The position numbers and the translations under genes were made by a program. This document shows, piece by piece, positions 1-64,000 of a DNA stretch of 64,000 bases (within the stretch, counting starts at the first letter, position 1; every line of letters starts with the position of its first letter). The notes beneath the pieces are model-generated. The model searched no databases. It saw only the letters and a list, made by a program, of their open reading frames with translations, and had not been told where the DNA came from. Source of the DNA: Macrostomum lignano (lineage: Eukaryota); NCBI GenBank assembly GCA_002269645.1, contig NIVC01000631.1, positions 1 through 64,000 on the forward strand. The letters run 5' to 3'.

Positions 1-310
1 CGCTTTACTTCCAATCTCTCGCTCCACTTCCCAATCTCCCACTCTACTTCCCTAATCTCCCGCCTCTACTTCCCAATCTCCCGCTCCACTTCCCAATCCC
101 GCTCCACTTCCCAATCTCCCTTCTACTTCCCAATCTCACCCGCTCTACTTCCCAATCTCCCACTCCATTTCCTAATCTCCCGCTCCACTTCCCAATCTCC
201 CACTCTACTTACTTTCCAATCTCCCGCTCCACTTCCCAATCTCCCGCTCCACTTCCCAATCTCCGCTCCACTTCCCAATCTCCCGCTCCACTTCCCAATC
301 TCCCGCTCCA
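1..310. repeat. Intronic minisatellite, ~19-20-bp unit (CTTCCCAATCTCCCGCTCCA)
   Basis: About 15 degenerate copies, starting ~13 nt into the SPOP intron after the donor at 323. Confidence 0.9.
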
Positions 311-323
311 ATCCCCAGCTCAC

Positions 324-534
<211 letters not shown>

Positions 535-538
535 TCAC

Positions 539-693
539 CCATGGCTTTAGTCTCCTCGCGTTTGGCATTTAATAAAGAGAATTTAAATTTGGCGCGTACT
601 TCATTTTTACTGCCGCAACTGACTAGCAGAAGGTACAGCGACAGGTAGTCCTTGCTCTCCTCGTCTAAGCCTTTTGGATTGATGCGAAGGCAC
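539..693 (-). CDS. SPOP: SPOP exon, MATH domain
   Basis: [51 protein letters not shown]; tttccag| acceptor, |gtgagt donor; phases agree with both neighbouring exons. Confidence 0.95.
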
Positions 694-1289
694 CTGGAAA
701 TTAATAAGAGAGACAAAAGGGCGGTGTTCAATACTCGCAGGATCACAGAAATACACGAGGCCCTTTATTAACGAAAACAAAATCAGGGAAAGGTTATCAG
801 AGGCGACCAGACATTTTTTAAATTAAAATCTGCGCCTGAACAGATTCCTGGACAACTAACAGATTAGGAATTAATTCTGGATTGGAAACGAGACTTCACT
901 AATCTGCTTATGGATTGCTGCCCAGAATGTAATGCAATAAACTATTTCAATATTGAAAAAGCCACGATAGCTTACAGACAGATAGGCAGAAAGACACAAA
1001 AGCAATTTTTTCTTGATTGAAAATTTGCCATCTTTGTTCAATAATTTAACACGCATCACACCTTGACAAATGAGAGTCTTATTTGATATACGAGTGGAGC
1101 AAAGCCAGACACGCACACTAGAGTAGAACCCAGCTTAAAAAGCGCTGGATCCTTGCGCAGCAATTCACAAAGGACACTGGCGGGCTGACAAATTTGAAGA
1201 AGAAAAAACGAAATGAGTTTTCTGTGTCCTCTCTTGTCTGTTGTCTTTATTAGGCCTTAAGGCATCCCAAATAGGTGTTTGCACTTTAA

Positions 1290-1500
1290 GCGACATAGGC
1301 ACACAACCGGCGAGAGCATTGCTGCCCATTCCGCCGACTCCCCTGAGCAGACACACAAGCGCGCGATACGTACGCAGTGACACGCACAGGCACACACACA
1401 CAGCGGCCCTAACTTTATTTATCGTTAGGCATGTACACTTCACTGTGCCTTGGGGGTTGGCCCTCAAGGGCGTTAATTGCACGAGCAGAGTCAAGCCGAG
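1290..1500 (+). mobile_element. Dispersed ~200-bp repeat family, copy 1 (unclassified)
   Basis: Shares gcgacat...ctgagca...caagcg...cagcgg...catgtacact...gggggttggccct with copies at ~3725, ~10035, ~11170 (reverse) and ~45762. Confidence 0.7.
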
Positions 1501-2668
1501 ATTCCAATTTAGCCACAAATTAATGCGACTGCACTTGGAATCGAGCCTGGGCCGCTGGGACATCAGAGCCTGCGCTAGACCACTGGGCTACGGACCCGTT
1601 ATCCTACCGTTAATAGTAATAAATTATTAGTAATAAGTTCTTAAAAATACGCACATACTAGAAAATACAGACAAAAATACATAAATTTTTCACCTCTATA
1701 TGTATTTGACGCATGCACGTACCTAGTATTTAAATGGCCTATATGGAAGTGGATGGAAACAGAGGGATAAGCTTAAGAAAGAGCGCAGAGAAAGCAGCTG
1801 AGTCGCTGAGAAATCACCAATTAAATGCGGAGGCAGCAAAATCAGCAAAATCAGCCAAATAATTTTATACCAAAATTGAAAAAACGAGACTTTGAAATTA
1901 AAATAGCAGGTGCAGATTGCTCAATCTTGCACAAAGAAATAATTTTAAGAATGCTTTACAGTCTTACCATCTTTTATTTAATAAAGAACTCTGATAATAC
2001 ACAATAGCATTTTAATAGCAGACAACGATCAAAAATTTCTAGCGGAATTTTTTCGAGATTTTTTACTGCTGCATAAATATTGAAATTCTGCAAATTTTCT
2101 AATGAAACTCGTGCCAGTGTTAAAAACTATTTATTCAGCCCCAAAAATTGGTTCTGTAATTCCGATTGCAGAAAGTGTAAGGTCTCTCCACCAATCTTGC
2201 CAAGCTATTTTTAGGCAAACGAACTGTCCTGGTCTGGTCCGGATGGGCACCAGTTTGTGGTTGGGGGTTTGTCACTTCCATGTCCTCTAGTGCTCCCTGC
2301 TCTGGCCACGGAGTTCTGGATATAACTGTTTAAGCTATAGACGAGAATATATATATATGCTATACCAGGAACTCTGTGTCTGGGCTAGTTGAAGAAAGCC
2401 ACGCGACAGACCACCCGCAGGGCCGCCGCCCGCCCCCATGAAATTGAGTTTAGAAGAACGAACGCAAGGTTTTGTGTAAACAGAATCAAGCGACTAAAAA
2501 AAGCACTGGATGACATTAGATGGAAGCGATTCTAAAGTACTACTAAAACACATTTTAAGCCCCCGGGCCCCCTCCCAAGCGTCAAGAGATAGCATGCGTG
2601 TGGAGATGAGTTGAGGAGAGGAGAATAAAGGGGAAGTTAATCCCTCGTATTCATAGAATTATATGATT

Positions 2669-3055
2669 GAGTCTTACTACGATGTAACCATATAACTTGT
2701 TAGCGTCATACTTCTCAAACTTATCTCAGCAAGAGGATCAACCAATGCCGACAGTCTGAGTTTACTTCTGCACAGTTTCTACAATGAGGGGCTCAAGCTA
2801 GTCCACTATACTAAATATCTACTAAGCCCTATTAATTTCGCATTAGGTCAGGACAGCAGAGGCAGTGCTGATACTAGGGAATGAGTCTTACTACGATATA
2901 GCATTATAAATTGTTAGCGTCACAACATAAATCCTTAACTTGTCTAAGGTATCAACTAATGTCGAGAGTCTCTGTAAATCCCCCCCGGGGGGCTCAAGCC
3001 AGTCAACTATACTAAATATCTACTAAGCCCTATTAATAGCACACCAAGGACAGCA
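2669..3055. repeat. Local direct duplication of ~190-215 bp
   Basis: gagtcttactacgat...ggggctcaagc...actatactaaatatctactaagccctattaat occurs at ~2669-2850 and again at ~2883-3055. Confidence 0.85.
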
Positions 3056-3724
3056 TGCGTGTCAGCTAAGGTAATAGACGTCAGTAGCAAGCTTCCCGAT
3101 TCTCTATCACCCTTCACTGCGCCCCCCTTGTCATCGTTTCTTACTGACTCCGTTCTTTTCTTCTCTGGCTTGCGCAGTCTAAATCCCTCAAAAAAGTTTT
3201 CCAGGCCAGGCGCTGTCCCCACGCCCGCGACCCCAGAAACACAGTCGGCGACTCTGCTTCACCCTTTCCCCTCTTCCCTTCTGCTGCTATATCTGAGGCC
3301 AACTCGTGGCCTTACGCACTAGCCAGATCATCCACGCCAGTGTAGGGGGTGAGGAAGGTCGACACAGACAGATCGGAGCTGTTCGGGGTCACACACGAGG
3401 GCACGCGGGTGGGTAGCCGCCTTAGTTTTCTTCTCCGCACTCTCCTCCTCTCTGTCTCTTTCTCTTGCTTCCTTTGTTGTGATTATCCTCCAACTGATCC
3501 CGCGTGAACCCCATGCCCCCAGCCTGCCCTTTCAGGCCAGTTTATGCGCACTGAACTCGGCAGTGCACTATTTTACTATAACAAAAATCGGTTATATACT
3601 TTAATTTACATAGCCGGAACATACAAAACCAACCAACAATCCTACTGGCCTTATAAATAAATAAATAAAAATTGCAGAAATCTGACCGCTGCGTCTTTGG
3701 CGAAATCGTTCAACAAGCAGTTTT

Positions 3725-3900
3725 AAGGCAATTCTGCCCATTCCGCTAACTCCCTGAGCACATTCAAGCGCAAATACTGTACGCAGGCACACACTCATAC
3801 ACACGTCCACACAGGGTGTACAGCGGCTCTGAATTTCTAATCGTCAGACATGTACACTCCGTGTGCATTGGGGCTGGCCCTCATGGCTGTGAATCGAAGC
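3725..3900 (+). mobile_element. Dispersed ~200-bp repeat family, copy 2
   Basis: gcaattctgcccattccgc...ctgagcacattcaagcgc...cagggtgtacagcggctct...catgtacact...ggggctggccct. Confidence 0.7.
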
Positions 3901-4859
3901 CGGGGTCGTGGCACGAGAGCCAGAGTCATGTTTAATATTGAGTAACTCGGCCTTGTGACGTGTATGTCCTTTGTCAATCAAAACTATTGACTGTTCTGGA
4001 TCGATGTACATTTTACCAAGTAGTACTGTATCTTGCGCATATAGTGAGCATGAAAATTCACACTATATTGACGATACTATCTTACTGACTGTATTTTAAT
4101 GCCAGTATTAAGCCCAATCCACAATGGCAGGTTCTTTTCGGCGAAAATACCTTGACTTTGTCTGCATGTCATTTTCATTGCAGTTAAGCGACTTTACGAA
4201 GCGAAACCCAATCAAGAACCTGTAAGCCACAGAGTTTCGATGCATGACAGAAAGGAAGGGGAAGTCGGTGAATAAATTAGGACAACAAGACGAGGGGAAA
4301 AGAGAGAGAAAGATTTTGGCGCAAAGTCAAGGACACGCGAGGACAGGATGGACCGGAGGAGTGAATCGCAATCGAGGTCACAAGGATGCGATGCCGAACC
4401 CCTCCCAGAGGGAGTTTAACTATATATGACATGATATAAAATTTGAACCCATTTTTTCCCCTACAAATCAGTCCATTCCACCGACGCCTCTCTCTACTAT
4501 GTGCCTCCGTAGCTCTAATCTTGCATGCACTTTTACAAACTCTGCTTTCTCGAAAAAAATAAACGTACATGTGTACGCGTATGCTCACGCAAGAACGACA
4601 AACAATAAAAAAAGTTTAAATAAGGGCAGTCAAAAAAGACACCCGTAACCTACCCTAACACAGCAGTTTTTTCTTAGTTGCAATTCGCAAAAATCAATAC
4701 TTATATTCTAGTTTAGCTAGTGCAAACTTGCTGAGCTCAGTTGCTACTCAGAAAACAAGACTAGAAATTTTATCTAACTCAGCAGCAACAAACAAGATGC
4801 ACTTTTAACCAGAAGCTCAATAAACAACCATTTTCTTCATCAGCAGTTCTTCATTACCC

Positions 4860-5070
4860 CATAAGCATATCGCTATTACCCCCACCAAGAGACAGTCATG
4901 ACCCCATCAACAGATTATCATTACCCCATCAACAGATTATCATTACCCCATCAACAGATTGTCATTACATCAACAGATTGCCATTACCCCATCAACAGAT
5001 TGTCAGTACCCCATCAGCAGATCTTCATTATCCTATCAACAGATTGTCATTACCCCATCAGCAGATCCTC
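4860..5070. repeat. Intronic minisatellite, 22-bp unit (CCCCATCAACAGATTGTCATTA)
   Basis: About 9 copies beginning ~50 nt into the intron after the SPOP donor at 5119. Confidence 0.9.
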
Positions 5071-5119
5071 TTCCATATACGCATATCAGTATACAATCAA
5101 CAATTTCATTACCACTTAC

Positions 5120-5415
5120 CATTTAAATTTGTCATTCGGTCCGGCAGAGAAAGTAGAGGATTTGAGTACTTCGCCCATCTCCTCCCGACAGAAGCTGAAA
5201 TTATTGATGCTCCACATGTAGGTGAACTTGGTCACTTTCACCTGGGTGTAGCACCAGTTCTCAGCAACCGGGGCGCCGCCAAGTTCAGGCGGCTGGCCGG
5301 GACTTCCCGGCCGGGACAGTGGCGGCCCGCCCGCGGAGCTCGGATCGTTAGTCGAATCTAGCATAGGCGGCAGACGCAAAGGCGGCGGCTGCGGCTCCAT
5401 ATTGGCCGACAGAGC
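5120..5415 (-). CDS. SPOP: SPOP exon with likely ATG at 5400 and start of MATH domain
   Basis: MEPQPPPL...[53 protein letters not shown]; donor TG|gtaagt at 5119; candidate acceptor ccaag| at 5416-5417. Confidence 0.9.
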
Positions 5416-5499
5416 CTTGGTTTGATAGAGCAACTTTGTTATTGTATAGCAATAAAGGGCCTCGTAGCGGAATTATTTAATTTAAAAAAATTCGCATCT

Positions 5500-6690
5500 C
5501 AAGATCTGGGAGAGTAGCGGCCCAGTCTGAGGATCTGGGAGTAGCGGCTCTGTCTGAGGATCTAGGAAAGTAGCGGCTCTGTCTGAGGATCTAGGAGAGT
5601 AGCGGCTCAGTCTGAGGATCTGTGACAGTAGTGGCTCAGTCTGAGGATCTGTGACAGTAGCGGCTCAGTCTGAGGATCTGTGACAGTAGCGGCTCAGTCT
5701 GAGGATCTGTGACAGTAGCGGCTCTGTCTGAGGATCTGGGAGAGTAGCGGCTCAGTCTGAGGATCTGAGAGAGTAGCGGCTCAGTCTAAGGATCTGGGTG
5801 AGTAGCGGCTCTGTCTGAGGATCTGTGACAGTAGCGGCTCTGTCTGAGGATCTGTGACAGTAGCGGCTCTGTCTGAGGATCTGGGAGAGTAGCGGCTCAG
5901 TCTAAGGATCTGGGTGAGTAGCGGCTCTGTCTGAGGATCTGTGAGAGTAGCGGCCCGGTCTGAGGATCTGTGAGAGTAGCGGCCCGGTCTGGGGATCTGT
6001 GAGAGTAGCGGCCCGGTCTGGGGATCTGTGAGAGTAGCGGCCCAGTCTGAGGATCTGGGTGAGTAGCAACCCAGTCTGAGGATCTGTGAGAGTAGCGGCC
6101 CGGTCTGGGGATCTGTGAGAGTAGCGGCCCGGTCTGGGGATCTGTGAGAGTAGCGGCCCAGTCTGAGGATCCGGGTGAGTAGCAACCCAGTCTGAGGATC
6201 TGGGAGAGTAGCGGCTCAGTCTGAGGATCTGGGTGAGTAGCGGCCCAGTCTGAGGATCTAGCAGAGTAGCGGCCCAGTCTGAGGATCTAGGAGAGTAGCG
6301 ACCCAGTCTGAGGATCTAGGAGAGTAGCGGCCCAGTCTGAGGATATAGGAGAGTAGCGGCCCAGTCTGAGGATCTAGCAGAGTAGCGGCCCAGTCTGAGG
6401 ATCTAGGAGAGTAGCGACCCAGTCTGAGGATCTAGGAGAGTAGCGGCCCAGTCTGAGGATCTAGGAATATAGCGGCCCATTCTCAGGATCTGTGAGAGTA
6501 GCGGCCCACTCTGAGGATCTGGGAGAGTAGCGGCCCAGTCTGAGGATCTGGGTGAGTAGCGGCTCAGTCTGAGGATCTGGGTGAGTAGCGGCCCAGTCTG
6601 AGGATCTGGGAGGGTAGCGGCCCAGTCTGTGGATCTAGGAGAGTAGCGGTCCAGTCCGAGGATCTAGGAGAGTAGCGGCCCAGTCTGAGG
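5500..6690. repeat. Minisatellite, ~29-bp unit (CAGTCTGAGGATCTGGGAGAGTAGCGGCC)
   Basis: About 40 copies filling the putative SPOP intron 5416-6748. Confidence 0.95.
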
Positions 6691-6748
6691 ATCAATAACT
6701 AAATAAACAACACGAGGGCTACGATAAAGACAGACGGACCTGACTTAC

Positions 6749-7091
6749 CTGCGCTTGATGCAGCGGCTGCTGCTGCTGGTGATGATGATGAGGCTGATGC
6801 GGCGGAGGCTGTAGCTGCGGCTGGAGCGGCGGCGGCTCGGAACGATGGTGCGCCAGGCCGCTGTACAGGCTTGACAGCTGGTGCTGGTACTGCTGTTGGT
6901 GCTGAGGCTGGTAGTGGCTGTATTGACTGCCACTGCTGCGCTGGTGCTGCTGCTGTTGCTGATAAGAGTTCTGGTGCTGGGGCTGATGCTGAGGCTGCTG
7001 GGACTGCTGCAGAAGCTGCTGCTGCTGCTGTAGCTGGCCTAAAGACGAAGAGTCAGCCACGATGAATGCTTGGATTAAGCGCTTAACGCGC
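6749..7091 (-). other. Putative upstream SPOP exon, CAG-rich (polyQ/H/P reading frame; 5'UTR or N-terminal extension)
   Basis: Strong donor CAG|gtaagt at 6748 and acceptor tgcag| at 7092; open frame that would join phase 0 to ALSANMEPQ; no in-frame ATG. Confidence 0.55.
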
Positions 7092-8089
7092 CTGCACTAA
7101 TGTTAATAATGAACAAATTATCGAGAGAAGTTATCGTGGAAAATAATGAACTGAACTGGATGACACTTGAAACGAATCAACCCCAATGGCTTGCCGATTG
7201 CTTATAGTAATAATAATTTTGGCAATCTTGCTAGGTAAAATAAAATTTACAATCCTGATGTGATATGCTAATATTTTACTGTTTACTTGGTCCTAATCCT
7301 AACGACTGGCGCTTTAGATCGAAGCAGGAACACTACGGAGACCTTTTATACAATAATCTGAGTAGGGGAGAGAGAACTATTGAGAAAATGATAGAGAGAG
7401 AGAGAAGCCCGGCACTGGAGCGGTGCAGGGGGGGGGGGCGGCCAGCCAATAGCCACCAGTTAGCCAAGGACAGATTTTTTATAGATTGGCGGAGGGTGGG
7501 TTGGAGAAACTGGGGTAACGAGGGCAGGTTGGCCAGAGACTTAACGGGGAGGCAAGCGACGGAGGAAGCTGTAGGGGATAAAGAAGGCTGGCCCGCTAAA
7601 AATGGGGAGATATAGACGTGCTGTGCACTTTTCCAGCACAAGTGGAATGCGGGCTCCGGCTAGGGAGTGAGAAGTAGGAAGTAAAGAATACAAGCTAATA
7701 GAGTAGAAAAGTGCTTAGTGTATTTAGTAGTATAATCGATAACATTCTGCCTAGCTAATACTTGAAAAAGCCTATTAATAAAGCAAAGCAACTTACCTGA
7801 ACCAGAATTTGGCCAAGACGTCAATCGATAGAGCTATTTTCCTCGGTAGAAAAACCCTTAAGATCTTATGCAGAAAAGATAGTGAGCACGATTCTCATAG
7901 CAAGTGGCATGAAAGGTTCAATAAAAAGTTAGAACCAACCATCTTCATAACGCCTGATTTCCTCAGTGTTGGGCATCGTTAATGAAAATATATAATTTCT
8001 GCTAATACCTAAATCATTAGAGTTAAAATAAAAATAATTAGGCAATTCGAAGTTTAGTTCTTAGAAAGTTTAGGCGTCGCACGGTTTAG

Positions 8090-8460
8090 GTCTCATGAAG
8101 TTTGGGTCTTACGAAGCTTAGATCTGATGAAGATAGGTCTCATGAAGTTTTATAGGTCTCATGAAGTTTAGGTCTCATGAAGTTTAGGTCTCATGAAGTT
8201 TAGGTCTCATGAAGTTTAGGTCTCATGAAGTTTAGGTCTCATGAGGTTTAGGTATTATGAAGTTTAGGTCTCATGAAGCTTAGGCATTATGAAGTTTAGG
8301 TCTCATGAAGCTTAGGTGCTATGAAGTTTAGGTCTCATGAAGCTTAGGTGTTTTGAAGTTTAGGTCTCATGAAGCTTAGGTGTTTTGAAGTTTAGGTCTC
8401 ATGAAGCTTAGGTGTTATGAAGTTTAGGTCTCATGAAGTTTAGGTATTATGAGGTTTAGT
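8090..8460. repeat. Minisatellite, 16-bp unit (GAAGTTTAGGTCTCAT)
   Basis: About 22 copies with alternating variants. Confidence 0.9.
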
Positions 8461-10034
8461 TCTTAAAAAGTTTAATTCTTAGATAGTTAGGTCTTATAAA
8501 CAGGAACGAATAGTTTATGAATAAAATTACATAAATTCAGATTCGAAGCTTTATATTAGAATTATATTTTAAAAAAACAGAGCCTAGCCAGTCTCACTGC
8601 AATGAACACCACTAATACTCGTATAATTGCACTCAGTAACCTTTACAACTTAGTCAGACAGGTAGTACAATAATGTCGGTCCCAAGCCCCAGGCTAGTGA
8701 GATATGGTCAGAAAAAAAAGAATAATTTTATTAATAAAATTAAAGGCGCACCAAAAACCCCGACACTCGGTTTGCATTCCATCTGCAAGAAAGCCTAAAG
8801 ATTCTAGCGGCAGGCCAAGCAAGCGGATTCGTACTAGAGGGCTTTGAAATAAAATTTGCACTTTGCGCTATATATAACATTATATCTACATAGCTTACAT
8901 ACCATTAAAGCGTATCCCCTTACCCCACACACGATTCCCTATAATTCTCTATCTTGTGCGCGAGCAATTTTTTTTAAACTCGTGCACTTCAAATTCCAAA
9001 GCCTGTCAGCTTGTCCGCCCACGGATTATATTTAAGGACTGAAACGGACATGGAACTTTAAATATTATTCTCCTCTGGGTGAGACGGGCTTTGGTCGATA
9101 CTTAGCAACAGCTAGTGCGTTTTATGCATGCAAAAGTGACGTCATTCAGATCACCAGCCTGTTAAAGAACTCTTGGGGGCAGCTAATGCCCAGGCGTTCA
9201 TAACCACCAGCATTCTGCGGGCCAAGTATGCTGAACTCTGCTTTATGAAGTCCCAGACATGCTTGATGAGGGCTTACCATTGCGCAACACAGCAACCAGC
9301 GGGTTGCGTTGTGCCGACCCGGGACCCACCCCCATGCCGTACTTTGCGCTGGCGCCCTGACACGTGAGGGCGTAGCCGGGAGGGGGAGCAAGGAGGCCAA
9401 ACAGCTAGCAAAAGTACATGACATCCCCTATGGGTTAGAAAAAGTACATGGCGTCCACCCAATGAAAGCTTCCAATAGCTGAGCGAGACTATATGATGCC
9501 TTGATGGTTTAGCTTCTGTTGAGTACGAGTAAAGTGCATCAGTGAACTGTACTGGACTATACTTCAGGTCCCGACTGCATTGTGTGTATCGCATATACAC
9601 TTTTGAGATAGAGCGAATGATAAAATGACTTGAAAAACATTTCAAGCCAGCCTCGTAGGCACAGTAGAGGTTAAAAAAAGTCTAGTCACGAGATCCCGTG
9701 GGAGGGAGGGGGTTAAAGGCCGATACAACACCCGTACACGCACAGACGATCGCATGCTCAGGCATTTCTCCCAGGGCTCTTTCTTTTTGCAGAACAAAAC
9801 ATGTTTTCCAATTTACAAAGCCTATTCAGCTAAAGAACAGCGACAGAGATCAAAACACGACTGATGAAGTTCGCTCAGAACTGCATGCTATCCTAATTAT
9901 AATGCGGTACAAACAACAATATTTGCAGGAGGACTAAGAGCACCCTAGTGCAACGCTTTTGCGATGACTTAATTGTGTGGGGGTTGCCATAGCGAACAAG
10001 CCGTCCTAGTTCGCACAGACTTGAATCATGCGTA

Positions 10035-10150
10035 GGCGACATCGTCTCACATCAGACTGCTGAGCACATTCAAGCGCGCCAATACTGTAGGGTGTACAGC
10101 GGACCTCGGCTTTCTAATCATCGGACATCTACACCATCTGTCGTGCGATA
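10035..10150 (+). mobile_element. Dispersed ~200-bp repeat family, partial copy 3
   Basis: gcgacatcg...ctgagcacattcaagcgcgccaatactgtagggtgtacagcgg...ctaatcatcggacat. Confidence 0.6.
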
Positions 10151-11169
10151 AGGCTAATTAATTAATCATGCATTGTAAGCCTTATTCACAAGGACATACT
10201 AACCAAAACAGCAATAAAAACTAAAGGCTAAAAGGCCTATAGAGAAATTTATATACGCAATATGCGACAGTGCACTAAAGGTCGATTAGTTAGCAGACTA
10301 CCAATATGTATACATGTGCACTCCGCATCATGTTCAAGCTTCCACTGCGAAAACAGTGCTCAACAAATGGCAGCTTTTAATTCAACTCTATAGCCATAAC
10401 TCTCCGCTCTCTCCTCACCTAGTGACGAGAACTGTGGGTGTGGTGTAAATTGCGTCACTTGAGGCTGAGCTCTGGGAAAAGTTCTGGTTTCAGGGTGGAA
10501 ACTTTAGTTTAACGTGTTGTTGAGTATGTATACGAGTGAAGGGATATGGATAATCTGGAAAGTCAAGACGCCGATAGCAATCTATACTGAACATAGATAC
10601 TAAACAAGATTGAAAACCGCCCAAAAAAAGCTGAGGTCAATGGCTCTGCCAATGCTCTAGGGTGGCGGGTTTTCAATGCTGTTGAGTATACACACGTATA
10701 TCTAGTAAACCGAAGTCAATTACGTATGACACCGCCTGATTGCACTTTAAGGACAGAGCAAATCAGGAGGGCTATACTGCAGTAAACAGTTCAAATAGAC
10801 AGATACCACGGGGGATAGATTTCCTAATAGTAATCATCATATTTCCTACAAGACTGCTTGACAATCTCCCTTCGTTCTTTCCCTAATCAGTCCCCAACCT
10901 CCTCGACCCCGAGAGCTCGAAAAGAAATCAGAGAAGCATATATTGATTAAGACTGAAAGGGCTGAAGTCAAGCGTAAACAAGGGAGCATTAGTTCCAGTC
11001 CAGGGGACGCCAGGGAAACATATTTGGATAGCGGAGTACACAAACAGTATAAGCCACTACTTTATAACTACAAGTAGTAGTGTGTGCAAAGTTATGCAAA
11101 AATTTGTTGAAACTGTAAAGTTTGATACAAGGGGGCTGTAGCATGGTGGTCTAGGGTAACACTCTTAGG

Positions 11170-11335
11170 GCCAAAGCCAACCCCCAAGGCACAGTGAAGT
11201 GTACATGCCTAACAATAAATATAGTTGAGCCCGCTGTACACTCCTGTGTCAGTGTGTGCCTGTGTGTATGGCTGCGTACATATCTGGATGCTTGTGACAG
11301 AATGGGCAGTAATGCCTCTTGACAGTTGTGTGACA
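11170..11335 (-). mobile_element. Dispersed ~200-bp repeat family, copy 4 (reverse)
   Basis: gccaacccccaaggcacagtgaagtgtacatgcctaac is the reverse complement of gttaggcatgtacacttcactgtgccttgggggttggc in copy 1. Confidence 0.75.
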
Positions 11336-11339
11336 ATGT

Positions 11340-14300
11340 TGCTTTCTGCCTTTAATATTATTATTAAACCATTTAGTTGGTTACAGTATATTATGCTTTA
11401 GAGAACTAGAGTAATTGCTAGGGGAAATGGACAATTCTTTTTTTCCAAAATACAAGCCTGTCTCTTCTAGTCTTTTTAGGTCTTGGGGCATCACAGGGAT
11501 CTATGTCTAGTCTAAGGCTCTCATAAGGATAGCATTGTGTATGCAGATTCAGGGGCAGATCCAGAAAAATTTTGAAAGGGGGGTGGGCAAGCTATGCTAA
11601 GCACTACAACTCAATATTATAAAATAGACCTTGCATAGTTACAGGCCAAAAAATTATGGTCTAGATACAAATACAAAATCCCAAGTTTTGCCAATCCTAT
11701 GATTCTTGGGATTGGGATATTCTAGACTTCAAATACCATGATTCTTAAGATCAGGATATCTTAGACTTTGCCAATCTTGGGATCCCAACAAATTTGACTA
11801 AGATCCTAAGATCTTGTGATCTTGGGATTAAAAAAGTTTCGAATCTTTGTTAGTGCTAAATTTGGTTTACAAAGCCATCTAATTTGATTTTAAAGGGCTT
11901 TTTTATAATAAAAGTAGAATAAAATAAAACATTTTGCCAATTGCCATCATACTTGAATATGATGTAACTTGGAGAATGATAGCTTATAAAGCTATAGCAT
12001 AGGTATTTATATCAGGGTTTAGGGTAAAAAGGGATCAGCCTTTACTCTCTTAGGAGAATCTATCCTAGATAGAAAATTGGTGGCTTGGGTTATAGTTGAA
12101 TAGCAAGGTCCTACTGTTCTAATCCCAACTATAGCTAGGGTAGTAGTCAGGTTAGCTAGGTTTAGTAGAGACTACTTAAAGTCATTCTGCTATTACCCTG
12201 CTATATTGCTATATTGGATGTCTATATTGCTATGCATCTAGCATGTCCATGGAAAAAATCATGTAATATTAATCATCATTGCAACAACTTTTATTCCACT
12301 TTCTTTCTCTTTTCCTTTTACCTATCTCATTTGTATCCTATGTTGGCCTTCTATGGGGGAAAGATAGGCTGCAAGTTTGAATGTTTTTAGAAAGAGGTGG
12401 TTATATAGATTGGATTGAAAAGAGAAAGAAAAGCCAATAAGGCAGGTTTTGGGGTGGGGAATGGAAATCTAAATTGTTAGGACAAGATTGAGGTTTTGAT
12501 CATCATTAATTGAAAAAATATTAGGTCAAAATAACTTGATGCAATTGGGGTTCTTCACTTTTTAATGTTATTGATCCCTAGGCAATTGAAAAATTTGGCT
12601 ATTTGGCCCTTGCTTTGAAAAGGTTGCCAACTTATGCTATAGATACTATTATTTGAAAATCAATGACTGAATTATTGCAAAGTAGGATTATGATCCAGAT
12701 GGTTAATCTCAAGATTTTTAATCTTAGGATTTAGGTCTAATAAAAATCATGGGATTTAGGTCTAATAAAAATCTTAGGATTAGGAATAATATGATTTGGG
12801 ATTAATCTTAGGATTCCAAGATCTTAGGATTTGAAGATTATATTCTTTTTTAAAACACTATTAGAGATAAAATAGATAAATGGACTTGATATAAACTATT
12901 TTATTAGCATTAATCAACATAATAGTTTGCTAGGCCTAATCTAGGTGCTATAATATATATTAAAAATATATTTATAGATCTTATTATATAGAATTTATTT
13001 CTAACCTTTTTAAAGTAGGCCTATAATAAGATTTATGGCTTTAATAAAGTGAATATTTAAGTCAAATGATATTGTACAATCCTAATTTACCTTGCTTTAT
13101 AAGCTTACATTCTATTAATTCTAAAACTTTATAAAACTATTTATTATAGGGCCTATTAACTAAAGTGAGATAAAATATATATAATATTGATATTTTACCT
13201 TGAAACTAAAATGTCCTAGACTCCTAGGCCCTATTTAGTTTTTCAAAAAATATATTAGTCTAATTTCTTTCCTTGATATAAAATAAAGATTGACAGGCTT
13301 AACTTTTATATAATTGAATACTATTAGTATTAGGCATAAAAGGTTAAATGAAATTAGTCACTTATAGCTATAAATCCATAGTCCATTTTGTTACAGTTAT
13401 GCTAAAAATCTCTTACATAGAATAATTCTAGACAAAAATTAGCCTTGGCATAAATGCTTGGGTAAGAATTAATAGAAAATTGGATTGGCATAAATGGCTA
13501 GCGTAAAAACAATTATAGATGATCTTTTGGCACATTTCCCTGACAAGAAATAAATGTTGACTGTGGTTTTAATGACTATAGCTTATTTCAAGTATTTGAA
13601 TACAATGGAGAATTTAAATTTAAATTTAAACAACAACATTTTTTAGTATTTGTAAAAAGTAAAACAAAGTTTAAAGTCAAAAATTGTACTGTAAAAGAAA
13701 AAACTATATTATTATCTTTTTAAGACTTATGTTTATAAAGTTTTAATTACAATATACAAATGGAAGCATTAATAAATAAAAAAATTATGAAAAAGGAAAA
13801 TGTTTGTACAAAACGCCCTACACACCCCTTAGTCTAGGCATTATGCCTAGCCTGCGATGCATAAGCCTGGCATAAGTCTGGCATAAATGATAAAATTTTA
13901 TCATTTTTCCTCTCGCATAACTCAAAGCATGAAATGAACTATGGCTATGAATTTATCATATCCTCATAATTGTAACATTGATTTTATTAGAATTTATTCT
14001 AATATGCAAATCTGTTAATATATAAAAAATTACAGAGTACTTATAGGCATAGCTATAATCATCAATATAAAATGTGTGTTCTGTAGGGCCCTCTGATAAT
14101 CAAGTTGTGGCTTAGTGGGTATGTATATTGCCTTGTGAGTTGTGAGCAGCTAGGTTTGATTCCAAGTGGTCATAGTTTTTTTATTTGAATTTTTTTAGCA
14201 AACAGAAAATTTTCCATCTTGAACTTTTTAAGTTTAAAAAAATAATTAAAATAAATGAAAATAATTTTTTCAATTACATATATAATTGCAGTAGCACTTT

Positions 14301-16100
14301 AAAATGATTTTGTGTTACTCTTAAGAATTAATTTAATTTAATTTAAAAAAATAAAATTAAAAAAATTTCCGACTTTTTAATTGATCAATCTTTTCATCCA
14401 ATTTTATGATTATATATATGGCAATGGCAGCCGTGCCTATAAGCTCCAATATTAGAGACACGGCCACCCACCATCCTGTGTCTCCAAGTGTGAACCCATT
14501 CAATATTAATGACATGGCCACCCACCGTGTCTTTAAGTGTGAACTAGGGGTCACAAAATCCCGTATTCTGTCAATCCCGGAATCCTGGGATTAGGAAATG
14601 TCAAATCTCGGGATCCCTAGATTATCTCAGGATTGATATTTTCCAGTACTATCCTTGTCACAACATTGTTATAATGTCATAAAAATGCTGCGACTGACAT
14701 TTTTATAACACTTACAGTTATGGTAGGAGCTAAAAGGGTAATGCTAAGCTGGTAATACAATATATAACATTATAAAAATGATGTTATTATACTCGTAGAA
14801 TATTAAATACTACTCGTAATATCAATATTGTAATATGCATATGGGCCTATAGCTGTATGGGCCTAATGATGTATAATATATACTTGATTATGTAATGTAC
14901 ATGTATCACTGTGCAAAGCAATATGAATGTATACATTACATTTACAATCACAACCTACTACTGTCTGGGCAGTGGGCATTCATGTTGTCAAGGTTGTTAC
15001 AACATGCATTATGAGTTCAAAATTCAAAATCAATGCTAAATTATTTAAACAAGACTGAACTCAACATCAAAGATTATACAAAGTGGGCAATGGAGAGTGG
15101 ACATGGATACATGTATGTTCTATATTTTACCTAACTGTCTTGCTTATTGCTATTTTATTAGACATTATAAAAACATAGCATTACCTTTCTGGGATTGAAT
15201 CCCGACCCTATGAATCCCAGGATCCCATAAAAAGCCCTAAATCCTAGGATCCCAGGATTATGACCCCTAGTGTAAACCCATTCAATATTAACGACACGGC
15301 TGCCATGCAAGTTTCATTGACACGGCGGCCATGTCTCTAATAATGACTAGGTCCATACTTATAGACACGGCTGCCGTGTCTATCTCAGAATCCAATAGCA
15401 ACCATGGATTTAACAAACAAAAATAAAAAAACAAAAAAATTAAATAGATTCCAAAAAATCCTTAACTACAAAAGAAGGAAAAAATTTGATCTTTAAAAAT
15501 TGATAGACATGGTTGCTGTGTCGATAAGTATGGACCTAGTCACTATTAGAGACATGGCCACAATGTGTATAAGTTTCTGCATTATAGACATGGTCGCCAT
15601 GTCTCTAAGTGTAGCAAAAAAATTATCTATATAGTATATTTAAAGATAGTAGCTTTTGTCTAGGCCCTAACTTATTTAAATGGCCAATATAGACCTAACC
15701 TAATATTTAATAAGAAATTAAGAATCACATTTAAATAAAATATTATGGGTGCTTTCTATACAAAATGTCTTATCATATGCAAATATGAAATAGGCAAAGT
15801 GATCAATAAAAAATTCTTATAGACAAAATTTCCAATACTAGTAACAATGGGTGGCAGGCCTGAACTTTATTAGGCCTATGAATTAATATTTAGACTAAAA
15901 TTTTTATGTTGGAATCAGAGGCTATATTAGGACTAGACCTAAAAATTTAAAGGTCATAGTATAATTAGGACTATAGAGTATAGACACCAATACTTGCATC
16001 TGTAAGTAAATTCTGCAATTCAAGGTATAAGTAAATTCATTGACATTAAGCTAGGCATATGCGCGATGCCCAGGTAGCAGAGGTAGGTAAATGTCTTATC
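11340..16100. mobile_element. AT-rich, CpG-depleted block of decayed repeats/DNA transposon pieces
   Basis: CG nearly absent compared with the flanks; clusters of decayed ATCCCGGGAT-like motifs (~11700-11830, 12720-12840, 14570-14640, 15190-15270) and GACACGGCNGCCGTGTC palindromes; no coding capacity seen. Confidence 0.6.
14107..14182 (+). pseudogene. tRNA-like / SINE-head relic
   Basis: A-box-like TGGCTTAGTGG, B-box-like GGTTTGATTCC (consensus GGTTCGATTCC with CG>TG), followed by a T7 run; no intact cloverleaf. Confidence 0.5.
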
Positions 16101-16663
16101 ATATGTACACATAGCTTAACTATACACACCGAGGTATGTATAGTATAAGTTAGGCCGGCTAGTAGTAAGAGTAGTAGTAAGAGAATTTGGCTCAGGCAAT
16201 TAGCCTGTTTGGCCAATATATTATAGAGCTATGTATTTGGAATTTTCGAATATAGAAGTTTATAAAGACGATTTGACGACGATTTGCTGAGTTATTGTAA
16301 AAGATAAAGTATTTGAAAGCGCGCCAGAATTTTTACGGTATTTTTAGACGAAAAGTGACGACTAACAACTAACGAGTATAAATATTAATACAAAAATGAG
16401 TACAAATTACGAGGTATAGCTTTAATTGCGAGATTACTTTGGTAAGCGAGTTTGTAAAAAAAAAAAAAGATGTAGTATTTTTGAAAGCGCGTGATATTTC
16501 AAAGCGTGAAAAACGAACATAAACAATACTTCGAAAGAATTTTACTTTTAACGAATAACGACGATTTAAATATAGGAAATTAAAAAAGACAGTAAATGAA
16601 TAAACAACTGAAAAGCGGATTTGTTACACTGCTGATGTATCTGATTCAGTTTGTTTAACTGTT

Positions 16664-19600
16664 TTAGCTATTCATGACTTCATATATTTTAGCTACACCA
16701 GTGAGCTCTTTTCTGACTCTTTTTTCATTTGTAGCATATCCTATCTTGTGTATTTGATTGCTATTTAAGAGGTATTGACAGAAGTATTTTTTCCTGATCT
16801 CTTCAGTTTGTGGACATTCGGTCAAGTAGTGTAGAATGTCAGAACCATTTCGCGCTCCACACATTTTACATGGTTCTTGAGAAAAAAAGTTGGGTGTAAT
16901 CTCGCATTTCAGTTTTAGGAGGGTTGTTAAGAATTTTTTGTTTCTAAATGTACATGGAAAGAAATCTGAAAGGTCGGGCCTGCAGATTTTTTTGTAGAGA
17001 TAGGCGTTTTTGTAGAGTTTAATATGTTGCTGATTCTCTAGCTTTTGGCTAAGTTCTCTTTCTCTGTGTATCTTGAGGTGCTTTTTCACTAGGTATTTCT
17101 CGTTATTAAAGCTTTGGGAAAGTTTATCTTCAGTTAGTGCTTTTAGGTCTATACTTTCTAGTTTCTTTAGTACATTCATTTTCCATGGATTTTTTTGGCC
17201 GGTGTTTGAGTAGAAAATTTCTAGAGTCGTTTGGCAGAGTTTTTTGTGTCTAATCTTCAGCCAGTAGATGAGGTAGGTTTTAGCGATTCGTTGAGAGATT
17301 GGAGTAAGCTCAAGTTCTGATGATACCACACTGTTGCTAGCAAATTTTGGTAGATTGAGGAGATATTTGTAGAATTTCAGCTGAATATTATCAATAGCTT
17401 TTGTATCAGACATGGTAGCCAGAGGGCCCCAGAGCTCACAACCGTAAGTGATAACGGGGGTAACAAGCGCGTCAAATAGTCTGCGAATGAGTGTGATGTC
17501 TAGGGACGTATTCTTTACCCTATGGAGTAGGGAAAACATGGCTGTATATCCCTGCTTAGTTTGGTGTTCAATACATTTTTTAAAGCTGTTTTTTGGTTCA
17601 AAAATAATTCCCAGGTATTTAAATTCATTTACTTCCTCTATTTCTTGGTTGTCGTAGTATATTTTTGTAGCAATGCTTTCTGTGTCGTTTTTTTGTCTGG
17701 TATTGCCCTGCATGAACTTTGTTTTGCTTGCGTTTACTTTAAAGTAATTTTGTTTGCAGTAATTTTCCATAGTCGTAAGTGTGTCTTGAAGTTCGTCTTT
17801 GTTTTTAGCTAGAATGGCTTGATCGTCTGCAAAGAGTAGGATGAGTGGGAAAGCAGATCTCGTAAGAGAGCGCCTAGCGCTAGAGAGTTCAAGATATTCA
17901 ACAATGTCGTCAATATATAGTTCAAAAAGGATGGTAGAGAGAGGGTTGCCTTGAAGAACACCTTTAGATATTGGGATTGGCTGGGTTTCATCATCATCAT
18001 CATCATTTTTTAGAATGAAGCAGGCATTTTTATGCATGTTCTTGATAAGTTCCGTCATTTGACCTTTAATACCCTGGTTATCCGTTTTGTGCCAAAGGGT
18101 TGGTTGATTTAAGCTATCGAAGGCTTTTTCATAGTCAACAAATCCAATAAAGAGTTCTTCTTTGTTGTAGATGGATTGGTTTATAATGTTGTAAAGATTA
18201 AAACATTGGTCGATTGTGCTGTGATTGGGCTTGAAACCGTATTGGTATTTTGATATAAGATTGTTTGCGTATGCTAGGTTTTCGAGTCTGGATTTAATAA
18301 TTTGGCAAAAGAGCTTGCCAAGAATTGGTTGAATGCAGATTCCTCTGTAATTGTTGGGGTCGGCACTGCTGCCTTTGTTTTTATAAATCGGATGAAGTGT
18401 ATTTGTTATCCAACTAGTTGGGAAGGTTCCTTGTTTGAGTGCTTCGTTGAAAAGTGAGCATAGGAGGTCAGCAAGTTCGTTCTCGAGGTATTTGAGTGTT
18501 TCTACATATACTTTATCGTGCCCAGGTGCTTTGTCGGTTTTGAGCTTTTTAATATGTTTTATAACTTCTTCTTTGGTGAATGGGGCATTGAAATCCTCTA
18601 AATCAGCCAGAATAGGGTTGTCAAGGTGAAGATTGTATGATAGTCTAATGCTGCTGTCTTGTTCAGTTACAAGATTTTGAAAGTGTATGATAAATTTTTC
18701 ATCAATTGTTACTCTGTTGTTTGAGGGATTTGGTGTTTTTAATAAGTTCCAAAGTTGTTTTGTATCGTTTTGAATAAAGGCTTGGTTGATCATGTTGTCT
18801 GCACAGAGAGTTGTTTCAAATTTCCATGAAGTGAGCTTTTTTTCGTATGCTTTTTTGAGTTGTACTTTGCTTGAGAGGTTGTTGGGAGTAGGGAAGGTTT
18901 TATATCTTCTGCAGGCATGTCTAGCAGCGTTTCTTAAATCTTTAAGGAAGCGAGGCAGTGTTGAGCATAGTGGGTTCTTTATCTCTACTGTGATGTTGTT
19001 TTGAATTTGTCTAACTTTTCTACTTAATTCATTTATAAAAGCTGGGTTTTGTATGTCTAGATTTGTGATTTTGTCATTCATGTTTTTCAGGTCATTTGCG
19101 AAGTTATTGATATGTTTTTCTTGTTGCAGGTTGGGTTTATGTGACTTTTTTAGGACTCTATATCTCGTTTTCGAGTTATTGGTTGCTTGTTTAGTTTCTG
19201 TGATTTCCTCTGTGAATTCACTTGATAGGGAGAGCACTATTTGGTTGTGGTCGCTAAAGTAGGTGTGGTTCTTTACTTTAAAGTCTTCGAGGTGTTGGAG
19301 TAAGCTGGTAGAGACGAAACAGAGATCTATAACAGAGGAACCAGATTTTGAGAGAAAGGTGAATTCACCATTTGTGTCTGATAATGATCTACCATTGATT
19401 AGATGCAGGTTGTATGAGTCAGTAATCTGGTTAAGTAGTCTACCATTTTTGCAGGTTTTCTTGTCTTGGCTTTGTCTAGTAAGTGAGATGTTTTTTGCTC
19501 TGGTGGTATATATTGAATTTAAATCTATGTATGAGGTATTGTTTATATGAGCATTGAAGTCTCCAATAAGGAAGATGTTTTCTTCGGAGTGGTAAGCATC

Positions 19601-20266
19601 CAGGAGAATTGTTAACTGTTCCCAATTTTCTTCTTCATAATATTTTGAAGACAGTGGGGGTATATAGGAGTTTATTAAGGTAAAGCTTTTGTTTTTATCC
19701 TTTTTGTGTTTAAAATTTAGTGTCAAGAAGTTTTTATAATGTTTGAATGATTCTGTAACATTGTATTGTGTATCTAGTGACTTTTTGTAAGCTGTTAATA
19801 ATCCACCAGAAGCTCTGCCAATGAATTTACAGCCTTTTTTGTTTGCAGGCTTTTGGTATGTCATGTAGTTTTCAGACAGGTTGTTGATTTTGAGTCGCTT
19901 GTTTTCATTTTTTGTGTCTATTATCCAAGTTTCTTGAAGGCAGAGAATATTATTCTTAAAAATTGATTCAGTTTCCAGTAGTTCAAGTTTGGGAATCATC
20001 ACAGAGTCTTTTATTGTGTAAAGTCCATTGATATTCCAGCTGCTAATAGTAAATTTTTCTTTATCAATTTTTTGGATAATATTAAATTCAAGGAGTTTTG
20101 ATTTGATATTGTAAGGAATTTTTTTGATCTTTTGAGCATTGTTATTTCTAATAGAAATGAGGTACTCTCTAGTGTATTGTATCCGCTTTTCATTTGCCTG
20201 GATAATATTTTGACTATTTTGACCATTAAGTGTTGGGGTATTTAAGTCACAGTTTACAGAGGAAGT
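16664..20266 (-). CDS. LINE ORF2: apurinic endonuclease, reverse transcriptase, C-terminal CCHC
   Basis: APE motifs SWNINGL, LCLQETW, IGDFNAH, SVIDLCF, SDH; RT motifs YRGI, QYGF, DYEKAFDS, QGNPLS, LFADD, YLG; CKMC..HYLTEC. The frame is open 88 codons further upstream than the ORF track start (20002), up to the ORF1 stop. Confidence 0.95.
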   Translation of the reverse strand, partial: TSSVNCDLNTPTLNGQNSQNIIQANEKRIQYTREYLISIRNNNAQKIKKIPYNIKSKLLEFNIIQKIDKEKFTISSWNINGLYTIKDSVMIPKLELLETESIFKNNILCLQETWIIDTKNENKRLKINNLSENYMTYQKPANKKGCKFIGRASGGLLTAYKKSLDTQYNVTESFKHYKNFLTLNFKHKKDKNKSFTLINSYIPPLSSKYYEEENWEQLTILLDAYHSEENIFLIGDFNAHINNTSYIDLNSIYTTRAKNISLTRQSQDKKTCKNGRLLNQITDSYNLHLINGRSLSDTNGEFTFLSKSGSSVIDLCFVSTSLLQHLEDFKVKNHTYFSDHNQIVLSLSSEFTEEITETKQATNNSKTRYRVLKKSHKPNLQQEKHINNFANDLKNMNDKITNLDIQNPAFINELSRKVRQIQNNITVEIKNPLCSTLPRFLKDLRNAARHACRRYKTFPTPNNLSSKVQLKKAYEKKLTSWKFETTLCADNMINQAFIQNDTKQLWNLLKTPNPSNNRVTIDEKFIIHFQNLVTEQDSSIRLSYNLHLDNPILADLEDFNAPFTKEEVIKHIKKLKTDKAPGHDKVYVETLKYLENELADLLCSLFNEALKQGTFPTSWITNTLHPIYKNKGSSADPNNYRGICIQPILGKLFCQIIKSRLENLAYANNLISKYQYGFKPNHSTIDQCFNLYNIINQSIYNKEELFIGFVDYEKAFDSLNQPTLWHKTDNQGIKGQMTELIKNMHKNACFILKNDDDDDETQPIPISKGVLQGNPLSTILFELYIDDIVEYLELSSARRSLTRSAFPLILLFADDQAILAKNKDELQDTLTTMENYCKQNYFKVNASKTKFMQGNTRQKNDTESIATKIYYDNQEIEEVNEFKYLGIIFEPKNSFKKCIEHQTKQGYTAMFSLLHRVKNTSLDITLIRRLFDALVTPVITYGCELWGPLATMSDTKAIDNIQLKFYKYLLNLPKFASNSVVSSELELTPISQRIAKTYLIYWLKIRHKKLCQTTLEIFYSNTGQKNPWKMNVLKKLESIDLKALTEDKLSQSFNNEKYLVKKHLKIHRERELSQKLENQQHIKLYKNAYLYKKICRPDLSDFFPCTFRNKKFLTTLLKLKCEITPNFFSQEPCKMCGARNGSDILHYLTECPQTEEIRKKYFCQYLLNSNQIHKIGYATNEKRVRKELTGVAKIYEVMNS

Positions 20267-20776
20267 TCAGTAGGTTTTAATGAAGGGAACTCCCCTCTTA
20301 TAGCCAATTCGGATGTTTTTCTCACCATTTTCTTGACGAGTCTTAAGCTCTTTAACAATCTTCTGCTTAAATGCCCGTTCCTTTTCTGTTAAGTCGTTCT
20401 CGATCCGAATACGGGAGTAGGCAGAGCCAGTTTCGCGCAGGTTTCTCAGATTACCGAAGAAGGCCGCTTTGTCGCTATCGTTGACCAGCCGAACAACGAG
20501 GGGCCTTGGTCGATTGCTGAGAGGTTGTTCGCGACCGATCCGCCTGGTGGCGACAATTGGGACAGTTGCGGGGGACATTTTGAGCCCATCCTGCATAAAG
20601 TCCTCGAGCTTAGCGTCTTCTTGGAGTCCAAAAACTATGATGTTATTCTTCTTTATACCGCGCTGCCTGACTTCCTCCACGATTTCATCAAAGCTGATGT
20701 CGTAGGTGACAGTTTGCTTCCCGCTCTCAATCGACTCTAGCTCTTCTATGCGTTCTTCGAGGGCCGTCAGCTTTAA
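20267..20776 (-). CDS. LINE ORF1, C-terminal part (coiled coil plus RRM/CTD-type), 5'-truncated
   Basis: KLTALEERIEELESIE...KNNIIVFGLQE...RPRPLVVRL...IRIENDLT; frame open from 20776, no ATG before the coiled coil. Confidence 0.8.
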   Translation of the reverse strand, partial: LKLTALEERIEELESIESGKQTVTYDISFDEIVEEVRQRGIKKNNIIVFGLQEDAKLEDFMQDGLKMSPATVPIVATRRIGREQPLSNRPRPLVVRLVNDSDKAAFFGNLRNLRETGSAYSRIRIENDLTEKERAFKQKIVKELKTRQENGEKNIRIGYKRGVPFIKTY

Positions 20777-22520
20777 TTATAACCCCCACCCCCCACCACC
20801 CTTGAATAGAGGGCGAAATAATTCCGTAAAATAATTTAACGTGCGAAACTACAGGATAGCCGTTAGGCCTAGCATGCCTACAGCCTACTCTAATTATTTT
20901 TAAGTTTCAGAGGATAGAAACATGCATACATTAGTCATTTTTTACTTTTAATATCTATTCTGTTCAGTACTTTCACTTTTTCGTTTTTCAGTTGCACATC
21001 ATGTTGATTTCTTCGTACTTGTACTTAGGACTTTTAAATATTTTCAGAATTCCCCGCCTGCCCAGGCATCAAGCATGCAGTTCCAGGAAACCAAAAAAAC
21101 AAATCAACGTCTTACTCGCCAAATAAGTTACTTTCTGATCTTTTCATGCTAAGAAGTAAGACCGTCTATTTTTAAAAGTTCATAAAAAAGTTGTTGTTTA
21201 TCATTTTGCACATAGCTAACTGTAGTAATTTGTTTTAATGATTTGAACGTGTTTTAGCTTACTCCATGGAGATTCATGAATATAACTGGATCGCCAGAAG
21301 CTTGATTTTTTCGGTTTCATTCATAGGCGAGTATCAGCTTGTCTTACTGTGACTAAATCTTACGTCAAATGTTTTTTGCATAATTGCAAATTGCAAATTG
21401 CAAATTAACATATAATTATTTGCAATTAGGCTTATTACTATTTAGTAATGTCGCCCAGCTAGCAAGTGCCAGCAAGCAGGCACACGCTGTTTGATCGAAC
21501 AAGCTCGGGGGCGGGGGGCAGTCAGTGGCGGTCAGGGGGTCAGGCCGATGCTCAGAAGGTCCTCCATCAATGTGGCTCGCAGGGCTTGTGGAATCATATT
21601 GAATTACATGTGCAGGCTTCCACAGCTCCCATGCAAATATAGATGAGTTTCCAAAGGATGCGTATGTGTGGAATTATTACTTTGACCTATGACAGAATAA
21701 CACCAGACCAATGTCACGGCTGACTAGCAAAAATTATTTTGTCTTTTAGAAAATTTATCATTGAAAAAATAAAAAGAAAAAGGCAGCTAACACCGAGTTT
21801 ATACTCAACTCTTCAACTCTTTTGCATTGTAAATGAAAAAAGAAAACGTAATTAAGCAGTAGCTCGTTTAACCGCGGGTGATAAATAAAATATGGTTATA
21901 ACGAGTTTTCGTATATTTCTAATACATAAAGTCCCGTTGATTTATATCAACAGGTGAAAAGGCATGCGTTCGTTATCGATGGTTAGCTACGAGGCTTTGA
22001 GAAGACTGATGAAGGGAGTGTATCTTCATCCGAATGCGTGTAAGCTAAAATAAGAATCTGCTATATAACAGCTCAGTAGCAAATAGGCATAGAAAGAAAT
22101 AAATATCTACAGTTAATGGCATGTAACACATGCAATGGCAGCAGATAAAAATTATCCTCTAGTAGCTTTACTCGAGCTAACGTGCTGCAGGTTTCAAACA
22201 CGTTATACGAGTTTTAGCTAGCTACTGCAATTCCAGCCGGTCAAAACAATAATAACAAAAAGGCGACAGAGAAATTACGCATTTACGAAAGTGTAGTAGC
22301 ACTCAAAAAATGAAAGATCAAATTCGCAAATATTATACAAAGTGAGGAAGTTTACATTTTGACCAAATTTTCTTTTGAAAAAAATACTCCTTGAAACTGG
22401 CTTTGATTGGCTGTCGATGTATCGGAGTGAGAAAGCCAATCATGCATTAGGTCCTGGGTAGTAACCATCGCTACCCTGGTGAAGTTTTCTTAAGCACTAC
22501 GAGCTACACTTGTCTGTAGG

Positions 22521-22815
22521 TTACAGCACGCTGGCGGAGCAGTTCTCACCCTCGGGCTCGCGCACAAAGGAGCTCCGACAGCACAGCAGAACGCTCTCGT
22601 CTTCAATAATACAGTCGCCGCTGCCTCCGGGACCGGCGTCAACTGCGCTGGCGTTGCTGTTGGGATCAACGTCGCCTCCTCTCTCACCAGCAGCCGCAGA
22701 CTCTTCGCCGTTGTCGTCCGTGTCTTCTTCTTCTTCTTCACCGGCGTCGTCGTCGTCGTCGTCACCGTCGTCGTCGTCGCTGGCGCTGATCGCTGCGGCG
22801 CCGGCGCCACTCGGT
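22521..22815 (-). CDS. AGTPBP1: AGTPBP1/CCP1 terminal coding exon (acidic tail region)
   Basis: cgacag|A acceptor completes AG|A (Arg) from the previous exon; PSGAGAAAISASDDDD...EEEEE...SASVL*. Confidence 0.7.
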
Positions 22816-22909
22816 CTGTCGCGAATGTGATTGCAGCGCAATGCTTTTCATAAGAATGTATTATTAATCGCACTGCTTTGATTTCGTAGATAGCCGCACG
22901 AAAATATGA

Positions 22910-23260
22910 GACCAATAGCCTCACCAATATGGCTAATAGCGTCACCAATATGGCTAATAGCGTCACCAATATGGCTAATAGTGTCACCAATAAGGCTAAT
23001 AGTGTCACCAATATGGTTAATGGCGTCACCAATATGGCTAATAGCGTCACCAATATGGCTAATAGCGTCACCAATATGGCTAATAGCGTCACCAATATGG
23101 CTAATAGCGTCACCAATATGGCTAATAGCGTCACCAATATGGCTAATAGCGTCACCAATATGGCTAATAGCGTCACCAATAAGGCCAATATAGCGTCACC
23201 AATAGGGCTAATAGCGTCACCGATACGGCTAATAGCGTCACCGATACGGTTAATAGCATG
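22910..23260. repeat. Intronic minisatellite, 21-bp unit (ATGGCTAATAGCGTCACCAAT)
   Basis: About 16 copies; source of the spurious IASPIWL / MANSVTN ORFs. Confidence 0.95.
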
Positions 23261-23515
23261 GCCAGTGTGACAAATAAACATGATCAGTATCACTACTACA
23301 ACAAAAAGCGTGGCTAATATCACTATGACCTCTATGACCAATAGCTGGGCTACATTGAGCAGTTGCCAATAGTATACCAATGTGATCAATTCATTTGGTA
23401 AATATTATGTATAATCTAAATATGTATAATATTTACCAAGCTGACAATAATATCCAATTTATGACCAATAGCATGATAAAAATGACGCTATTCATGATCA
23501 ATATAAGCAGCTAAC

Positions 23516-23811
23516 CTGAAAACCTTCCTCCTTCGGCCAGCTCTGCCCGAACCGGCGGCAGCCGACGACGCCGCCGATGCCGGCTGCTGCGCTGGCGGCG
23601 GATCCGCGCCCGGCGCCTCGCCCTGCGCCCAACGGAGAATCGCTTCGCCAAGCCTGGCGCCCATCTCCTCCAGCTCGCGGGTGCCCAGATGGCAGCCACG
23701 GTAGGGTCCCTGGTCGCAGCAGCTGTACGAGGCCTCCAAAGTGTAGGCGCGCAGGATGCCGAGGTGGCGCCAGGCGACAACGCGAGCCGTGGACTCCTTG
23801 GAGCGGTCCAC
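23516..23811 (-). CDS. AGTPBP1: AGTPBP1 exon
   Basis: [52 protein letters not shown] matches the CCP1 C-terminal catalytic region; ccccag| and AG|gttagc. Confidence 0.92.
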
Positions 23812-23889
23812 CTGGGGCGGGTCGATGGGTACAGAGTGTTGAGTTTTGCACGGAACTATGGAACTTTGAATGCCGCAATGGGAAGGATC

Positions 23890-24490
23890 CGCTCACACAA
23901 CAGGACCCACACACAACTGGAGAACCCGCTCACACAACTGGAGAACCCGCTCACACAACTGGAGAACCCGCTCACACAACTGGAGAACCCGCTCACACAA
24001 CAGGAAAACTCGCTCACACAACAGGAAAACTCGCTCACACAACAGGAGAACCCGCTCACACAACAGAACCCGCTCACACAACAGGAAAACCCGCTCACAC
24101 AACAGGAAAACCCGCTCACACAACAGGAGAACCCGCTCACACAACAGAACCCGCTCACACAACAGAACCCGCTCACACAACAGAATTCTCTCACACAACA
24201 GAATTCGCTCACACAACAGAATTCGCTCACACAACAGGAGAACCCGCTCACATAACCCGCTCACATAATGGGAGAACCCACTCACACAATGGGAGAACCC
24301 ACTCATACAATGGGAGAACCCACTCACACAACAAGAGAACCCGCTCACACAACAAGAGAACCCACTCACACAACAGGAGAACCCGCTCACACAACAAGAG
24401 AACCCGCTCACACAACAAGAGAACCCGCTCACACAACAAGAGAAACCACTCACACAACAAGAGAACCTGCTCACACAACAGCACAGAGAG
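23890..24490. repeat. Intronic minisatellite, 21/18-bp units (CCCGCTCACACAACAGGAGAA)
   Basis: About 29 copies filling intron 23812-24513. Confidence 0.95.
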
Positions 24491-24513
24491 ACACATCAAA
24501 GTCTGCACCGCAC

Positions 24514-24837
24514 CTTGAAGTTGCAGTTCCGCCAGGCAAACGCGGGGGCCATCTGAGCCAGAAGTCGCGGCAACTCCCGATATCCGGGATCCTCAATCCA
24601 AACGCCTCCTCCGGGGCCGCCGCTGACTGGTCTGACGCCGTTGTCATCGCGACGAGCTTCATTGTCGTTAGCCGGAGGTTCAGCGGCCAGCCAGCCGGGA
24701 TTGTCGCGGTCATCAGGCAGCCAGCTAAGGCTGGGGGAGCAGCCGAACATGAAGACGTTGTTGTGACGGGAGTGGCCGTGACAGTCGATGTACACAACTG
24801 GGCGGCGGCCGGACGAGCATAGGTAGCTCATGAGGCC
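24514..24837 (-). CDS. AGTPBP1: AGTPBP1 exon with third Zn ligand (DCHGHS)
   Basis: GLMSYL...PVVYIDCHGHSRHNNVFMFGC...IEDPGYRELPRLLAQMAPAFAWRNCNFK; ctcag| and AAG|gtgcgg, phase 0 on both sides. Confidence 0.93.
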
Positions 24838-24859
24838 CTGAGGGATAGCCAATCAACTA

Positions 24860-27006
24860 ATAGCATTATCGATTAATCACCCGATCAACGAATCACCCGA
24901 TCAGCTAATCATCTAGTCAACTAATCACACGATTAACTAATTGCCCGATCAACTAATTGCCCGATCAACTAATTACCCCATCAATTAATCACCCGATCAA
25001 CTAATTATCCGATCAACTAATCACCTGATCAACTAATTACCCGATCAACTAATCACCTGATCAACTAATTACCCGATCAACTAATTATCTGTTTAACTAA
25101 TCATCTAGTCAACTAATCACCCGATCAACTAATCACCCGATCAACTAATCATCCGATCAACTAATCACCCGATCAACTAATCACCCGATCAACTAATCAT
25201 CCGATCAACCAATCACCCGATCAACTAATTATCTGTTTAACTAATCATCTAGTCAAATAATCACCCGATCAACTAATCACCCGATCAACTAATCATCCGA
25301 TCAACTAATCACCCGATCAACTAATCACCCGATCAACTAATCATCCGATCAACCAATCACCCGATCAACTAATTATCTGTTTAACTAATCATCTAGTCAA
25401 ATAATCACCCGATCAACTAATCACCCGATCAACTAATCACCCGATCAACTAATCACCCGATCAACTAATCACCCGATCAACTAATCACCCGATCAACTAA
25501 TCACCTGATCAACTAATTACCCGATCAACTAATTATCTGTTTAACTAATCATCTAGTCAAATAATTACCCGATCAACTAATCACCCGATCAACTAATCAC
25601 CCGATCAACTAATCATCCGATTAACTAATCACCCGATCAACTAATCACCCGATCAACTAATCACCCGATCAACTAATTACCCGATCAACTAATCACCCGA
25701 TCAACTAATTACCCGATCAACTAATTATCTGTTTAACTAATCATCTAGTCAAATAATCACCCGATCAACTAATCACCCGATCAACTAATCATCCGATCAA
25801 CTAATCACCCGATCAACTAATCACCCGATCAACTAATCATCCGATCAACCAATCACCCGATCAACTAATTATCTGTTTAACTAATCATCTAGTCAAATAA
25901 TCACCCGATCAACTAATCACCCGATCAACTAATCACCCGATCAACTAATCACCCGATCAACTAATTACCCGATCAACTAATTACCCGATCAACTAATTAC
26001 CCGATCAACTAATTACCCGATCAACTAATCACCCGATCAACTAATCACCCGATCAACTAATTACCCGATCAACTAATTACCGATCAACTAATTACCCGAT
26101 CAACTAATTACCCGATCAACTAATCACCCGATCAACTAATCACCCGATCAACTAATCACCCGATCAACTAATCACCCGATCAACTAATCACCTGATCAAC
26201 TAATTACCCGATCAACTAATTATCTGTTTAACTAATCATCTAGTCAAATAATTACCCGATCAACTAATCACCCGATCAACTAATCACCCGATCAACTAAT
26301 CATCCGATTAACTAATCACCCGATCAACTAATCACCCGATCAACTAATCACCCGATCAACTAATTACCCGATCAACTAATCACCCGATCAACTAATTACC
26401 CGATCAACTAATTATCTGTTTAACTAATCATCTAGTCAAATAATCACCCGATCAACTAATCACCCGATCAACTAATCATCCGATCAACTAATCACCCGAT
26501 CAACTAATCACCCGATCAACTAATCATCCGATCAACCAATCACCCGATCAACTAATTACCCGATCAACTAATTACCCGATCAACTAATTACCCGATCAAC
26601 TAATTACCCGATCAACTAATCACCCGATCAACTAATCACCCGATCAACTAATCACCCGATCAACTAATTACCCGATCAACTAATTACCCGATCAACTAAT
26701 CACCCGATCAACTAATCACCCGATCAACTAATCACCCGATCAACTAATCACCCGATCAACTAATCACCCGATCAACTAATCACCCGATCAACTAATTACC
26801 CGATCAACTAATTATCTGTTTAACTAATCATCTAGTCAACTAATCACCCGATCAACTAATCACCCGATCAACTAATCACCCGATCAACTAATCACCCGAT
26901 CAACTAATCACCCGATCAACTAATTATCTGTTTAACTAATCATCTAGTCAACTAATCACCCGATCAACTAATCACCCGATCAACTAATCAACCGATCAAC
27001 TAATCA
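24860..27006. repeat. Intronic satellite, 16-bp unit (CCGATCAACTAATCAC) with recurring ~33-bp variant blocks
   Basis: About 130 units filling intron 24838-27053; the block tatctgtttaactaatcatctagtcaa recurs, giving higher-order structure. Confidence 0.95.
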
Positions 27007-27053
27007 AGCAATTTCCAGCGCTCAGAATCAGTCACAAATCCATAGCGAGTCAC

Positions 27054-27210
27054 CTTGGTGTGGTAAATCTCGGGATTCGCGGTTGCATTGGGCGCCAGCC
27101 AGGTCCTGTTGAGATCCACCACGGCTAGGGAGCAGCGGTGATTGCCGTTGATCACTCCGTCGGGATTCAGCATTGGAGCGATTTTAAACACAAATCGACT
27201 GCGAAGGGTC
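27054..27210 (-). CDS. AGTPBP1: AGTPBP1 exon (M14 PMLNPDG...DLNR)
   Basis: [37 protein letters not shown]...IYHTK; aaacag| and AAG|gtgact. Confidence 0.95.
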
Positions 27211-27330
27211 CTGTTTGTGGGTCGGGGAATCGATCAGCAATCCGAAAAACTTGAAGGTTTCTCCTATTATAATGCATGCGTTTTATAGTAATTTTTAGCT
27301 ATTAATAACGAGTAACACACGCGGCACTGT

Positions 27331-27433
27331 TATCCCTATGGTCTTTGTACACCAATAGACATCCGCTATCCCTATGGTCTTTTTACACCAATAGACATCC
27401 GCTGTCCCTATGGTCTTTGTACACCAATAGACA
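27331..27433. repeat. 36-bp tandem repeat x3
   Basis: tatccctatggtctttgtacaccaatagacatccgc. Confidence 0.9.
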
Positions 27434-27469
27434 ACTGGCACAGACCGATAGCTAAGCCAAACATTTCAC

Positions 27470-28288
27470 CTGGCAGCGGAGCTGAGCAGGTGGGCTACCA
27501 GGCCGCGCACAACCCAGCTGGCGTTGGCCTCGCCCGGATGCACCCGGCCGCTGATGAAGACGCACGGTCGCTGCTGCCGCGGCTCCTCGCTAGCTGACGC
27601 CGCGGTCACAGTCAGCAATGGCAGGCGGTTGCCGCCAAGCGACTGGCACAGCCACTGCTGATGATAAGCGATGCTGGCGTCCCGGCTGGCAAGGAGTCGC
27701 CAGTCGCGCAGGTCAGCCATCAGCCTGGAGTAGGTGTACGGCACATAGTAAGCCAAATAGCAGATATCGCCAGAGTGCCGGAATGCAATAGAAAACGATG
27801 CGGTGTAGTAAGGCTTAGTGCCGGCCTGCTTAGCGCGCTGGTAGTGGTTGCGATAGTAGCAGACTCGAGTGCCGACTCGCAACCAGTGCGGCCTGCCCAG
27901 CTGGGCCTCCCTGCTGCTGTACATCAGCGGCCGCATGCCGCAATTGAACTGCGAGTTGGGCTTCTCGCAGTTGATAACGTTGAAACGATAGGCTGCCCCG
28001 GGCTGGACGTTGGCCAAGCGGAAGTAGAACCACTGCGTCTGGCCTCGGTGGCCAATGTCCGGGCACAGCAGCAGGTCGTATTCGCGTTCCCGGATCTGGA
28101 TGGCTCGACGCAGATTGCCAGACTCGAAGCGCGACTCAAATGTCAGGTGATCAACTGAGCCAGAGCCTATTGGGGACAGTTTCTCATCGCTGGCTGGTGG
28201 AGGCGGCTGGTGCTGCTGGTGCTGCTCAGCAACAATGGCATCAAGGTCGTAGACAACTCGGTTCAACACGTCGGACGGGTCGATCCAC
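27470..28288 (-). CDS. AGTPBP1: AGTPBP1 exon (CCP N-domain and RVHPGE Zn motif)
   Basis: WIDPSDVLNRVVYDLD...FESRFESGNL...QWFYF...LAYYVPYTYS...SGRVHPGEANASW; phases match both neighbours. Confidence 0.97.
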
Positions 28289-28429
28289 CTGGTCAGAAGC
28301 AGGTCGAGATGAGTGAATGCATATGTACCTTAATGAGCAGTGAAATTGGGATCTTTTGTCTCAATACAAAATATAGAGATGTCAATTCAAAGAGCGGGGA
28401 TGCCTATTTAAAGTGTAGGAAAGACAGAT

Positions 28430-29340
28430 ACACTGGTTCAATAAGCGGAGATGCCGATCCTTAAGCGGAGATGCAGATTCATTAAGCGGAGATGCAGATT
28501 CATTAAGCGGAGATGCCAATTCATTAAGCGGAGATGCCAATTCATTAAGCGGAGATGCAGATTCATCAAGCGGAGATGCAAATTCATTAAGCGGAGATGC
28601 CAATTCATTAAGCGGAGATGCCAATTCATTAAGCGGAGATGCCAATTCATTAAGCGGAGGATGCCAGTACATCAAGCGGAGATGCCGATTCATTAAGCGG
28701 AGGATGCCAGTACATCAAGCGGAGATGCCGATTCATTAAGCGGAGATGCCGATTCATTAAGCGGAGATGCAAATTCATTAAGCGGAGGATGCCAGTACAT
28801 CAAGCGGAGATGCCGATTCATTAAGCGGAGATGCCGATTCATTAAACGGAGATGCAGATTCAACAAACAGAGATACCGATTCAACAAGCAGAGAAACCGA
28901 TTCAACAAACAGAGATACCGATTCAACAAGCAGAGAAACCGATTCAACAAACAGAGATACCGATTCAACAAACAGAGAAACCGATTCAACAAACAGAGAT
29001 ACCGATTCAACAAACAGAGAAACCGATTCAACAAGCAGAGATACCGATTCAACAAACAGAGATACCGATTCAACAAGCAGAGAAACCGATTCAACAAACA
29101 GAGATACCGATTCAACAAACAGAGAAACCGATTCAACAAGCAGAGATACCGATTCAACAAACAGAGATACCGATTCAACAAACAGAGATACCGATTCAAC
29201 AAACAGAGATACCGATTCAACAAACAGAGAAACCGATTCAACAAGCAGAGATACCGATTCAACAAACAGAGATACCGATTCAACAAACAGAGATACCGAT
29301 TCAACAAACAGAGATACCGATTCAACAAGCAGAGATACGG
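28430..29340. repeat. Two adjacent, related 21-bp minisatellites (GCGGAGATGCCRATTCATTAA then ACAGAGATACCGATTCAACAA)
   Basis: Switch at ~28850; both units share the core GAGATRCCGATTCA. Confidence 0.95.
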
Positions 29341-29402
29341 ATTTAATAAGCAGAGAAGTCAATTAGCAACCTAAGTTTCTACTAAGAAGTTATCAAGCCA
29401 AC

Positions 29403-30760
29403 CTTCTAGCATCGTCAAGCATCAGCTCCATGGCGCATTCGCTTCGCCGAGTGCCGCAAGGCTCCCGATGCGGCGGCGGACTGACGCTGACCAGCTCCGG
29501 GCCAGCCGTGATGGCGAACTCCGCTACCGACCGGACGGCGGCTGCAGCTGGTGCAGGCGCTGCTGAAGTCGTCGCTGGCGATGGCTCCGGCCAGCCGCCG
29601 ATGCTGCGGCTGCGAGCGAACGGTTGAGCAGCGGCCGGAGCCAGCAGAGCCGACGTGGCCGACACAGACAGACGGCCGCCAATCTCAGTGGCCGACGCTG
29701 GCTCTGTCGGCTGTCCGAGGGCCAGCCCGTCCAGACTGGGCAGGCTTGGCGACGGCGTCAGTGGCGCAGTCGACGCCGGACAGCAGGTGCAGCAGTCGGA
29801 CAGCTCGGGCTCCAAGTGGCCGTAGGCGGCGCGAAGCTCCTCGGCTGAGCGCGGATCCGCGCCTCCGACAGCCGCATCGTCGGCAAATTCGTCAGACGGC
29901 TGCTGTTGCTTCTGAACGTCGGCATCGTCCGAACTGTCGTCCTCGTCGCTGTTGACAGCGGCAGCAGCAGCCCCGGCGGCGGCGTCTGCTGAATCGTCCG
30001 ACGCAACTGCGACTGCGGCTGCGGCGGAGCTGGTGGAGCTGACCAGCAGTTGGAGCAGCGCCGGTGTGTAAGGCGACAGCAGGCTGGGCGCCGGCAGGCA
30101 TGCGCGGGGCGCGCTCTGACGCAGAATTATACAGGCGCCAGCGTTGAGGAGCTCGCCAGCTGAGGAGGCCGGGCCGGCCAAGCAGTGGCGGTAGAGGCTG
30201 GCCGGCCCGCCGGCCGAATGGAATGCAGCCCGGCCAGCCTTGCTGGCAGTGACATTGCGCAGGGTGTGGACAATCGCTCGCAACAGATAAGTGCGTTGCT
30301 GTTGCTGCCGCTGACGTGCGCTGGCAGAAGCGGCCGCCGTTGTAACCACAGAGGCATTCAGCAGCTCCACCAGCGTAGCCGCTGCGCCGCCAGTGATGGC
30401 GCGACTGGCATTGGCGCGCGCCCGGGTCAACTGGCTGAGCGCCTCCGCTGCGCGCCGCGCCGGACCGCCAGGCAGAGGCTGGCGCCGACCCGCGGCAGCT
30501 GCTGATGCGCCAGTGCTGGCGCCGCCAACACCGCGATGACTCTCGGACAGCAGGCGAAGTAGCAGCTGGACGGCGCCGTGTCGGCCAAGGCTGGTCGAGC
30601 TCTGCCGGCTGAGGGCGTAGGCGCGCAACAGCCGCAGGAGGCTCTCGGCGCCCCGAGTGGACAGTCCGTGGCGCAGGAGGCTCAGTACCACCGGGGCGCA
30701 CTGGCACAGCCTGGCTTTGGTGGCCAGCCGTTTGTCTTTGGGCGCCAGCTTGGCGAGAAC
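29403..30760 (-). CDS. AGTPBP1: AGTPBP1 large exon (armadillo-like N-terminal region and low-complexity linker)
   Basis: VLAKLAPKDKRLATKARL...SLGRHGAVQLLLRLL resembles CCP1 ILAKIGPKDKKFGVKAR...SLGKNGVVELMFKII; ctctcag| and AG|gttggc. Confidence 0.9.
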
Positions 30761-31029
30761 CTGAGAGTTGAGTAGATTAGACCAGCTTTTGTATATTTGT
30801 ACTTATATGTGTTAGTCTATATGTTTGTCTATACAACTATTATACCTGGCATTTTCTTGATACTTTACTTACATAAAAAAATAGCAGACTATTGCGTGCA
30901 TAAAATCAATCATAAAGAACTTTTATTTGATGCTCTACTAACAGTAGAAAGATTGGGGAAATACGACAACAATAAAAACAAAGAAAATTTGTTGAATTAC
31001 TGCCCCAGGTAAAAATATTATATCTTAAT

Positions 31030-31180
31030 TGGTCACAACATCTGAAGGCTGCGCACGGCTGCTCAGTCCAGGGGGGGGGGGGCTTGCTCAAGGACACAAA
31101 TTGTGCCAGTGGGATCGGGAATCGAACACCCGACCTTCAAGTCGTGAGTCCGACGCTCTAACCACACCGGTTCGCTGACC
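31030..31180 (-). mobile_element. tRNA-derived SINE fragment with a V-domain-like GTGTCCTTGAGCAAG segment
   Basis: Minus strand: GGTGTGGTTAGAGCG (A box), GGTGTTCGATTCCCG (B box), then gtgtccttgagcaag. Confidence 0.75.
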
Positions 31181-31259
31181 GTGAGTCAATTTCAATTAAA
31201 TATAATCTCAATCGTGGTGTTTAAGCCTGAGGAATCGCTTCTCTATTTGCAATGCTCAC

Positions 31260-31516
31260 CAGGTGCAACTGCAGCAGCAGAGCCTCATTGGGCGTAGGGG
31301 ACCGCCACTCCGATGCAATCGCCTGGCACACAGCCTGAGTGCCGCCCAGTTTAACAAAGATTCGCGCACGTTGGCCACTCTTTGTCTGACCGAGCAGCTC
31401 CAGTATGCAACTGACGGTGGCCAGGTGCACCTCCCGGTCTGACACTGTCTGCAGGGTGAGTACCAGGCTCTGAGCATAGTTCGCCTTCCGTAGCAGTGAA
31501 TCTCTGTGAAGTTTTT
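31260..31516 (-). CDS. AGTPBP1: AGTPBP1 exon
   Basis: (E)KLHRDSLLRK...TVSDREVHLATVSCILELLGQTKSGQRARIFVKLGGTQAV...LLLQLHL; ttttag| and CTG|gtgagc. Confidence 0.85.
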
Positions 31517-31660
31517 CTAAAATTTAGCGTCGAAAAGCAATACCTTTTAAAAAATTGCTCTTCCAAATTTCTACATCATCTGTTGGTCCATAGATTGGGG
31601 CATTAAATCACTGAGAGCATTCTAATAGACAGAAAAACAAATGATTATAATTTAACAAAC

Positions 31661-31794
31661 CTCGAGCTTGCAGTGCCTGTTGCAGCTTGGACACTACTCC
31701 ACGCACATGAGCAACTTCTTCAGCCTTTGTTTTGAACTGGGATGTTGTTTTGTGAAACTTGACTAGTGCATCAAAGTGTGTTGTGACTTTACCC
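31661..31794 (-). CDS. AGTPBP1: Probable AGTPBP1 N-terminal exon (start codon lies upstream, not located)
   Basis: GKVTTHFDALVK...VVSKLQQALQAR joins in frame to EKLHRD, paralleling CCP1 SKILHLAQSQEKTRRE; tattag| and G|gtttgt. Confidence 0.65.
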
Positions 31795-33707
31795 CTAATA
31801 TAGAATAGTTGGAAAAAGTATTTTATTGTTAAGTATTTATTCTAAATAAAAAGTACAAGGAAAAAACTCACAGGTCCATGGTGAATAGCTTGCTGTTTTT
31901 TTAAATCTTTTGCCTATATTTCAAGCTGCAACTAAAGGTTTTCATGAATTCTTTTATTTAATGAATTAAACATAGCATTAGAAAAACTTTCAAGGTAAAA
32001 CTCAAATCAAACTTTTGATTCTAAAAAACAATAGTGCTATATTCAGATTGTATGTCTAAAAATTGTAATTTGTTGCAATATTCAACTTTGCCAGCACACT
32101 TCTATATATTTAAATCATATACTAACTTTGGATATCATGGGATATTATTAATTTAGACTCATTTCTCTTATAATACACTATCTACATTTTATATATAGCA
32201 GTATGCATACCGAAATATTACTTTGAATTCCATAAATAAAAAGGCATAAAATTGTAATTTAAAATGAGAATATTACTTTTATTTACTTTAATCTCCAGTT
32301 TACTCTTGCAATTCGACTTACAAGAAGCAACAGATTATGACCTGTAGGGAAATAACCTATGGCCCTATTTTTTGTTTTATGTCCTAGCACATAAAGTACT
32401 AGAAAGAATTTTTTCGAAAACTAAGCCAAAATAAAACGTCAAAAATTCATAAAACCAGCTATCTCTCTCTCAGGGTGAAAAATTCTAAAAGATGCTATTA
32501 AATATCATAAAATTTTGATAGTCTATCGGTTAAATTTAAACTAAAACTAACAAGATGATAAATAAAAATTGAAACCACCACGATAACTAACTCATTAACA
32601 GACTTGAGGGTTAACTCCTAACTAACTGTACGCCAACTTCGAAGAAATAGCGTGCAACCAATCCATCTTGAATCCGACACCAACAACTCAGGCACGCTCA
32701 TTCAAAAACCATTAAAACAAATGTGATAATGCGGTACATTACCTGAAATTTGCATTAAGGACTGACAATGTAGAAATACAAAAGCATTTTTGTAGCACTA
32801 AAATCAGGCTCTGTATTCCCAACATATTTTGTGCTCCTTCTATTTCTGTATTTGGAGTTAGTCCACGAATTCGAAAGACATAATCATAGTCATATACATG
32901 TATGTCTTTCGAATGTCATGTGATATGCATGTAGGATTTTGGAAAGGGTGGGTATAACTCCGATTCGGATTTGATAGTAAATAGATTGCTGTTCAAATTT
33001 TGCACTATGGCAGCTATTTTGCTCCGCGGACCCGAACACGCGGTGCGCGCTCTATATGGGGTTGCTCGATCATTTGCGACAAACATTACTTCAATTGTCC
33101 ACTATTGTAACGAATGAAGTAATCTGAGTAAAGTGGCTTAAACATAATGTACCATGGAAATATCTAATATTATACAGTGTTTCTTCGAAACCTATACTCC
33201 CTTAAAAATTGATTCATCATGATGCACTTGAAAGGCCAAAAACTACATGTACAGGTATACATGTATGTTTCTGTAAATACGATTATGTTGAAAGTAAATA
33301 TATTAGTAAGTATAGCTTGCATGTACATTCACGTTTGGGATATGTGAATTGTGAATCTATACGTGCGAAGGCACATCCATGGCTATCATGATGTTATATC
33401 ATGTGTTTCAAAAGTTCATGCTTTCTTATAGAAAAAAATCTAATTCAGTTTTACATGTAAAAAGTTAATAACACCTATACATGTATTGGATAGGACTTAT
33501 AATTCTTTCTTCCGGTCTATATAAATGTATTTAATTATTTGCTTAAACACTTTCAATCCGCTTCACCAAGACAGCTATAGCGATAGGATTTCGCGAATAA
33601 ACAAGTCGAGAAAACTCGAGTAAAATTTAGGTGCAAAGATTTTCTAGGTTCCAATTATAAAAGTGCAGCAACTGTCCAATAAGAATTACTACTACCCAGC
33701 GGACCAA

Positions 33708-34064
33708 TCAATCAGAGGTTCTCAAGAAGAAGCAGACGGCACAGCAGCAGCCGTCAGCATTGAGGCCGCAGGCTTCGTAGCACTGCATGGCAGTGGATCG
33801 GCAACGAAACACGCAGACACGGTACAGACCTCGCTTGGCCCGCGACATCTGGTGATGATGCAGATGCGCCTCCGTAGCGTTGGCAACAATTCGCCGCATC
33901 AGGCGCGGGTTGGCCAGCACCTTGGCCGTCTCCTCGTCCTCGATCTCCAGCGGCAGCACCGTCCGGGTGGCGGTGGGACCGTCGGAAAGCTGCTGCTGCT
34001 GGCTAACGCCGATCAGGCAGGCGGCAGCAGCGCCCAGAAGGAAGAGCAGGCAGAGAGACTTCAT
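33708..34064 (-). CDS. Intronless secreted prepro-peptide with furin site (RAKR) and 40-aa 8-Cys mature peptide; family unknown
   Basis: Hydrophobic signal MKSLCLLFLLGAAAACLIG, pro-region, RAKR|GLYRVCVFRCRSTAMQCYEACGLNADGCCCAVCFFLRTSD; GC3-rich codons against AT-rich flanks; candidate ATTAAA at 33530-33535. Confidence 0.8.
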   Translation of the reverse strand: MKSLCLLFLLGAAAACLIGVSQQQQLSDGPTATRTVLPLEIEDEETAKVLANPRLMRRIVANATEAHLHHHQMSRAKRGLYRVCVFRCRSTAMQCYEACGLNADGCCCAVCFFLRTSD

Positions 34065-35224
34065 GTCAGGTTTGAGAGCTCAAATTAAGCTTTTCAAGTA
34101 TAGTTCAATAGAGAAAGAATTAAATATTCGGATGAAGATTCTTGGAAGAGCTGCAACATGCTTCAAATATATAGACAAATTGAGCATGCGGATGTCAACA
34201 CTTATAGCTGCTTGGATCGTGAAATAATAACAGGCCAAATATGGAAATCGGAAACAAAGTTAATTTACACCATGTACACGCGTGCCAGATGTTGTCAGCT
34301 TGTTCAAGAATTGAATAAACAAACTTTGTTGTTGATCCGCCATAAAGCCTTCATGGGCGACCAAAATTAACAGTCAAGACTGTCAATAATATAGTATCAA
34401 ACTAGCGCGACTCATACAGTTGTTAAAGGAGATTCTACTTGGAATTATATGTATGAATACTTTACACACTCGCATGCATCTATTACGGGCTTAAATTTCT
34501 TATTGCGTTGAATATGAATCAATTCTACACGCGAAACACGGATATTCAAATATTAGAAAATTACAATAAATGGCTAATTGCAACTCAAGAATTCCAAAAT
34601 CGTCTTCCTAATAATAGGTACAAAAGCTATTATAATAAATGCATCAAAAATATTTTACTCCAGAATGTGATGACTCTAAAAGAGAGTCGAACATCCAATA
34701 TTCTCTTGATGAACAATTCATACATCTGAAGGCTTAACAATCTCTTTTTGAAAATACTGTTTTCTACTAGCTTTTTCGGAGGGTACAAACAAAAAACCTT
34801 TTTGTCTTAATTCGTTATTGCTCGTAAATTACTCTTATTCGTATAGTAAAATTCATGGTAGTCGTTACGTTTTGCTACGTTTTTTCCGCAACGTCCGCGA
34901 GGGTCTGCGGAGTCGCCGTGGGTGGCCATTCGTTCTATGACGGCAGTGCCTGCAGTCCTAGAGGCCCTTCATTTACCACAATGCCACTAATTTAAAGCAC
35001 CCTCGCTTTGCTGGGTTGCTAAGCAAGGCGCCACATTCACGCCCACATCTCGATGATTTCCTTGACCTTACGAGTATTTTCTCAACCGTTGAAGGCGCTC
35101 AGCAACTCAGTAAATAAGCTAGTCGAGAAATACATGTTTATAAGTACGTACGAGTACATGCAAATAGATAGTTGCGTGTAAATATATGTACAGGTAGTAA
35201 GCACATGTGACTGCCAGCAAGTTC

Positions 35225-35281
<57 letters not shown>

Positions 35282-35290
35282 GATTGATAT

Positions 35291-35353
<63 letters not shown>

Positions 35354-35354
35354 T

Positions 35355-35409
<55 letters not shown>

Positions 35410-35430
35410 TAGATAGATAGATAGATAGAT

Positions 35431-35492
<62 letters not shown>

Positions 35493-35528
35493 TGATAGAT
35501 TGATAAATAGATAGATAGATAGATAGAC

Positions 35529-35585
<57 letters not shown>
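35225..35585. repeat. (GATA)n microsatellite, left of the 272-bp array
   Basis: AGAT tetranucleotide run with few interruptions. Confidence 0.98.
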
Positions 35586-35586
<1 letters not shown>

Positions 35587-38500
35587 TAGATAGCGAGAAA
35601 GAGCGAGCGAAGCGAGCTCTTTCGAGCTTGCTTGCCGCAGCCAATCAAGCTGAAAGCACGCACACAAGATCACCGGAAACGATTAAGGCAGCTGGAAAGC
35701 CAATGGGCGCGGTAAGCGCTTTTATCCAGAGGAACTACCTGCTGGAACCAGCCTGCCGTTCGAAAATCAGACTACTCAAGTAGTGCAAAAGAGTGCGAGC
35801 AACTACCGAGAAATCTAATTTTCGTAACCGCTCCGGTGCAGGTCCTGGCAATAGATGGTAGATAGCGAGAAAGAGCGAGCGAAGCGAGCTCTTTCGAGCT
35901 TGCTTGCCGCAGCCAATCAAGCTGAAAGCACGCACACAAGATCACCGGAAACGATTAAGGCAGCTGGAAAGCCAATGGGCGCGGTAAGCGCTTTTATCCA
36001 GAGGAACTACCTGCTGGAACCAGCCTGCCGTTCGAAAATCAGACTACTCAAGTAGTGCAAAAGAGTGCGAGCAACTACCGAGAAATCTAATTTTCGTAAC
36101 CGCTCCGGTGCAGGTCCTGGCAATAGATGGTAGATAGCGAGAAAGAGCGAGCGAAGCGAGCTCTTTCGAGCTTGCTTGCCGCAGCCAATCAAGCTGAAAG
36201 CACGCACACAAGATCACCGGAAACGATTAAGGCAGCTGGAAAGCCAATGGGCGCGGTAAGCGCTTTTATCCAGAGGAACTACCTGCTGGAACCAGCCTGC
36301 CGTTCGAAAATCAGACTACTCAAGTAGTGCAAAAGAGTGCGAGCAACTACCGAGAAATCTAATTTTCGTAACCGCTCCGGTGCAGGTCCTGGCAATAGAT
36401 GGTAGATAGCGAGAAAGAGCGAGCGAAGCGAGCTCTTTCGAGCTTGCTTGCCGCAGCCAATCAAGCTGAAAGCACGCACACAAGATCACCGGAAACGATT
36501 AAGGCAGCTGGAAAGCCAATGGGCGCGGTAAGCGCTTTTATCCAGAGGAACTACCTGCTGGAACCAGCCTGCCGTTCGAAAATCAGACTACTCAAGTAGT
36601 GCAAAAGAGTGCGAGCAACTACCGAGAAATCTAATTTTCGTAACCGCTCCGGTGCAGGTCCTGGCAATAGATGGTAGATAGCGAGAAAGAGCGAGCGAAG
36701 CGAGCTCTTTCGAGCTTGCTTGCCGCAGCCAATCAAGCTGAAAGCACGCACACAAGATCACCGGAAACGATTAAGGCAGCTGGAAAGCCAATGGGCGCGG
36801 TAAGCGCTTTTATCCAGAGGAACTACCTGCTGGAACCAGCCTGCCGTTCGAAAATCAGACTACTCAAGTAGTGCAAAAGAGTGCGAGCAACTACCGAGAA
36901 ATCTAATTTTCGTAACCGCTCCGGTGCAGGTCCTGGCAATAGATGGTAGATAGCGAGAAAGAGCGAGCGAAGCGAGCTCTTTCGAGCTTGCTTGCCGCAG
37001 CCAATCAAGCTGAAAGCACGCACACAAGATCACCGGAAACGATTAAGGCAGCTGGAAAGCCAATGGGCGCGGTAAGCGCTTTTATCCAGAGGAACTACCT
37101 GCTGGAACCAGCCTGCCGTTCGAAAATCAGACTACTCAAGTAGTGCAAAAGAGTGCGAGCAACTACCGAGAAGTCTAATTTTCGTAACCGCTCCGGTGCA
37201 GGTCCTGGCAATAGATGGTAGATAGCGAGAAATAGCGAGCGAAGCGAGCTCTTTCGAGCTTGCTTGCCGCAGCCAATCAAGCTGAAAGCACGCACACAAG
37301 ATCACCGGAAACGATTAAGGCAGCTGGAAAGCCAATGGGCGCGGTAAGCGCTTTTATCCAGAGGAACTACCTGCTGGAACCAGCCTGCCGTTCGAAAATC
37401 AGACTACTCAAGTAGTGCAAAAGAGTGCGAGCAACTACCGAGAAATCTAATTTTCGTAACCGCTCCGGTGCAGGTCCTGGCAATAGATGGTAGATAGCGA
37501 GAAAGAGCGAGCGAAGCGAGCTCTTTCGAGCTTGCTTGCCGCAGCCAATCAAGCTGAAAGCACGCACACAAGATCACCGGAAACGATTAAGGCAGCTGGA
37601 AAGCCAATGGGCGCGGTAAGCGCTTTTATCCAGAGGAACTACCTGCTGGAACCAGCCTGCCGTTCGAAAATCAGACTACTCAAGTAGTGCAAAAGAGTGC
37701 GAGCAACTACCGAGAAATCTAATTTTCGTAACCGCTCCGGTGCAGGTCCTGGCAATAGATGGTAGATAGCGAGAAAGAGCGAGCGAAGCGAGCTCTTTCG
37801 AGCTTGCTTGCCGCAGCCAATCAAGCTGAAAGCACGCACACAAGATCACCGGAAACGATTAAGGCAGCTGGAAAGCCAATGGGCGCGGTAAGCGCTTTTA
37901 TCCAGAGGAACTACCTGCTGGAACCAGCCTGCCGTTCGAAAATCAGACTACTCAAGTAGTGCAAAAGAGTGCGAGCAACTACCGAGAAATCTAATTTTCG
38001 TAACCGCTCCGGTGCAGGTCCTGGCAATAGATGGTAGATAGCGAGAAAGAGCGAGCGAAGCGAGCTCTTTCGAGCTTGCTTGCCGCAGCCAATCAAGCTG
38101 AAAGCACGCACACAAGATCACCGGAAACGATTAAGGCAGCTGGAAAGCCAATGGGCGCGGTAAGCGCTTTTATCCAGAGGAACTACCTGCTGGAACCAGC
38201 CTGCCGTTCGAAAATCAGACTACTCAAGTAGTGCAAAAGAGTGCGAGCAACTACCGAGAAATCTAATTTTCGTAACCGCTCCGGTGCAGGTCCTGGCAAT
38301 AGATGGTAGATAGCGAGAAAGAGCGAGCGAAGCGAGCTCTTTCGAGCTTGCTTGCCGCAGCCAATCAAGCTGAAAGCACGCACACAAGATCACCGGAAAC
38401 GATTAAGGCAGCTGGAAAGCCAATGGGCGCGGTAAGCGCTTTTATCCAGAGGAACTACCTGCTGGAACCAGCCTGCCGTTCGAAAATCAGACTACTCAAG

Positions 38501-41500
38501 TAGTGCAAAAGAGTGCGAGCAACTACCGAGAAATCTAATTTTCGTAACCGCTCCGGTGCAGGTCCTGGCAATAGATGGTAGATAGCGAGAAAGAGCGAGC
38601 GAAGCGAGCTCTTTCGAGCTTGCTTGCCGCAGCCAATCAAGCTGAAAGCACGCACACAAGATCACCGGAAACGATTAAGGCAGCTGGAAAGCCAATGGGC
38701 GCGGTAAGCGCTTTTATCCAGAGGAACTACCTGCTGGAACCAGCCTGCCGTTCGAAAATCAGACTACTCAAGTAGTGCAAAAGAGTGCGAGCAACTACCG
38801 AGAAATCTAATTTTCGTAACCGCTCCGGTGCAGGTCCTGGCAATAGATGGTAGATAGCGAGAAAGAGCGAGCGAAGCGAGCTCTTTCGAGCTTGCTTGCC
38901 GCAGCCAATCAAGCTGAAAGCACGCACACAAGATCACCGGAAACGATTAAGGCAGCTGGAAAGCCAATGGGCGCGGTAAGCGCTTTTATCCAGAGGAACT
39001 ACCTGCTGGAACCAGCCTGCCGTTCGAAAATCAGACTACTCAAGTAGTGCAAAAGAGTGCGAGCAACTACCGAGAAATCTAATTTTCGTAACCGCTCCGG
39101 TGCAGGTCCTGGCAATAGATGGTAGATAGCGAGAAAGAGCGAGCGAAGCGAGCTCTTTCGAGCTTGCTTGCCGCAGCCAATCAAGCTGAAAGCACGCACA
39201 CAAGATCACCGGAAACGATTAAGGCAGCTGGAAAGCCAATGGGCGCGGTAAGCGCTTTTATCCAGAGGAACTACCTGCTGGAACCAGCCTGCCGTTCGAA
39301 AATCAGACTACTCAAGTAGTGCAAAAGAGTGCGAGCAACTACCGAGAAATCTAATTTTCGTAACCGCTCCGGTGCAGGTCCTGGCAATAGATGGTAGATA
39401 GCGAGAAAGAGCGAGCGAAGCGAGCTCTTTCGAGCTTGCTTGCCGCAGCCAATCAAGCTGAAAGCACGCACACAAGATCACCGGAAACGATTAAGGCAGC
39501 TGGAAAGCCAATGGGCGCGGTAAGCGCTTTTATCCAGAGGAACTACCTGCTGGAACCAGCCTGCCGTTCGAAAATCAGACTACTCAAGTAGTGCAAAAGA
39601 GTGCGAGCAACTACCGAGAAATCTAATTTTCGTAACCGCTCCGGTGCAGGTCCTGGCAATAGATGGTAGATAGCGAGAAAGAGCGAGCGAAGCGAGCTCT
39701 TTCGAGCTTGCTTGCCGCAGCCAATCAAGCTGAAAGCACGCACACAAGATCACCGGAAACGATTAAGGCAGCTGGAAAGCCAATGGGCGCGGTAAGCGCT
39801 TTTATCCAGAGGAACTACCTGCTGGAACCAGCCTGCCGTTCGAAAATCAGACTACTCAAGTAGTGCAAAAGAGTGCGAGCAACTACCGAGAAATCTAATT
39901 TTCGTAACCGCTCCGGTGCAGGTCCTGGCAATAGATGGTAGATAGCGAGAAATAGCGAGCGAAGCGAGCTCTTTCGAGCTTGCTTGCCGCAGCCAATCAA
40001 GCTGAAAGCACGCACACAAGATCACCGGAAACGATTAAGGCAGCTGGAAAGCCAATGGGCGCGGTAAGCGCTTTTATCCAGAGGAACTACCTGCTGGAAC
40101 CAGCCTGCCGTTCGAAAATCAGACTACTCAAGTAGTGCAAAAGAGTGCGAGCAACTACCGAGAAATCTAATTTTCGTAACCGCTCCGGTGCAGGTCCTGG
40201 CAATAGATGGTAGATAGCGAGAAAGAGCGAGCGAAGCGAGCTCTTTCGAGCTTGCTTGCCGCAGCCAATCAAGCTGAAAGCACGCACACAAGATCACCGG
40301 AAACGATTAAGGCAGCTGGAAAGCCAATGGGCGCGGTAAGCGCTTTTATCCAGAGGAACTACCTGCTGGAACCAGCCTGCCGTTCGAAAATCAGACTACT
40401 CAAGTAGTGCAAAAGAGTGCGAGCAACTACCGAGAAATCTAATTTTCGTAACCGCTCCGGTGCAGGTCCTGGCAATAGATGGTAGATAGCGAGAAAGAGC
40501 GAGCGAAGCGAGCTCTTTCGAGCTTGCTTGCCGCAGCCAATCAAGCTGAAAGCACGCACACAAGATCACCGGAAACGATTAAGGCAGCTGGAAAGCCAAT
40601 GGGCGCGGTAAGCGCTTTTATCCAGAGGAACTACCTGCTGGAACCAGCCTGCCGTTCGAAAATCAGACTACTCAAGTAGTGCAAAAGAGTGCGAGCAACT
40701 ACCGAGAAATCTAATTTTCGTAACCGCTCCGGTGCAGGTCCTGGCAATAGATGGTAGATAGCGAGAAAGAGCGAGCGAAGCGAGCTCTTTCGAGCTTGCT
40801 TGCCGCAGCCAATCAAGCTGAAAGCACGCACACAAGATCACCGGAAACGATTAAGGCAGCTGGAAAGCCAATGGGCGCGGTAAGCGCTTTTATCCAGAGG
40901 AACTACCTGCTGGAACCAGCCTGCCGTTCGAAAATCAGACTACTCAAGTAGTGCAAAAGAGTGCGAGCAACTACCGAGAAATCTAATTTTCGTAACCGCT
41001 CCGGTGCAGGTCCTGGCAATAGATGGTAGATAGCGAGAAAGAGCGAGCGAAGCGAGCTCTTTCGAGCTTGCTTGCCGCAGCCAATCAAGCTGAAAGCACG
41101 CACACAAGATCACCGGAAACGATTAAGGCAGCTGGAAAGCCAATGGGCGCGGTAAGCGCTTTTATCCAGAGGAACTACCTGCTGGAACCAGCCTGCCGTT
41201 CGAAAATCAGACTACTCAAGTAGTGCAAAAGAGTGCGAGCAACTACCGAGAAATCTAATTTTCGTAACCGCTCCGGTGCAGGTCCTGGCAATAGATGGTA
41301 GATAGCGAGAAAGAGCGAGCGAAGCGAGCTCTTTCGAGCTTGCTTGCCGCAGCCAATCAAGCTGAAAGCACGCACACAAGATCACCGGAAACGATTAAGG
41401 CAGCTGGAAAGCCAATGGGCGCGGTAAGCGCTTTTATCCAGAGGAACTACCTGCTGGAACCAGCCTGCCGTTCGAAAATCAGACTACTCAAGTAGTGCAA

Positions 41501-43871
41501 AAGAGTGCGAGCAACTACCGAGAAATCTAATTTTCGTAACCGCTCCGGTGCAGGTCCTGGCAATAGATGGTAGATAGCGAGAAAGAGCGAGCGAAGCGAG
41601 CTCTTTCGAGCTTGCTTGCCGCAGCCAATCAAGCTGAAAGCACGCACACAAGATCACCGGAAACGATTAAGGCAGCTGGAAAGCCAATGGGCGCGGTAAG
41701 CGCTTTTATCCAGAGGAACTACCTGCTGGAACCAGCCTGCCGTTCGAAAATCAGACTACTCAAGTAGTGCAAAAGAGTGCGAGCAACTACCGAGAAATCT
41801 AATTTTCGTAACCGCTCCGGTGCAGGTCCTGGCAATAGATGGTAGATAGCGAGAAAGAGCGAGCGAAGCGAGCTCTTTCGAGCTTGCTTGCCGCAGCCAA
41901 TCAAGCTGAAAGCACGCACACAAGATCACCGGAAACGATTAAGGCAGCTGGAAAGCCAATGGGCGCGGTAAGCGCTTTTATCCAGAGGAACTACCTGCTG
42001 GAACCAGCCTGCCGTTCGAAAATCAGACTACTCAAGTAGTGCAAAAGAGTGCGAGCAACTACCGAGAAATCTAATTTTCGTAACCGCTCCGGTGCAGGTC
42101 CTGGCAATAGATGGTAGATAGCGAGAAAGAGCGAGCGAAGCGAGCTCTTTCGAGCTTGCTTGCCGCAGCCAATCAAGCTGAAAGCACGCACACAAGATCA
42201 CCGGAAACGATTAAGGCAGCTGGAAAGCCAATGGGCGCGGTAAGCGCTTTTATCCAGAGGAACTACCTGCTGGAACCAGCCTGCCGTTCGAAAATCAGAC
42301 TACTCAAGTAGTGCAAAAGAGTGCGAGCAACTACCGAGAAATCTAATTTTCGTAACCGCTCCGGTGCAGGTCCTGGCAATAGATGGTAGATAGCGAGAAA
42401 GAGCGAGCGAAGCGAGCTCTTTCGAGCTTGCTTGCCGCAGCCAATCAAGCTGAAAGCACGCACACAAGATCACCGGAAACGATTAAGGCAGCTGGAAAGC
42501 CAATGGGCGCGGTAAGCGCTTTTATCCAGAGGAACTACCTGCTGGAACCAGCCTGCCGTTCGAAAATCAGACTACTCAAGTAGTGCAAAAGAGTGCGAGC
42601 AACTACCGAGAAATCTAATTTTCGTAACCGCTCCGGTGCAGGTCCTGGCAATAGATGGTAGATAGCGAGAAAGAGCGAGCGAAGCGAGCTCTTTCGAGCT
42701 TGCTTGCCGCAGCCAATCAAGCTGAAAGCACGCACACAAGATCACCGGAAACGATTAAGGCAGCTGGAAAGCCAATGGGCGCGGTAAGCGCTTTTATCCA
42801 GAGGAACTACCTGCTGGAACCAGCCTGCCGTTCGAAAATCAGACTACTCAAGTAGTGCAAAAGAGTGCGAGCAACTACCGAGAAATCTAATTTTCGTAAC
42901 CGCTCCGGTGCAGGTCCTGGCAATAGATGGTAGATAGCGAGAAAGAGCGAGCGAAGCGAGCTCTTTCGAGCTTGCTTGCCGCAGCCAATCAAGCTGAAAG
43001 CACGCACACAAGATCACCGGAAACGATTAAGGCAGCTGGAAAGCCAATGGGCGCGGTAAGCGCTTTTATCCAGAGGAACTACCTGCTGGAACCAGCCTGC
43101 CGTTCGAAAATCAGACTACTCAAGTAGTGCAAAAGAGTGCGAGCAACTACCGAGAAATCTAATTTTCGTAACCGCTCCGGTGCAGGTCCTGGCAATAGAT
43201 GGTAGATAGCGAGAAAGAGCGAGCGAAGCGAGCTCTTTCGAGCTTGCTTGCCGCAGCCAATCAAGCTGAAAGCACGCACACAAGATCACCGGAAACGATT
43301 AAGGCAGCTGGAAAGCCAATGGGCGCGGTAAGCGCTTTTATCCAGAGGAACTACCTGCTGGAACCAGCCTGCCGTTCGAAAATCAGACTACTCAAGTAGT
43401 GCAAAAGAGTGCGAGCAACTACCGAGAAATCTAATTTTCGTAACCGCTCCGGTGCAGGTCCTGGCAATAGATGGTAGATAGCGAGAAAGAGCGAGCGAAG
43501 CGAGCTCTTTCGAGCTTGCTTGCCGCAGCCAATCAAGCTGAAAGCACGCACACAAGATCACCGGAAACGATTAAGGCAGCTGGAAAGCCAATGGGCGCGG
43601 TAAGCGCTTTTATCCAGAGGAACTACCTGCTGGAACCAGCCTGCCGTTCGAAAATCAGACTACTCAAGTAGTGCAAAAGAGTGCGAGCAACTACCGAGAA
43701 ATCTAATTTTCGTAACCGCTCCGGTGCAGGTCCTGGCAATAGATGGTAGATAGCGAGAAAGAGCGAGCGAAGCGAGCTCTTTCGAGCTTGCTTGCCGCAG
43801 CCAATCAAGCTGAAAGCACGCACACAAGATCACCGGAAACGATTAAGGCAGCTGGAAAGCCAATGGGCGCG
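35586..43871. repeat. Head-to-tail tandem array, 272-bp unit x ~30.5, near-identical
   Basis: ORF track recurs every 272 bp; the only variants I spotted are A>G at 37173 and G>T at 37233 and 39953. Confidence 0.98.
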
Positions 43872-44418
<547 letters not shown>

Positions 44419-45038
44419 AATCGATATACTAAAATTAAATTTTAAATCTTTAGTACCATAAGCCAAAACTGGTTAATCAATACGACACTGTAAAAGTCAT
44501 AAGCATTTATTGCACAGGTAATTCTAAAAAAATGGTTCAATTAATTTAAACCGAAAGTTAAGCTCGCCAGGATTGTTCTGCTTTGAATAATTTGGACGCA
44601 AGAAAAAATATTTGCCAGTTTGCCAGTAATGTATTTCACAAATCCAATACGATTCAAGTCTGCACAAATACAACTACAACTACTAGAGATAAATATTGGT
44701 AAGTAGTGTGGCATGCAAATTCTCTACATATTTATGATAAGAAAAACGGATTTACACAGCGGATTACACAGAGCAGATGTAGAAGTTAATTTACTCCTAG
44801 TCCTTAAGAATCACTGTTTTTTTGTTGGATCTGTCGAAGAAAAAAAATTAGGGGTCATTTCAAGTCGACTCTAATTAGAAATGATCACAACAGTGAAAAC
44901 AAAAGCAAAATAACCTACTCATTGAAAATTCACCTACTCATTTTAGTAGCCAAATAAGCATTTTTCTGTATTTTTTAATTAAAAAAGACCAGAAAGCGAC
45001 ACTGGCCACAAATTTCCTGCTCATTACTTTGGAAACGT

Positions 45039-45455
45039 CTAATCGCCCCGTTTCTGCCGGACCACAGCAGCCAGATAATACTCGCCAGCTTTGTAAGACG
45101 ATCGAACCAGGGGACCGGAGGCCACGTACAGAAATCCCATAGCTTTGCCGCGCTCTTCCCAGCTTTTGAATGCCTCGGGTGTGACGTAATCTCGCACCTT
45201 CAGGTGCCGCTTGGTTGGCTGAACGTACTGGCCCAGGGTGAGCGCCTCAACGCCCACGCTGCGCAGGTCCTCCATCGCCTTGAGAATCTCATCGTCCGTC
45301 TCTCCGAGCCCGAGCATCAGGCTGCTCTTGGTCACCACGTCCGGTCGGCAACGTTTCGCGTGGCTCAGCGCGTCCAACGATTGGCGATAAGTGGCTTTGG
45401 GATCGCGGACAAGGCGCTGCAGCGATTCAACTGTCTCCAGGTTGTGGGCCAGCAC
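45039..45455 (-). CDS. LIAS: Lipoyl synthase exon 2
   Basis: VLAHNLETV...[12 protein letters not shown]...LTLGQYVQP...[14 protein letters not shown]; tcccag| acceptor, phase 0. Confidence 0.97.
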
Positions 45456-45761
45456 CTGGGAGTGTGTTGAGTGAATATCAGAGCAATAGTATACCCTACC
45501 ATATGCAACCGTTTGCTTTTCAAGAGCGGGTGATGCAAGCAGCCTATTCTGCTGTGTACTAACCGCGCCAAACGCTGCTTAACTTCTTACTGAAACAAAC
45601 CAGTAGCCTGACCAGTAACCAGAAATAACGTTAAATCTTCCACACTATAACTGTAACTAAATTTGAATCGGTGGGACTACTTTTACTACTTATAGTAGCC
45701 TATGACAGATAGTGAGAAAAAATTGCAAGACGGCTTGTGGGCACCCTGGCGCAATACCTTT

Positions 45762-45955
45762 CTGCGACATCGCCCAGCAACCAGCGCATAGACGGCAATT
45801 CTGCAAATTCCGCTGACTACTGAGCACATACAAGCGTACCAATACTGTACTCAGGCACGCACTCACACAGGGTGTACACCGGCTCTGACTTTGAAATCGT
45901 CAGGCAAGTACATTTTCTGTGCCTTTGGGGGTTGGCCCTTGTGAATCGCACGACA
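45762..45955 (+). mobile_element. Dispersed ~200-bp repeat family, copy 5 (in LIAS intron)
   Basis: gcgacatcg...ctgagcacatacaagcg...cagggtgtacaccggctct...gggggttggccct. Confidence 0.7.
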
Positions 45956-46343
45956 ACCTCCAAGTGAATTTTCGTACTCTATCTTAACTTTGCCTACTAT
46001 TATGTAATACGCGAGGTGATGAAGAACACAGCTAATAGGAGGCGAAGTAGCCTAGCAAATAAGCGGCAAACTCGTCCGAATCTCGTGCCAGGAGCCTTGG
46101 ATCGACATGGGGCCACCCTTTGCCCCAGTGAGCAGTGTCTTCCGACCAGCGTCCATCACCTGGCCGAGTCGCAAAAATGCCCACCAAAAACAGACTGAGT
46201 ACTAATTAGATGACGAGGCATTTAGCCTTAATAAAACATTAAATTATAGTTACTCCTGCCGTTTACCCAAAATTGCGTTAATTTTGAGGGTATTTTTTAC
46301 AGATAAGTCGCACGGCCCAGTGCAAATCAGGGGGTTGCGCATG

Positions 46344-47313
46344 TACTTCGGGTGTGTCAAAAGTTATGTCACTGATGTGAAAACAGACGAACTTGCAATC
46401 GCAGATGAACAAAACTGTACCACTCAACAATATAGAGTCCCCCAATATCAATCACTCTCTGGCAGTGCTCATACAGCTTGTCCACCTCAGCCTGCAGGTG
46501 TTTTTAATCCAACAGCCATAACCAGTGCAACGCGGCCTGTTTGACCTCTTCATGATTTGCGAAACTCTTCTTGGAAAAGTCAGCCTTTAGCCATTTGAAC
46601 AGAAATCTGTCGCACAAGTTGAGGTCCGGGCTGTAGGGACTCTGTCAGAGCAGATTCACTCGCCGTGCAGGTAGAAAATCCGAAACAGGCTTACAGGTGT
46701 GCGGCCGTGTGGTGTCCACCTGCCACAGAACCTCGTCCAGGAGACATGGATTTGACCGGAGAGTGCGCCAGAGGTCCCCAGTGTGCCGGGCAAAAGCGGA
46801 TAAAAACTACTGACAATTGAACTTGACGTTTGACCCTCGATGAGACATCTTTGTTTGGCGTAAAGGCCACCAGCAGCATGGTCTTCTTGTCCGAGACGGA
46901 CCTCGTGGTCACGGTCGGCAGCAGACCCCAGCTCCTAGCCAGCAGCGATTGTCTGCCTCGCTGCCCTTGCCATCCAGGTGGAGCCAGCTTTCATCCTCAG
47001 CAACCAGGCAGTTTAGGATGTCATTCAAGCCCCGGCTGCTGAACACCTTGCGGATCTGCTTGGTGCAGGCGTCTTGTCGAGATTCATGGTGATTTTTGTT
47101 TGCTGCATAGACGAGTTTTCATCGCGTTGCACTTGCTAAATCTGCTTGGCGTATTCTTGCGATAGCTTGGGCCATAAACAACCTATGCACGTCTCAAATG
47201 CACTGGTATTGCTTCACTAAGTATACTTTGCAGCTACACTACCCACAAGTCCATGTGCCTACATTTTTTAGACAGAGGCCTGCAGTGACATTGCTTATGA
47301 CACACCCGAAGTA
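46344..47313 (-). mobile_element. Degenerate Tc1/mariner element with ~28-bp TIRs and TA target duplication
   Basis: TA-cttcgggtgtgtcaaaagttatgtcact (46344-46373) versus agtgacattgcttatgacacacccgaag-TA (47284-47313); broken transposase motifs LVAEDESWLH, KKTMLLVAF, PYSPDLNLCD, CQRVIDIGGLYI. Confidence 0.88.
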
Positions 47314-47477
47314 TGAATCCATCAAATCTCCGCCCTCCGCTCTTCCCAATCCCTCCTCAACCAGCCCAACTCTGCAAGGTGCGTCACTCAAAAGTCAATA
47401 CGTATACGTATACTCAGGTGCCAGCGTTATTAATGGGAATTAATAATAATCTATTAATAAATTAATGAATGATTCAC

Positions 47478-48125
47478 CTGCGGTCCGCTTAAAACCACCG
47501 TCTCCATGCAGTCTGGCCGGCCGCGGAAATCCGGCACCAGGCATTCGACTAGCATGTCTGGCCTTAGGCGCAGAATCTCGGACACGGTGGCGCCAATGTG
47601 TCCGGCGCCGCCGTCAGCTAAGTCGTCCCGATCAACGGAGGTCAGCACAACGTAGTGACCGGACCAGCCGGCCACAGCCTTGGCGGTGTTGGCAGGCTCC
47701 ATCGGATCCAGCGGCGGCGGCTTTAGGCTGGTCTTGACCGAGCAGAACCGACAGGCCCTGGTGCAAGTGTCGCCCATCAGCATGATGGTGGCCGTGGCCG
47801 CCTCGCCGCTCCAGCATTCGCCAATATTCGGACAGCGGGCCTCCTCGCACACTGTATGCAGCTTCAACTGACGGAGGCTGCGCTGCATCTTGGCGAACTG
47901 TCCGCCAGCCGGGATCTCCCGCTTAAGCCAGTCTGGCAGTCGTAGCCGCGCCGGAGGCCGCTGCGCATTGGGCAGGAAATCCTCCAGGCCCGGCCCGCCG
48001 GCCACGCGGTTCTTCTGCGCATGGCTGAGGCTGCACAGACTGGCGCGGCGGCTGCGCAGGATGATTGTTGCTGGGCAGCGGATCGCGTCCACTGCTAGAA
48101 TGCGTTGCTGATTGACTAGAGCCAT
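47478..48125 (-). CDS. LIAS: Lipoyl synthase exon 1 with mitochondrial transit-like N-terminus
   Basis: ATG at 48125; [12 protein letters not shown] (CX4CX5C) and CTRACRFC (radical SAM CX3CX2C); CAG|gtgaat donor. Confidence 0.97.
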
Positions 48126-48189
48126 AAGGGATAGAGTACACAATTGAAATGCTTACACAGTCAGGAGTCAGCTGTTTTCCCATATCTGT

Positions 48190-50330
48190 ATACAATGCCT
48201 ATATATCTGGATTATATAAAATTGTAGTGTTTTTCTCAATGTTTTAAATTTATTTTTTAGTGTTAGGCCTAAGAACTTTTTCAAATATTGATACTTTTTA
48301 ACTTAATCCATAGTTGTAGCTTACTGACTTTAATTTATTTCTATTGTTCTAAACCCTTTCCATGCATTAAATCAAGGGCTTCAATGATCTTTAAAGTATT
48401 TTTAAGTCTTAGTTTTGTGTCATCAATATTAATAGATATAGGAGCTTGGTATGGGAAATATGCATTCATATAACCATATCATATATCCATGTACATTTTA
48501 TCTAATCTATCTTAAACTGCCTATAATTTTCTATAGTCATATATATAGCTATGATAGATTTTTTCAATATCTTATAAACTATTACAAGGCTATTAGCCTT
48601 TAGACCAGCTATATTGACATAAAAGAAATTAAATCAATAAATAACAAGACTGATAATTGCAAGAATAAATAAATCCAACAAGAAAATATTTTTAAAAGAA
48701 TATAATTTTTGGTCAATCCAGTCATTGTAAATTACAGTAGACCAGGGGACCAAGGATGACAAGGCATTTAACCATAAAGACTATTATAGTTACTTTTGCC
48801 ATTTACCCAAAATTGCAATAATTTTACTTTAGGGTTTCCTTCATAGGTAAGTCACATTTTCTTGGGCATATAAAATTAAAATTTGGGCATGTATTGGCCT
48901 TGCATGCCAAAAGTAGACAGGCACAATTGGTATGCATCATTCCTAAGAAAATAGTGTGCATGCATACCTGGCATATACTTCATAGAATCACATGGAAGAG
49001 TTATTGTAAAATAGAAAAAAAGATAAAAAAGGTTCATTTTCTAAGTGTAAATTTCAAGTTTTCTAGGTTTTTAAAGCTTGTAATAAAGCATTTAAACAAA
49101 TCTTTGCATATATCGTTTTTTTGCATTATGAAAAGTAACATTATCAATGATTTTCTCATTGACATTAGGAAATTGACATTGATTACATGACTACAATTGA
49201 CATTGAAAAAGTATAAAAATTAACCAAATGATTTGCCAAAAAGGGTCAATTACACAATTCAAAAAGGTCATTTATTGTCACAACAAAAAGGTCCTTTATT
49301 GTTGCAACATTGTCTTAGTTTTGAAAATGGGCATGCACTCAATTTTTTGGTGTGCATTTATATTTTTATAAAAATTTTTGAATTTTTTTATTGAAAGTTT
49401 GGGTAGGTGTACACCTAGCATGATCTGAACTATGATATTATATGCCTAAAAATAATATCCAAAAAACTTTCAATCTTAAAAAATAAAAATTGTATTATAT
49501 AAAACTAGGCTTAAAATAAATTAAAATATGTAGCCTAGGCTAAGTAGATAAGCTTAATTTGCTAAATAATAGCTTATATTTTCATACTATTATTTAAATA
49601 CTTCCATAGCCATAGGCATAGGCCCTAGCTAAGGACTGCACTAGATGCCCCCTTTATTGAACTTAATAAGCTAGGCCTAGCCATCTAGACTACACTTGTA
49701 CCACTAAGGCCTAAGGGCCAATGCCAATATATACCAGTACCAGATGCTTCCCATGATAATAGCCATTAGCATTGGTTGCAATAGGGGCCTAGTGGGCATA
49801 GGTATTATATAGATGTTTATATTAATGACATTTTAATTATATAAAAGATAAAATAGTATTGAAGGCCCAGCAATGTTAAAGATCCTAGCCTAGGCCTAGT
49901 CACAAATCACAATGCCATCTAGTCATTTAAAACCTAGAGTACAATTTTTAGAACAAAAAAGGAAAAGAAATTATGTAACTTTTAGACTAGGAAACTAATT
50001 TTATTTGCCATTAGATATTTTGCAAAAAAGGCCTAGCAAAATTTAGAAATTTCAAAATTGCAATTCATTTGCAAATAGATATTTGCCATGATCTATGGGT
50101 ATAGCCTATAGGAATAGCATCCTACTATATACTAATATAGATTCAATATTTTTACTTACTATGTCTAGGCCTATATTATTAAGACTATATTACATATTAG
50201 GCTATTTATAGCATAGGAAATTGGCAAAAACTAAAAAGAAATTCTGAGTTGTTTTTTATTAACATTACTCATTAGGGCCTATTGCTTCATAATGTTTGAG
50301 CCAAGGCAAACAAAGCGATAATATTAAAAG
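48190..50330. mobile_element. Second AT-rich, CpG-depleted, TA-rich decayed repeat block
   Basis: CG almost absent, many taggccta/ctag motifs; 48755-48857 is a mutated homolog of 46209-46313. Confidence 0.55.
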
Positions 50331-50599
50331 ATATTAGGATACTGTAGTACTCAGAGAATATACTCAGCGGTTTTATGTACAGTAACATCACTAAATTGAA
50401 CAATCAATTAATCCGAGAATGTCGCAAGTAGTATAAAAATTAAGTTATTTCTATGAAACGAGACGAACGCTAATTTTGTATTTTGTCTATGATACAATTT
50501 TATTTTGTCAATGAAATGTTAAAATCGTTATACGATACGTAACTTGTACGAGCGATAGTATATAAGTTCATTTTTAGTATATAAGGATTTTATGAAACA

Positions 50600-51530
50600 A
50601 CACAAAACACGCCATCAGCATTTCGAAGGCGGCGTCACTACTGGACGCCCTCTGGGCCAGGTCGTGAACGAAGGCCTCGCTGCCGACCGAATCCGGGGCG
50701 TGCGTCAGCCAGCAGGCAGCCGACGATCACGTCGAGTGCGTGCCTGTCCCCAACGGTAGGGATGTCTGCAGCGGCTGTAGGGAGTACGATTCGGAGCGGA
50801 TGATGTGGCCTGCCAGCTGGGTGTCTCAGACGGCGAAAAGATTACTTGGACGGCCACCAGCTAGGACGCCGGCAATACACTGCCGCGTTGGGGTGACTCC
50901 TCGCTCATCACTAATCCAAGGACCTATGTTAGTGGTCCTTGCACTGATCTTGAAGGCAGCGCGCAGCAGGCCAGCGTACCCCGCATCTATACTTATTGCT
51001 TGAGCGAGTCCGTCAGTATCCAGGTGTCAACGTTCTACGTACAGCAGACGGTCTCGACCACCACCTACCCTCTGGCGGTCAGGTAGTGCTCGCAGGCGCC
51101 AGGAACCAGACAGCCAAGGTAGATGAACTCCTGAAAACGTGCGGAAGATCCGTCGCCTGCCAATCTACGCCTCGGCACAAAATTGCAGCTTCGATGGCGT
51201 CCGATTCGTACAGCACGACGATTGTTTGCGTGTTGACTACCATGCAGGCCGATACGCGCCGCAACGCTCACCAGCCGGTCCAGTTTTTGCTGGGCGTCCT
51301 CGGCTGTTGAGGACATCAGGGCGAGCTAGATCATCGGCGTAGACAAGCACGCTGACCTACTGCCTCTCCAGTTGTCGTCGACCCACGCATCGCCGCAACA
51401 GAAAGCCAGGTAAGAGGAGCAATCTGCAGCACCCAGTCGACGAGCAGGAACGACGAGAGCGTTTCTCCCTGAAGCACCCCAGATGATGTCTCAAAAAAGT
51501 CCAATCTATAGGTCGTCCGCCCTCCGGTGT
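50600..51530 (-). mobile_element. Frameshifted RTE-like LINE RT fragment
   Basis: VLVYADDL, MSSTAEDAQQKLDRL, EFIYLG and QLAGHIIR motifs spread over several frames. Confidence 0.75.
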
Positions 51531-51929
51531 TGTATACTGTACTGTATGTACTATTCAGTAATTCAATTTCAATGAATTTCCAAGGACCACTATATACGAG
51601 CGTATAGCTATAGCTATACAGCTATATATATATACAGCGGTTCTTGTGAATTTCTAGAATGATATACTGTATTCGTTGCACAGTTTCGACACAGTCTCAT
51701 AGTTGCAGATCATCCGGTCTTTTGCATGCGTAAATTGCACAGTCTCGTCTAGTCTGTAAAAAAGAAAAAAGTAAAAAATTCCACTTGTACTACTGTTAGT
51801 AACCCTCGATAGGATTGGCAGCAACATTCTCAGGCAGGTCTCGGTAAAAAATTTAGGCATGGAATTTCATTAGATATAATACTTGATGGACAGGTGATAG
51901 TAATATTGCAACGGAGTCCCTGCATGTAC

Positions 51930-52150
51930 CTGACCGCCAGGTAGCGACGTTGTTCCAGACGTGGTAGTCGAAGCCGTCCTGCTTTACAACACCGAGAGCC
52001 GCTCGAACAGCAAGTTGTTGGCGTGCACGCTAGCCTGCTGCACCGTCAGACCCGTCCACGCGACCTGTATCGCAGTCGTGGACTCCATCTGGCAATCAAT
52101 TTTGCTGCTCACAGATGGCGCAAGCCGGGGAGGGGGGCTGGGTTGACGCA
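51930..52150 (+). mobile_element. Small RTE-like LINE fragment
   Basis: LFQT-VVEAVLLYNTES resembles the RTE C-terminal LF..LVESVLLYG.ETW. Confidence 0.5.
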
Positions 52151-54479
52151 GCGAGCCACCTGACCTGCGAGCACAAGCGTAACTCTTGAAATTAATCCTA
52201 AAGTACCGAAGTAATAAAATATTCCCTCATACCCTCATCGTGAAGAAAGCTTCAGGTCAAACAATTGCAGGCATGGTGGCTCAGACCATCTGGCCCGTCT
52301 AAAGAAATCTGCTTAATCCCACAACAATGAACGGCCGCCTTGCTCAGACGGCGATGTTGTGTCCACACTGTAAAAAATCTGCTTGTTGACTTTGCGAAAA
52401 AAAGAGAACTGAGCGGAGGCCAGCAGCATTGTTCCAGCGTACATTGTGTACAGGTGTAAGGTGGCCTGAGAGAAAGTTGATACAAAGGCAACAAGAGAAA
52501 ATGACTCCAAGAGAATCCAGATTGTGTGAAGTGATTTAGATGGAGCAATATGCAAGGCCACACTGCGGTTCTCATACTCGCGGTGGGCCTTAATCTGCTG
52601 GAGAGCACTTTACAATTGCCAAGAAGTGAGCGCTTGCTCGTCTTGGAGAGGCGGATTAAGGAAAATCAGAATGGGAAGCAAGTGAGAGAGGAGGAGGAGG
52701 CGGTTGAGAAGGGGGCGAGGCGACAGAAATCTCCGGACAAACTGGCCTTCCACCTGGCAATTTTTCTCTCTCCTGGCCTCAATACCTCTCTGAGTTGCCG
52801 CATTCTCCATCCCAGTTTGCGGCAGGCCAGTTTGCAGCCAGGCCAGTCAGCTTGGCGGGCACGGAGGATCGATATCCTATTAAAAGTCCGAGCTTTTCAC
52901 CAGTCGAGGATGTCGGGCGGGCCTACGCCTACGCTTAGGCTGAGCCTACGGGCTTGATGGACAGTTGAACACTGACACCCGCTTGCTTGCGGCTGCAAGG
53001 CGTTCTATCCTTCATCTATTGAGGAGAGAAGGGGATGGGAATGATTGACAAGAAATTGACAGATGAAAGCTAAATCTTCTTCTCTCATTCTCAGCTTGTA
53101 GTGCCAAGAGCGTAAACCTAATATGAGCATGCATATTGTCACTGCAAAAGAAAGCATTGACTAGCAAAAAAGATCTAGACGTATTTAAGGGAAAACATCG
53201 TTAAGCCTTATGGCTTACCTATGGCTTATCCTTATGGATATTTACCACCAAAAAAGCGAGTTTAGCTTATCATCTGCTGTCGTTTTTCTCATCGAAATTC
53301 CTTTTGGCACCTGTTTAGAATCCCACAGAATGTACTGTTTCGATTGCCGCGAGACTTACAAGCACAGTTACAAACTGATATATGAGTGAAAGCGATACAC
53401 TGACAGTTTGCGCCAAGTCACATCAGCCTTACTAGCTCGTATTTCTAGCTGTTTAATAAATTACTTGCATTCAAAATTATGCGCGCATTATCCTGTGTGA
53501 AAGATGGCCAGCTCATCGACGAAATGCTTCGCTCTATTTAGTTAAATACTACTCGTAGTTAACCAGCAATTTGATGCAATTACTGTGCTGAATTAAAGGA
53601 GTTCACTCGTCGAAAGTTCACGGAGAGAAGTTTTACTCAAACAGATGATAAATAAATAAAAATTCCATTGAAAAACTTACTTACTTGATAAGCTAGCTAA
53701 CGACAATTTATTGTATAATGTACAATTAAGCTTCGATAATATACGAATTACGGAATAGTACTTTATAATTCGTTTTAGTACAAGGATGAGATCAAATAAG
53801 CGTCTATCATGAGATGCTTGAAATGTCAAGCATTGCTTGAAGCGTTCAATAGCCTTATAGCTACTTTAGCAACAAATTACGAGACGTAAAGTTTCCACCC
53901 AAAAACCAGTAGTCAACTTTTCTCAAGATCTCATCCCCAAGTGACGCAACACCACGCCGGCGGTTCTCGTCTCAACTGTGGGTGATGCATGCAGTTGGCG
54001 ACACAAGGCCAGCTTAGACTAGTAAGGAGAGAGTGGAGAGTTATGGCTATGAGTTGGATTAAAGTTGCCACTTGTTGGCTACTGGCCACTGTTGTTGAGT
54101 GTAGCACTAACGCGTTCATGTCGTTATAGGATAAAAAACGCATATTATCATGCTTGAAGTATCGATATACCTTGACTGAATCATTGAGCCCGACTCAAAA
54201 GCTTACGAATAGAAGTACCGGAAGTTGTTTATTTATTTATTTAATGCGGGAAAATATTAGTCAGATGCTCTTAATCGCTGAGCTACCTTGCTCCTGAAGA
54301 AATAAGGTCGTGGACAACTGTCAGAAATAGAGTACGCAGACACAATGCACAGGCTTCGCTTTATTCGAGTATAAACATTATCATCAAAGTAGTGAAGAGT
54401 AGCAAAAAGTTTTGCCGAAGTAGATCTATTCAGAGTAAGAAGCCAAAAAGGGCAAGCAAGCGGCATGGCTGCAGCCCAA

Positions 54480-54883
54480 TTAGGCATGCGGCACAGAGTC
54501 AATACTAGCTAAACCATCCTGATGCCTTCCCCTCTCGCCTTCTCCCCGGAGCTACGCGGCGCTTTCTGCACTTGAGCACGCGCGCCAACAAAAGCAGGAC
54601 AGCTGCAGCCCACCGGGAAGGCGGATCGGACCACGCAGACCTGGGCTGCGCTATCATTGGCTCAGCTGAGCCTCCGCCAATCCTCCCGCCGGTTGTCCGA
54701 ATTGGCGATTCCGACATCAAGCTGATGGAGTCGCGACTATTTGAAGGAAAAAGCTGCCCGAGCTAACTGCTAGAAACGCAGCTCAATCGCGCAATCAATA
54801 AGAACCCGCTTCCTTTTGCTCAAAACATTGCCCATATTTCTTTGTCGCTTTCGAAGAAGCTGTTCAAGTACAGCTGAACTATA
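54480..54883 (+). promoter_or_regulatory. GC-rich putative promoter/5'UTR of the GPCR
   Basis: CpG-rich stretch with several CCAAT/ATTGG boxes immediately before the ATG. Confidence 0.35.
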
Positions 54884-55295
54884 ATGGCGCCAGTGCATAA
54901 GCCGCTGGTCTTGCTGTTGCCAATTATTTTTCTACTTCCGCTACCGCGTCTCTGCCATTCCGACACCGTTGAGGTTTCCTGGCGCCAGAAGCTGATCAAC
55001 TTCACGGATAGACACGGCAGAACCCAGCATTGGCCAATCCAGGAGCAGAAGGTGTTTACTAAAGGCGACATTTACCTGGGCGGCCTCATGATGGTGCACT
55101 CCCGCTCCGAGGACAAGGTCTGCGGTCGGGTCATGCACCAGGGTGGCCTGCAGGCGCTTGAGGCAATGCTGTACACCATCGACTACATCAACCAGCATGA
55201 CGTTATTGGCGACGGCATCCTGCTGGGCAGCTACATCAAGGACGACTGCGACAGGGACACCTACGGATTGGACCAGGCGGTTGACTTCATCAAAG
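54884..55295 (+). CDS. Class C GPCR (metabotropic glutamate receptor-like), first coding exon: signal peptide and start of Venus flytrap domain
   Basis: GDIYLGGLMMVH...CG...QGGLQALEAMLYTIDYIN...LG..IKDDCDRDTYGLDQAVDFIK; donor G|gtgagt at 55296; no later exons found in the window. Confidence 0.92.
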
Positions 55296-55454
55296 GTGAG
55301 TTACAGCTAGACTTTCATTGATGTTTTCTTTCACGTCTAGCTTAGCAGCTCCAGCCCTTGTGTATAGTTATATTTTATATAGTCAACTGAATTGACAGAG
55401 TGGAATCAGAAATAAATCTTCCGACCAAACTTCGAAGATGTAATCTAGCTCTAG

Positions 55455-56900
55455 CCGTTCCCGCTACATTGATGAGCCAGCACACCCGGATGTAGCTAAT
55501 GAATGAGCCATTCCCGCTACACTGATGAGCCGGCACACCCGGATGTAGCTAATGAATTAGCCATTCCCGCTACACTGATGAGCTTGCACACCCGGATGTA
55601 GCTAATGAATGAGCCATTCCCGCTACACTGGTGAGCCGGCACACCCGGATGTAGCTAATGAATTAGCCATTCCCGCTACACTGATGAGTCGGCACACCCG
55701 GATGTAGCTAATGAATTAGCCATTCCCGCTACACTGATGAGCCGGCACACCCGGATGTAGCTAATGAATTAGCCATTCCCGCTACACTGATGAGTCGGCA
55801 CACCCGGATGTAGCTAATGAATTAGCCGTTCCCGCTACACTGATGAGTCGGCACACCCGGATGTAGCTAATGAATTAGCCATTCCCGCTATACTGATGAG
55901 CTGGCACACCCGGATGTAGCTAATGAATTAGCCATTCCCGCTACACTGGTGAGTCGGCACACCCGGATGTAGCTAATGAATTAGCCATTCCCGCTACACT
56001 GGTGAGCCGGCACACCCGGATGTAGCTAATTAATTAGCCATTCCTGCTACACTGATGAGTCGGCACACCCGGATGTAGCTAATGAATTAGCCATTCCCGC
56101 TACACTGATGAGTCGGCACACCCGGATGTAGCTAATGAATTAGCCATTCCCGCTATACTGATGAGTCGGCACACCCGGATGTAGCTAATGAATTAGCCAT
56201 TCCCGCTACACTGGTGAGCCGGCACACCCGGATGTAGCTAATGAATTAGCCATTCCCGCTACACTGATGAGTCGGCACACCCGGATGTAGCTAATGAATT
56301 AGCCATTCCCGCTACACTGGTGAGCCGGCACACCCGGATGTAGCTAATTAATTAGCCATTCCCGCTACACTGATGAGTCGGCACACCCGGATGTAGCTAA
56401 TGAATTAGCCATTCCCGCTACACTGGTGAGCCGGCACACCCGGATGTAGCTAATGAATTAGCCATTCCCGCTACACTGATGAGCCGGCACACCCGGATGT
56501 AGCTAATGAATTAGCCATTCCCGCTACACTGGTGAGCCGGCACACCCGGATGTAGCTAATGAATTAGCCATTCCCGCTACACTGATGAGTCGGCACACCC
56601 GGATGTAGCTAATGAATTAGCCGTTCCCGCTACACTGGTGAGCCGGCACACCCGGATGTAGCTAATGAATTAGCCATTCCCGCTACACTGGTGAGCCGGC
56701 ACACCCGGATGTAGCTAATGAATTAGCCATTCCCGCTACACTGATGATCTGGCACACCCGGATGTAGCTAATGAATTAGCCATTCCCGCTACACTGGTGA
56801 GCCGGCACACCCGGATGTAGCTAATGAATTAGCCATTCCCGCTACACTGATGAGCCGGCACACCCAGATGTAACCAATGAATAGCCAATTCCCGCCACAA
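55455..56900. repeat. Intronic minisatellite, 53-bp unit
   Basis: cccgctacactgatgagtcggcacacccggatgtagctaatgaattagccatt, about 27 copies. Confidence 0.95.
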
Positions 56901-58389
56901 AGTCACATAAATCACTACACATGCATAAGCTAAATAAATTGAGTCACCACTTCACTCTGTGCAATGGAAAGTCACCAATGTGGCACCTTGCTGTGTCTAG
57001 ACAGAAGTTTTCCAGAATGATTACAATCCGATGAAAGTTTTCCTGAAAAATTATCAAATTTAACGATAAATTTGAGCAAAATAATTTCCCTTTTGCCCAA
57101 CTATAAGGAAGTTTCCAGACCAGCCAATTCATTAATCACCCGCAATTTTTGGCCCTAGGCTGCGCCCTTTACTGTTCGATCAATTTAATAATCAATTTCG
57201 GAGAAAGCATTCGCGTCAGTTTCAGCCCGAGACCGATCCTTCCCCAGCAACCCCTAGAGATTAAACATCAGGCAATATTGGCGCAATCAGCAGCGACCCG
57301 TGCGGCTCGGACACAGACATGCGAGCGCCTAGACCGAGTTCGTGATTGATAGCCCCTTTTGACGAATCCTAGTCCCGCCAAAAAGGTCTCGCTTTCATCT
57401 TTCTCCGCCTTTGATTGACTCATCCCCCAACTTTCAAGTCCTCACTTTGATTGCCTTCGTCAATGAGTATCATCTCTCTATGGGATATTCTACTGGGGAT
57501 CAATTTCTTAGAAAGGGGAAACTTAAAGAGCAGCTGACGAAATCAGTTACAGTCTGCAGAAATTGAAAAGACCTTTCTTACCTAAGCCTAATGTTCGTAC
57601 AGGCGCTATACATGGCAAGGTAGCCCTGATTAGCATCAGATCGACTGTCAATGCAATTCCCGCTATTCCCGCTGAAGGTTTCCCTGGGCCTCCCGTTGTA
57701 TCAGTTTTTTAAATGAAGCTATGCTTCCTGGTGAAAGAGAGCGGCAGAGACAGAGACAGTCCCAAGAGTGTTCAGCGCCGATGTCTGATATACGCAGCTT
57801 GGAAACCCCTCCGGGACAGGTAAACCTTCCTACAGACCAGCCACTAGCTTACCGACTTGTCACAACACCCAGGCTGGGTGTGGAATGAAACCCAGACTCG
57901 GAAACGAAGGGTGACAACACTATGTTGGCTATGTATGCTGAAGGCAAAGAGTTTTGTTCCCAGACTTTGCTGTGGAAAAACTTCAATCCAGAAATAGCGA
58001 TGATTATTTTGCTGCGCTGGTGAATTCTTATGTACTTTTTAGTCTTTGGTACATCTGTATGTAGTTTGGTTGTTAGCTGAATTAAAGCATATCATTGACA
58101 TTTAAAATAAAAAACTTTTTACTTGAACTAGGGACTTCTGCGATACAAATTCACCATAAAATAGATAAGAAGGGACTGGAAACTCGGCTTTAGTGAGTAA
58201 GAAATATAGGGGCTAGCTGATTGAAAGGAAGACGAACACGTGTGTATTTATCAGCTTTTCTTACTAAAAAGTAAGTTAAAAATCCAAGAATAGCTCGTAT
58301 GTCGATAAATATAACGACGGACGAATTAACAAACGAGGAAACAAAAGAACGAGAGGACAGAAGAACAAAAGAATCATAGAATGGAAGAA

Positions 58390-59600
58390 TCAGAGAATCA
58401 GATCTGTCACAGAAAATCTGTCACAGACCTCTTCAGCAGTTTTGATCTTGACACTGAACTCGACCTCAGTGGCAGACTGGTTCGTTGCAAATAAGCAAAG
58501 CTCATTGTTAGAAAAATCTATCGCAATTCCATGGCATGCCCACATTGCCCAGGCCAGCAGTGTGGTTGTCAACGTCGAGCTAGTCGGGACTATGTTGATG
58601 GTGTCTGCTGGTATTGGTTTTGTCAGCCTAACTGAGAATAAAGCCATCCAAAGTGAGAATCCTGCCTACGCTGACTGCGAAGGGCCTGGCTGCGTGCAGC
58701 CTTAGTCTATGGGCCATAGACAATAAAGGACAAGCAAAGTGATAAAAAGCCATCCAATGTGAGAATCGATTGGTCTATGCGTCGTATTCTTTTATTTTTA
58801 TACCTTCTGAGCCATATGACTAGCCAATAGCTTGAACGGAATAACGGAAACAGGAACACACTGGATGATACAGTACAGTACAGTAAAGAGTTAAAATAGC
58901 CGTCCCTCAATGCACTGCCCAAAGAGTCGTCTGCTAGGCCCTTCGTAATCAGCGTAGGCAGGATTCTCACTTTGGATGGCTTTATTCTCAGTTAGGCTGA
59001 CAAAACCAATACTGCAAGAACTGCAAGAGGCACCGGTCGATTAGGCTGGGCTCGTCTTACTGCCACGAACTCGAATTCATCGTAAAATAATTTAGAGCGG
59101 GAAATTCGAAAATCGCCCATCTTCGGTTCTTTTACTGAACAAATCCTTGCTGCCACTGAACTTCTCAATCGACTCTTGACAGAAAACTGGAAACTCAGCA
59201 GGAATGGAATCCGTCTTCCTGAGCAGTTCAAGCTCTCGATTATCATCAGCAGTTGCGCGCGATTCAGTCGCAATAACCATAACAGTCCCAATCTAAAGCA
59301 CTCTTTCCGTAGACCTCGGGTAATCCCGTTCTCGGACCAAAAATTTTCCTAACTTTTTCGAGCGCACACTCGGGTTTTGTCGTTGGGGTTGGCTTGGGTG
59401 GACTCGGTCGTAGCACCGTCCCTGATTCCACTATGGTTTGGCGGTGTCTTAGTCCATAGGCTTGAGTTAGTAGCGCCCAATGAGGTATTCTCTCCAGGCC
59501 TTGAGACCTGGTCCCAATCTGGGCCGCTCGGGCTATATGCCCCTGGTAGATGCCCCTGGTATATGCCCCTTCTCCGGGCTGATCCGCGGGTAGCACTGCT
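58390..59600 (-). mobile_element. Possible decayed LTR-retrotransposon gag-protease region, interrupted by a MITE
   Basis: ECFR..IARNC (knuckle-like), RRIPFLL and LLAWAMWACHGIAIDFSNNELCL resemble retroviral-type aspartic protease segments; the catalytic DTG is not recognisable. Confidence 0.35.
58611..59012. mobile_element. 402-bp MITE with 64-bp perfect TIRs (extending imperfectly to ~80 bp) and 2-bp TG target duplication
   Basis: 58611-58674 is the exact reverse complement of 58949-59012; TG on both flanks (58609-58610, 59013-59014). Confidence 0.9.
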
Positions 59601-60334
59601 TCCCACCCTCGTTTAACAACAACAACAGTCCATAATATGGTTAAGCAATTTACCCAATCAGAAGACTACTACGGAGTGACGTAATTTCCCCGATGTACAT
59701 TGCACTGGTGGCTAAAAATAGACTTGCGGAAATAACTTCGAGCTAAATTTACTCGGTTTATGAAGATTAATAAGTAATTATTATATATTTAGGACACGAG
59801 AGAGCGCTGGCCTTTAACATGGTCAAGTGCTATACTGCATAAGTTTCAGGGCTGGGCCTTTCGAGTGAGCAAGTCATGCGTGCAAAGCCAAGGCCTGAGG
59901 CATGGCGAGTGGGGGAGCTAAATCGGGTGTGGTGGGGGGACGGGGCGATTCCGCTGGCCCGATCCTTCAGCTGCTGCGGTCTATTAGGTCCGCCGCGCCG
60001 TGAGGCTTAACCAAACTAAGCGGCCATCTTATTGCCAGTCATATGGTTATAAAACAACGTTGACCACTTCGCCAAGGCTTTTGAAGTAGCTGGTGCACTT
60101 TGATAAAATAAAATACAAAAACGTCTTCTATTTAACGCAAGATGAACTGTTACAGTCTGAACAACTAAAAAAGTGGTACTTTCACAGAGATCCTGAAAGG
60201 TTAAGAACATTAACGTATAGGTACTGAAATCAACTATTCGCACTTTGAAAAGTTTTCTGACAGAGAATCATGGTTCCTTGATCGCCAAGTGCAAATATTA
60301 CCCTTGTATGATCACTTTGATCATCGCTTGTCAC

Positions 60335-60995
60335 TCTAATCCACTGTGTCACTCTGATCCACTGTGTCACTCTGATCCACTGTGTCACTCTGATCCACTG
60401 TGTCACTCTGATCCACTGTGTCACTCTGATCCACTGTGTCACTCTGATCCACTGTGTCACTCTGATCCACTGTGTCACTCTGATCCACTGTGTCACTCTG
60501 ATCCACTGTGTCACTCTGATCCACTGTGTCACTCTGATCCACTGTGTCACTCTGATCCACTGTGTCACTCTGATCCACTGTGTCACTCTGATCCACTGTG
60601 TCACTCTGATCCACTGTGTCACTCTGATCCACTGTGTCACTCTGATCCACTGTGTCACTCTGATCCACTGTGTCACTCTGATCCACTGTGTCACTCTGAT
60701 CCACTGTGTCACTCTGATCCACTGTGTCACTCTGATCCACTGTGTCACTCTGATCCACTGTGTCACTCTGATCCACTGTGTCACTCTGATCCACTGTGTC
60801 ACTCTGATCCACTGTGTCACTCTGATCCACTGTGTCACTCTGATCTGTGTCACTCTGATCCACTGTGTCACTCTGATCTGTGTCACTCTGATCCACTGTG
60901 TCACTCTGATCTGTGTCACTCTGATCTGTGTCACTCTGATCTGTGTCACTCTGATCTGTGTCACTCTGATCTGTGTCACTCTGATCTGTGTCACT
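60335..60995. repeat. Minisatellite, 18-bp unit (CACTGTGTCACTCTGATC) switching to a 15-bp unit
   Basis: About 28 perfect 18-mers, then a mixed zone, then 15-mers lacking CAC. Confidence 0.97.
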
Positions 60996-61739
60996 CTTTA
61001 TCTGAGTCACTGAGAGCTATACTAGCGAGCAGACAGCGGGAATCAAAGATAGTAACTCTGACTGTTTGATAAATTCCTGATGAAAACTTAATCAGCACCG
61101 ACTCAGTGAGTAGCGCATCGCATTGCTCATCTGAGTCACTACAGTAGAGCTCAGGCACGCACACAAGTTCAGGCGAGCACTGAGGATCCGATGAATGAGC
61201 CGCGCGGTTGCCTGAGGCAGGTAGGTTGGCAGCAAAACTTTGTCTATCCCTACTCAGCCAGAATCCCCCCTCTCTCTCTCCTCTCCCTTTGCTCATCCCG
61301 ACTGCCCTCCCTTCACCTCCAATTCCCAAAGTCAATTTCCCTTCCAACTCCGACCAAAGCCAACTGCAGTTGTTCGAGAATTAAAGGGCAACAATCAATG
61401 AATAGTGAAAGATTTCAAAGATAACAGACGGAGCACTAGTTGGAGAGCAATGCCGACTCAACTTGGCTATTTTGAACAGGCGGGCGGCTTAGGGGGGGGG
61501 GAAAAGAAGGAACAGTGCGGTAAACTAACAGACTAATCTGTACAAATCTATACAAAAAGCCAGTCGTAGATTTTCAACTGAATCCGCCGATATGTAAGCC
61601 TGTAGAACTATTGGTGGATTTGCTTTTGTCCATAGACTTCAGCGGGGTTAGGGGTTAGGATCCAGGCTCCAGCAGCTCCTCCCTCCTTTTGCTCCACAGT
61701 CCCGCTATGTGGTCTCCGTTCCAACAGCAAACGGCACCA

Positions 61740-61840
61740 TTTCTCCTTTAAGCTTCCGTTCTCTAGAATACAGTGACAAAAGCGTTGCTTCATTACCACT
61801 TACTGCAAATTTTGGAATGCTCTACCTGCAGCATGAGCTA
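61740..61840 (+). mobile_element. Possible CR1/L2 LINE 3' fragment
   Basis: KRCFITTYCKFWNALPA resembles the F..R....WN.LP terminal motif. Confidence 0.35.
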
Positions 61841-62559
61841 ATCATGGCATCAGGCCATCTATTTTGAAGAGTCAGGTGTCTTAGAGACCACCTTGATCAG
61901 TTTTATAGACTTCTCCTTTAACTCTTCGTAGCCATTGGACACCTTTGGTGTTATTGGTCCCTATAGCCACTCACTTGGTAAGTAATAATAATAATATGTA
62001 GGGCTATATGATGCCCAGCCAGCTAAAAGAAAGATAAGGTAATGGGAGGGGGGAAGGTAAAATGCGAAAAAGCGTGAAGGATCGCCGGTGCCCGGTGAGA
62101 GAAAGTGGATAAGCAATTTCCGTCTTGTCCGCTCGTATATGCTCCATCAGCTCAGGCCACAGGCGGAGGCTGTAAACGCTTTGCAGGGATCATGGAAGGG
62201 GGGCAGGAGAGCCCCACAGTTGGACTCAGTCGAAGACTAAACGCCCTGCACGCCATATTCGAGTGGGTCGATGGACTGGAGGGGGGTTGGGTTGCTACCT
62301 GTTGATTGACTGCCGCGGCATCTCCGCACCGCCTGCGCCTCGAAGCGTCCCAGGCGCTCTGGGATTTTGATCTCGTCAGATTTTTTTTTGCCGGGGCTGG
62401 AGAGGGATCGGCAGGGGGCCGAGTGGAATGGCGCGGATCGTTCGACCGAAGCTGGCGATCCGATTTCATGTCAGGCGTGCCAAAGCGGTGCGCGGCTGAC
62501 CCTGGGGCGAGGAGTTAGGGCGGGCCACCATATAGATGCATTTTATTAATGTGTGCCTG

Positions 62560-62940
62560 CACTTCTGACTCCTGACATCCACTGATTCCGGACTCCAGTC
62601 GATTCCTGACACCCCGCCGATTCCTGACACCCCCCGATTCCTGACACCCCCCGATTCCTGACACCCCGCCGATTCCTGACCTGACACCTCGCCGATTCCT
62701 GACCTGACACCTCGCCGATTCCTGACCTGACACCTCGCCGATTCCTGACACCCCGCCGATTCCTGACATACACCAATTTCTGACACCGACCGATTCCTGA
62801 CACCCCGCCGATTCCTGACCTGACACCCCGCTGACTCCTGACACCCCGCCGATTCCTGACCTGACTCCCGCTGATTCCTGGCACCCGCGTATTGGTGACA
62901 CCCCGCTAATTCCTGACACCCCGCCGATTCCTGACACATG
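62560..62940. repeat. Minisatellite, 18-23-bp units (GATTCCTGACACCCCGCC)
   Basis: About 18 variant copies. Confidence 0.9.
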
Positions 62941-63391
62941 TCTTTGCCTGCTCATGTCTTTGCAACTCCTGAGACCTACGTACGACAACCTTTGACACCG
63001 ATAATTCTTGACACCAACAACTCCTGACAAGCAAGGCTCATGAAATCCTTACGGCTTTTGAAAAGCTGCTGGCCTCTCCACTGGGCAAAAAGTCTTGTGC
63101 AACACACACCACAAAAGTGAACTATTGTTCAATTGTATTGGCTACCAGTGGCTACAATTGCATTGGTACAAGCACTTCAAATATTTTTAGTCACTGATCG
63201 TTTGAAGTAAGCAGTTAGTACGGCTACAGAAATTGCATATTTTTGTACAATAATAGAGAATGTTTCGCATTTCGCGCTTACCTTATGCATCTAGTACAAC
63301 AAATGTTACTTTTGGCTGAAATTTGAATCTATGATAATCATAGTCAAAGATATAATCAGCAAGAAAAATGAATTCCCACTCAAAGTCTGCT

Positions 63392-63829
63392 CTAGTAGCT
63401 CCTCGCCCTCGGGCCCTGATAAAAGTTGCGAATGCACTGGCTGAGCTTCTGTCTGGCGCCAAAATTCCTGTCCCTATAGGCCAGCTCGATCAGGTTCGGG
63501 TAGAGGTCCTTGACGTGGTCCTTGACTGGCCCGTCAGCTGGGGAGTCGGTGCCCTCCTGCAGCAGCTCCATGTCCACTCGGATCAGGTACATGGCAATCA
63601 TGGCGATCAAGAGCACGATCGTCACCACGAGCAGGGTGGTCTTCGTGTCAGCGCACTCCTCCTCAGGAGCCAGGTAGTACTGCTCGCTGTACAGGCGCAT
63701 GCCGACCCTGTAGAATGTCGGCGGCTGGCTGGGCGGGCTGGACCGCCCCAAATCCTCGTGCAGGTCTTCATAGATCAGATTCAGTAGGAATATGCTTCTG
63801 TTGATGAACAGGTGCGAGGAATAGTACAT
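63392..63829 (-). CDS. Small single-pass membrane protein (145 aa), unknown family
   Basis: ATG at 63829 (acaATG, preceded by aactag|); TM segment TLLVVTIVLLIAMIAMYLI; GC3-rich codons typical of the real exons here. Confidence 0.65.
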   Translation of the reverse strand: MYYSSHLFINRSIFLLNLIYEDLHEDLGRSSPPSQPPTFYRVGMRLYSEQYYLAPEEECADTKTTLLVVTIVLLIAMIAMYLIRVDMELLQEGTDSPADGPVKDHVKDLYPNLIELAYRDRNFGARQKLSQCIRNFYQGPRARSY

Positions 63830-64000
63830 TGTTGCAGCTAGTTGTGGGTTGCTTTTCTTGCCGGTAAAATAATCCAAACTTTAAAATATTAATTGATGAA
63901 TAAATTTTATTAACTGACATTTTCTTGACATGCCTTATGCAGCCATATATTGCTGTTGCAACTGGGAAGATTCATACCAGATGTCTTTGGTAAAGAGGGT

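Follow-up and report, generated by a model that had tools for sequence, protein, structure and literature searches.

The mode of ORF2 translation in LINEs has been settled in only two experimental models (PMC3894237). According to three reports, ORF2 of human L1 and of SART1 is produced by re-initiation linked to termination, and no fusion protein is formed (PMC5972666, PMC1965478, PMC4072516). For stop-codon readthrough, three types of leaky context served for comparison in this study: type I (CAR-YYA/CAR-NBA), type II (UGA-CGG/CUA) and type III (UAG-GGV/GUA/GAU) (PMC13517186, PMC4446449). The hexanucleotide UAGGGG belongs to Beier-Grimm type III, and in epsilonretroviruses readthrough also occurs at the UGA-A contexts UGAAGA and UGAAGU (PMC13517186). 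In yeast, UGA-A hexanucleotides were used as controls for efficient termination (PMC4446449). The initial annotation of the locus described here regarded readthrough as unusual for a non-LTR element. It is indeed rare, but it is not unprecedented, having already been proposed for the group 3 LINEs of Paramecium (PMC5405496).

The window analyzed in this study is a stretch of 64,000 nucleotides from Macrostomum lignano (contig NIVC01000631.1), and the element lies on its minus strand. It is a copy of an APE-type LINE, 5'-truncated and otherwise unbroken, with an APE-like endonuclease ahead of a reverse transcriptase in ORF2 and an upstream ORF1 that has the fold of an RNA-binding protein. The whole ORF2 frame (16664..20266, minus strand) comprises 1200 codons followed by UAA (16666-16664), with no internal stop or frameshift, and one tblastn HSP against ORF2 of a related family (L001) spans residues 74-1162. 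The endonuclease domain occupies residues 73-347 (19226..20050, minus strand), as delimited by Pfam (Exo_endo_phos and Exo_endo_phos_2), by alignment with APE1 and by the AF2 model, and the reverse transcriptase domain occupies residues 632-888 (17603..18373, minus strand; Pfam RVT_1, E 6e-32). A Cys-X2-Cys...His-X4-Cys motif was recognized in the C-terminal translation (16814..16870, minus strand), and its residues C1133, C1136 and H1146 were invariant in alignment A4. Judged by its sequence, the copy is young, with 0 stops and 0 frameshifts in the 1200 ORF2 codons, which makes a private mutation at the junction unlikely. The copy itself is probably inert, as the start of ORF1 and its first ~75 residues are gone. 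No second copy of the family was found in the window by blastn or tblastn, and none was found in the JGI metagenomes or in a collection of 5.8 billion proteins, where the best match was 29% identical; both resources are without the host genome. At the 3' end of the element, neither a poly(A) tail nor one of simple repeats was recognized in the window. An Rfam search of the window gave no match, and the best matches of the CCP exon, at only 45-47% identity, came from scattered taxa. The only candidate for a target-site duplication is weak, a direct repeat of 10 bp (20778-20769 and 16427-16418), about 0.4-1 such repeats being expected by chance.

The ORF1 remnant (20267..20773, minus strand; 168 codons plus stop) is L1-ORF1p-like and contains the end of a coiled coil, an RRM and a C-terminal domain. 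Its sole break is the 5' truncation; no relative aligned upstream of 20767, and the median relative residue at the upstream end was 75. An exhaustive phmmer search returned 1015 ORF1 relatives, typically of 210-300 aa, with a median length of 246 aa among the best 150 of the 1015. In Foldseek, the AF2 model of the remnant (pLDDT 83.7) matched the human LINE-1 ORF1p trimer (2ykp/2yko/2ykq, E 4e-7 to 5e-5) and also the RRM structure 2w7a. The coiled coil-RRM-CTD arrangement of human L1 ORF1p was matched along the whole remnant, and the model ends with the C-terminal domain. As modeled, the likeness to L1 ORF1p is structural and at the level of profiles only: Pfam gave no L1 ORF1p family at E <= 1, and the sole match, Cmr1_like_C (E 0.07), was below its cutoff. 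Thirteen ORF1 relatives, when aligned, proved too divergent for use as the seed of a locus scan.

As the initial annotation had stated, ORF1 ends with ACC TAC TGA, with the terminator at 20269-20267 (20267..20269, minus strand; context UAC UGA ACU UCC). This single UGA is the only stop separating ORF1 from ORF2, and both lie in one frame. Hundreds of ORF1 relatives terminate 1-5 residues from the position of the UGA (phmmer and alignment A1), and among the best 150 of the 1015 relatives the matches extend to query residues 165-167 of 168 and stop within 3-10 residues of the relatives' own C-termini. Because the ORF1s of relatives end there and the fold model is complete there, the UGA is the native ORF1 terminator and did not arise as a random nonsense mutation. 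ORF1 and ORF2 run on in one frame through the UGA, and single-ORF LINEs exist, as would be expected if the UGA were a private nonsense mutation in one long ORF1-ORF2 frame, or if the host read UGA as sense. A random position would fall so close to the ends of the related ORF1s in only about 0.7% of cases, and a mutation of this kind would not account for a fold model already complete at the stop; we therefore regard this explanation as very improbable. A reassigned genetic code was rejected, as no further in-frame UGA occurs in the 1368 codons of the element.

Past the UGA, 88 codons had been described as open in the frame of ORF1, free of ATG, and encoding KRIQYTREYLISIR and SWNINGL. All of this was borne out: codons 20266-20003 are open in the ORF1 frame with 0 ATG, GTG, TTG, CTG or ACG, and the linker and the beginning of the endonuclease contain KRIQYTREYLISIR and SWNINGL. 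The linker proper consists of 72 codons in frame 0 (20051..20266, minus strand), has a high content of N, I, K and Q, and lacks AUG, GUG, CUG and ACG, the first weak near-cognate start being an AUU at codon 21. By shuffling, the chance of the linker staying open at its GC content of 29% was P about 0.001-0.0005, and its other two frames contain 3 and 12 stops. The codon-usage log-likelihood was +19.7 bits in frame 0 vs -27 and -59 in the other frames, so that the linker is ORF2-like in frame 0, and it is coding in this frame from the stop onward. A run of 88 codons free of AUG is ordinary in this element (P about 0.32-0.36), as Met makes up 1.2% of ORF2; what is telling is that the frame continues unbroken past the stop and where the first AUG lies, rather than the AUG-free run itself. 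AF2 predicted the linker mostly at low confidence (pLDDT 34-61), with one predicted helix at 18-42, and no homologues of the linker were found by Pfam, tblastn and homology searches. A match to an eIF4E-binding-like pattern (Y-x4-L-hydrophobic) in the linker was dropped, as a chance occurrence is expected at ~7% and the pattern occurs three times in ORF2.

The first AUG of the ORF2 frame, Met90 (19997..19999, minus strand), is directly preceded by a GTG at 20002 and lies between the catalytic Asn78 of SWNINGL (codon at 20033..20035, minus strand) and Glu112, two residues that are near-invariant across 23 relatives. In the PDB phmmer search, ORF2 residues 73-347 aligned to human APE1 with SWNINGL opposite SWNVDGL, so that Asn78 faces the Asn of that motif; Pfam Exo_endo_phos begins at residue 76, and strand 1 of the endonuclease was predicted by AF2 at residues 72-78 (pLDDT 92 for that block). 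Both strand 1 and the catalytic Asn are upstream of the AUG at 19999, and a start at Met90 would therefore yield a protein without them, in line with the truncated endonuclease that had been anticipated. This AUG is the first in the ORF2 frame and is what gene callers would choose, but a start there, or at the GUG at 20002, with the linker untranslated, would sacrifice an essential part of the enzyme and leave 88 upstream open, ORF2-like codons unexplained (P about 0.0005), which makes such a start hardly credible. There is a consequence for annotation: gene callers take the first internal Met of ORF2, and truncated endonucleases are then reported for elements of this type.

Translation must enter ORF2 at the stop, as the 72 open, ORF2-like codons provide no AUG, CUG, GUG or ACG before Asn78. 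The earlier view that full ORF2 needs either stop readthrough or non-AUG re-initiation is thus supported by the native UGA, the coding linker and 9-10 families with a like layout. We propose that ORF2 is expressed by low-level stop-codon readthrough, giving an ORF1p-ORF2p fusion, and from sequence we would give this reading a probability of about one half. In an intact element of this family, the majority of ribosomes would terminate at the UGA and release ORF1p. In a small fraction, a near-cognate tRNA would decode the UGA and translation would continue into the linker, and the product would be an ORF1p-linker-ORF2p fusion at low stoichiometry, following the logic of Gag and Gag-Pol. We infer in this proposal that the layout is fixed in the family of the window copy, that readthrough is used over re-initiation, and that the fusion protein is made. 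The window has the organization expected for readthrough, namely one frame, a single stop and a downstream region without its own start. The context UGA ACU UCC fits none of the readthrough types I-III, nor CAR-NBA. Type III readthrough needs a stimulatory RNA structure starting about 8-12 nt past the stop; in the window, no RNA structure was predicted downstream of the UGA (MFE z = +0.11) in a scan of local, pseudoknot-free folds.

With its weak UGA-A context and no predicted structure, the window is what ordinary termination would lead one to expect, in agreement with the main rival to readthrough, a termination-coupled, AUG-independent re-initiation. Under it, the ribosome would remain on the RNA after the UGA and restart at a non-AUG codon a few codons further on, and a separate ORF2p with the linker as its N-terminus would be made. 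There are precedents: translation of human L1 ORF2 requires that an upstream ORF be terminated, and any sense codon can stand in for the first AUG of ORF2 (PMC1965478, PMC4072516, PMC5972666), and SART1 ORF2 is described as coupled to ORF1 at a UAAUG overlap (PMC5972666). Natural re-initiating elements, however, retain an AUG at or near the stop, and Zorro3, a LINE with non-overlapping ORFs, requires its ORF2 AUG (PMC1965478). In the window, there is no start codon near the ORF1 stop, the linker offers nothing earlier than the weak AUU at codon 21, and ORF2 shares the frame of ORF1. We consider re-initiation less probable than readthrough, also in view of the junctions of related families.

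The ORF2 lineage that contains the window element was recovered with 98% bootstrap. A layout in which ORF1, a single stop and ORF2 lie in one frame recurs in 9-10 intact related families, and six of these have no AUG before the catalytic Asn. One of them, found in two assemblies (L023/L024), consists of an AUG-initiated ORF1 of 284 aa, a UAA and, in frame 0, an ORF2 of 1103 codons whose first Met is downstream of the endonuclease motif; its stop context, UAA-CAA-CGA, fits the CAR-NBA readthrough hexanucleotide, for which the chance is about 0.6-0.9%. At eight further loci (L026, L030, L031, L032, L034, L035, L039 and L046), a single UAG separates a complete ORF1 from a complete ORF2 in the same frame. 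A G directly follows the UAG in 8/8 of these, and two have UAGGGG, while the loci are no longer alignable at the nucleotide level, except for L032/L034 and a 477-nt, 67%-identical stretch common to L039 and L046. The identity of the stop varies by family (UGA, UAA or UAG), and the frame-0 families are not grouped together by the tree; both observations speak against readthrough. As in the window, no significant structure was found downstream of the stops of L024 and six UAG relatives among local, pseudoknot-free folds (z -0.89 to +1.63).

Wherever the two ORFs of the lineage do not overlap, which is the case at 10 junctions, ORF2 continues in frame 0 without exception; this counts for readthrough, as independent initiation would not maintain the frame. 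Re-initiation leaves this bias unexplained, and likewise the conservation of UAG-G at 8/8 loci. It is better matched by those relatives that have a start codon at hand: an AUGA stop/start overlap in L009/L010, an AUG 15-27 nt past the stop in L004/L005, and an AUG 3-10 codons past the stop in three of the UAG families (L031, L032 and L034). The relations between the ORF1 and ORF2 frames in the wider group, which are +1, -1 and 0, also agree with re-initiation. Returning to readthrough, we suggest, somewhat more tentatively than for the window family and with slightly less than even odds, that a whole animal LINE lineage may express its endonuclease and reverse transcriptase only as a readthrough ORF1p-ORF2p fusion, at UAG-G, UAA-CAA or UGA.

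Some relatives have a different junction. In L001, L002 and L003/L025, ORF2 is in the +1 frame and overlaps ORF1 by 59-116 nt, and the ORF2 AUG is located 32 nt (L001) or 53 nt (L003) before the ORF1 stop. The window also has a +1-frame AUG (20326..20328, minus strand), 59 nt before the ORF1 stop and overlapping the end of ORF1, in a good context (A at -3, G at +4), which heads a short ORF ending a few codons past the UGA and is relevant only to the following possibility. If ORF2 of the family started at this AUG (20328), one frameshift early in ORF2 of this copy would bring the remainder of ORF2 into apparent frame with ORF1, and the layout would be a copy-specific defect. Open stretches headed by a +1 AUG, however, cover 17-29% of the positions of this element by chance; no other lesion is present in the 1368 codons, so that a single frameshift in the short stretch required has a likelihood of about 1e-3; that stretch has no homopolymer run suggestive of an assembly error; and the frame-0 layout is found in the 9-10 intact families. 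We regard such a defect as improbable. Both the -1 and the +1 frame of the window close within a few codons of the junction, without the overlapping-frame layout of programmed -1/+1 frameshifting, which relatives do show.

Base composition and relationships of the two ORFs could suggest a chimera, in which ORF1 and ORF2 of two LINE families were brought together by nested insertion or template switching and share a frame by coincidence. GC is about 50% in ORF1 and about 35% in ORF2; the nearest ORF1 relatives are insect-type (31-38% identity) and carry distant ORF2s, and the ORF1s of the nearest ORF2 relatives escape detection by BLAST. Against this, the step in GC lies inside ORF1, away from the junction, the ORF1s of L001, L023 and L035 were placed by profile comparison in one RRM family with that of the window, the element is not flanked by another ORF2 remnant, and the ORF2 frame opens exactly at the ORF1 stop. 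A chimera is accordingly a very improbable source of the shared frame.

With its one frame, its single stop in a conserved context and an ORF2 that often has no AUG, this lineage would lend itself to testing a third mode of ORF2 translation, a readthrough fusion. If this is true, the mode would be of the retroviral type, and the efficiency of termination would set the ratio of ORF1p to ORF2p. ORF2p would also be tethered in cis to the ORF1p particle, and the Gag/Gag-Pol strategy would have arisen in non-LTR retrotransposons independently of retroviruses.

Compared with known systems, human and mouse LINE-1 share with the window element the coiled coil-RRM-CTD fold of ORF1 and a bicistronic RNA. 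As cited in later reports, very little ORF2p is needed in LINE-1 and the AUG of ORF2 was dispensable in an assay (Alisch et al., 2006, via PMC1965478, PMC4072516, PMC5972666). In these sources, the LINE-1 ORFs are separated by 63 nt that contain stops, ORF2 has a natural AUG and no fusion protein is formed, whereas the window has no spacer stop, no AUG and a continuous frame. SART1 of Bombyx resembles the re-initiation alternative, in that translation of ORF2 is coupled to termination of ORF1 (Kojima et al., 2005, via PMC5972666, PMC3894237), but by these accounts its AUG overlaps in the -1 frame and a structure further downstream is needed, and the window has neither. The Paramecium group 3 LINEs differ from the window element in their ciliate host, which has a reassigned genetic code, in an ORF1 that ends in a zinc finger and is not L1-ORF1p-like, and in belonging to a separate reverse transcriptase clade (PMC5405496). 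Unlike retroviruses, the element is non-LTR and has no protease to free its enzymes; no downstream stem-loop was detected in the window among local, pseudoknot-free folds, and UGAACU is no listed motif. In common with gamma- and epsilonretroviral gag-pol, it has an RNA-binding structural gene and an enzyme gene in one frame with one stop (PMC13517186), its downstream gene lacks a separate start, and the fusion would be expected in small amounts relative to the upstream product. The relatives of the window element share UAG-G, including UAGGGG, with retroviral readthrough stops, and some epsilonretroviruses have a UGA-A like that of the window.

The element, on the minus strand of the window, consists of an ORF1 remnant (open stretch 20773-20270, 168 codons), a TGA stop (20269-20267, context UAC UGA ACU UCC) and an ORF2 frame, the same as that of ORF1, which runs from the TGA to a TAA at 16666-16664 and holds 1200 codons without a stop. 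The initial annotation had described 88 in-frame open codons without ATG behind the TGA, and translation of the minus strand bore out every detail; GTG and TTG are absent from these codons as well. According to Pfam, an APE-type endonuclease occupies ORF2-frame residues 76-343 and a reverse transcriptase residues 632-888. It had also been claimed that the first ATG of the frame (Met90, 19999) lies downstream of the SWNINGL motif and would yield a truncated endonuclease. Several lines of evidence agree with this: the alignment with human APE1 begins at ORF2 residue 73, with SWNINGL facing SWNVDGL of APE1; Asn78 and Glu112 scarcely vary among 23 relatives; and the AlphaFold model assigns residues 72-78 to the first endonuclease strand at high confidence. 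As Met90 falls after Asn78 and before Glu112, a product begun there would be without part of the active site, and an ORF2 start at Met90 was ruled out on this ground and by the coding linker upstream.

The ORF2 of this copy carries no stop and no frameshift, and its ORF1 has a single break, the 5' truncation, and lacks a start codon; the copy is therefore young but incapable of autonomy. With an ORF2 at most 29% identical to anything in the searched collections, the element is a new, divergent APE-type LINE family with an L1-ORF1p-like ORF1. No second copy of the family was found within the window, in the protein collection (best match 29% identical) or in the JGI metagenomes, so the case leans on more distant relatives. 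About 6 kb upstream of the LINE in transcription order and on its strand lie exons of a cytosolic carboxypeptidase (CCP1/AGBL-like; 30691-29396 with TPR_CCP1_N, 28290-27475 and 27254-27021; together 27021-30691), with best protein matches at most 47% identical. A lipoyl synthase exon (LIAS_N and Radical_SAM domains) is on the minus strand at 47457-48143. The window also holds many tandem arrays (22914-23257, 23600-24800, 28700-29360, 35100-38900, 43840-44470 and 60230-61070), one of them a 21-bp unit repeated 16 times; evenly spaced weak tblastn matches revealed an array of period 272 bp at about 35.6-38.8 kb, and several micro- and minisatellites appear as long repetitive ORFs.

A word-index search returned no relatives of ORF1, and an exhaustive phmmer search returned 1015, the named ones from beetle and aphid. 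For the 150 best of these 1015 (median length 246 aa), the matches stop at query residues 165-167 of 168 and end 3-10 residues short of the relatives' own C-termini. The ORF1 model, built on 13 sequences, has a pLDDT of 83.7, and its fold matches that of the human LINE-1 ORF1p trimer (E 4e-7) across the coiled coil, RRM and C-terminal domain. Since the relatives' C-termini and the ORF1p fold match both end there, sequence comparison and modelling place the natural end of ORF1 at the UGA. A private nonsense mutation was thereby ruled out, as a random one would land at this end with a probability of about 0.7%, and a reassigned code failed on specific evidence, there being no other in-frame UGA in 1368 codons. 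The ORF1 relatives have about 75 additional N-terminal residues, which comprise a Cys-rich domain and the greater part of the coiled coil, and no match to this part was found upstream of 20767. A GC step was observed inside the element, from about 48-52% in the ORF1 remnant (20250-20850) to 28-40% from the final ~60 nt of ORF1 through the linker and ORF2 (16664-20250). A chimera of two LINEs was rejected: the step falls inside ORF1, and the ORF1 RRM core is common to the window and the related loci L001, L023 and L035 (hhalign probabilities 93%, 64% and 84%, respectively). The ORF1s of these three loci have ~50-110 additional C-terminal residues after the RRM core, and the window has a similar length of low-complexity sequence past the stop, namely the linker.

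About 0.05% of shuffles gave an open run of 88 codons at 29% GC, there are 3 and 12 stops in the other two frames over the same stretch, and ORF2-like codon usage was confined to frame 0 (+19.7 bits vs -27 and -59). The linker (72 codons, 20266-20051) is thus coding from the first codon past the stop. The lack of AUG in 88 codons is by itself unremarkable (P about 0.32-0.36), because Met makes up just 1.2% of this ORF2. The linker contains no CUG, GUG or ACG; its near-cognate codons are AUU, AUC, AUA and AAG only, the earliest at codon 21. The AlphaFold model of the linker is mostly of low confidence with one predicted helix; such a segment would suit a role as a tether, for which the model features are no evidence. 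Within this helix, YTREYLI (linker residues 31-37, 20156-20176) conforms to the consensus Y-x4-L-hydrophobic for eIF4E-binding motifs, and was set aside as probably due to chance, the pattern being expected in ~7% of shuffled linkers and occurring twice more in ORF2.

Among the relatives found through ORF2, the window clusters with L001, L002, L003 and L023 against the set found through ORF1 (98% bootstrap). L023 shares the window's layout: an AUG-headed ORF1 of 284 aa ends in UAA, and the codon after it opens ORF2 in frame 0; the endonuclease motif begins another nine codons on, and codon 54 is the first Met. L024, the same family in another assembly, is 99.8% identical with an identical junction layout; its ORF2 is unbroken over 1103 codons, and that of L023 carries one frameshift. 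Their stop context, UAA CAA CGA, matches CAR-NBA, a readthrough-promoting hexanucleotide (PMC4446449). When prokaryotic genome bins were scanned with the lineage alignment, 80 LINE-bearing contigs (L026-L105, eukaryotic APE/RT) were recovered, mostly in bins of marine-invertebrate symbionts and most likely host DNA contaminating these bins; among the bins are Sedimenticola, Candidatus Thiodiazotropha, a Metamycoplasmataceae bin and the Sulfurimonas endosymbiont of Alviniconcha boucheti. The in-frame layout was dominant among contigs with a readable junction. In eight loci (L026, L030, L031, L032, L034, L035, L039 and L046), a single stop divides one frame into a complete ORF1 (358-691 codons) and an ORF2 that reaches up to 1224 codons. 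Each of the eight stops is a UAG with G as the next base (GAA and GAC and GGG twice each, GUC, GUU), and the loci are beyond nucleotide-level alignment except L032/L034 (76%) and a 477-nt stretch of L039/L046 (67% identical). Their linkers, of 6-103 codons, are all open, and five of the eight have no AUG from the stop to the catalytic Asn. UAGGGG is of Beier-Grimm type III, as are UAGGAU and UAGGUA, and UGA-A contexts occur among epsilonretroviruses (PMC13517186).

In L001, L002 and L003, ORF2 overlaps ORF1 in the +1 frame, and the ORF2 AUG of L001 and L003 lies 32-53 nt ahead of the ORF1 stop. One early-ORF2 frameshift in the window copy would mimic the frame-0 layout if the true start were the +1 AUG at 20328, which is well placed, its short ORF ending just beyond the UGA. 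However, +1 AUG-headed stretches span 17-29% of element positions by chance, the copy is otherwise unbroken over 1368 codons and the frame-0 layout is common among intact relatives; we therefore consider such an artefact highly improbable. Across the lineage, ten loci (9-10 families) have a single-stop frame-0 junction, three a +1 overlap and two a -1 arrangement, and no family had non-overlapping ORFs in different frames. In the star-like tree the frame-0 families do not form one group, so the layout is either ancestral or recurrent.

The relatives found through ORF1 (18 loci, L004-L008 and L009-L022) are arranged otherwise: in 15 of 15 with a downstream ORF2, from roughly eight families, it overlaps the ORF1 end in the -1 frame. 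Their ORF2s are distant from the window's, with similarity in the RT region only. L004 and L005 have an AUG 15-27 nt past the ORF1 stop, and L006 and L007/L008 have none ahead of the endonuclease motif. Of the 150 best ORF1 relatives (P0072-P0221), 76 have Asn as their last residue (LN 32, KN 25, EN 10), and a slippery-type heptamer abuts the stop (A AAA AAC UAA in L007/L008/L011, U UUA AAC UAA in L004), suggesting a conserved -1 frameshift site in this insect-type group (L004-L011). An AUGA overlap is present in L009/L010 (L009:2440-2470, L010:845-870), a stop-start coupling layout like those of termination-reinitiation.

Three facts point to ORF2 translation entering at the ORF1 stop: the reading frame stays unbroken from the stop across a long coding linker, no start codon precedes the catalytic Asn, and all non-overlapping junctions of the lineage keep frame 0. 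The proposal that full ORF2 would require stop readthrough or non-AUG re-initiation was supported, the linker being coding and start-free before this Asn. Readthrough, which would give an ORF1p-linker-ORF2p fusion, is favoured at a probability of roughly 0.5, because it accounts for all three facts and for the UAG-G and UAA-CAA contexts conserved in relatives. Re-initiation at the ORF1 stop is a serious rival, to which we give a smaller, tentative weight. It is the mechanism demonstrated for human L1 and SART1 (PMC5972666, PMC1965478, PMC4072516); moreover, the window's stop context fits no leaky motif, termination at UGA-A contexts is efficient in yeast (PMC4446449), and no RNA structure past the stop was predicted in the window or its relatives. 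Nevertheless, re-initiation covers the continuous frame and the missing start only via a non-AUG codon directly after the stop, and leaves the frame bias unexplained. The nine bases UAC UGA ACU (20264-20272) are the same as those at the UGA that is read through in the coat gene of phage Q-beta (PMC13517186, Table 1), a match taken as coincidence because that system is bacterial.

The interest of these results lies more in the lineage-wide pattern than in this truncated copy. An in-frame amber stop has also been noted in an Arabidopsis LINE. The group 3 LINEs of Paramecium resemble the window in having an in-frame ORF1/ORF2 pair for which readthrough was proposed (PMC5405496), and our literature search found no report of such an arrangement with readthrough in an animal LINE. 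The closest functional analogue is the readthrough of retroviral gag-pol.

Follow-up and report, generated by a model that had tools for sequence, protein, structure and literature searches.

The minus strand of a 64,000-nucleotide stretch of the Macrostomum lignano genome (contig NIVC01000631.1, positions 1 to 64,000; hereafter the window) contains an open reading frame (ORF) that is probably, with a likelihood that we place at about 60%, a real gene, its product being a disulfide-rich peptide that is secreted, processed by a convertase, and from a family not yet described. Its secretion, cleavage, disulfide map, and function are what we infer from the sequence and from structural models. The cysteine framework and the sequence family are undescribed in the literature and databases that we searched, while the kind of product, a prepropeptide giving rise to a disulfide-rich secreted peptide, is well known. 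GenBank already lists the gene of a sister copy as a hypothetical protein, and there is no sign yet of an unusual mechanism.

The ORF comprises 118 codons and a TGA stop in a single exon (33708..34064, minus strand). It opens at an ATG, with an in-frame TGA 18 nt upstream and no other ATG in between. The first-pass annotation had described an ORF at 33708-34064; these coordinates are right, with the correction that the gene lies on the minus strand. This complete prepropeptide coding sequence (CDS) encodes a protein 98% identical to M. lignano PAA58103.1 (BOX15_Mlig027746g1, "hypothetical protein"), the product of the sister copy on scaffold NIVC01002410.1. There, the gene sits between those encoding lipoyl synthase (LIAS) and cytosolic carboxypeptidase CCP1, and all three are on one strand. 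The same order and orientation were found in the window, with LIAS exons at 45.0-48.1 kb, then the ORF, and CCP1 exons at 27.5-30.7 kb. The two loci align in blocks of 89-99% identity, with large indels between the blocks. For the neopolyploid M. lignano, the assembly contains most regions in about three paralogous copies, which are about 2% apart in SNPs (1.1% in CDS) and are further distinguished by numerous large indels (Zadesenets 2023, PMC10733133). Given the presence of about three divergent copies per region and the matching gene order, the window represents another copy of the annotated locus, either paralogous or alternatively assembled. The exact protein encoded in the window is absent from the protein collection, and this copy is thus not annotated there. 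No paralogues of the ORF were found elsewhere in the 64-kb window. The gene had been described as intronless among intron-rich neighbors, and this holds for the CDS, since NCBI models the sister gene as a span of exactly 357 nt. The neighbors are split in the sister locus, where the 352 aa of LIAS are spread over 2.1 kb and CCP1 (1231 aa) extends past 8.3 kb.

The precursor consists of a predicted signal peptide (MKSLCLLFLLGAAAACLIGVS), a pro-region (QQQQLSDGPTATRTVLPLEIEDEETAKVLANPRLMRRIVANATEAHLHHHQMSRAKR), and a C-terminal 40-mer (GLYRVCVFRCRSTAMQCYEACGLNADGCCCAVCFFLRTSD). The signal peptide (residues 1-21; 34002..34064, minus strand), which the first-pass annotation had also reported, was delimited by inspection using hydropathy and the -3/-1 rule. 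It shows a basic n-region (MKS), a hydrophobic core of 17 residues, and small residues at positions -3/-1, followed by QQQQ. Candidate cleavage positions lie after residues 14-16, 19, or 21 (A15/C16, G19, S21). If the signal ends at S21, the pro-region has 57 aa (33831..34001, minus strand) and QQQQ at its N terminus. On the same strand, this region encodes an acidic patch, EIEDEE (33930-33947), an internal second basic site, RLMRR (33891-33905), an N-glycosylation sequon, NAT (N-A-T; 33873-33881), and a His cluster, HLHHH (33852-33866). The patch and the cluster agree with its previous description as acidic and His-rich, but the pro-region is not acidic overall, its net charge being +1. Directly before G79, the residues R75-A-K-R78 (33831..33842, minus strand) fit the consensus R-X-K/R-R of furin and other proprotein convertases, as had been proposed, and may be a cleavage site. 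The predicted mature peptide (33711..33830, minus strand) has 40 aa and an even number of Cys (8), all within the last 40 residues of the precursor. These are arranged as C84-x3-C88-x6-C95-x3-C99-x6-C106-C107-C108-x2-C111, which is exactly the spacing given in the first-pass annotation (C-x3-C-x6-C-x3-C-x6-CCC-x2-C), including its CCC triplet. The peptide is almost neutral (net +1, pI 7.7) and hydrophobic (GRAVY +0.48), and no amidation signal was found in it.

According to this layout, the 118-aa product would enter the endoplasmic reticulum through its N-terminal signal peptide, and the C-terminal domain would fold oxidatively with the formation of four disulfides. A convertase of the furin/PC type would then cut after R75-A-K-R78, either in the Golgi or in secretory granules. 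The pro-region might also be cleaved at RLMRR, and a possible function of its HLHHH cluster is packing that depends on pH or metal. The released product would be a 4.4-kDa, 40-residue, near-neutral, hydrophobic, and nonamidated peptide.

An ORF of this size might be spurious, i.e., a GC-rich noncoding or untranslated stretch that stays open over 118 codons by chance, the signal-like start and the cysteines being coincidental. In line with this, about 4% of the mononucleotide shuffles of the GC-rich ORF segment remain open, the antisense strand is open too, as is common in GC-rich DNA, and no homologues were found beyond the sister copy. TransDecoder calls any ORF of at least 100 aa, a usual limit that 118 aa barely exceeds. 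However, several features of the sequence argue against this explanation. The ORF is a GC island (62% GC, with 76% at third codon positions [GC3]) between flanks of 33-35% GC, and its GC3 matches that of the conserved LIAS, CCP1, and receptor exons of the window (71-75%). The high-GC3 phase is specific to the frame of the ORF, and the choice of Cys codons (TGC:TGT, 9:1) is host-like. The occurrence of 8 Cys in 40 codons has a probability of about 8e-5 under the local base composition, and this even set of cysteines in the last 40 residues is accompanied by an RXKR site and by a canonical signal sequence that begins at the earliest ATG following an in-frame stop.

The comparison of the two copies also speaks against a chance ORF. 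The window and sister ORFs are 98.3% identical, with 6 substitutions and no indels, whereas the flanks show 94-97% identity with indels. Four of the 6 changes are synonymous and fall on third positions in the frame of the ORF, and the other two are conservative (I41V and S117T). No change affects any of the 8 Cys, the RAKR site, or the signal sequence, and within the mature peptide S117T is the sole difference. The Nei-Gojobori method applied to these two recently diverged M. lignano paralogues, which differ by 6 substitutions, gave a dS of 0.047 and a dN of 0.0076 (dN/dS of 0.16; P of about 0.04). From these sequences, the ORF appears to be under purifying selection between the copies. In the frame of the antisense ORF (33663..34088, plus strand), the same substitutions land on first positions, and this ORF has no homologue and no Pfam match. 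The Rfam search gave no match. We consider a spurious ORF decidedly improbable and retain the reading of a protein-coding gene.

The first-pass annotation had stated that the lack of a transcript would count against the gene. The GenBank annotation of the assembly derives solely from RNA-seq transcript assemblies processed with TransDecoder; the pipeline combined StringTie/TACO with de novo assembly, took transcript boundaries from trans-splicing and poly(A) reads, and filtered out noncoding and repeat-overlapping transcripts (Wudarski 2017, PMC5730564). Since this annotation was built from RNA-seq transcripts only, the sister copy has a transcript, and its gene model thereby provides an indirect answer for the window copy. 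The gene ID Mlig027746 was absent from the five M. lignano supplementary data sets in which we looked up expression.

The AF2 model of the full-length protein was poor (pLDDT of 41), and the single-sequence model of the 40-mer reached a pLDDT of 75. In both models, residues 80-86 form a strand, residues at about 92-99 a short helix, and residues 108-115 a second strand. They suggest a compact strand-helix-strand fold that would be held together by four disulfides. Judging from the spacing, C95-C106 and C99-C108 could pin the Cys pair of the helix to C106-x-C108 of the last strand, in the style of a cysteine-stabilized helix, and C84-C111 and C88-C107 could form a two-rung ladder between the antiparallel strands. 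This register of the ladder would be expected because C84 and C88 are four residues apart, as are C107 and C111. The CCC triplet would be explained if successive cysteines of one strand faced the helix and the ladder in turn. A Foldseek comparison of the 40-mer model with the PDB returned 0 matches; such null results are usual with queries of 40 residues.

The search for relatives points to a gene that is lineage restricted and so far seen only in M. lignano. Pfam searches with the full-length precursor, the pro-region, and the 40-mer alone produced only subthreshold noise, such as Glyco_trans_1_2 (E = 0.099) and an AtzG-like family (E = 0.15). In a word-indexed search of 5.8 billion proteins, the sister copy alone was matched. 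HMMER against 1.84 billion representatives retrieved the sister copy and one other sequence (P0002), with no credible relative. P0002 is a 608-aa ORF on a 9.5-kb ENA metagenome contig, without a signal peptide and made of nine tandem units of 59 aa with 5 Cys each. The match to it is a weak one, C-x3-C-G-x5-C-x-C, repeated nine times for a total of 40 bits. We rejected it as a translated DNA repeat because its score sums nine copies of one weak match. The sequence search of the PDB found no match, and a literature search with peptide fragments, the gene ID, and accessions found no mention. Among the possible assignments that we discarded, a metallothionein-like metal binder is contradicted by the signal peptide and the aromatic residues, an insulin-like peptide by the lack of the A-chain pattern CC-x3-C-x8-C, and a membrane anchor by a C-terminal hydrophobic run of only about 10 residues. 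The first-pass annotation had not recognized the cysteine spacing and had named a clear match to a known family as evidence against novelty. On both points, Pfam, PDB sequences, Foldseek, and HMMER against the 1.84 billion representatives agree, giving no clear match and no credible relative. The databases searched contain few free-living flatworm proteomes, so "orphan" means here that the peptide has no relative among deposited sequences, and not that it is absent from other macrostomids.

By analogy with known precursors, the likeliest role of the peptide is that of an extracellular ligand (hormone-, neuropeptide-, or growth-factor-like), which we propose tentatively, since no feature so far separates signaling from defense, reproductive, or gland secretion. 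Signaling is the default analogy because the lophotrochozoan prohormones CLCCY and CCWamide of Platynereis dumerilii (Conzelmann 2013 supplement) have the same layout. Like the present precursor, they show a signal peptide, a short pro-region, a basic site, and one C-terminal peptide with 8 Cys; theirs have a dibasic KR(R) site, a peptide of about 45 residues, and a total length of about 90-120 aa. A signaling role is further favored by the neutral charge, the single copy, and the purifying selection, in addition to this Cys-rich prohormone layout shared among spiralians. The sequence does not belong to either of the two prohormone families. Their Cys spacing is knottin-like, in CLCCY C-x6-C-x7-CC-x4-C-x8-C-x7-C-x-C, unlike the C-x3-C-x6-C-x3-C-x6-CCC-x2-C found here, and membership was excluded by spacing, by a BLASTP E value of 0.24, and by shuffle P values of 0.22 (CLCCY) and 0.47 (CCWamide).

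A closer, if weak, likeness was found with trissin, an arthropod neuropeptide that acts on a class-A G protein-coupled receptor and for which the crab peptide STVSCDSCGPECQTACGTKNFRACCFNFL (PMC8449533) was used in comparisons. In a gapless alignment, 5 of the 6 trissin Cys and the A-C-G motif fall on C88, C95, C99, C107, and C108. The two peptides share the local pattern C-x6-C-x2-A-C-G-x6-CC, after which both have a hydrophobic aromatic/Leu tail (F-x-[FY]-L or FFL). The BLASTP E value is 0.012 in a single comparison, and a composition-preserving shuffle gave a P value of 0.004, lower than those of CLCCY and CCWamide but biased, since trissin was picked for its apparent similarity. These features might indicate a highly derived spiralian neuropeptide of the trissin type, the ligand of lophotrochozoan orthologues of the arthropod trissin G protein-coupled receptor. 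The likeness deserves mention because these orthologues are still orphan, with no known ligand (Thiel 2021, PMC8557429). Yet the hhalign probability is only 18%, and the search with HMMER against 1.84 billion representatives gave no trissin precursor. Trissin has 6 Cys (C-x2-C-x3-C-x3-C-x7-CC) within the motif CGxEC..ACGT..FR.CCFN[YF]L; the present peptide lacks the second of these and has three more that trissin does not. The precursors also differ in layout. Trissin adjoins the signal peptide in P0003, in P0004, and in the crab precursor, and is followed by a dibasic site and the C-terminal remainder, whereas the present peptide is C-terminal and comes after a pro-region of 57 aa. The Drosophila trissin product (P0004) diverges midway through the peptide. 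A trissin-type ligand is consequently the least probable of the roles considered. Hardly more probable is the wider proposal that the peptide is either a much diverged flatworm ligand of this type with an added fourth disulfide or, alternatively, a new four-disulfide strand-helix-strand fold (C-C-C-C-CCC-C).

Instead of a ligand, the gene might encode a host-defense peptide, in which the pro-region would hold a disulfide-stabilized effector inactive until it is cut by the convertase, with secretion from the epidermis or the gut. The architecture suits this proposal, since hepcidin and defensin precursors also combine a prepro part with a C-terminal Cys-rich peptide. Both hepcidin and Cragi-CCCGS of the oyster Crassostrea gigas are prepropeptides that release 8-Cys peptides of about 25-42 residues with adjacent Cys, the latter being an orphan with 8 Cys in 42 aa and no relatives (Réalis-Doyelle 2021, PMC8398477), which we liken to our peptide by description only. 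The hepcidin family (PF06446) did not match the whole protein or the 40-mer at E values of up to 10. Hepcidin also has a Cys spacing that differs from C-x3-C-x6-C-x3-C-x6-CCC-x2-C. The likeness to hepcidin, defensins, and venom peptides noted in the first-pass annotation is thus correct for the architecture but does not extend to profile matches in Pfam.

The predicted positions of the cysteines also bring to mind the CSαβ peptides (defensins and scorpion toxins), as C-x3-C (C95 and C99) falls in the predicted helix and C-x-C (C106 and C108) in the predicted strand. This possible CxxxC/CxC motif would be in favor of a defense peptide, as would the finding that Cys-rich peptides dominate the predicted sets of helminth AMP-like sequences (Irvine 2023, PMC10414684). 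The CSαβ resemblance is suggested by spacing, and differences are evident: just 6 residues connect helix and strand, a third strand and a Gly-x-Cys element are lacking, and neither Pfam, the PDB sequences, nor Foldseek yielded a match. Moreover, the CSαβ, big-defensin, and myticalin families are reported to be missing in flatworms (Irvine 2023, PMC10414684). No Pfam match to hepcidin, defensin, or macin was obtained, and the net charge of +1 and pI of 7.7 contrast with the strongly cationic character of most antimicrobial peptides. The gene is single copy, with no tandem paralogues in the 64 kb, and selection between copies appears purifying rather than diversifying. The near-neutral charge, the single copy per paralogous block, and the purifying selection thus weigh, although weakly, against an antimicrobial peptide or an expanding toxin family. 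A defense function seems unlikely to us, and the role of an extracellular ligand is preferred to it.

The twin C-x3-C motifs (C84/C88 and C95/C99) are also reminiscent of α-hairpinins and κ-KTx toxins (Csαα), in which two such motifs on two antiparallel helices make up the 4 Cys of the molecule. In our peptide, unlike in these families, C84 lies in a strand in both AF2 models and C88 is just beyond it, the motifs are 6 residues apart, and there are 4 further Cys. The search for conotoxin membership gave no match to a Pfam toxin family. In the searchable literature, the order C-C-C-C-CCC-C was found only inside the 9-Cys centipede pattern SLPTX16, and the conotoxin literature that we found gives another CCC framework, C-C-C-CCC-C-C; both are comparisons of strings only.

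A product of glands, whether reproductive, adhesive, or toxin-like (prostate or seminal fluid, rhabdites, or pharyngeal glands), that acts on a partner or on prey would also be compatible with the conotoxin-like prepro layout and with the intronless CDS. M. lignano feeds on diatoms and, to our knowledge, has no venom, which does not favor a toxin. Small, fast-evolving, and lineage-restricted secreted orphans are typical of Macrostomum reproductive glands (background from Weber 2018, PMC5977470, and Brand 2020, PMC7336406). By contrast, the sequence of our gene is well kept between paralogues. Its gene ID is not in the supplementary tables of Brand 2020, which is weak evidence given the mixed identifiers of these tables. 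A gland secretion is, in our view, rather unlikely, slightly less so than a defense peptide, and the ligand reading is kept as the working one.

If the gene is real and its product bioactive, it would bring a new cysteine framework to the few disulfide-rich secreted peptides of flatworms. Flatworm peptide hormones are mostly short and amidated, and the classical Cys-rich antimicrobial families are apparently missing from these animals. A trissin-type peptide would qualify as a ligand candidate for the trissin-receptor orthologues of lophotrochozoans, which are still orphan, and the weak likeness provides one concrete receptor hypothesis. If the fold is new, it would be a four-disulfide strand-helix-strand structure in a phylum reported to be devoid of CSαβ peptides. 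In the absence of bioactivity or of a link to trissin, the protein would be one more of the numerous small secreted proteins restricted to a lineage; orphans that are small, secreted, and Cys-rich are frequent in invertebrate genomes. M. lignano is amenable to transgenesis and RNAi, and therefore expression and function are directly testable.

Putative regulatory elements were identified on both sides of the CDS. One is a TATA-like element, TATATATTT (34165..34173, minus strand), 101-109 nt ahead of the ATG; it is conserved between the two copies and may act in the promoter. Downstream, about 170-180 nt past the stop, there is a candidate poly(A) signal region, AATAATTAAA (33530..33539, minus strand), which combines AATAAT and ATTAAA. 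The AATAAT part is conserved between the copies, and in the sister copy an insertion of 2 nt interrupts the ATTAAA part. The first 200 nt 3' of the stop are 97% identical between the two copies.

Upstream of the peptide gene, at a distance of 1.5 kb, lies an 8.3-kb tandem array (35579-43871) made of 30.5 copies of a 272-bp unit, with 99% identity and a GC content of 51%. The array is flanked by tetranucleotide repeats, (AGAT)n on one side (35225-35593) and (ATAG)n on the other (43879-44419). It is missing from the paralogous scaffold NIVC01002410.1, where the corresponding place is occupied only by the tetranucleotide microsatellite, and is thus a recent insertion or expansion inside a microsatellite, setting the subgenome copies apart. 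The comparison of the two scaffolds also revealed an identity of 99.3% across 47311-53743, against 89-96% in the blocks downstream, so the paralogous blocks have diverged unevenly. The exons of the lipoyl synthase (45039-48143, minus strand) encode LIAS_N and Radical_SAM domains.

Several long minisatellites, whose copy numbers are not equal in the window and the paralogous scaffold, either interrupt or flank the gene for a CCP1-like cytosolic carboxypeptidase (minus strand, about 24.5-31.2 kb), in which exons for TPR_CCP1_N and Pepdidase_M14_N were recognised. These minisatellites include 133 copies of a 16-bp unit (24874-27006), 42 copies of a 21-bp unit (28463-29356), and two further repeats of a 21-bp unit (23889-24481 and 22914-23257). 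On the plus strand at 27799-27893, opposite a CCP1 exon, ARAGORN predicted a 95-nt tRNA-Ala (AGC), probably a false positive, since the Rfam search gave no tRNA at this position. Another minisatellite, of 27 copies of a 53-bp unit (1.4 kb; 55452-56899), follows the first exon of a receptor and is presumably intronic. The receptor resembles a class-C GPCR or metabotropic glutamate receptor, and its first exon (54884-55321, plus strand) encodes a signal peptide together with a ligand-binding region of the ANF_receptor type.

The sole match outside Macrostomum in the exhaustive HMMER search (1.84 billion representatives) was P0002, the metagenome protein earlier rejected as a translated DNA repeat. 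This 608-aa ORF, encoded on a 9.5-kb ENA metagenome contig, consists of a 59-aa unit repeated nine times in tandem, with the pattern C-x3-C-G-x5-C-x-C-x3-C in every unit.

The window also contains an apparently intact non-LTR retrotransposon, which is AT-rich relative to host exons (35% GC). Its 1,112-aa ORF2 (16664-20002, minus strand) contains an endonuclease domain as well as one for reverse transcriptase (RVT_1, E = 6e-32), and is preceded by a 137-aa ORF1-like ORF (20267-20680, minus strand) with no Pfam match.
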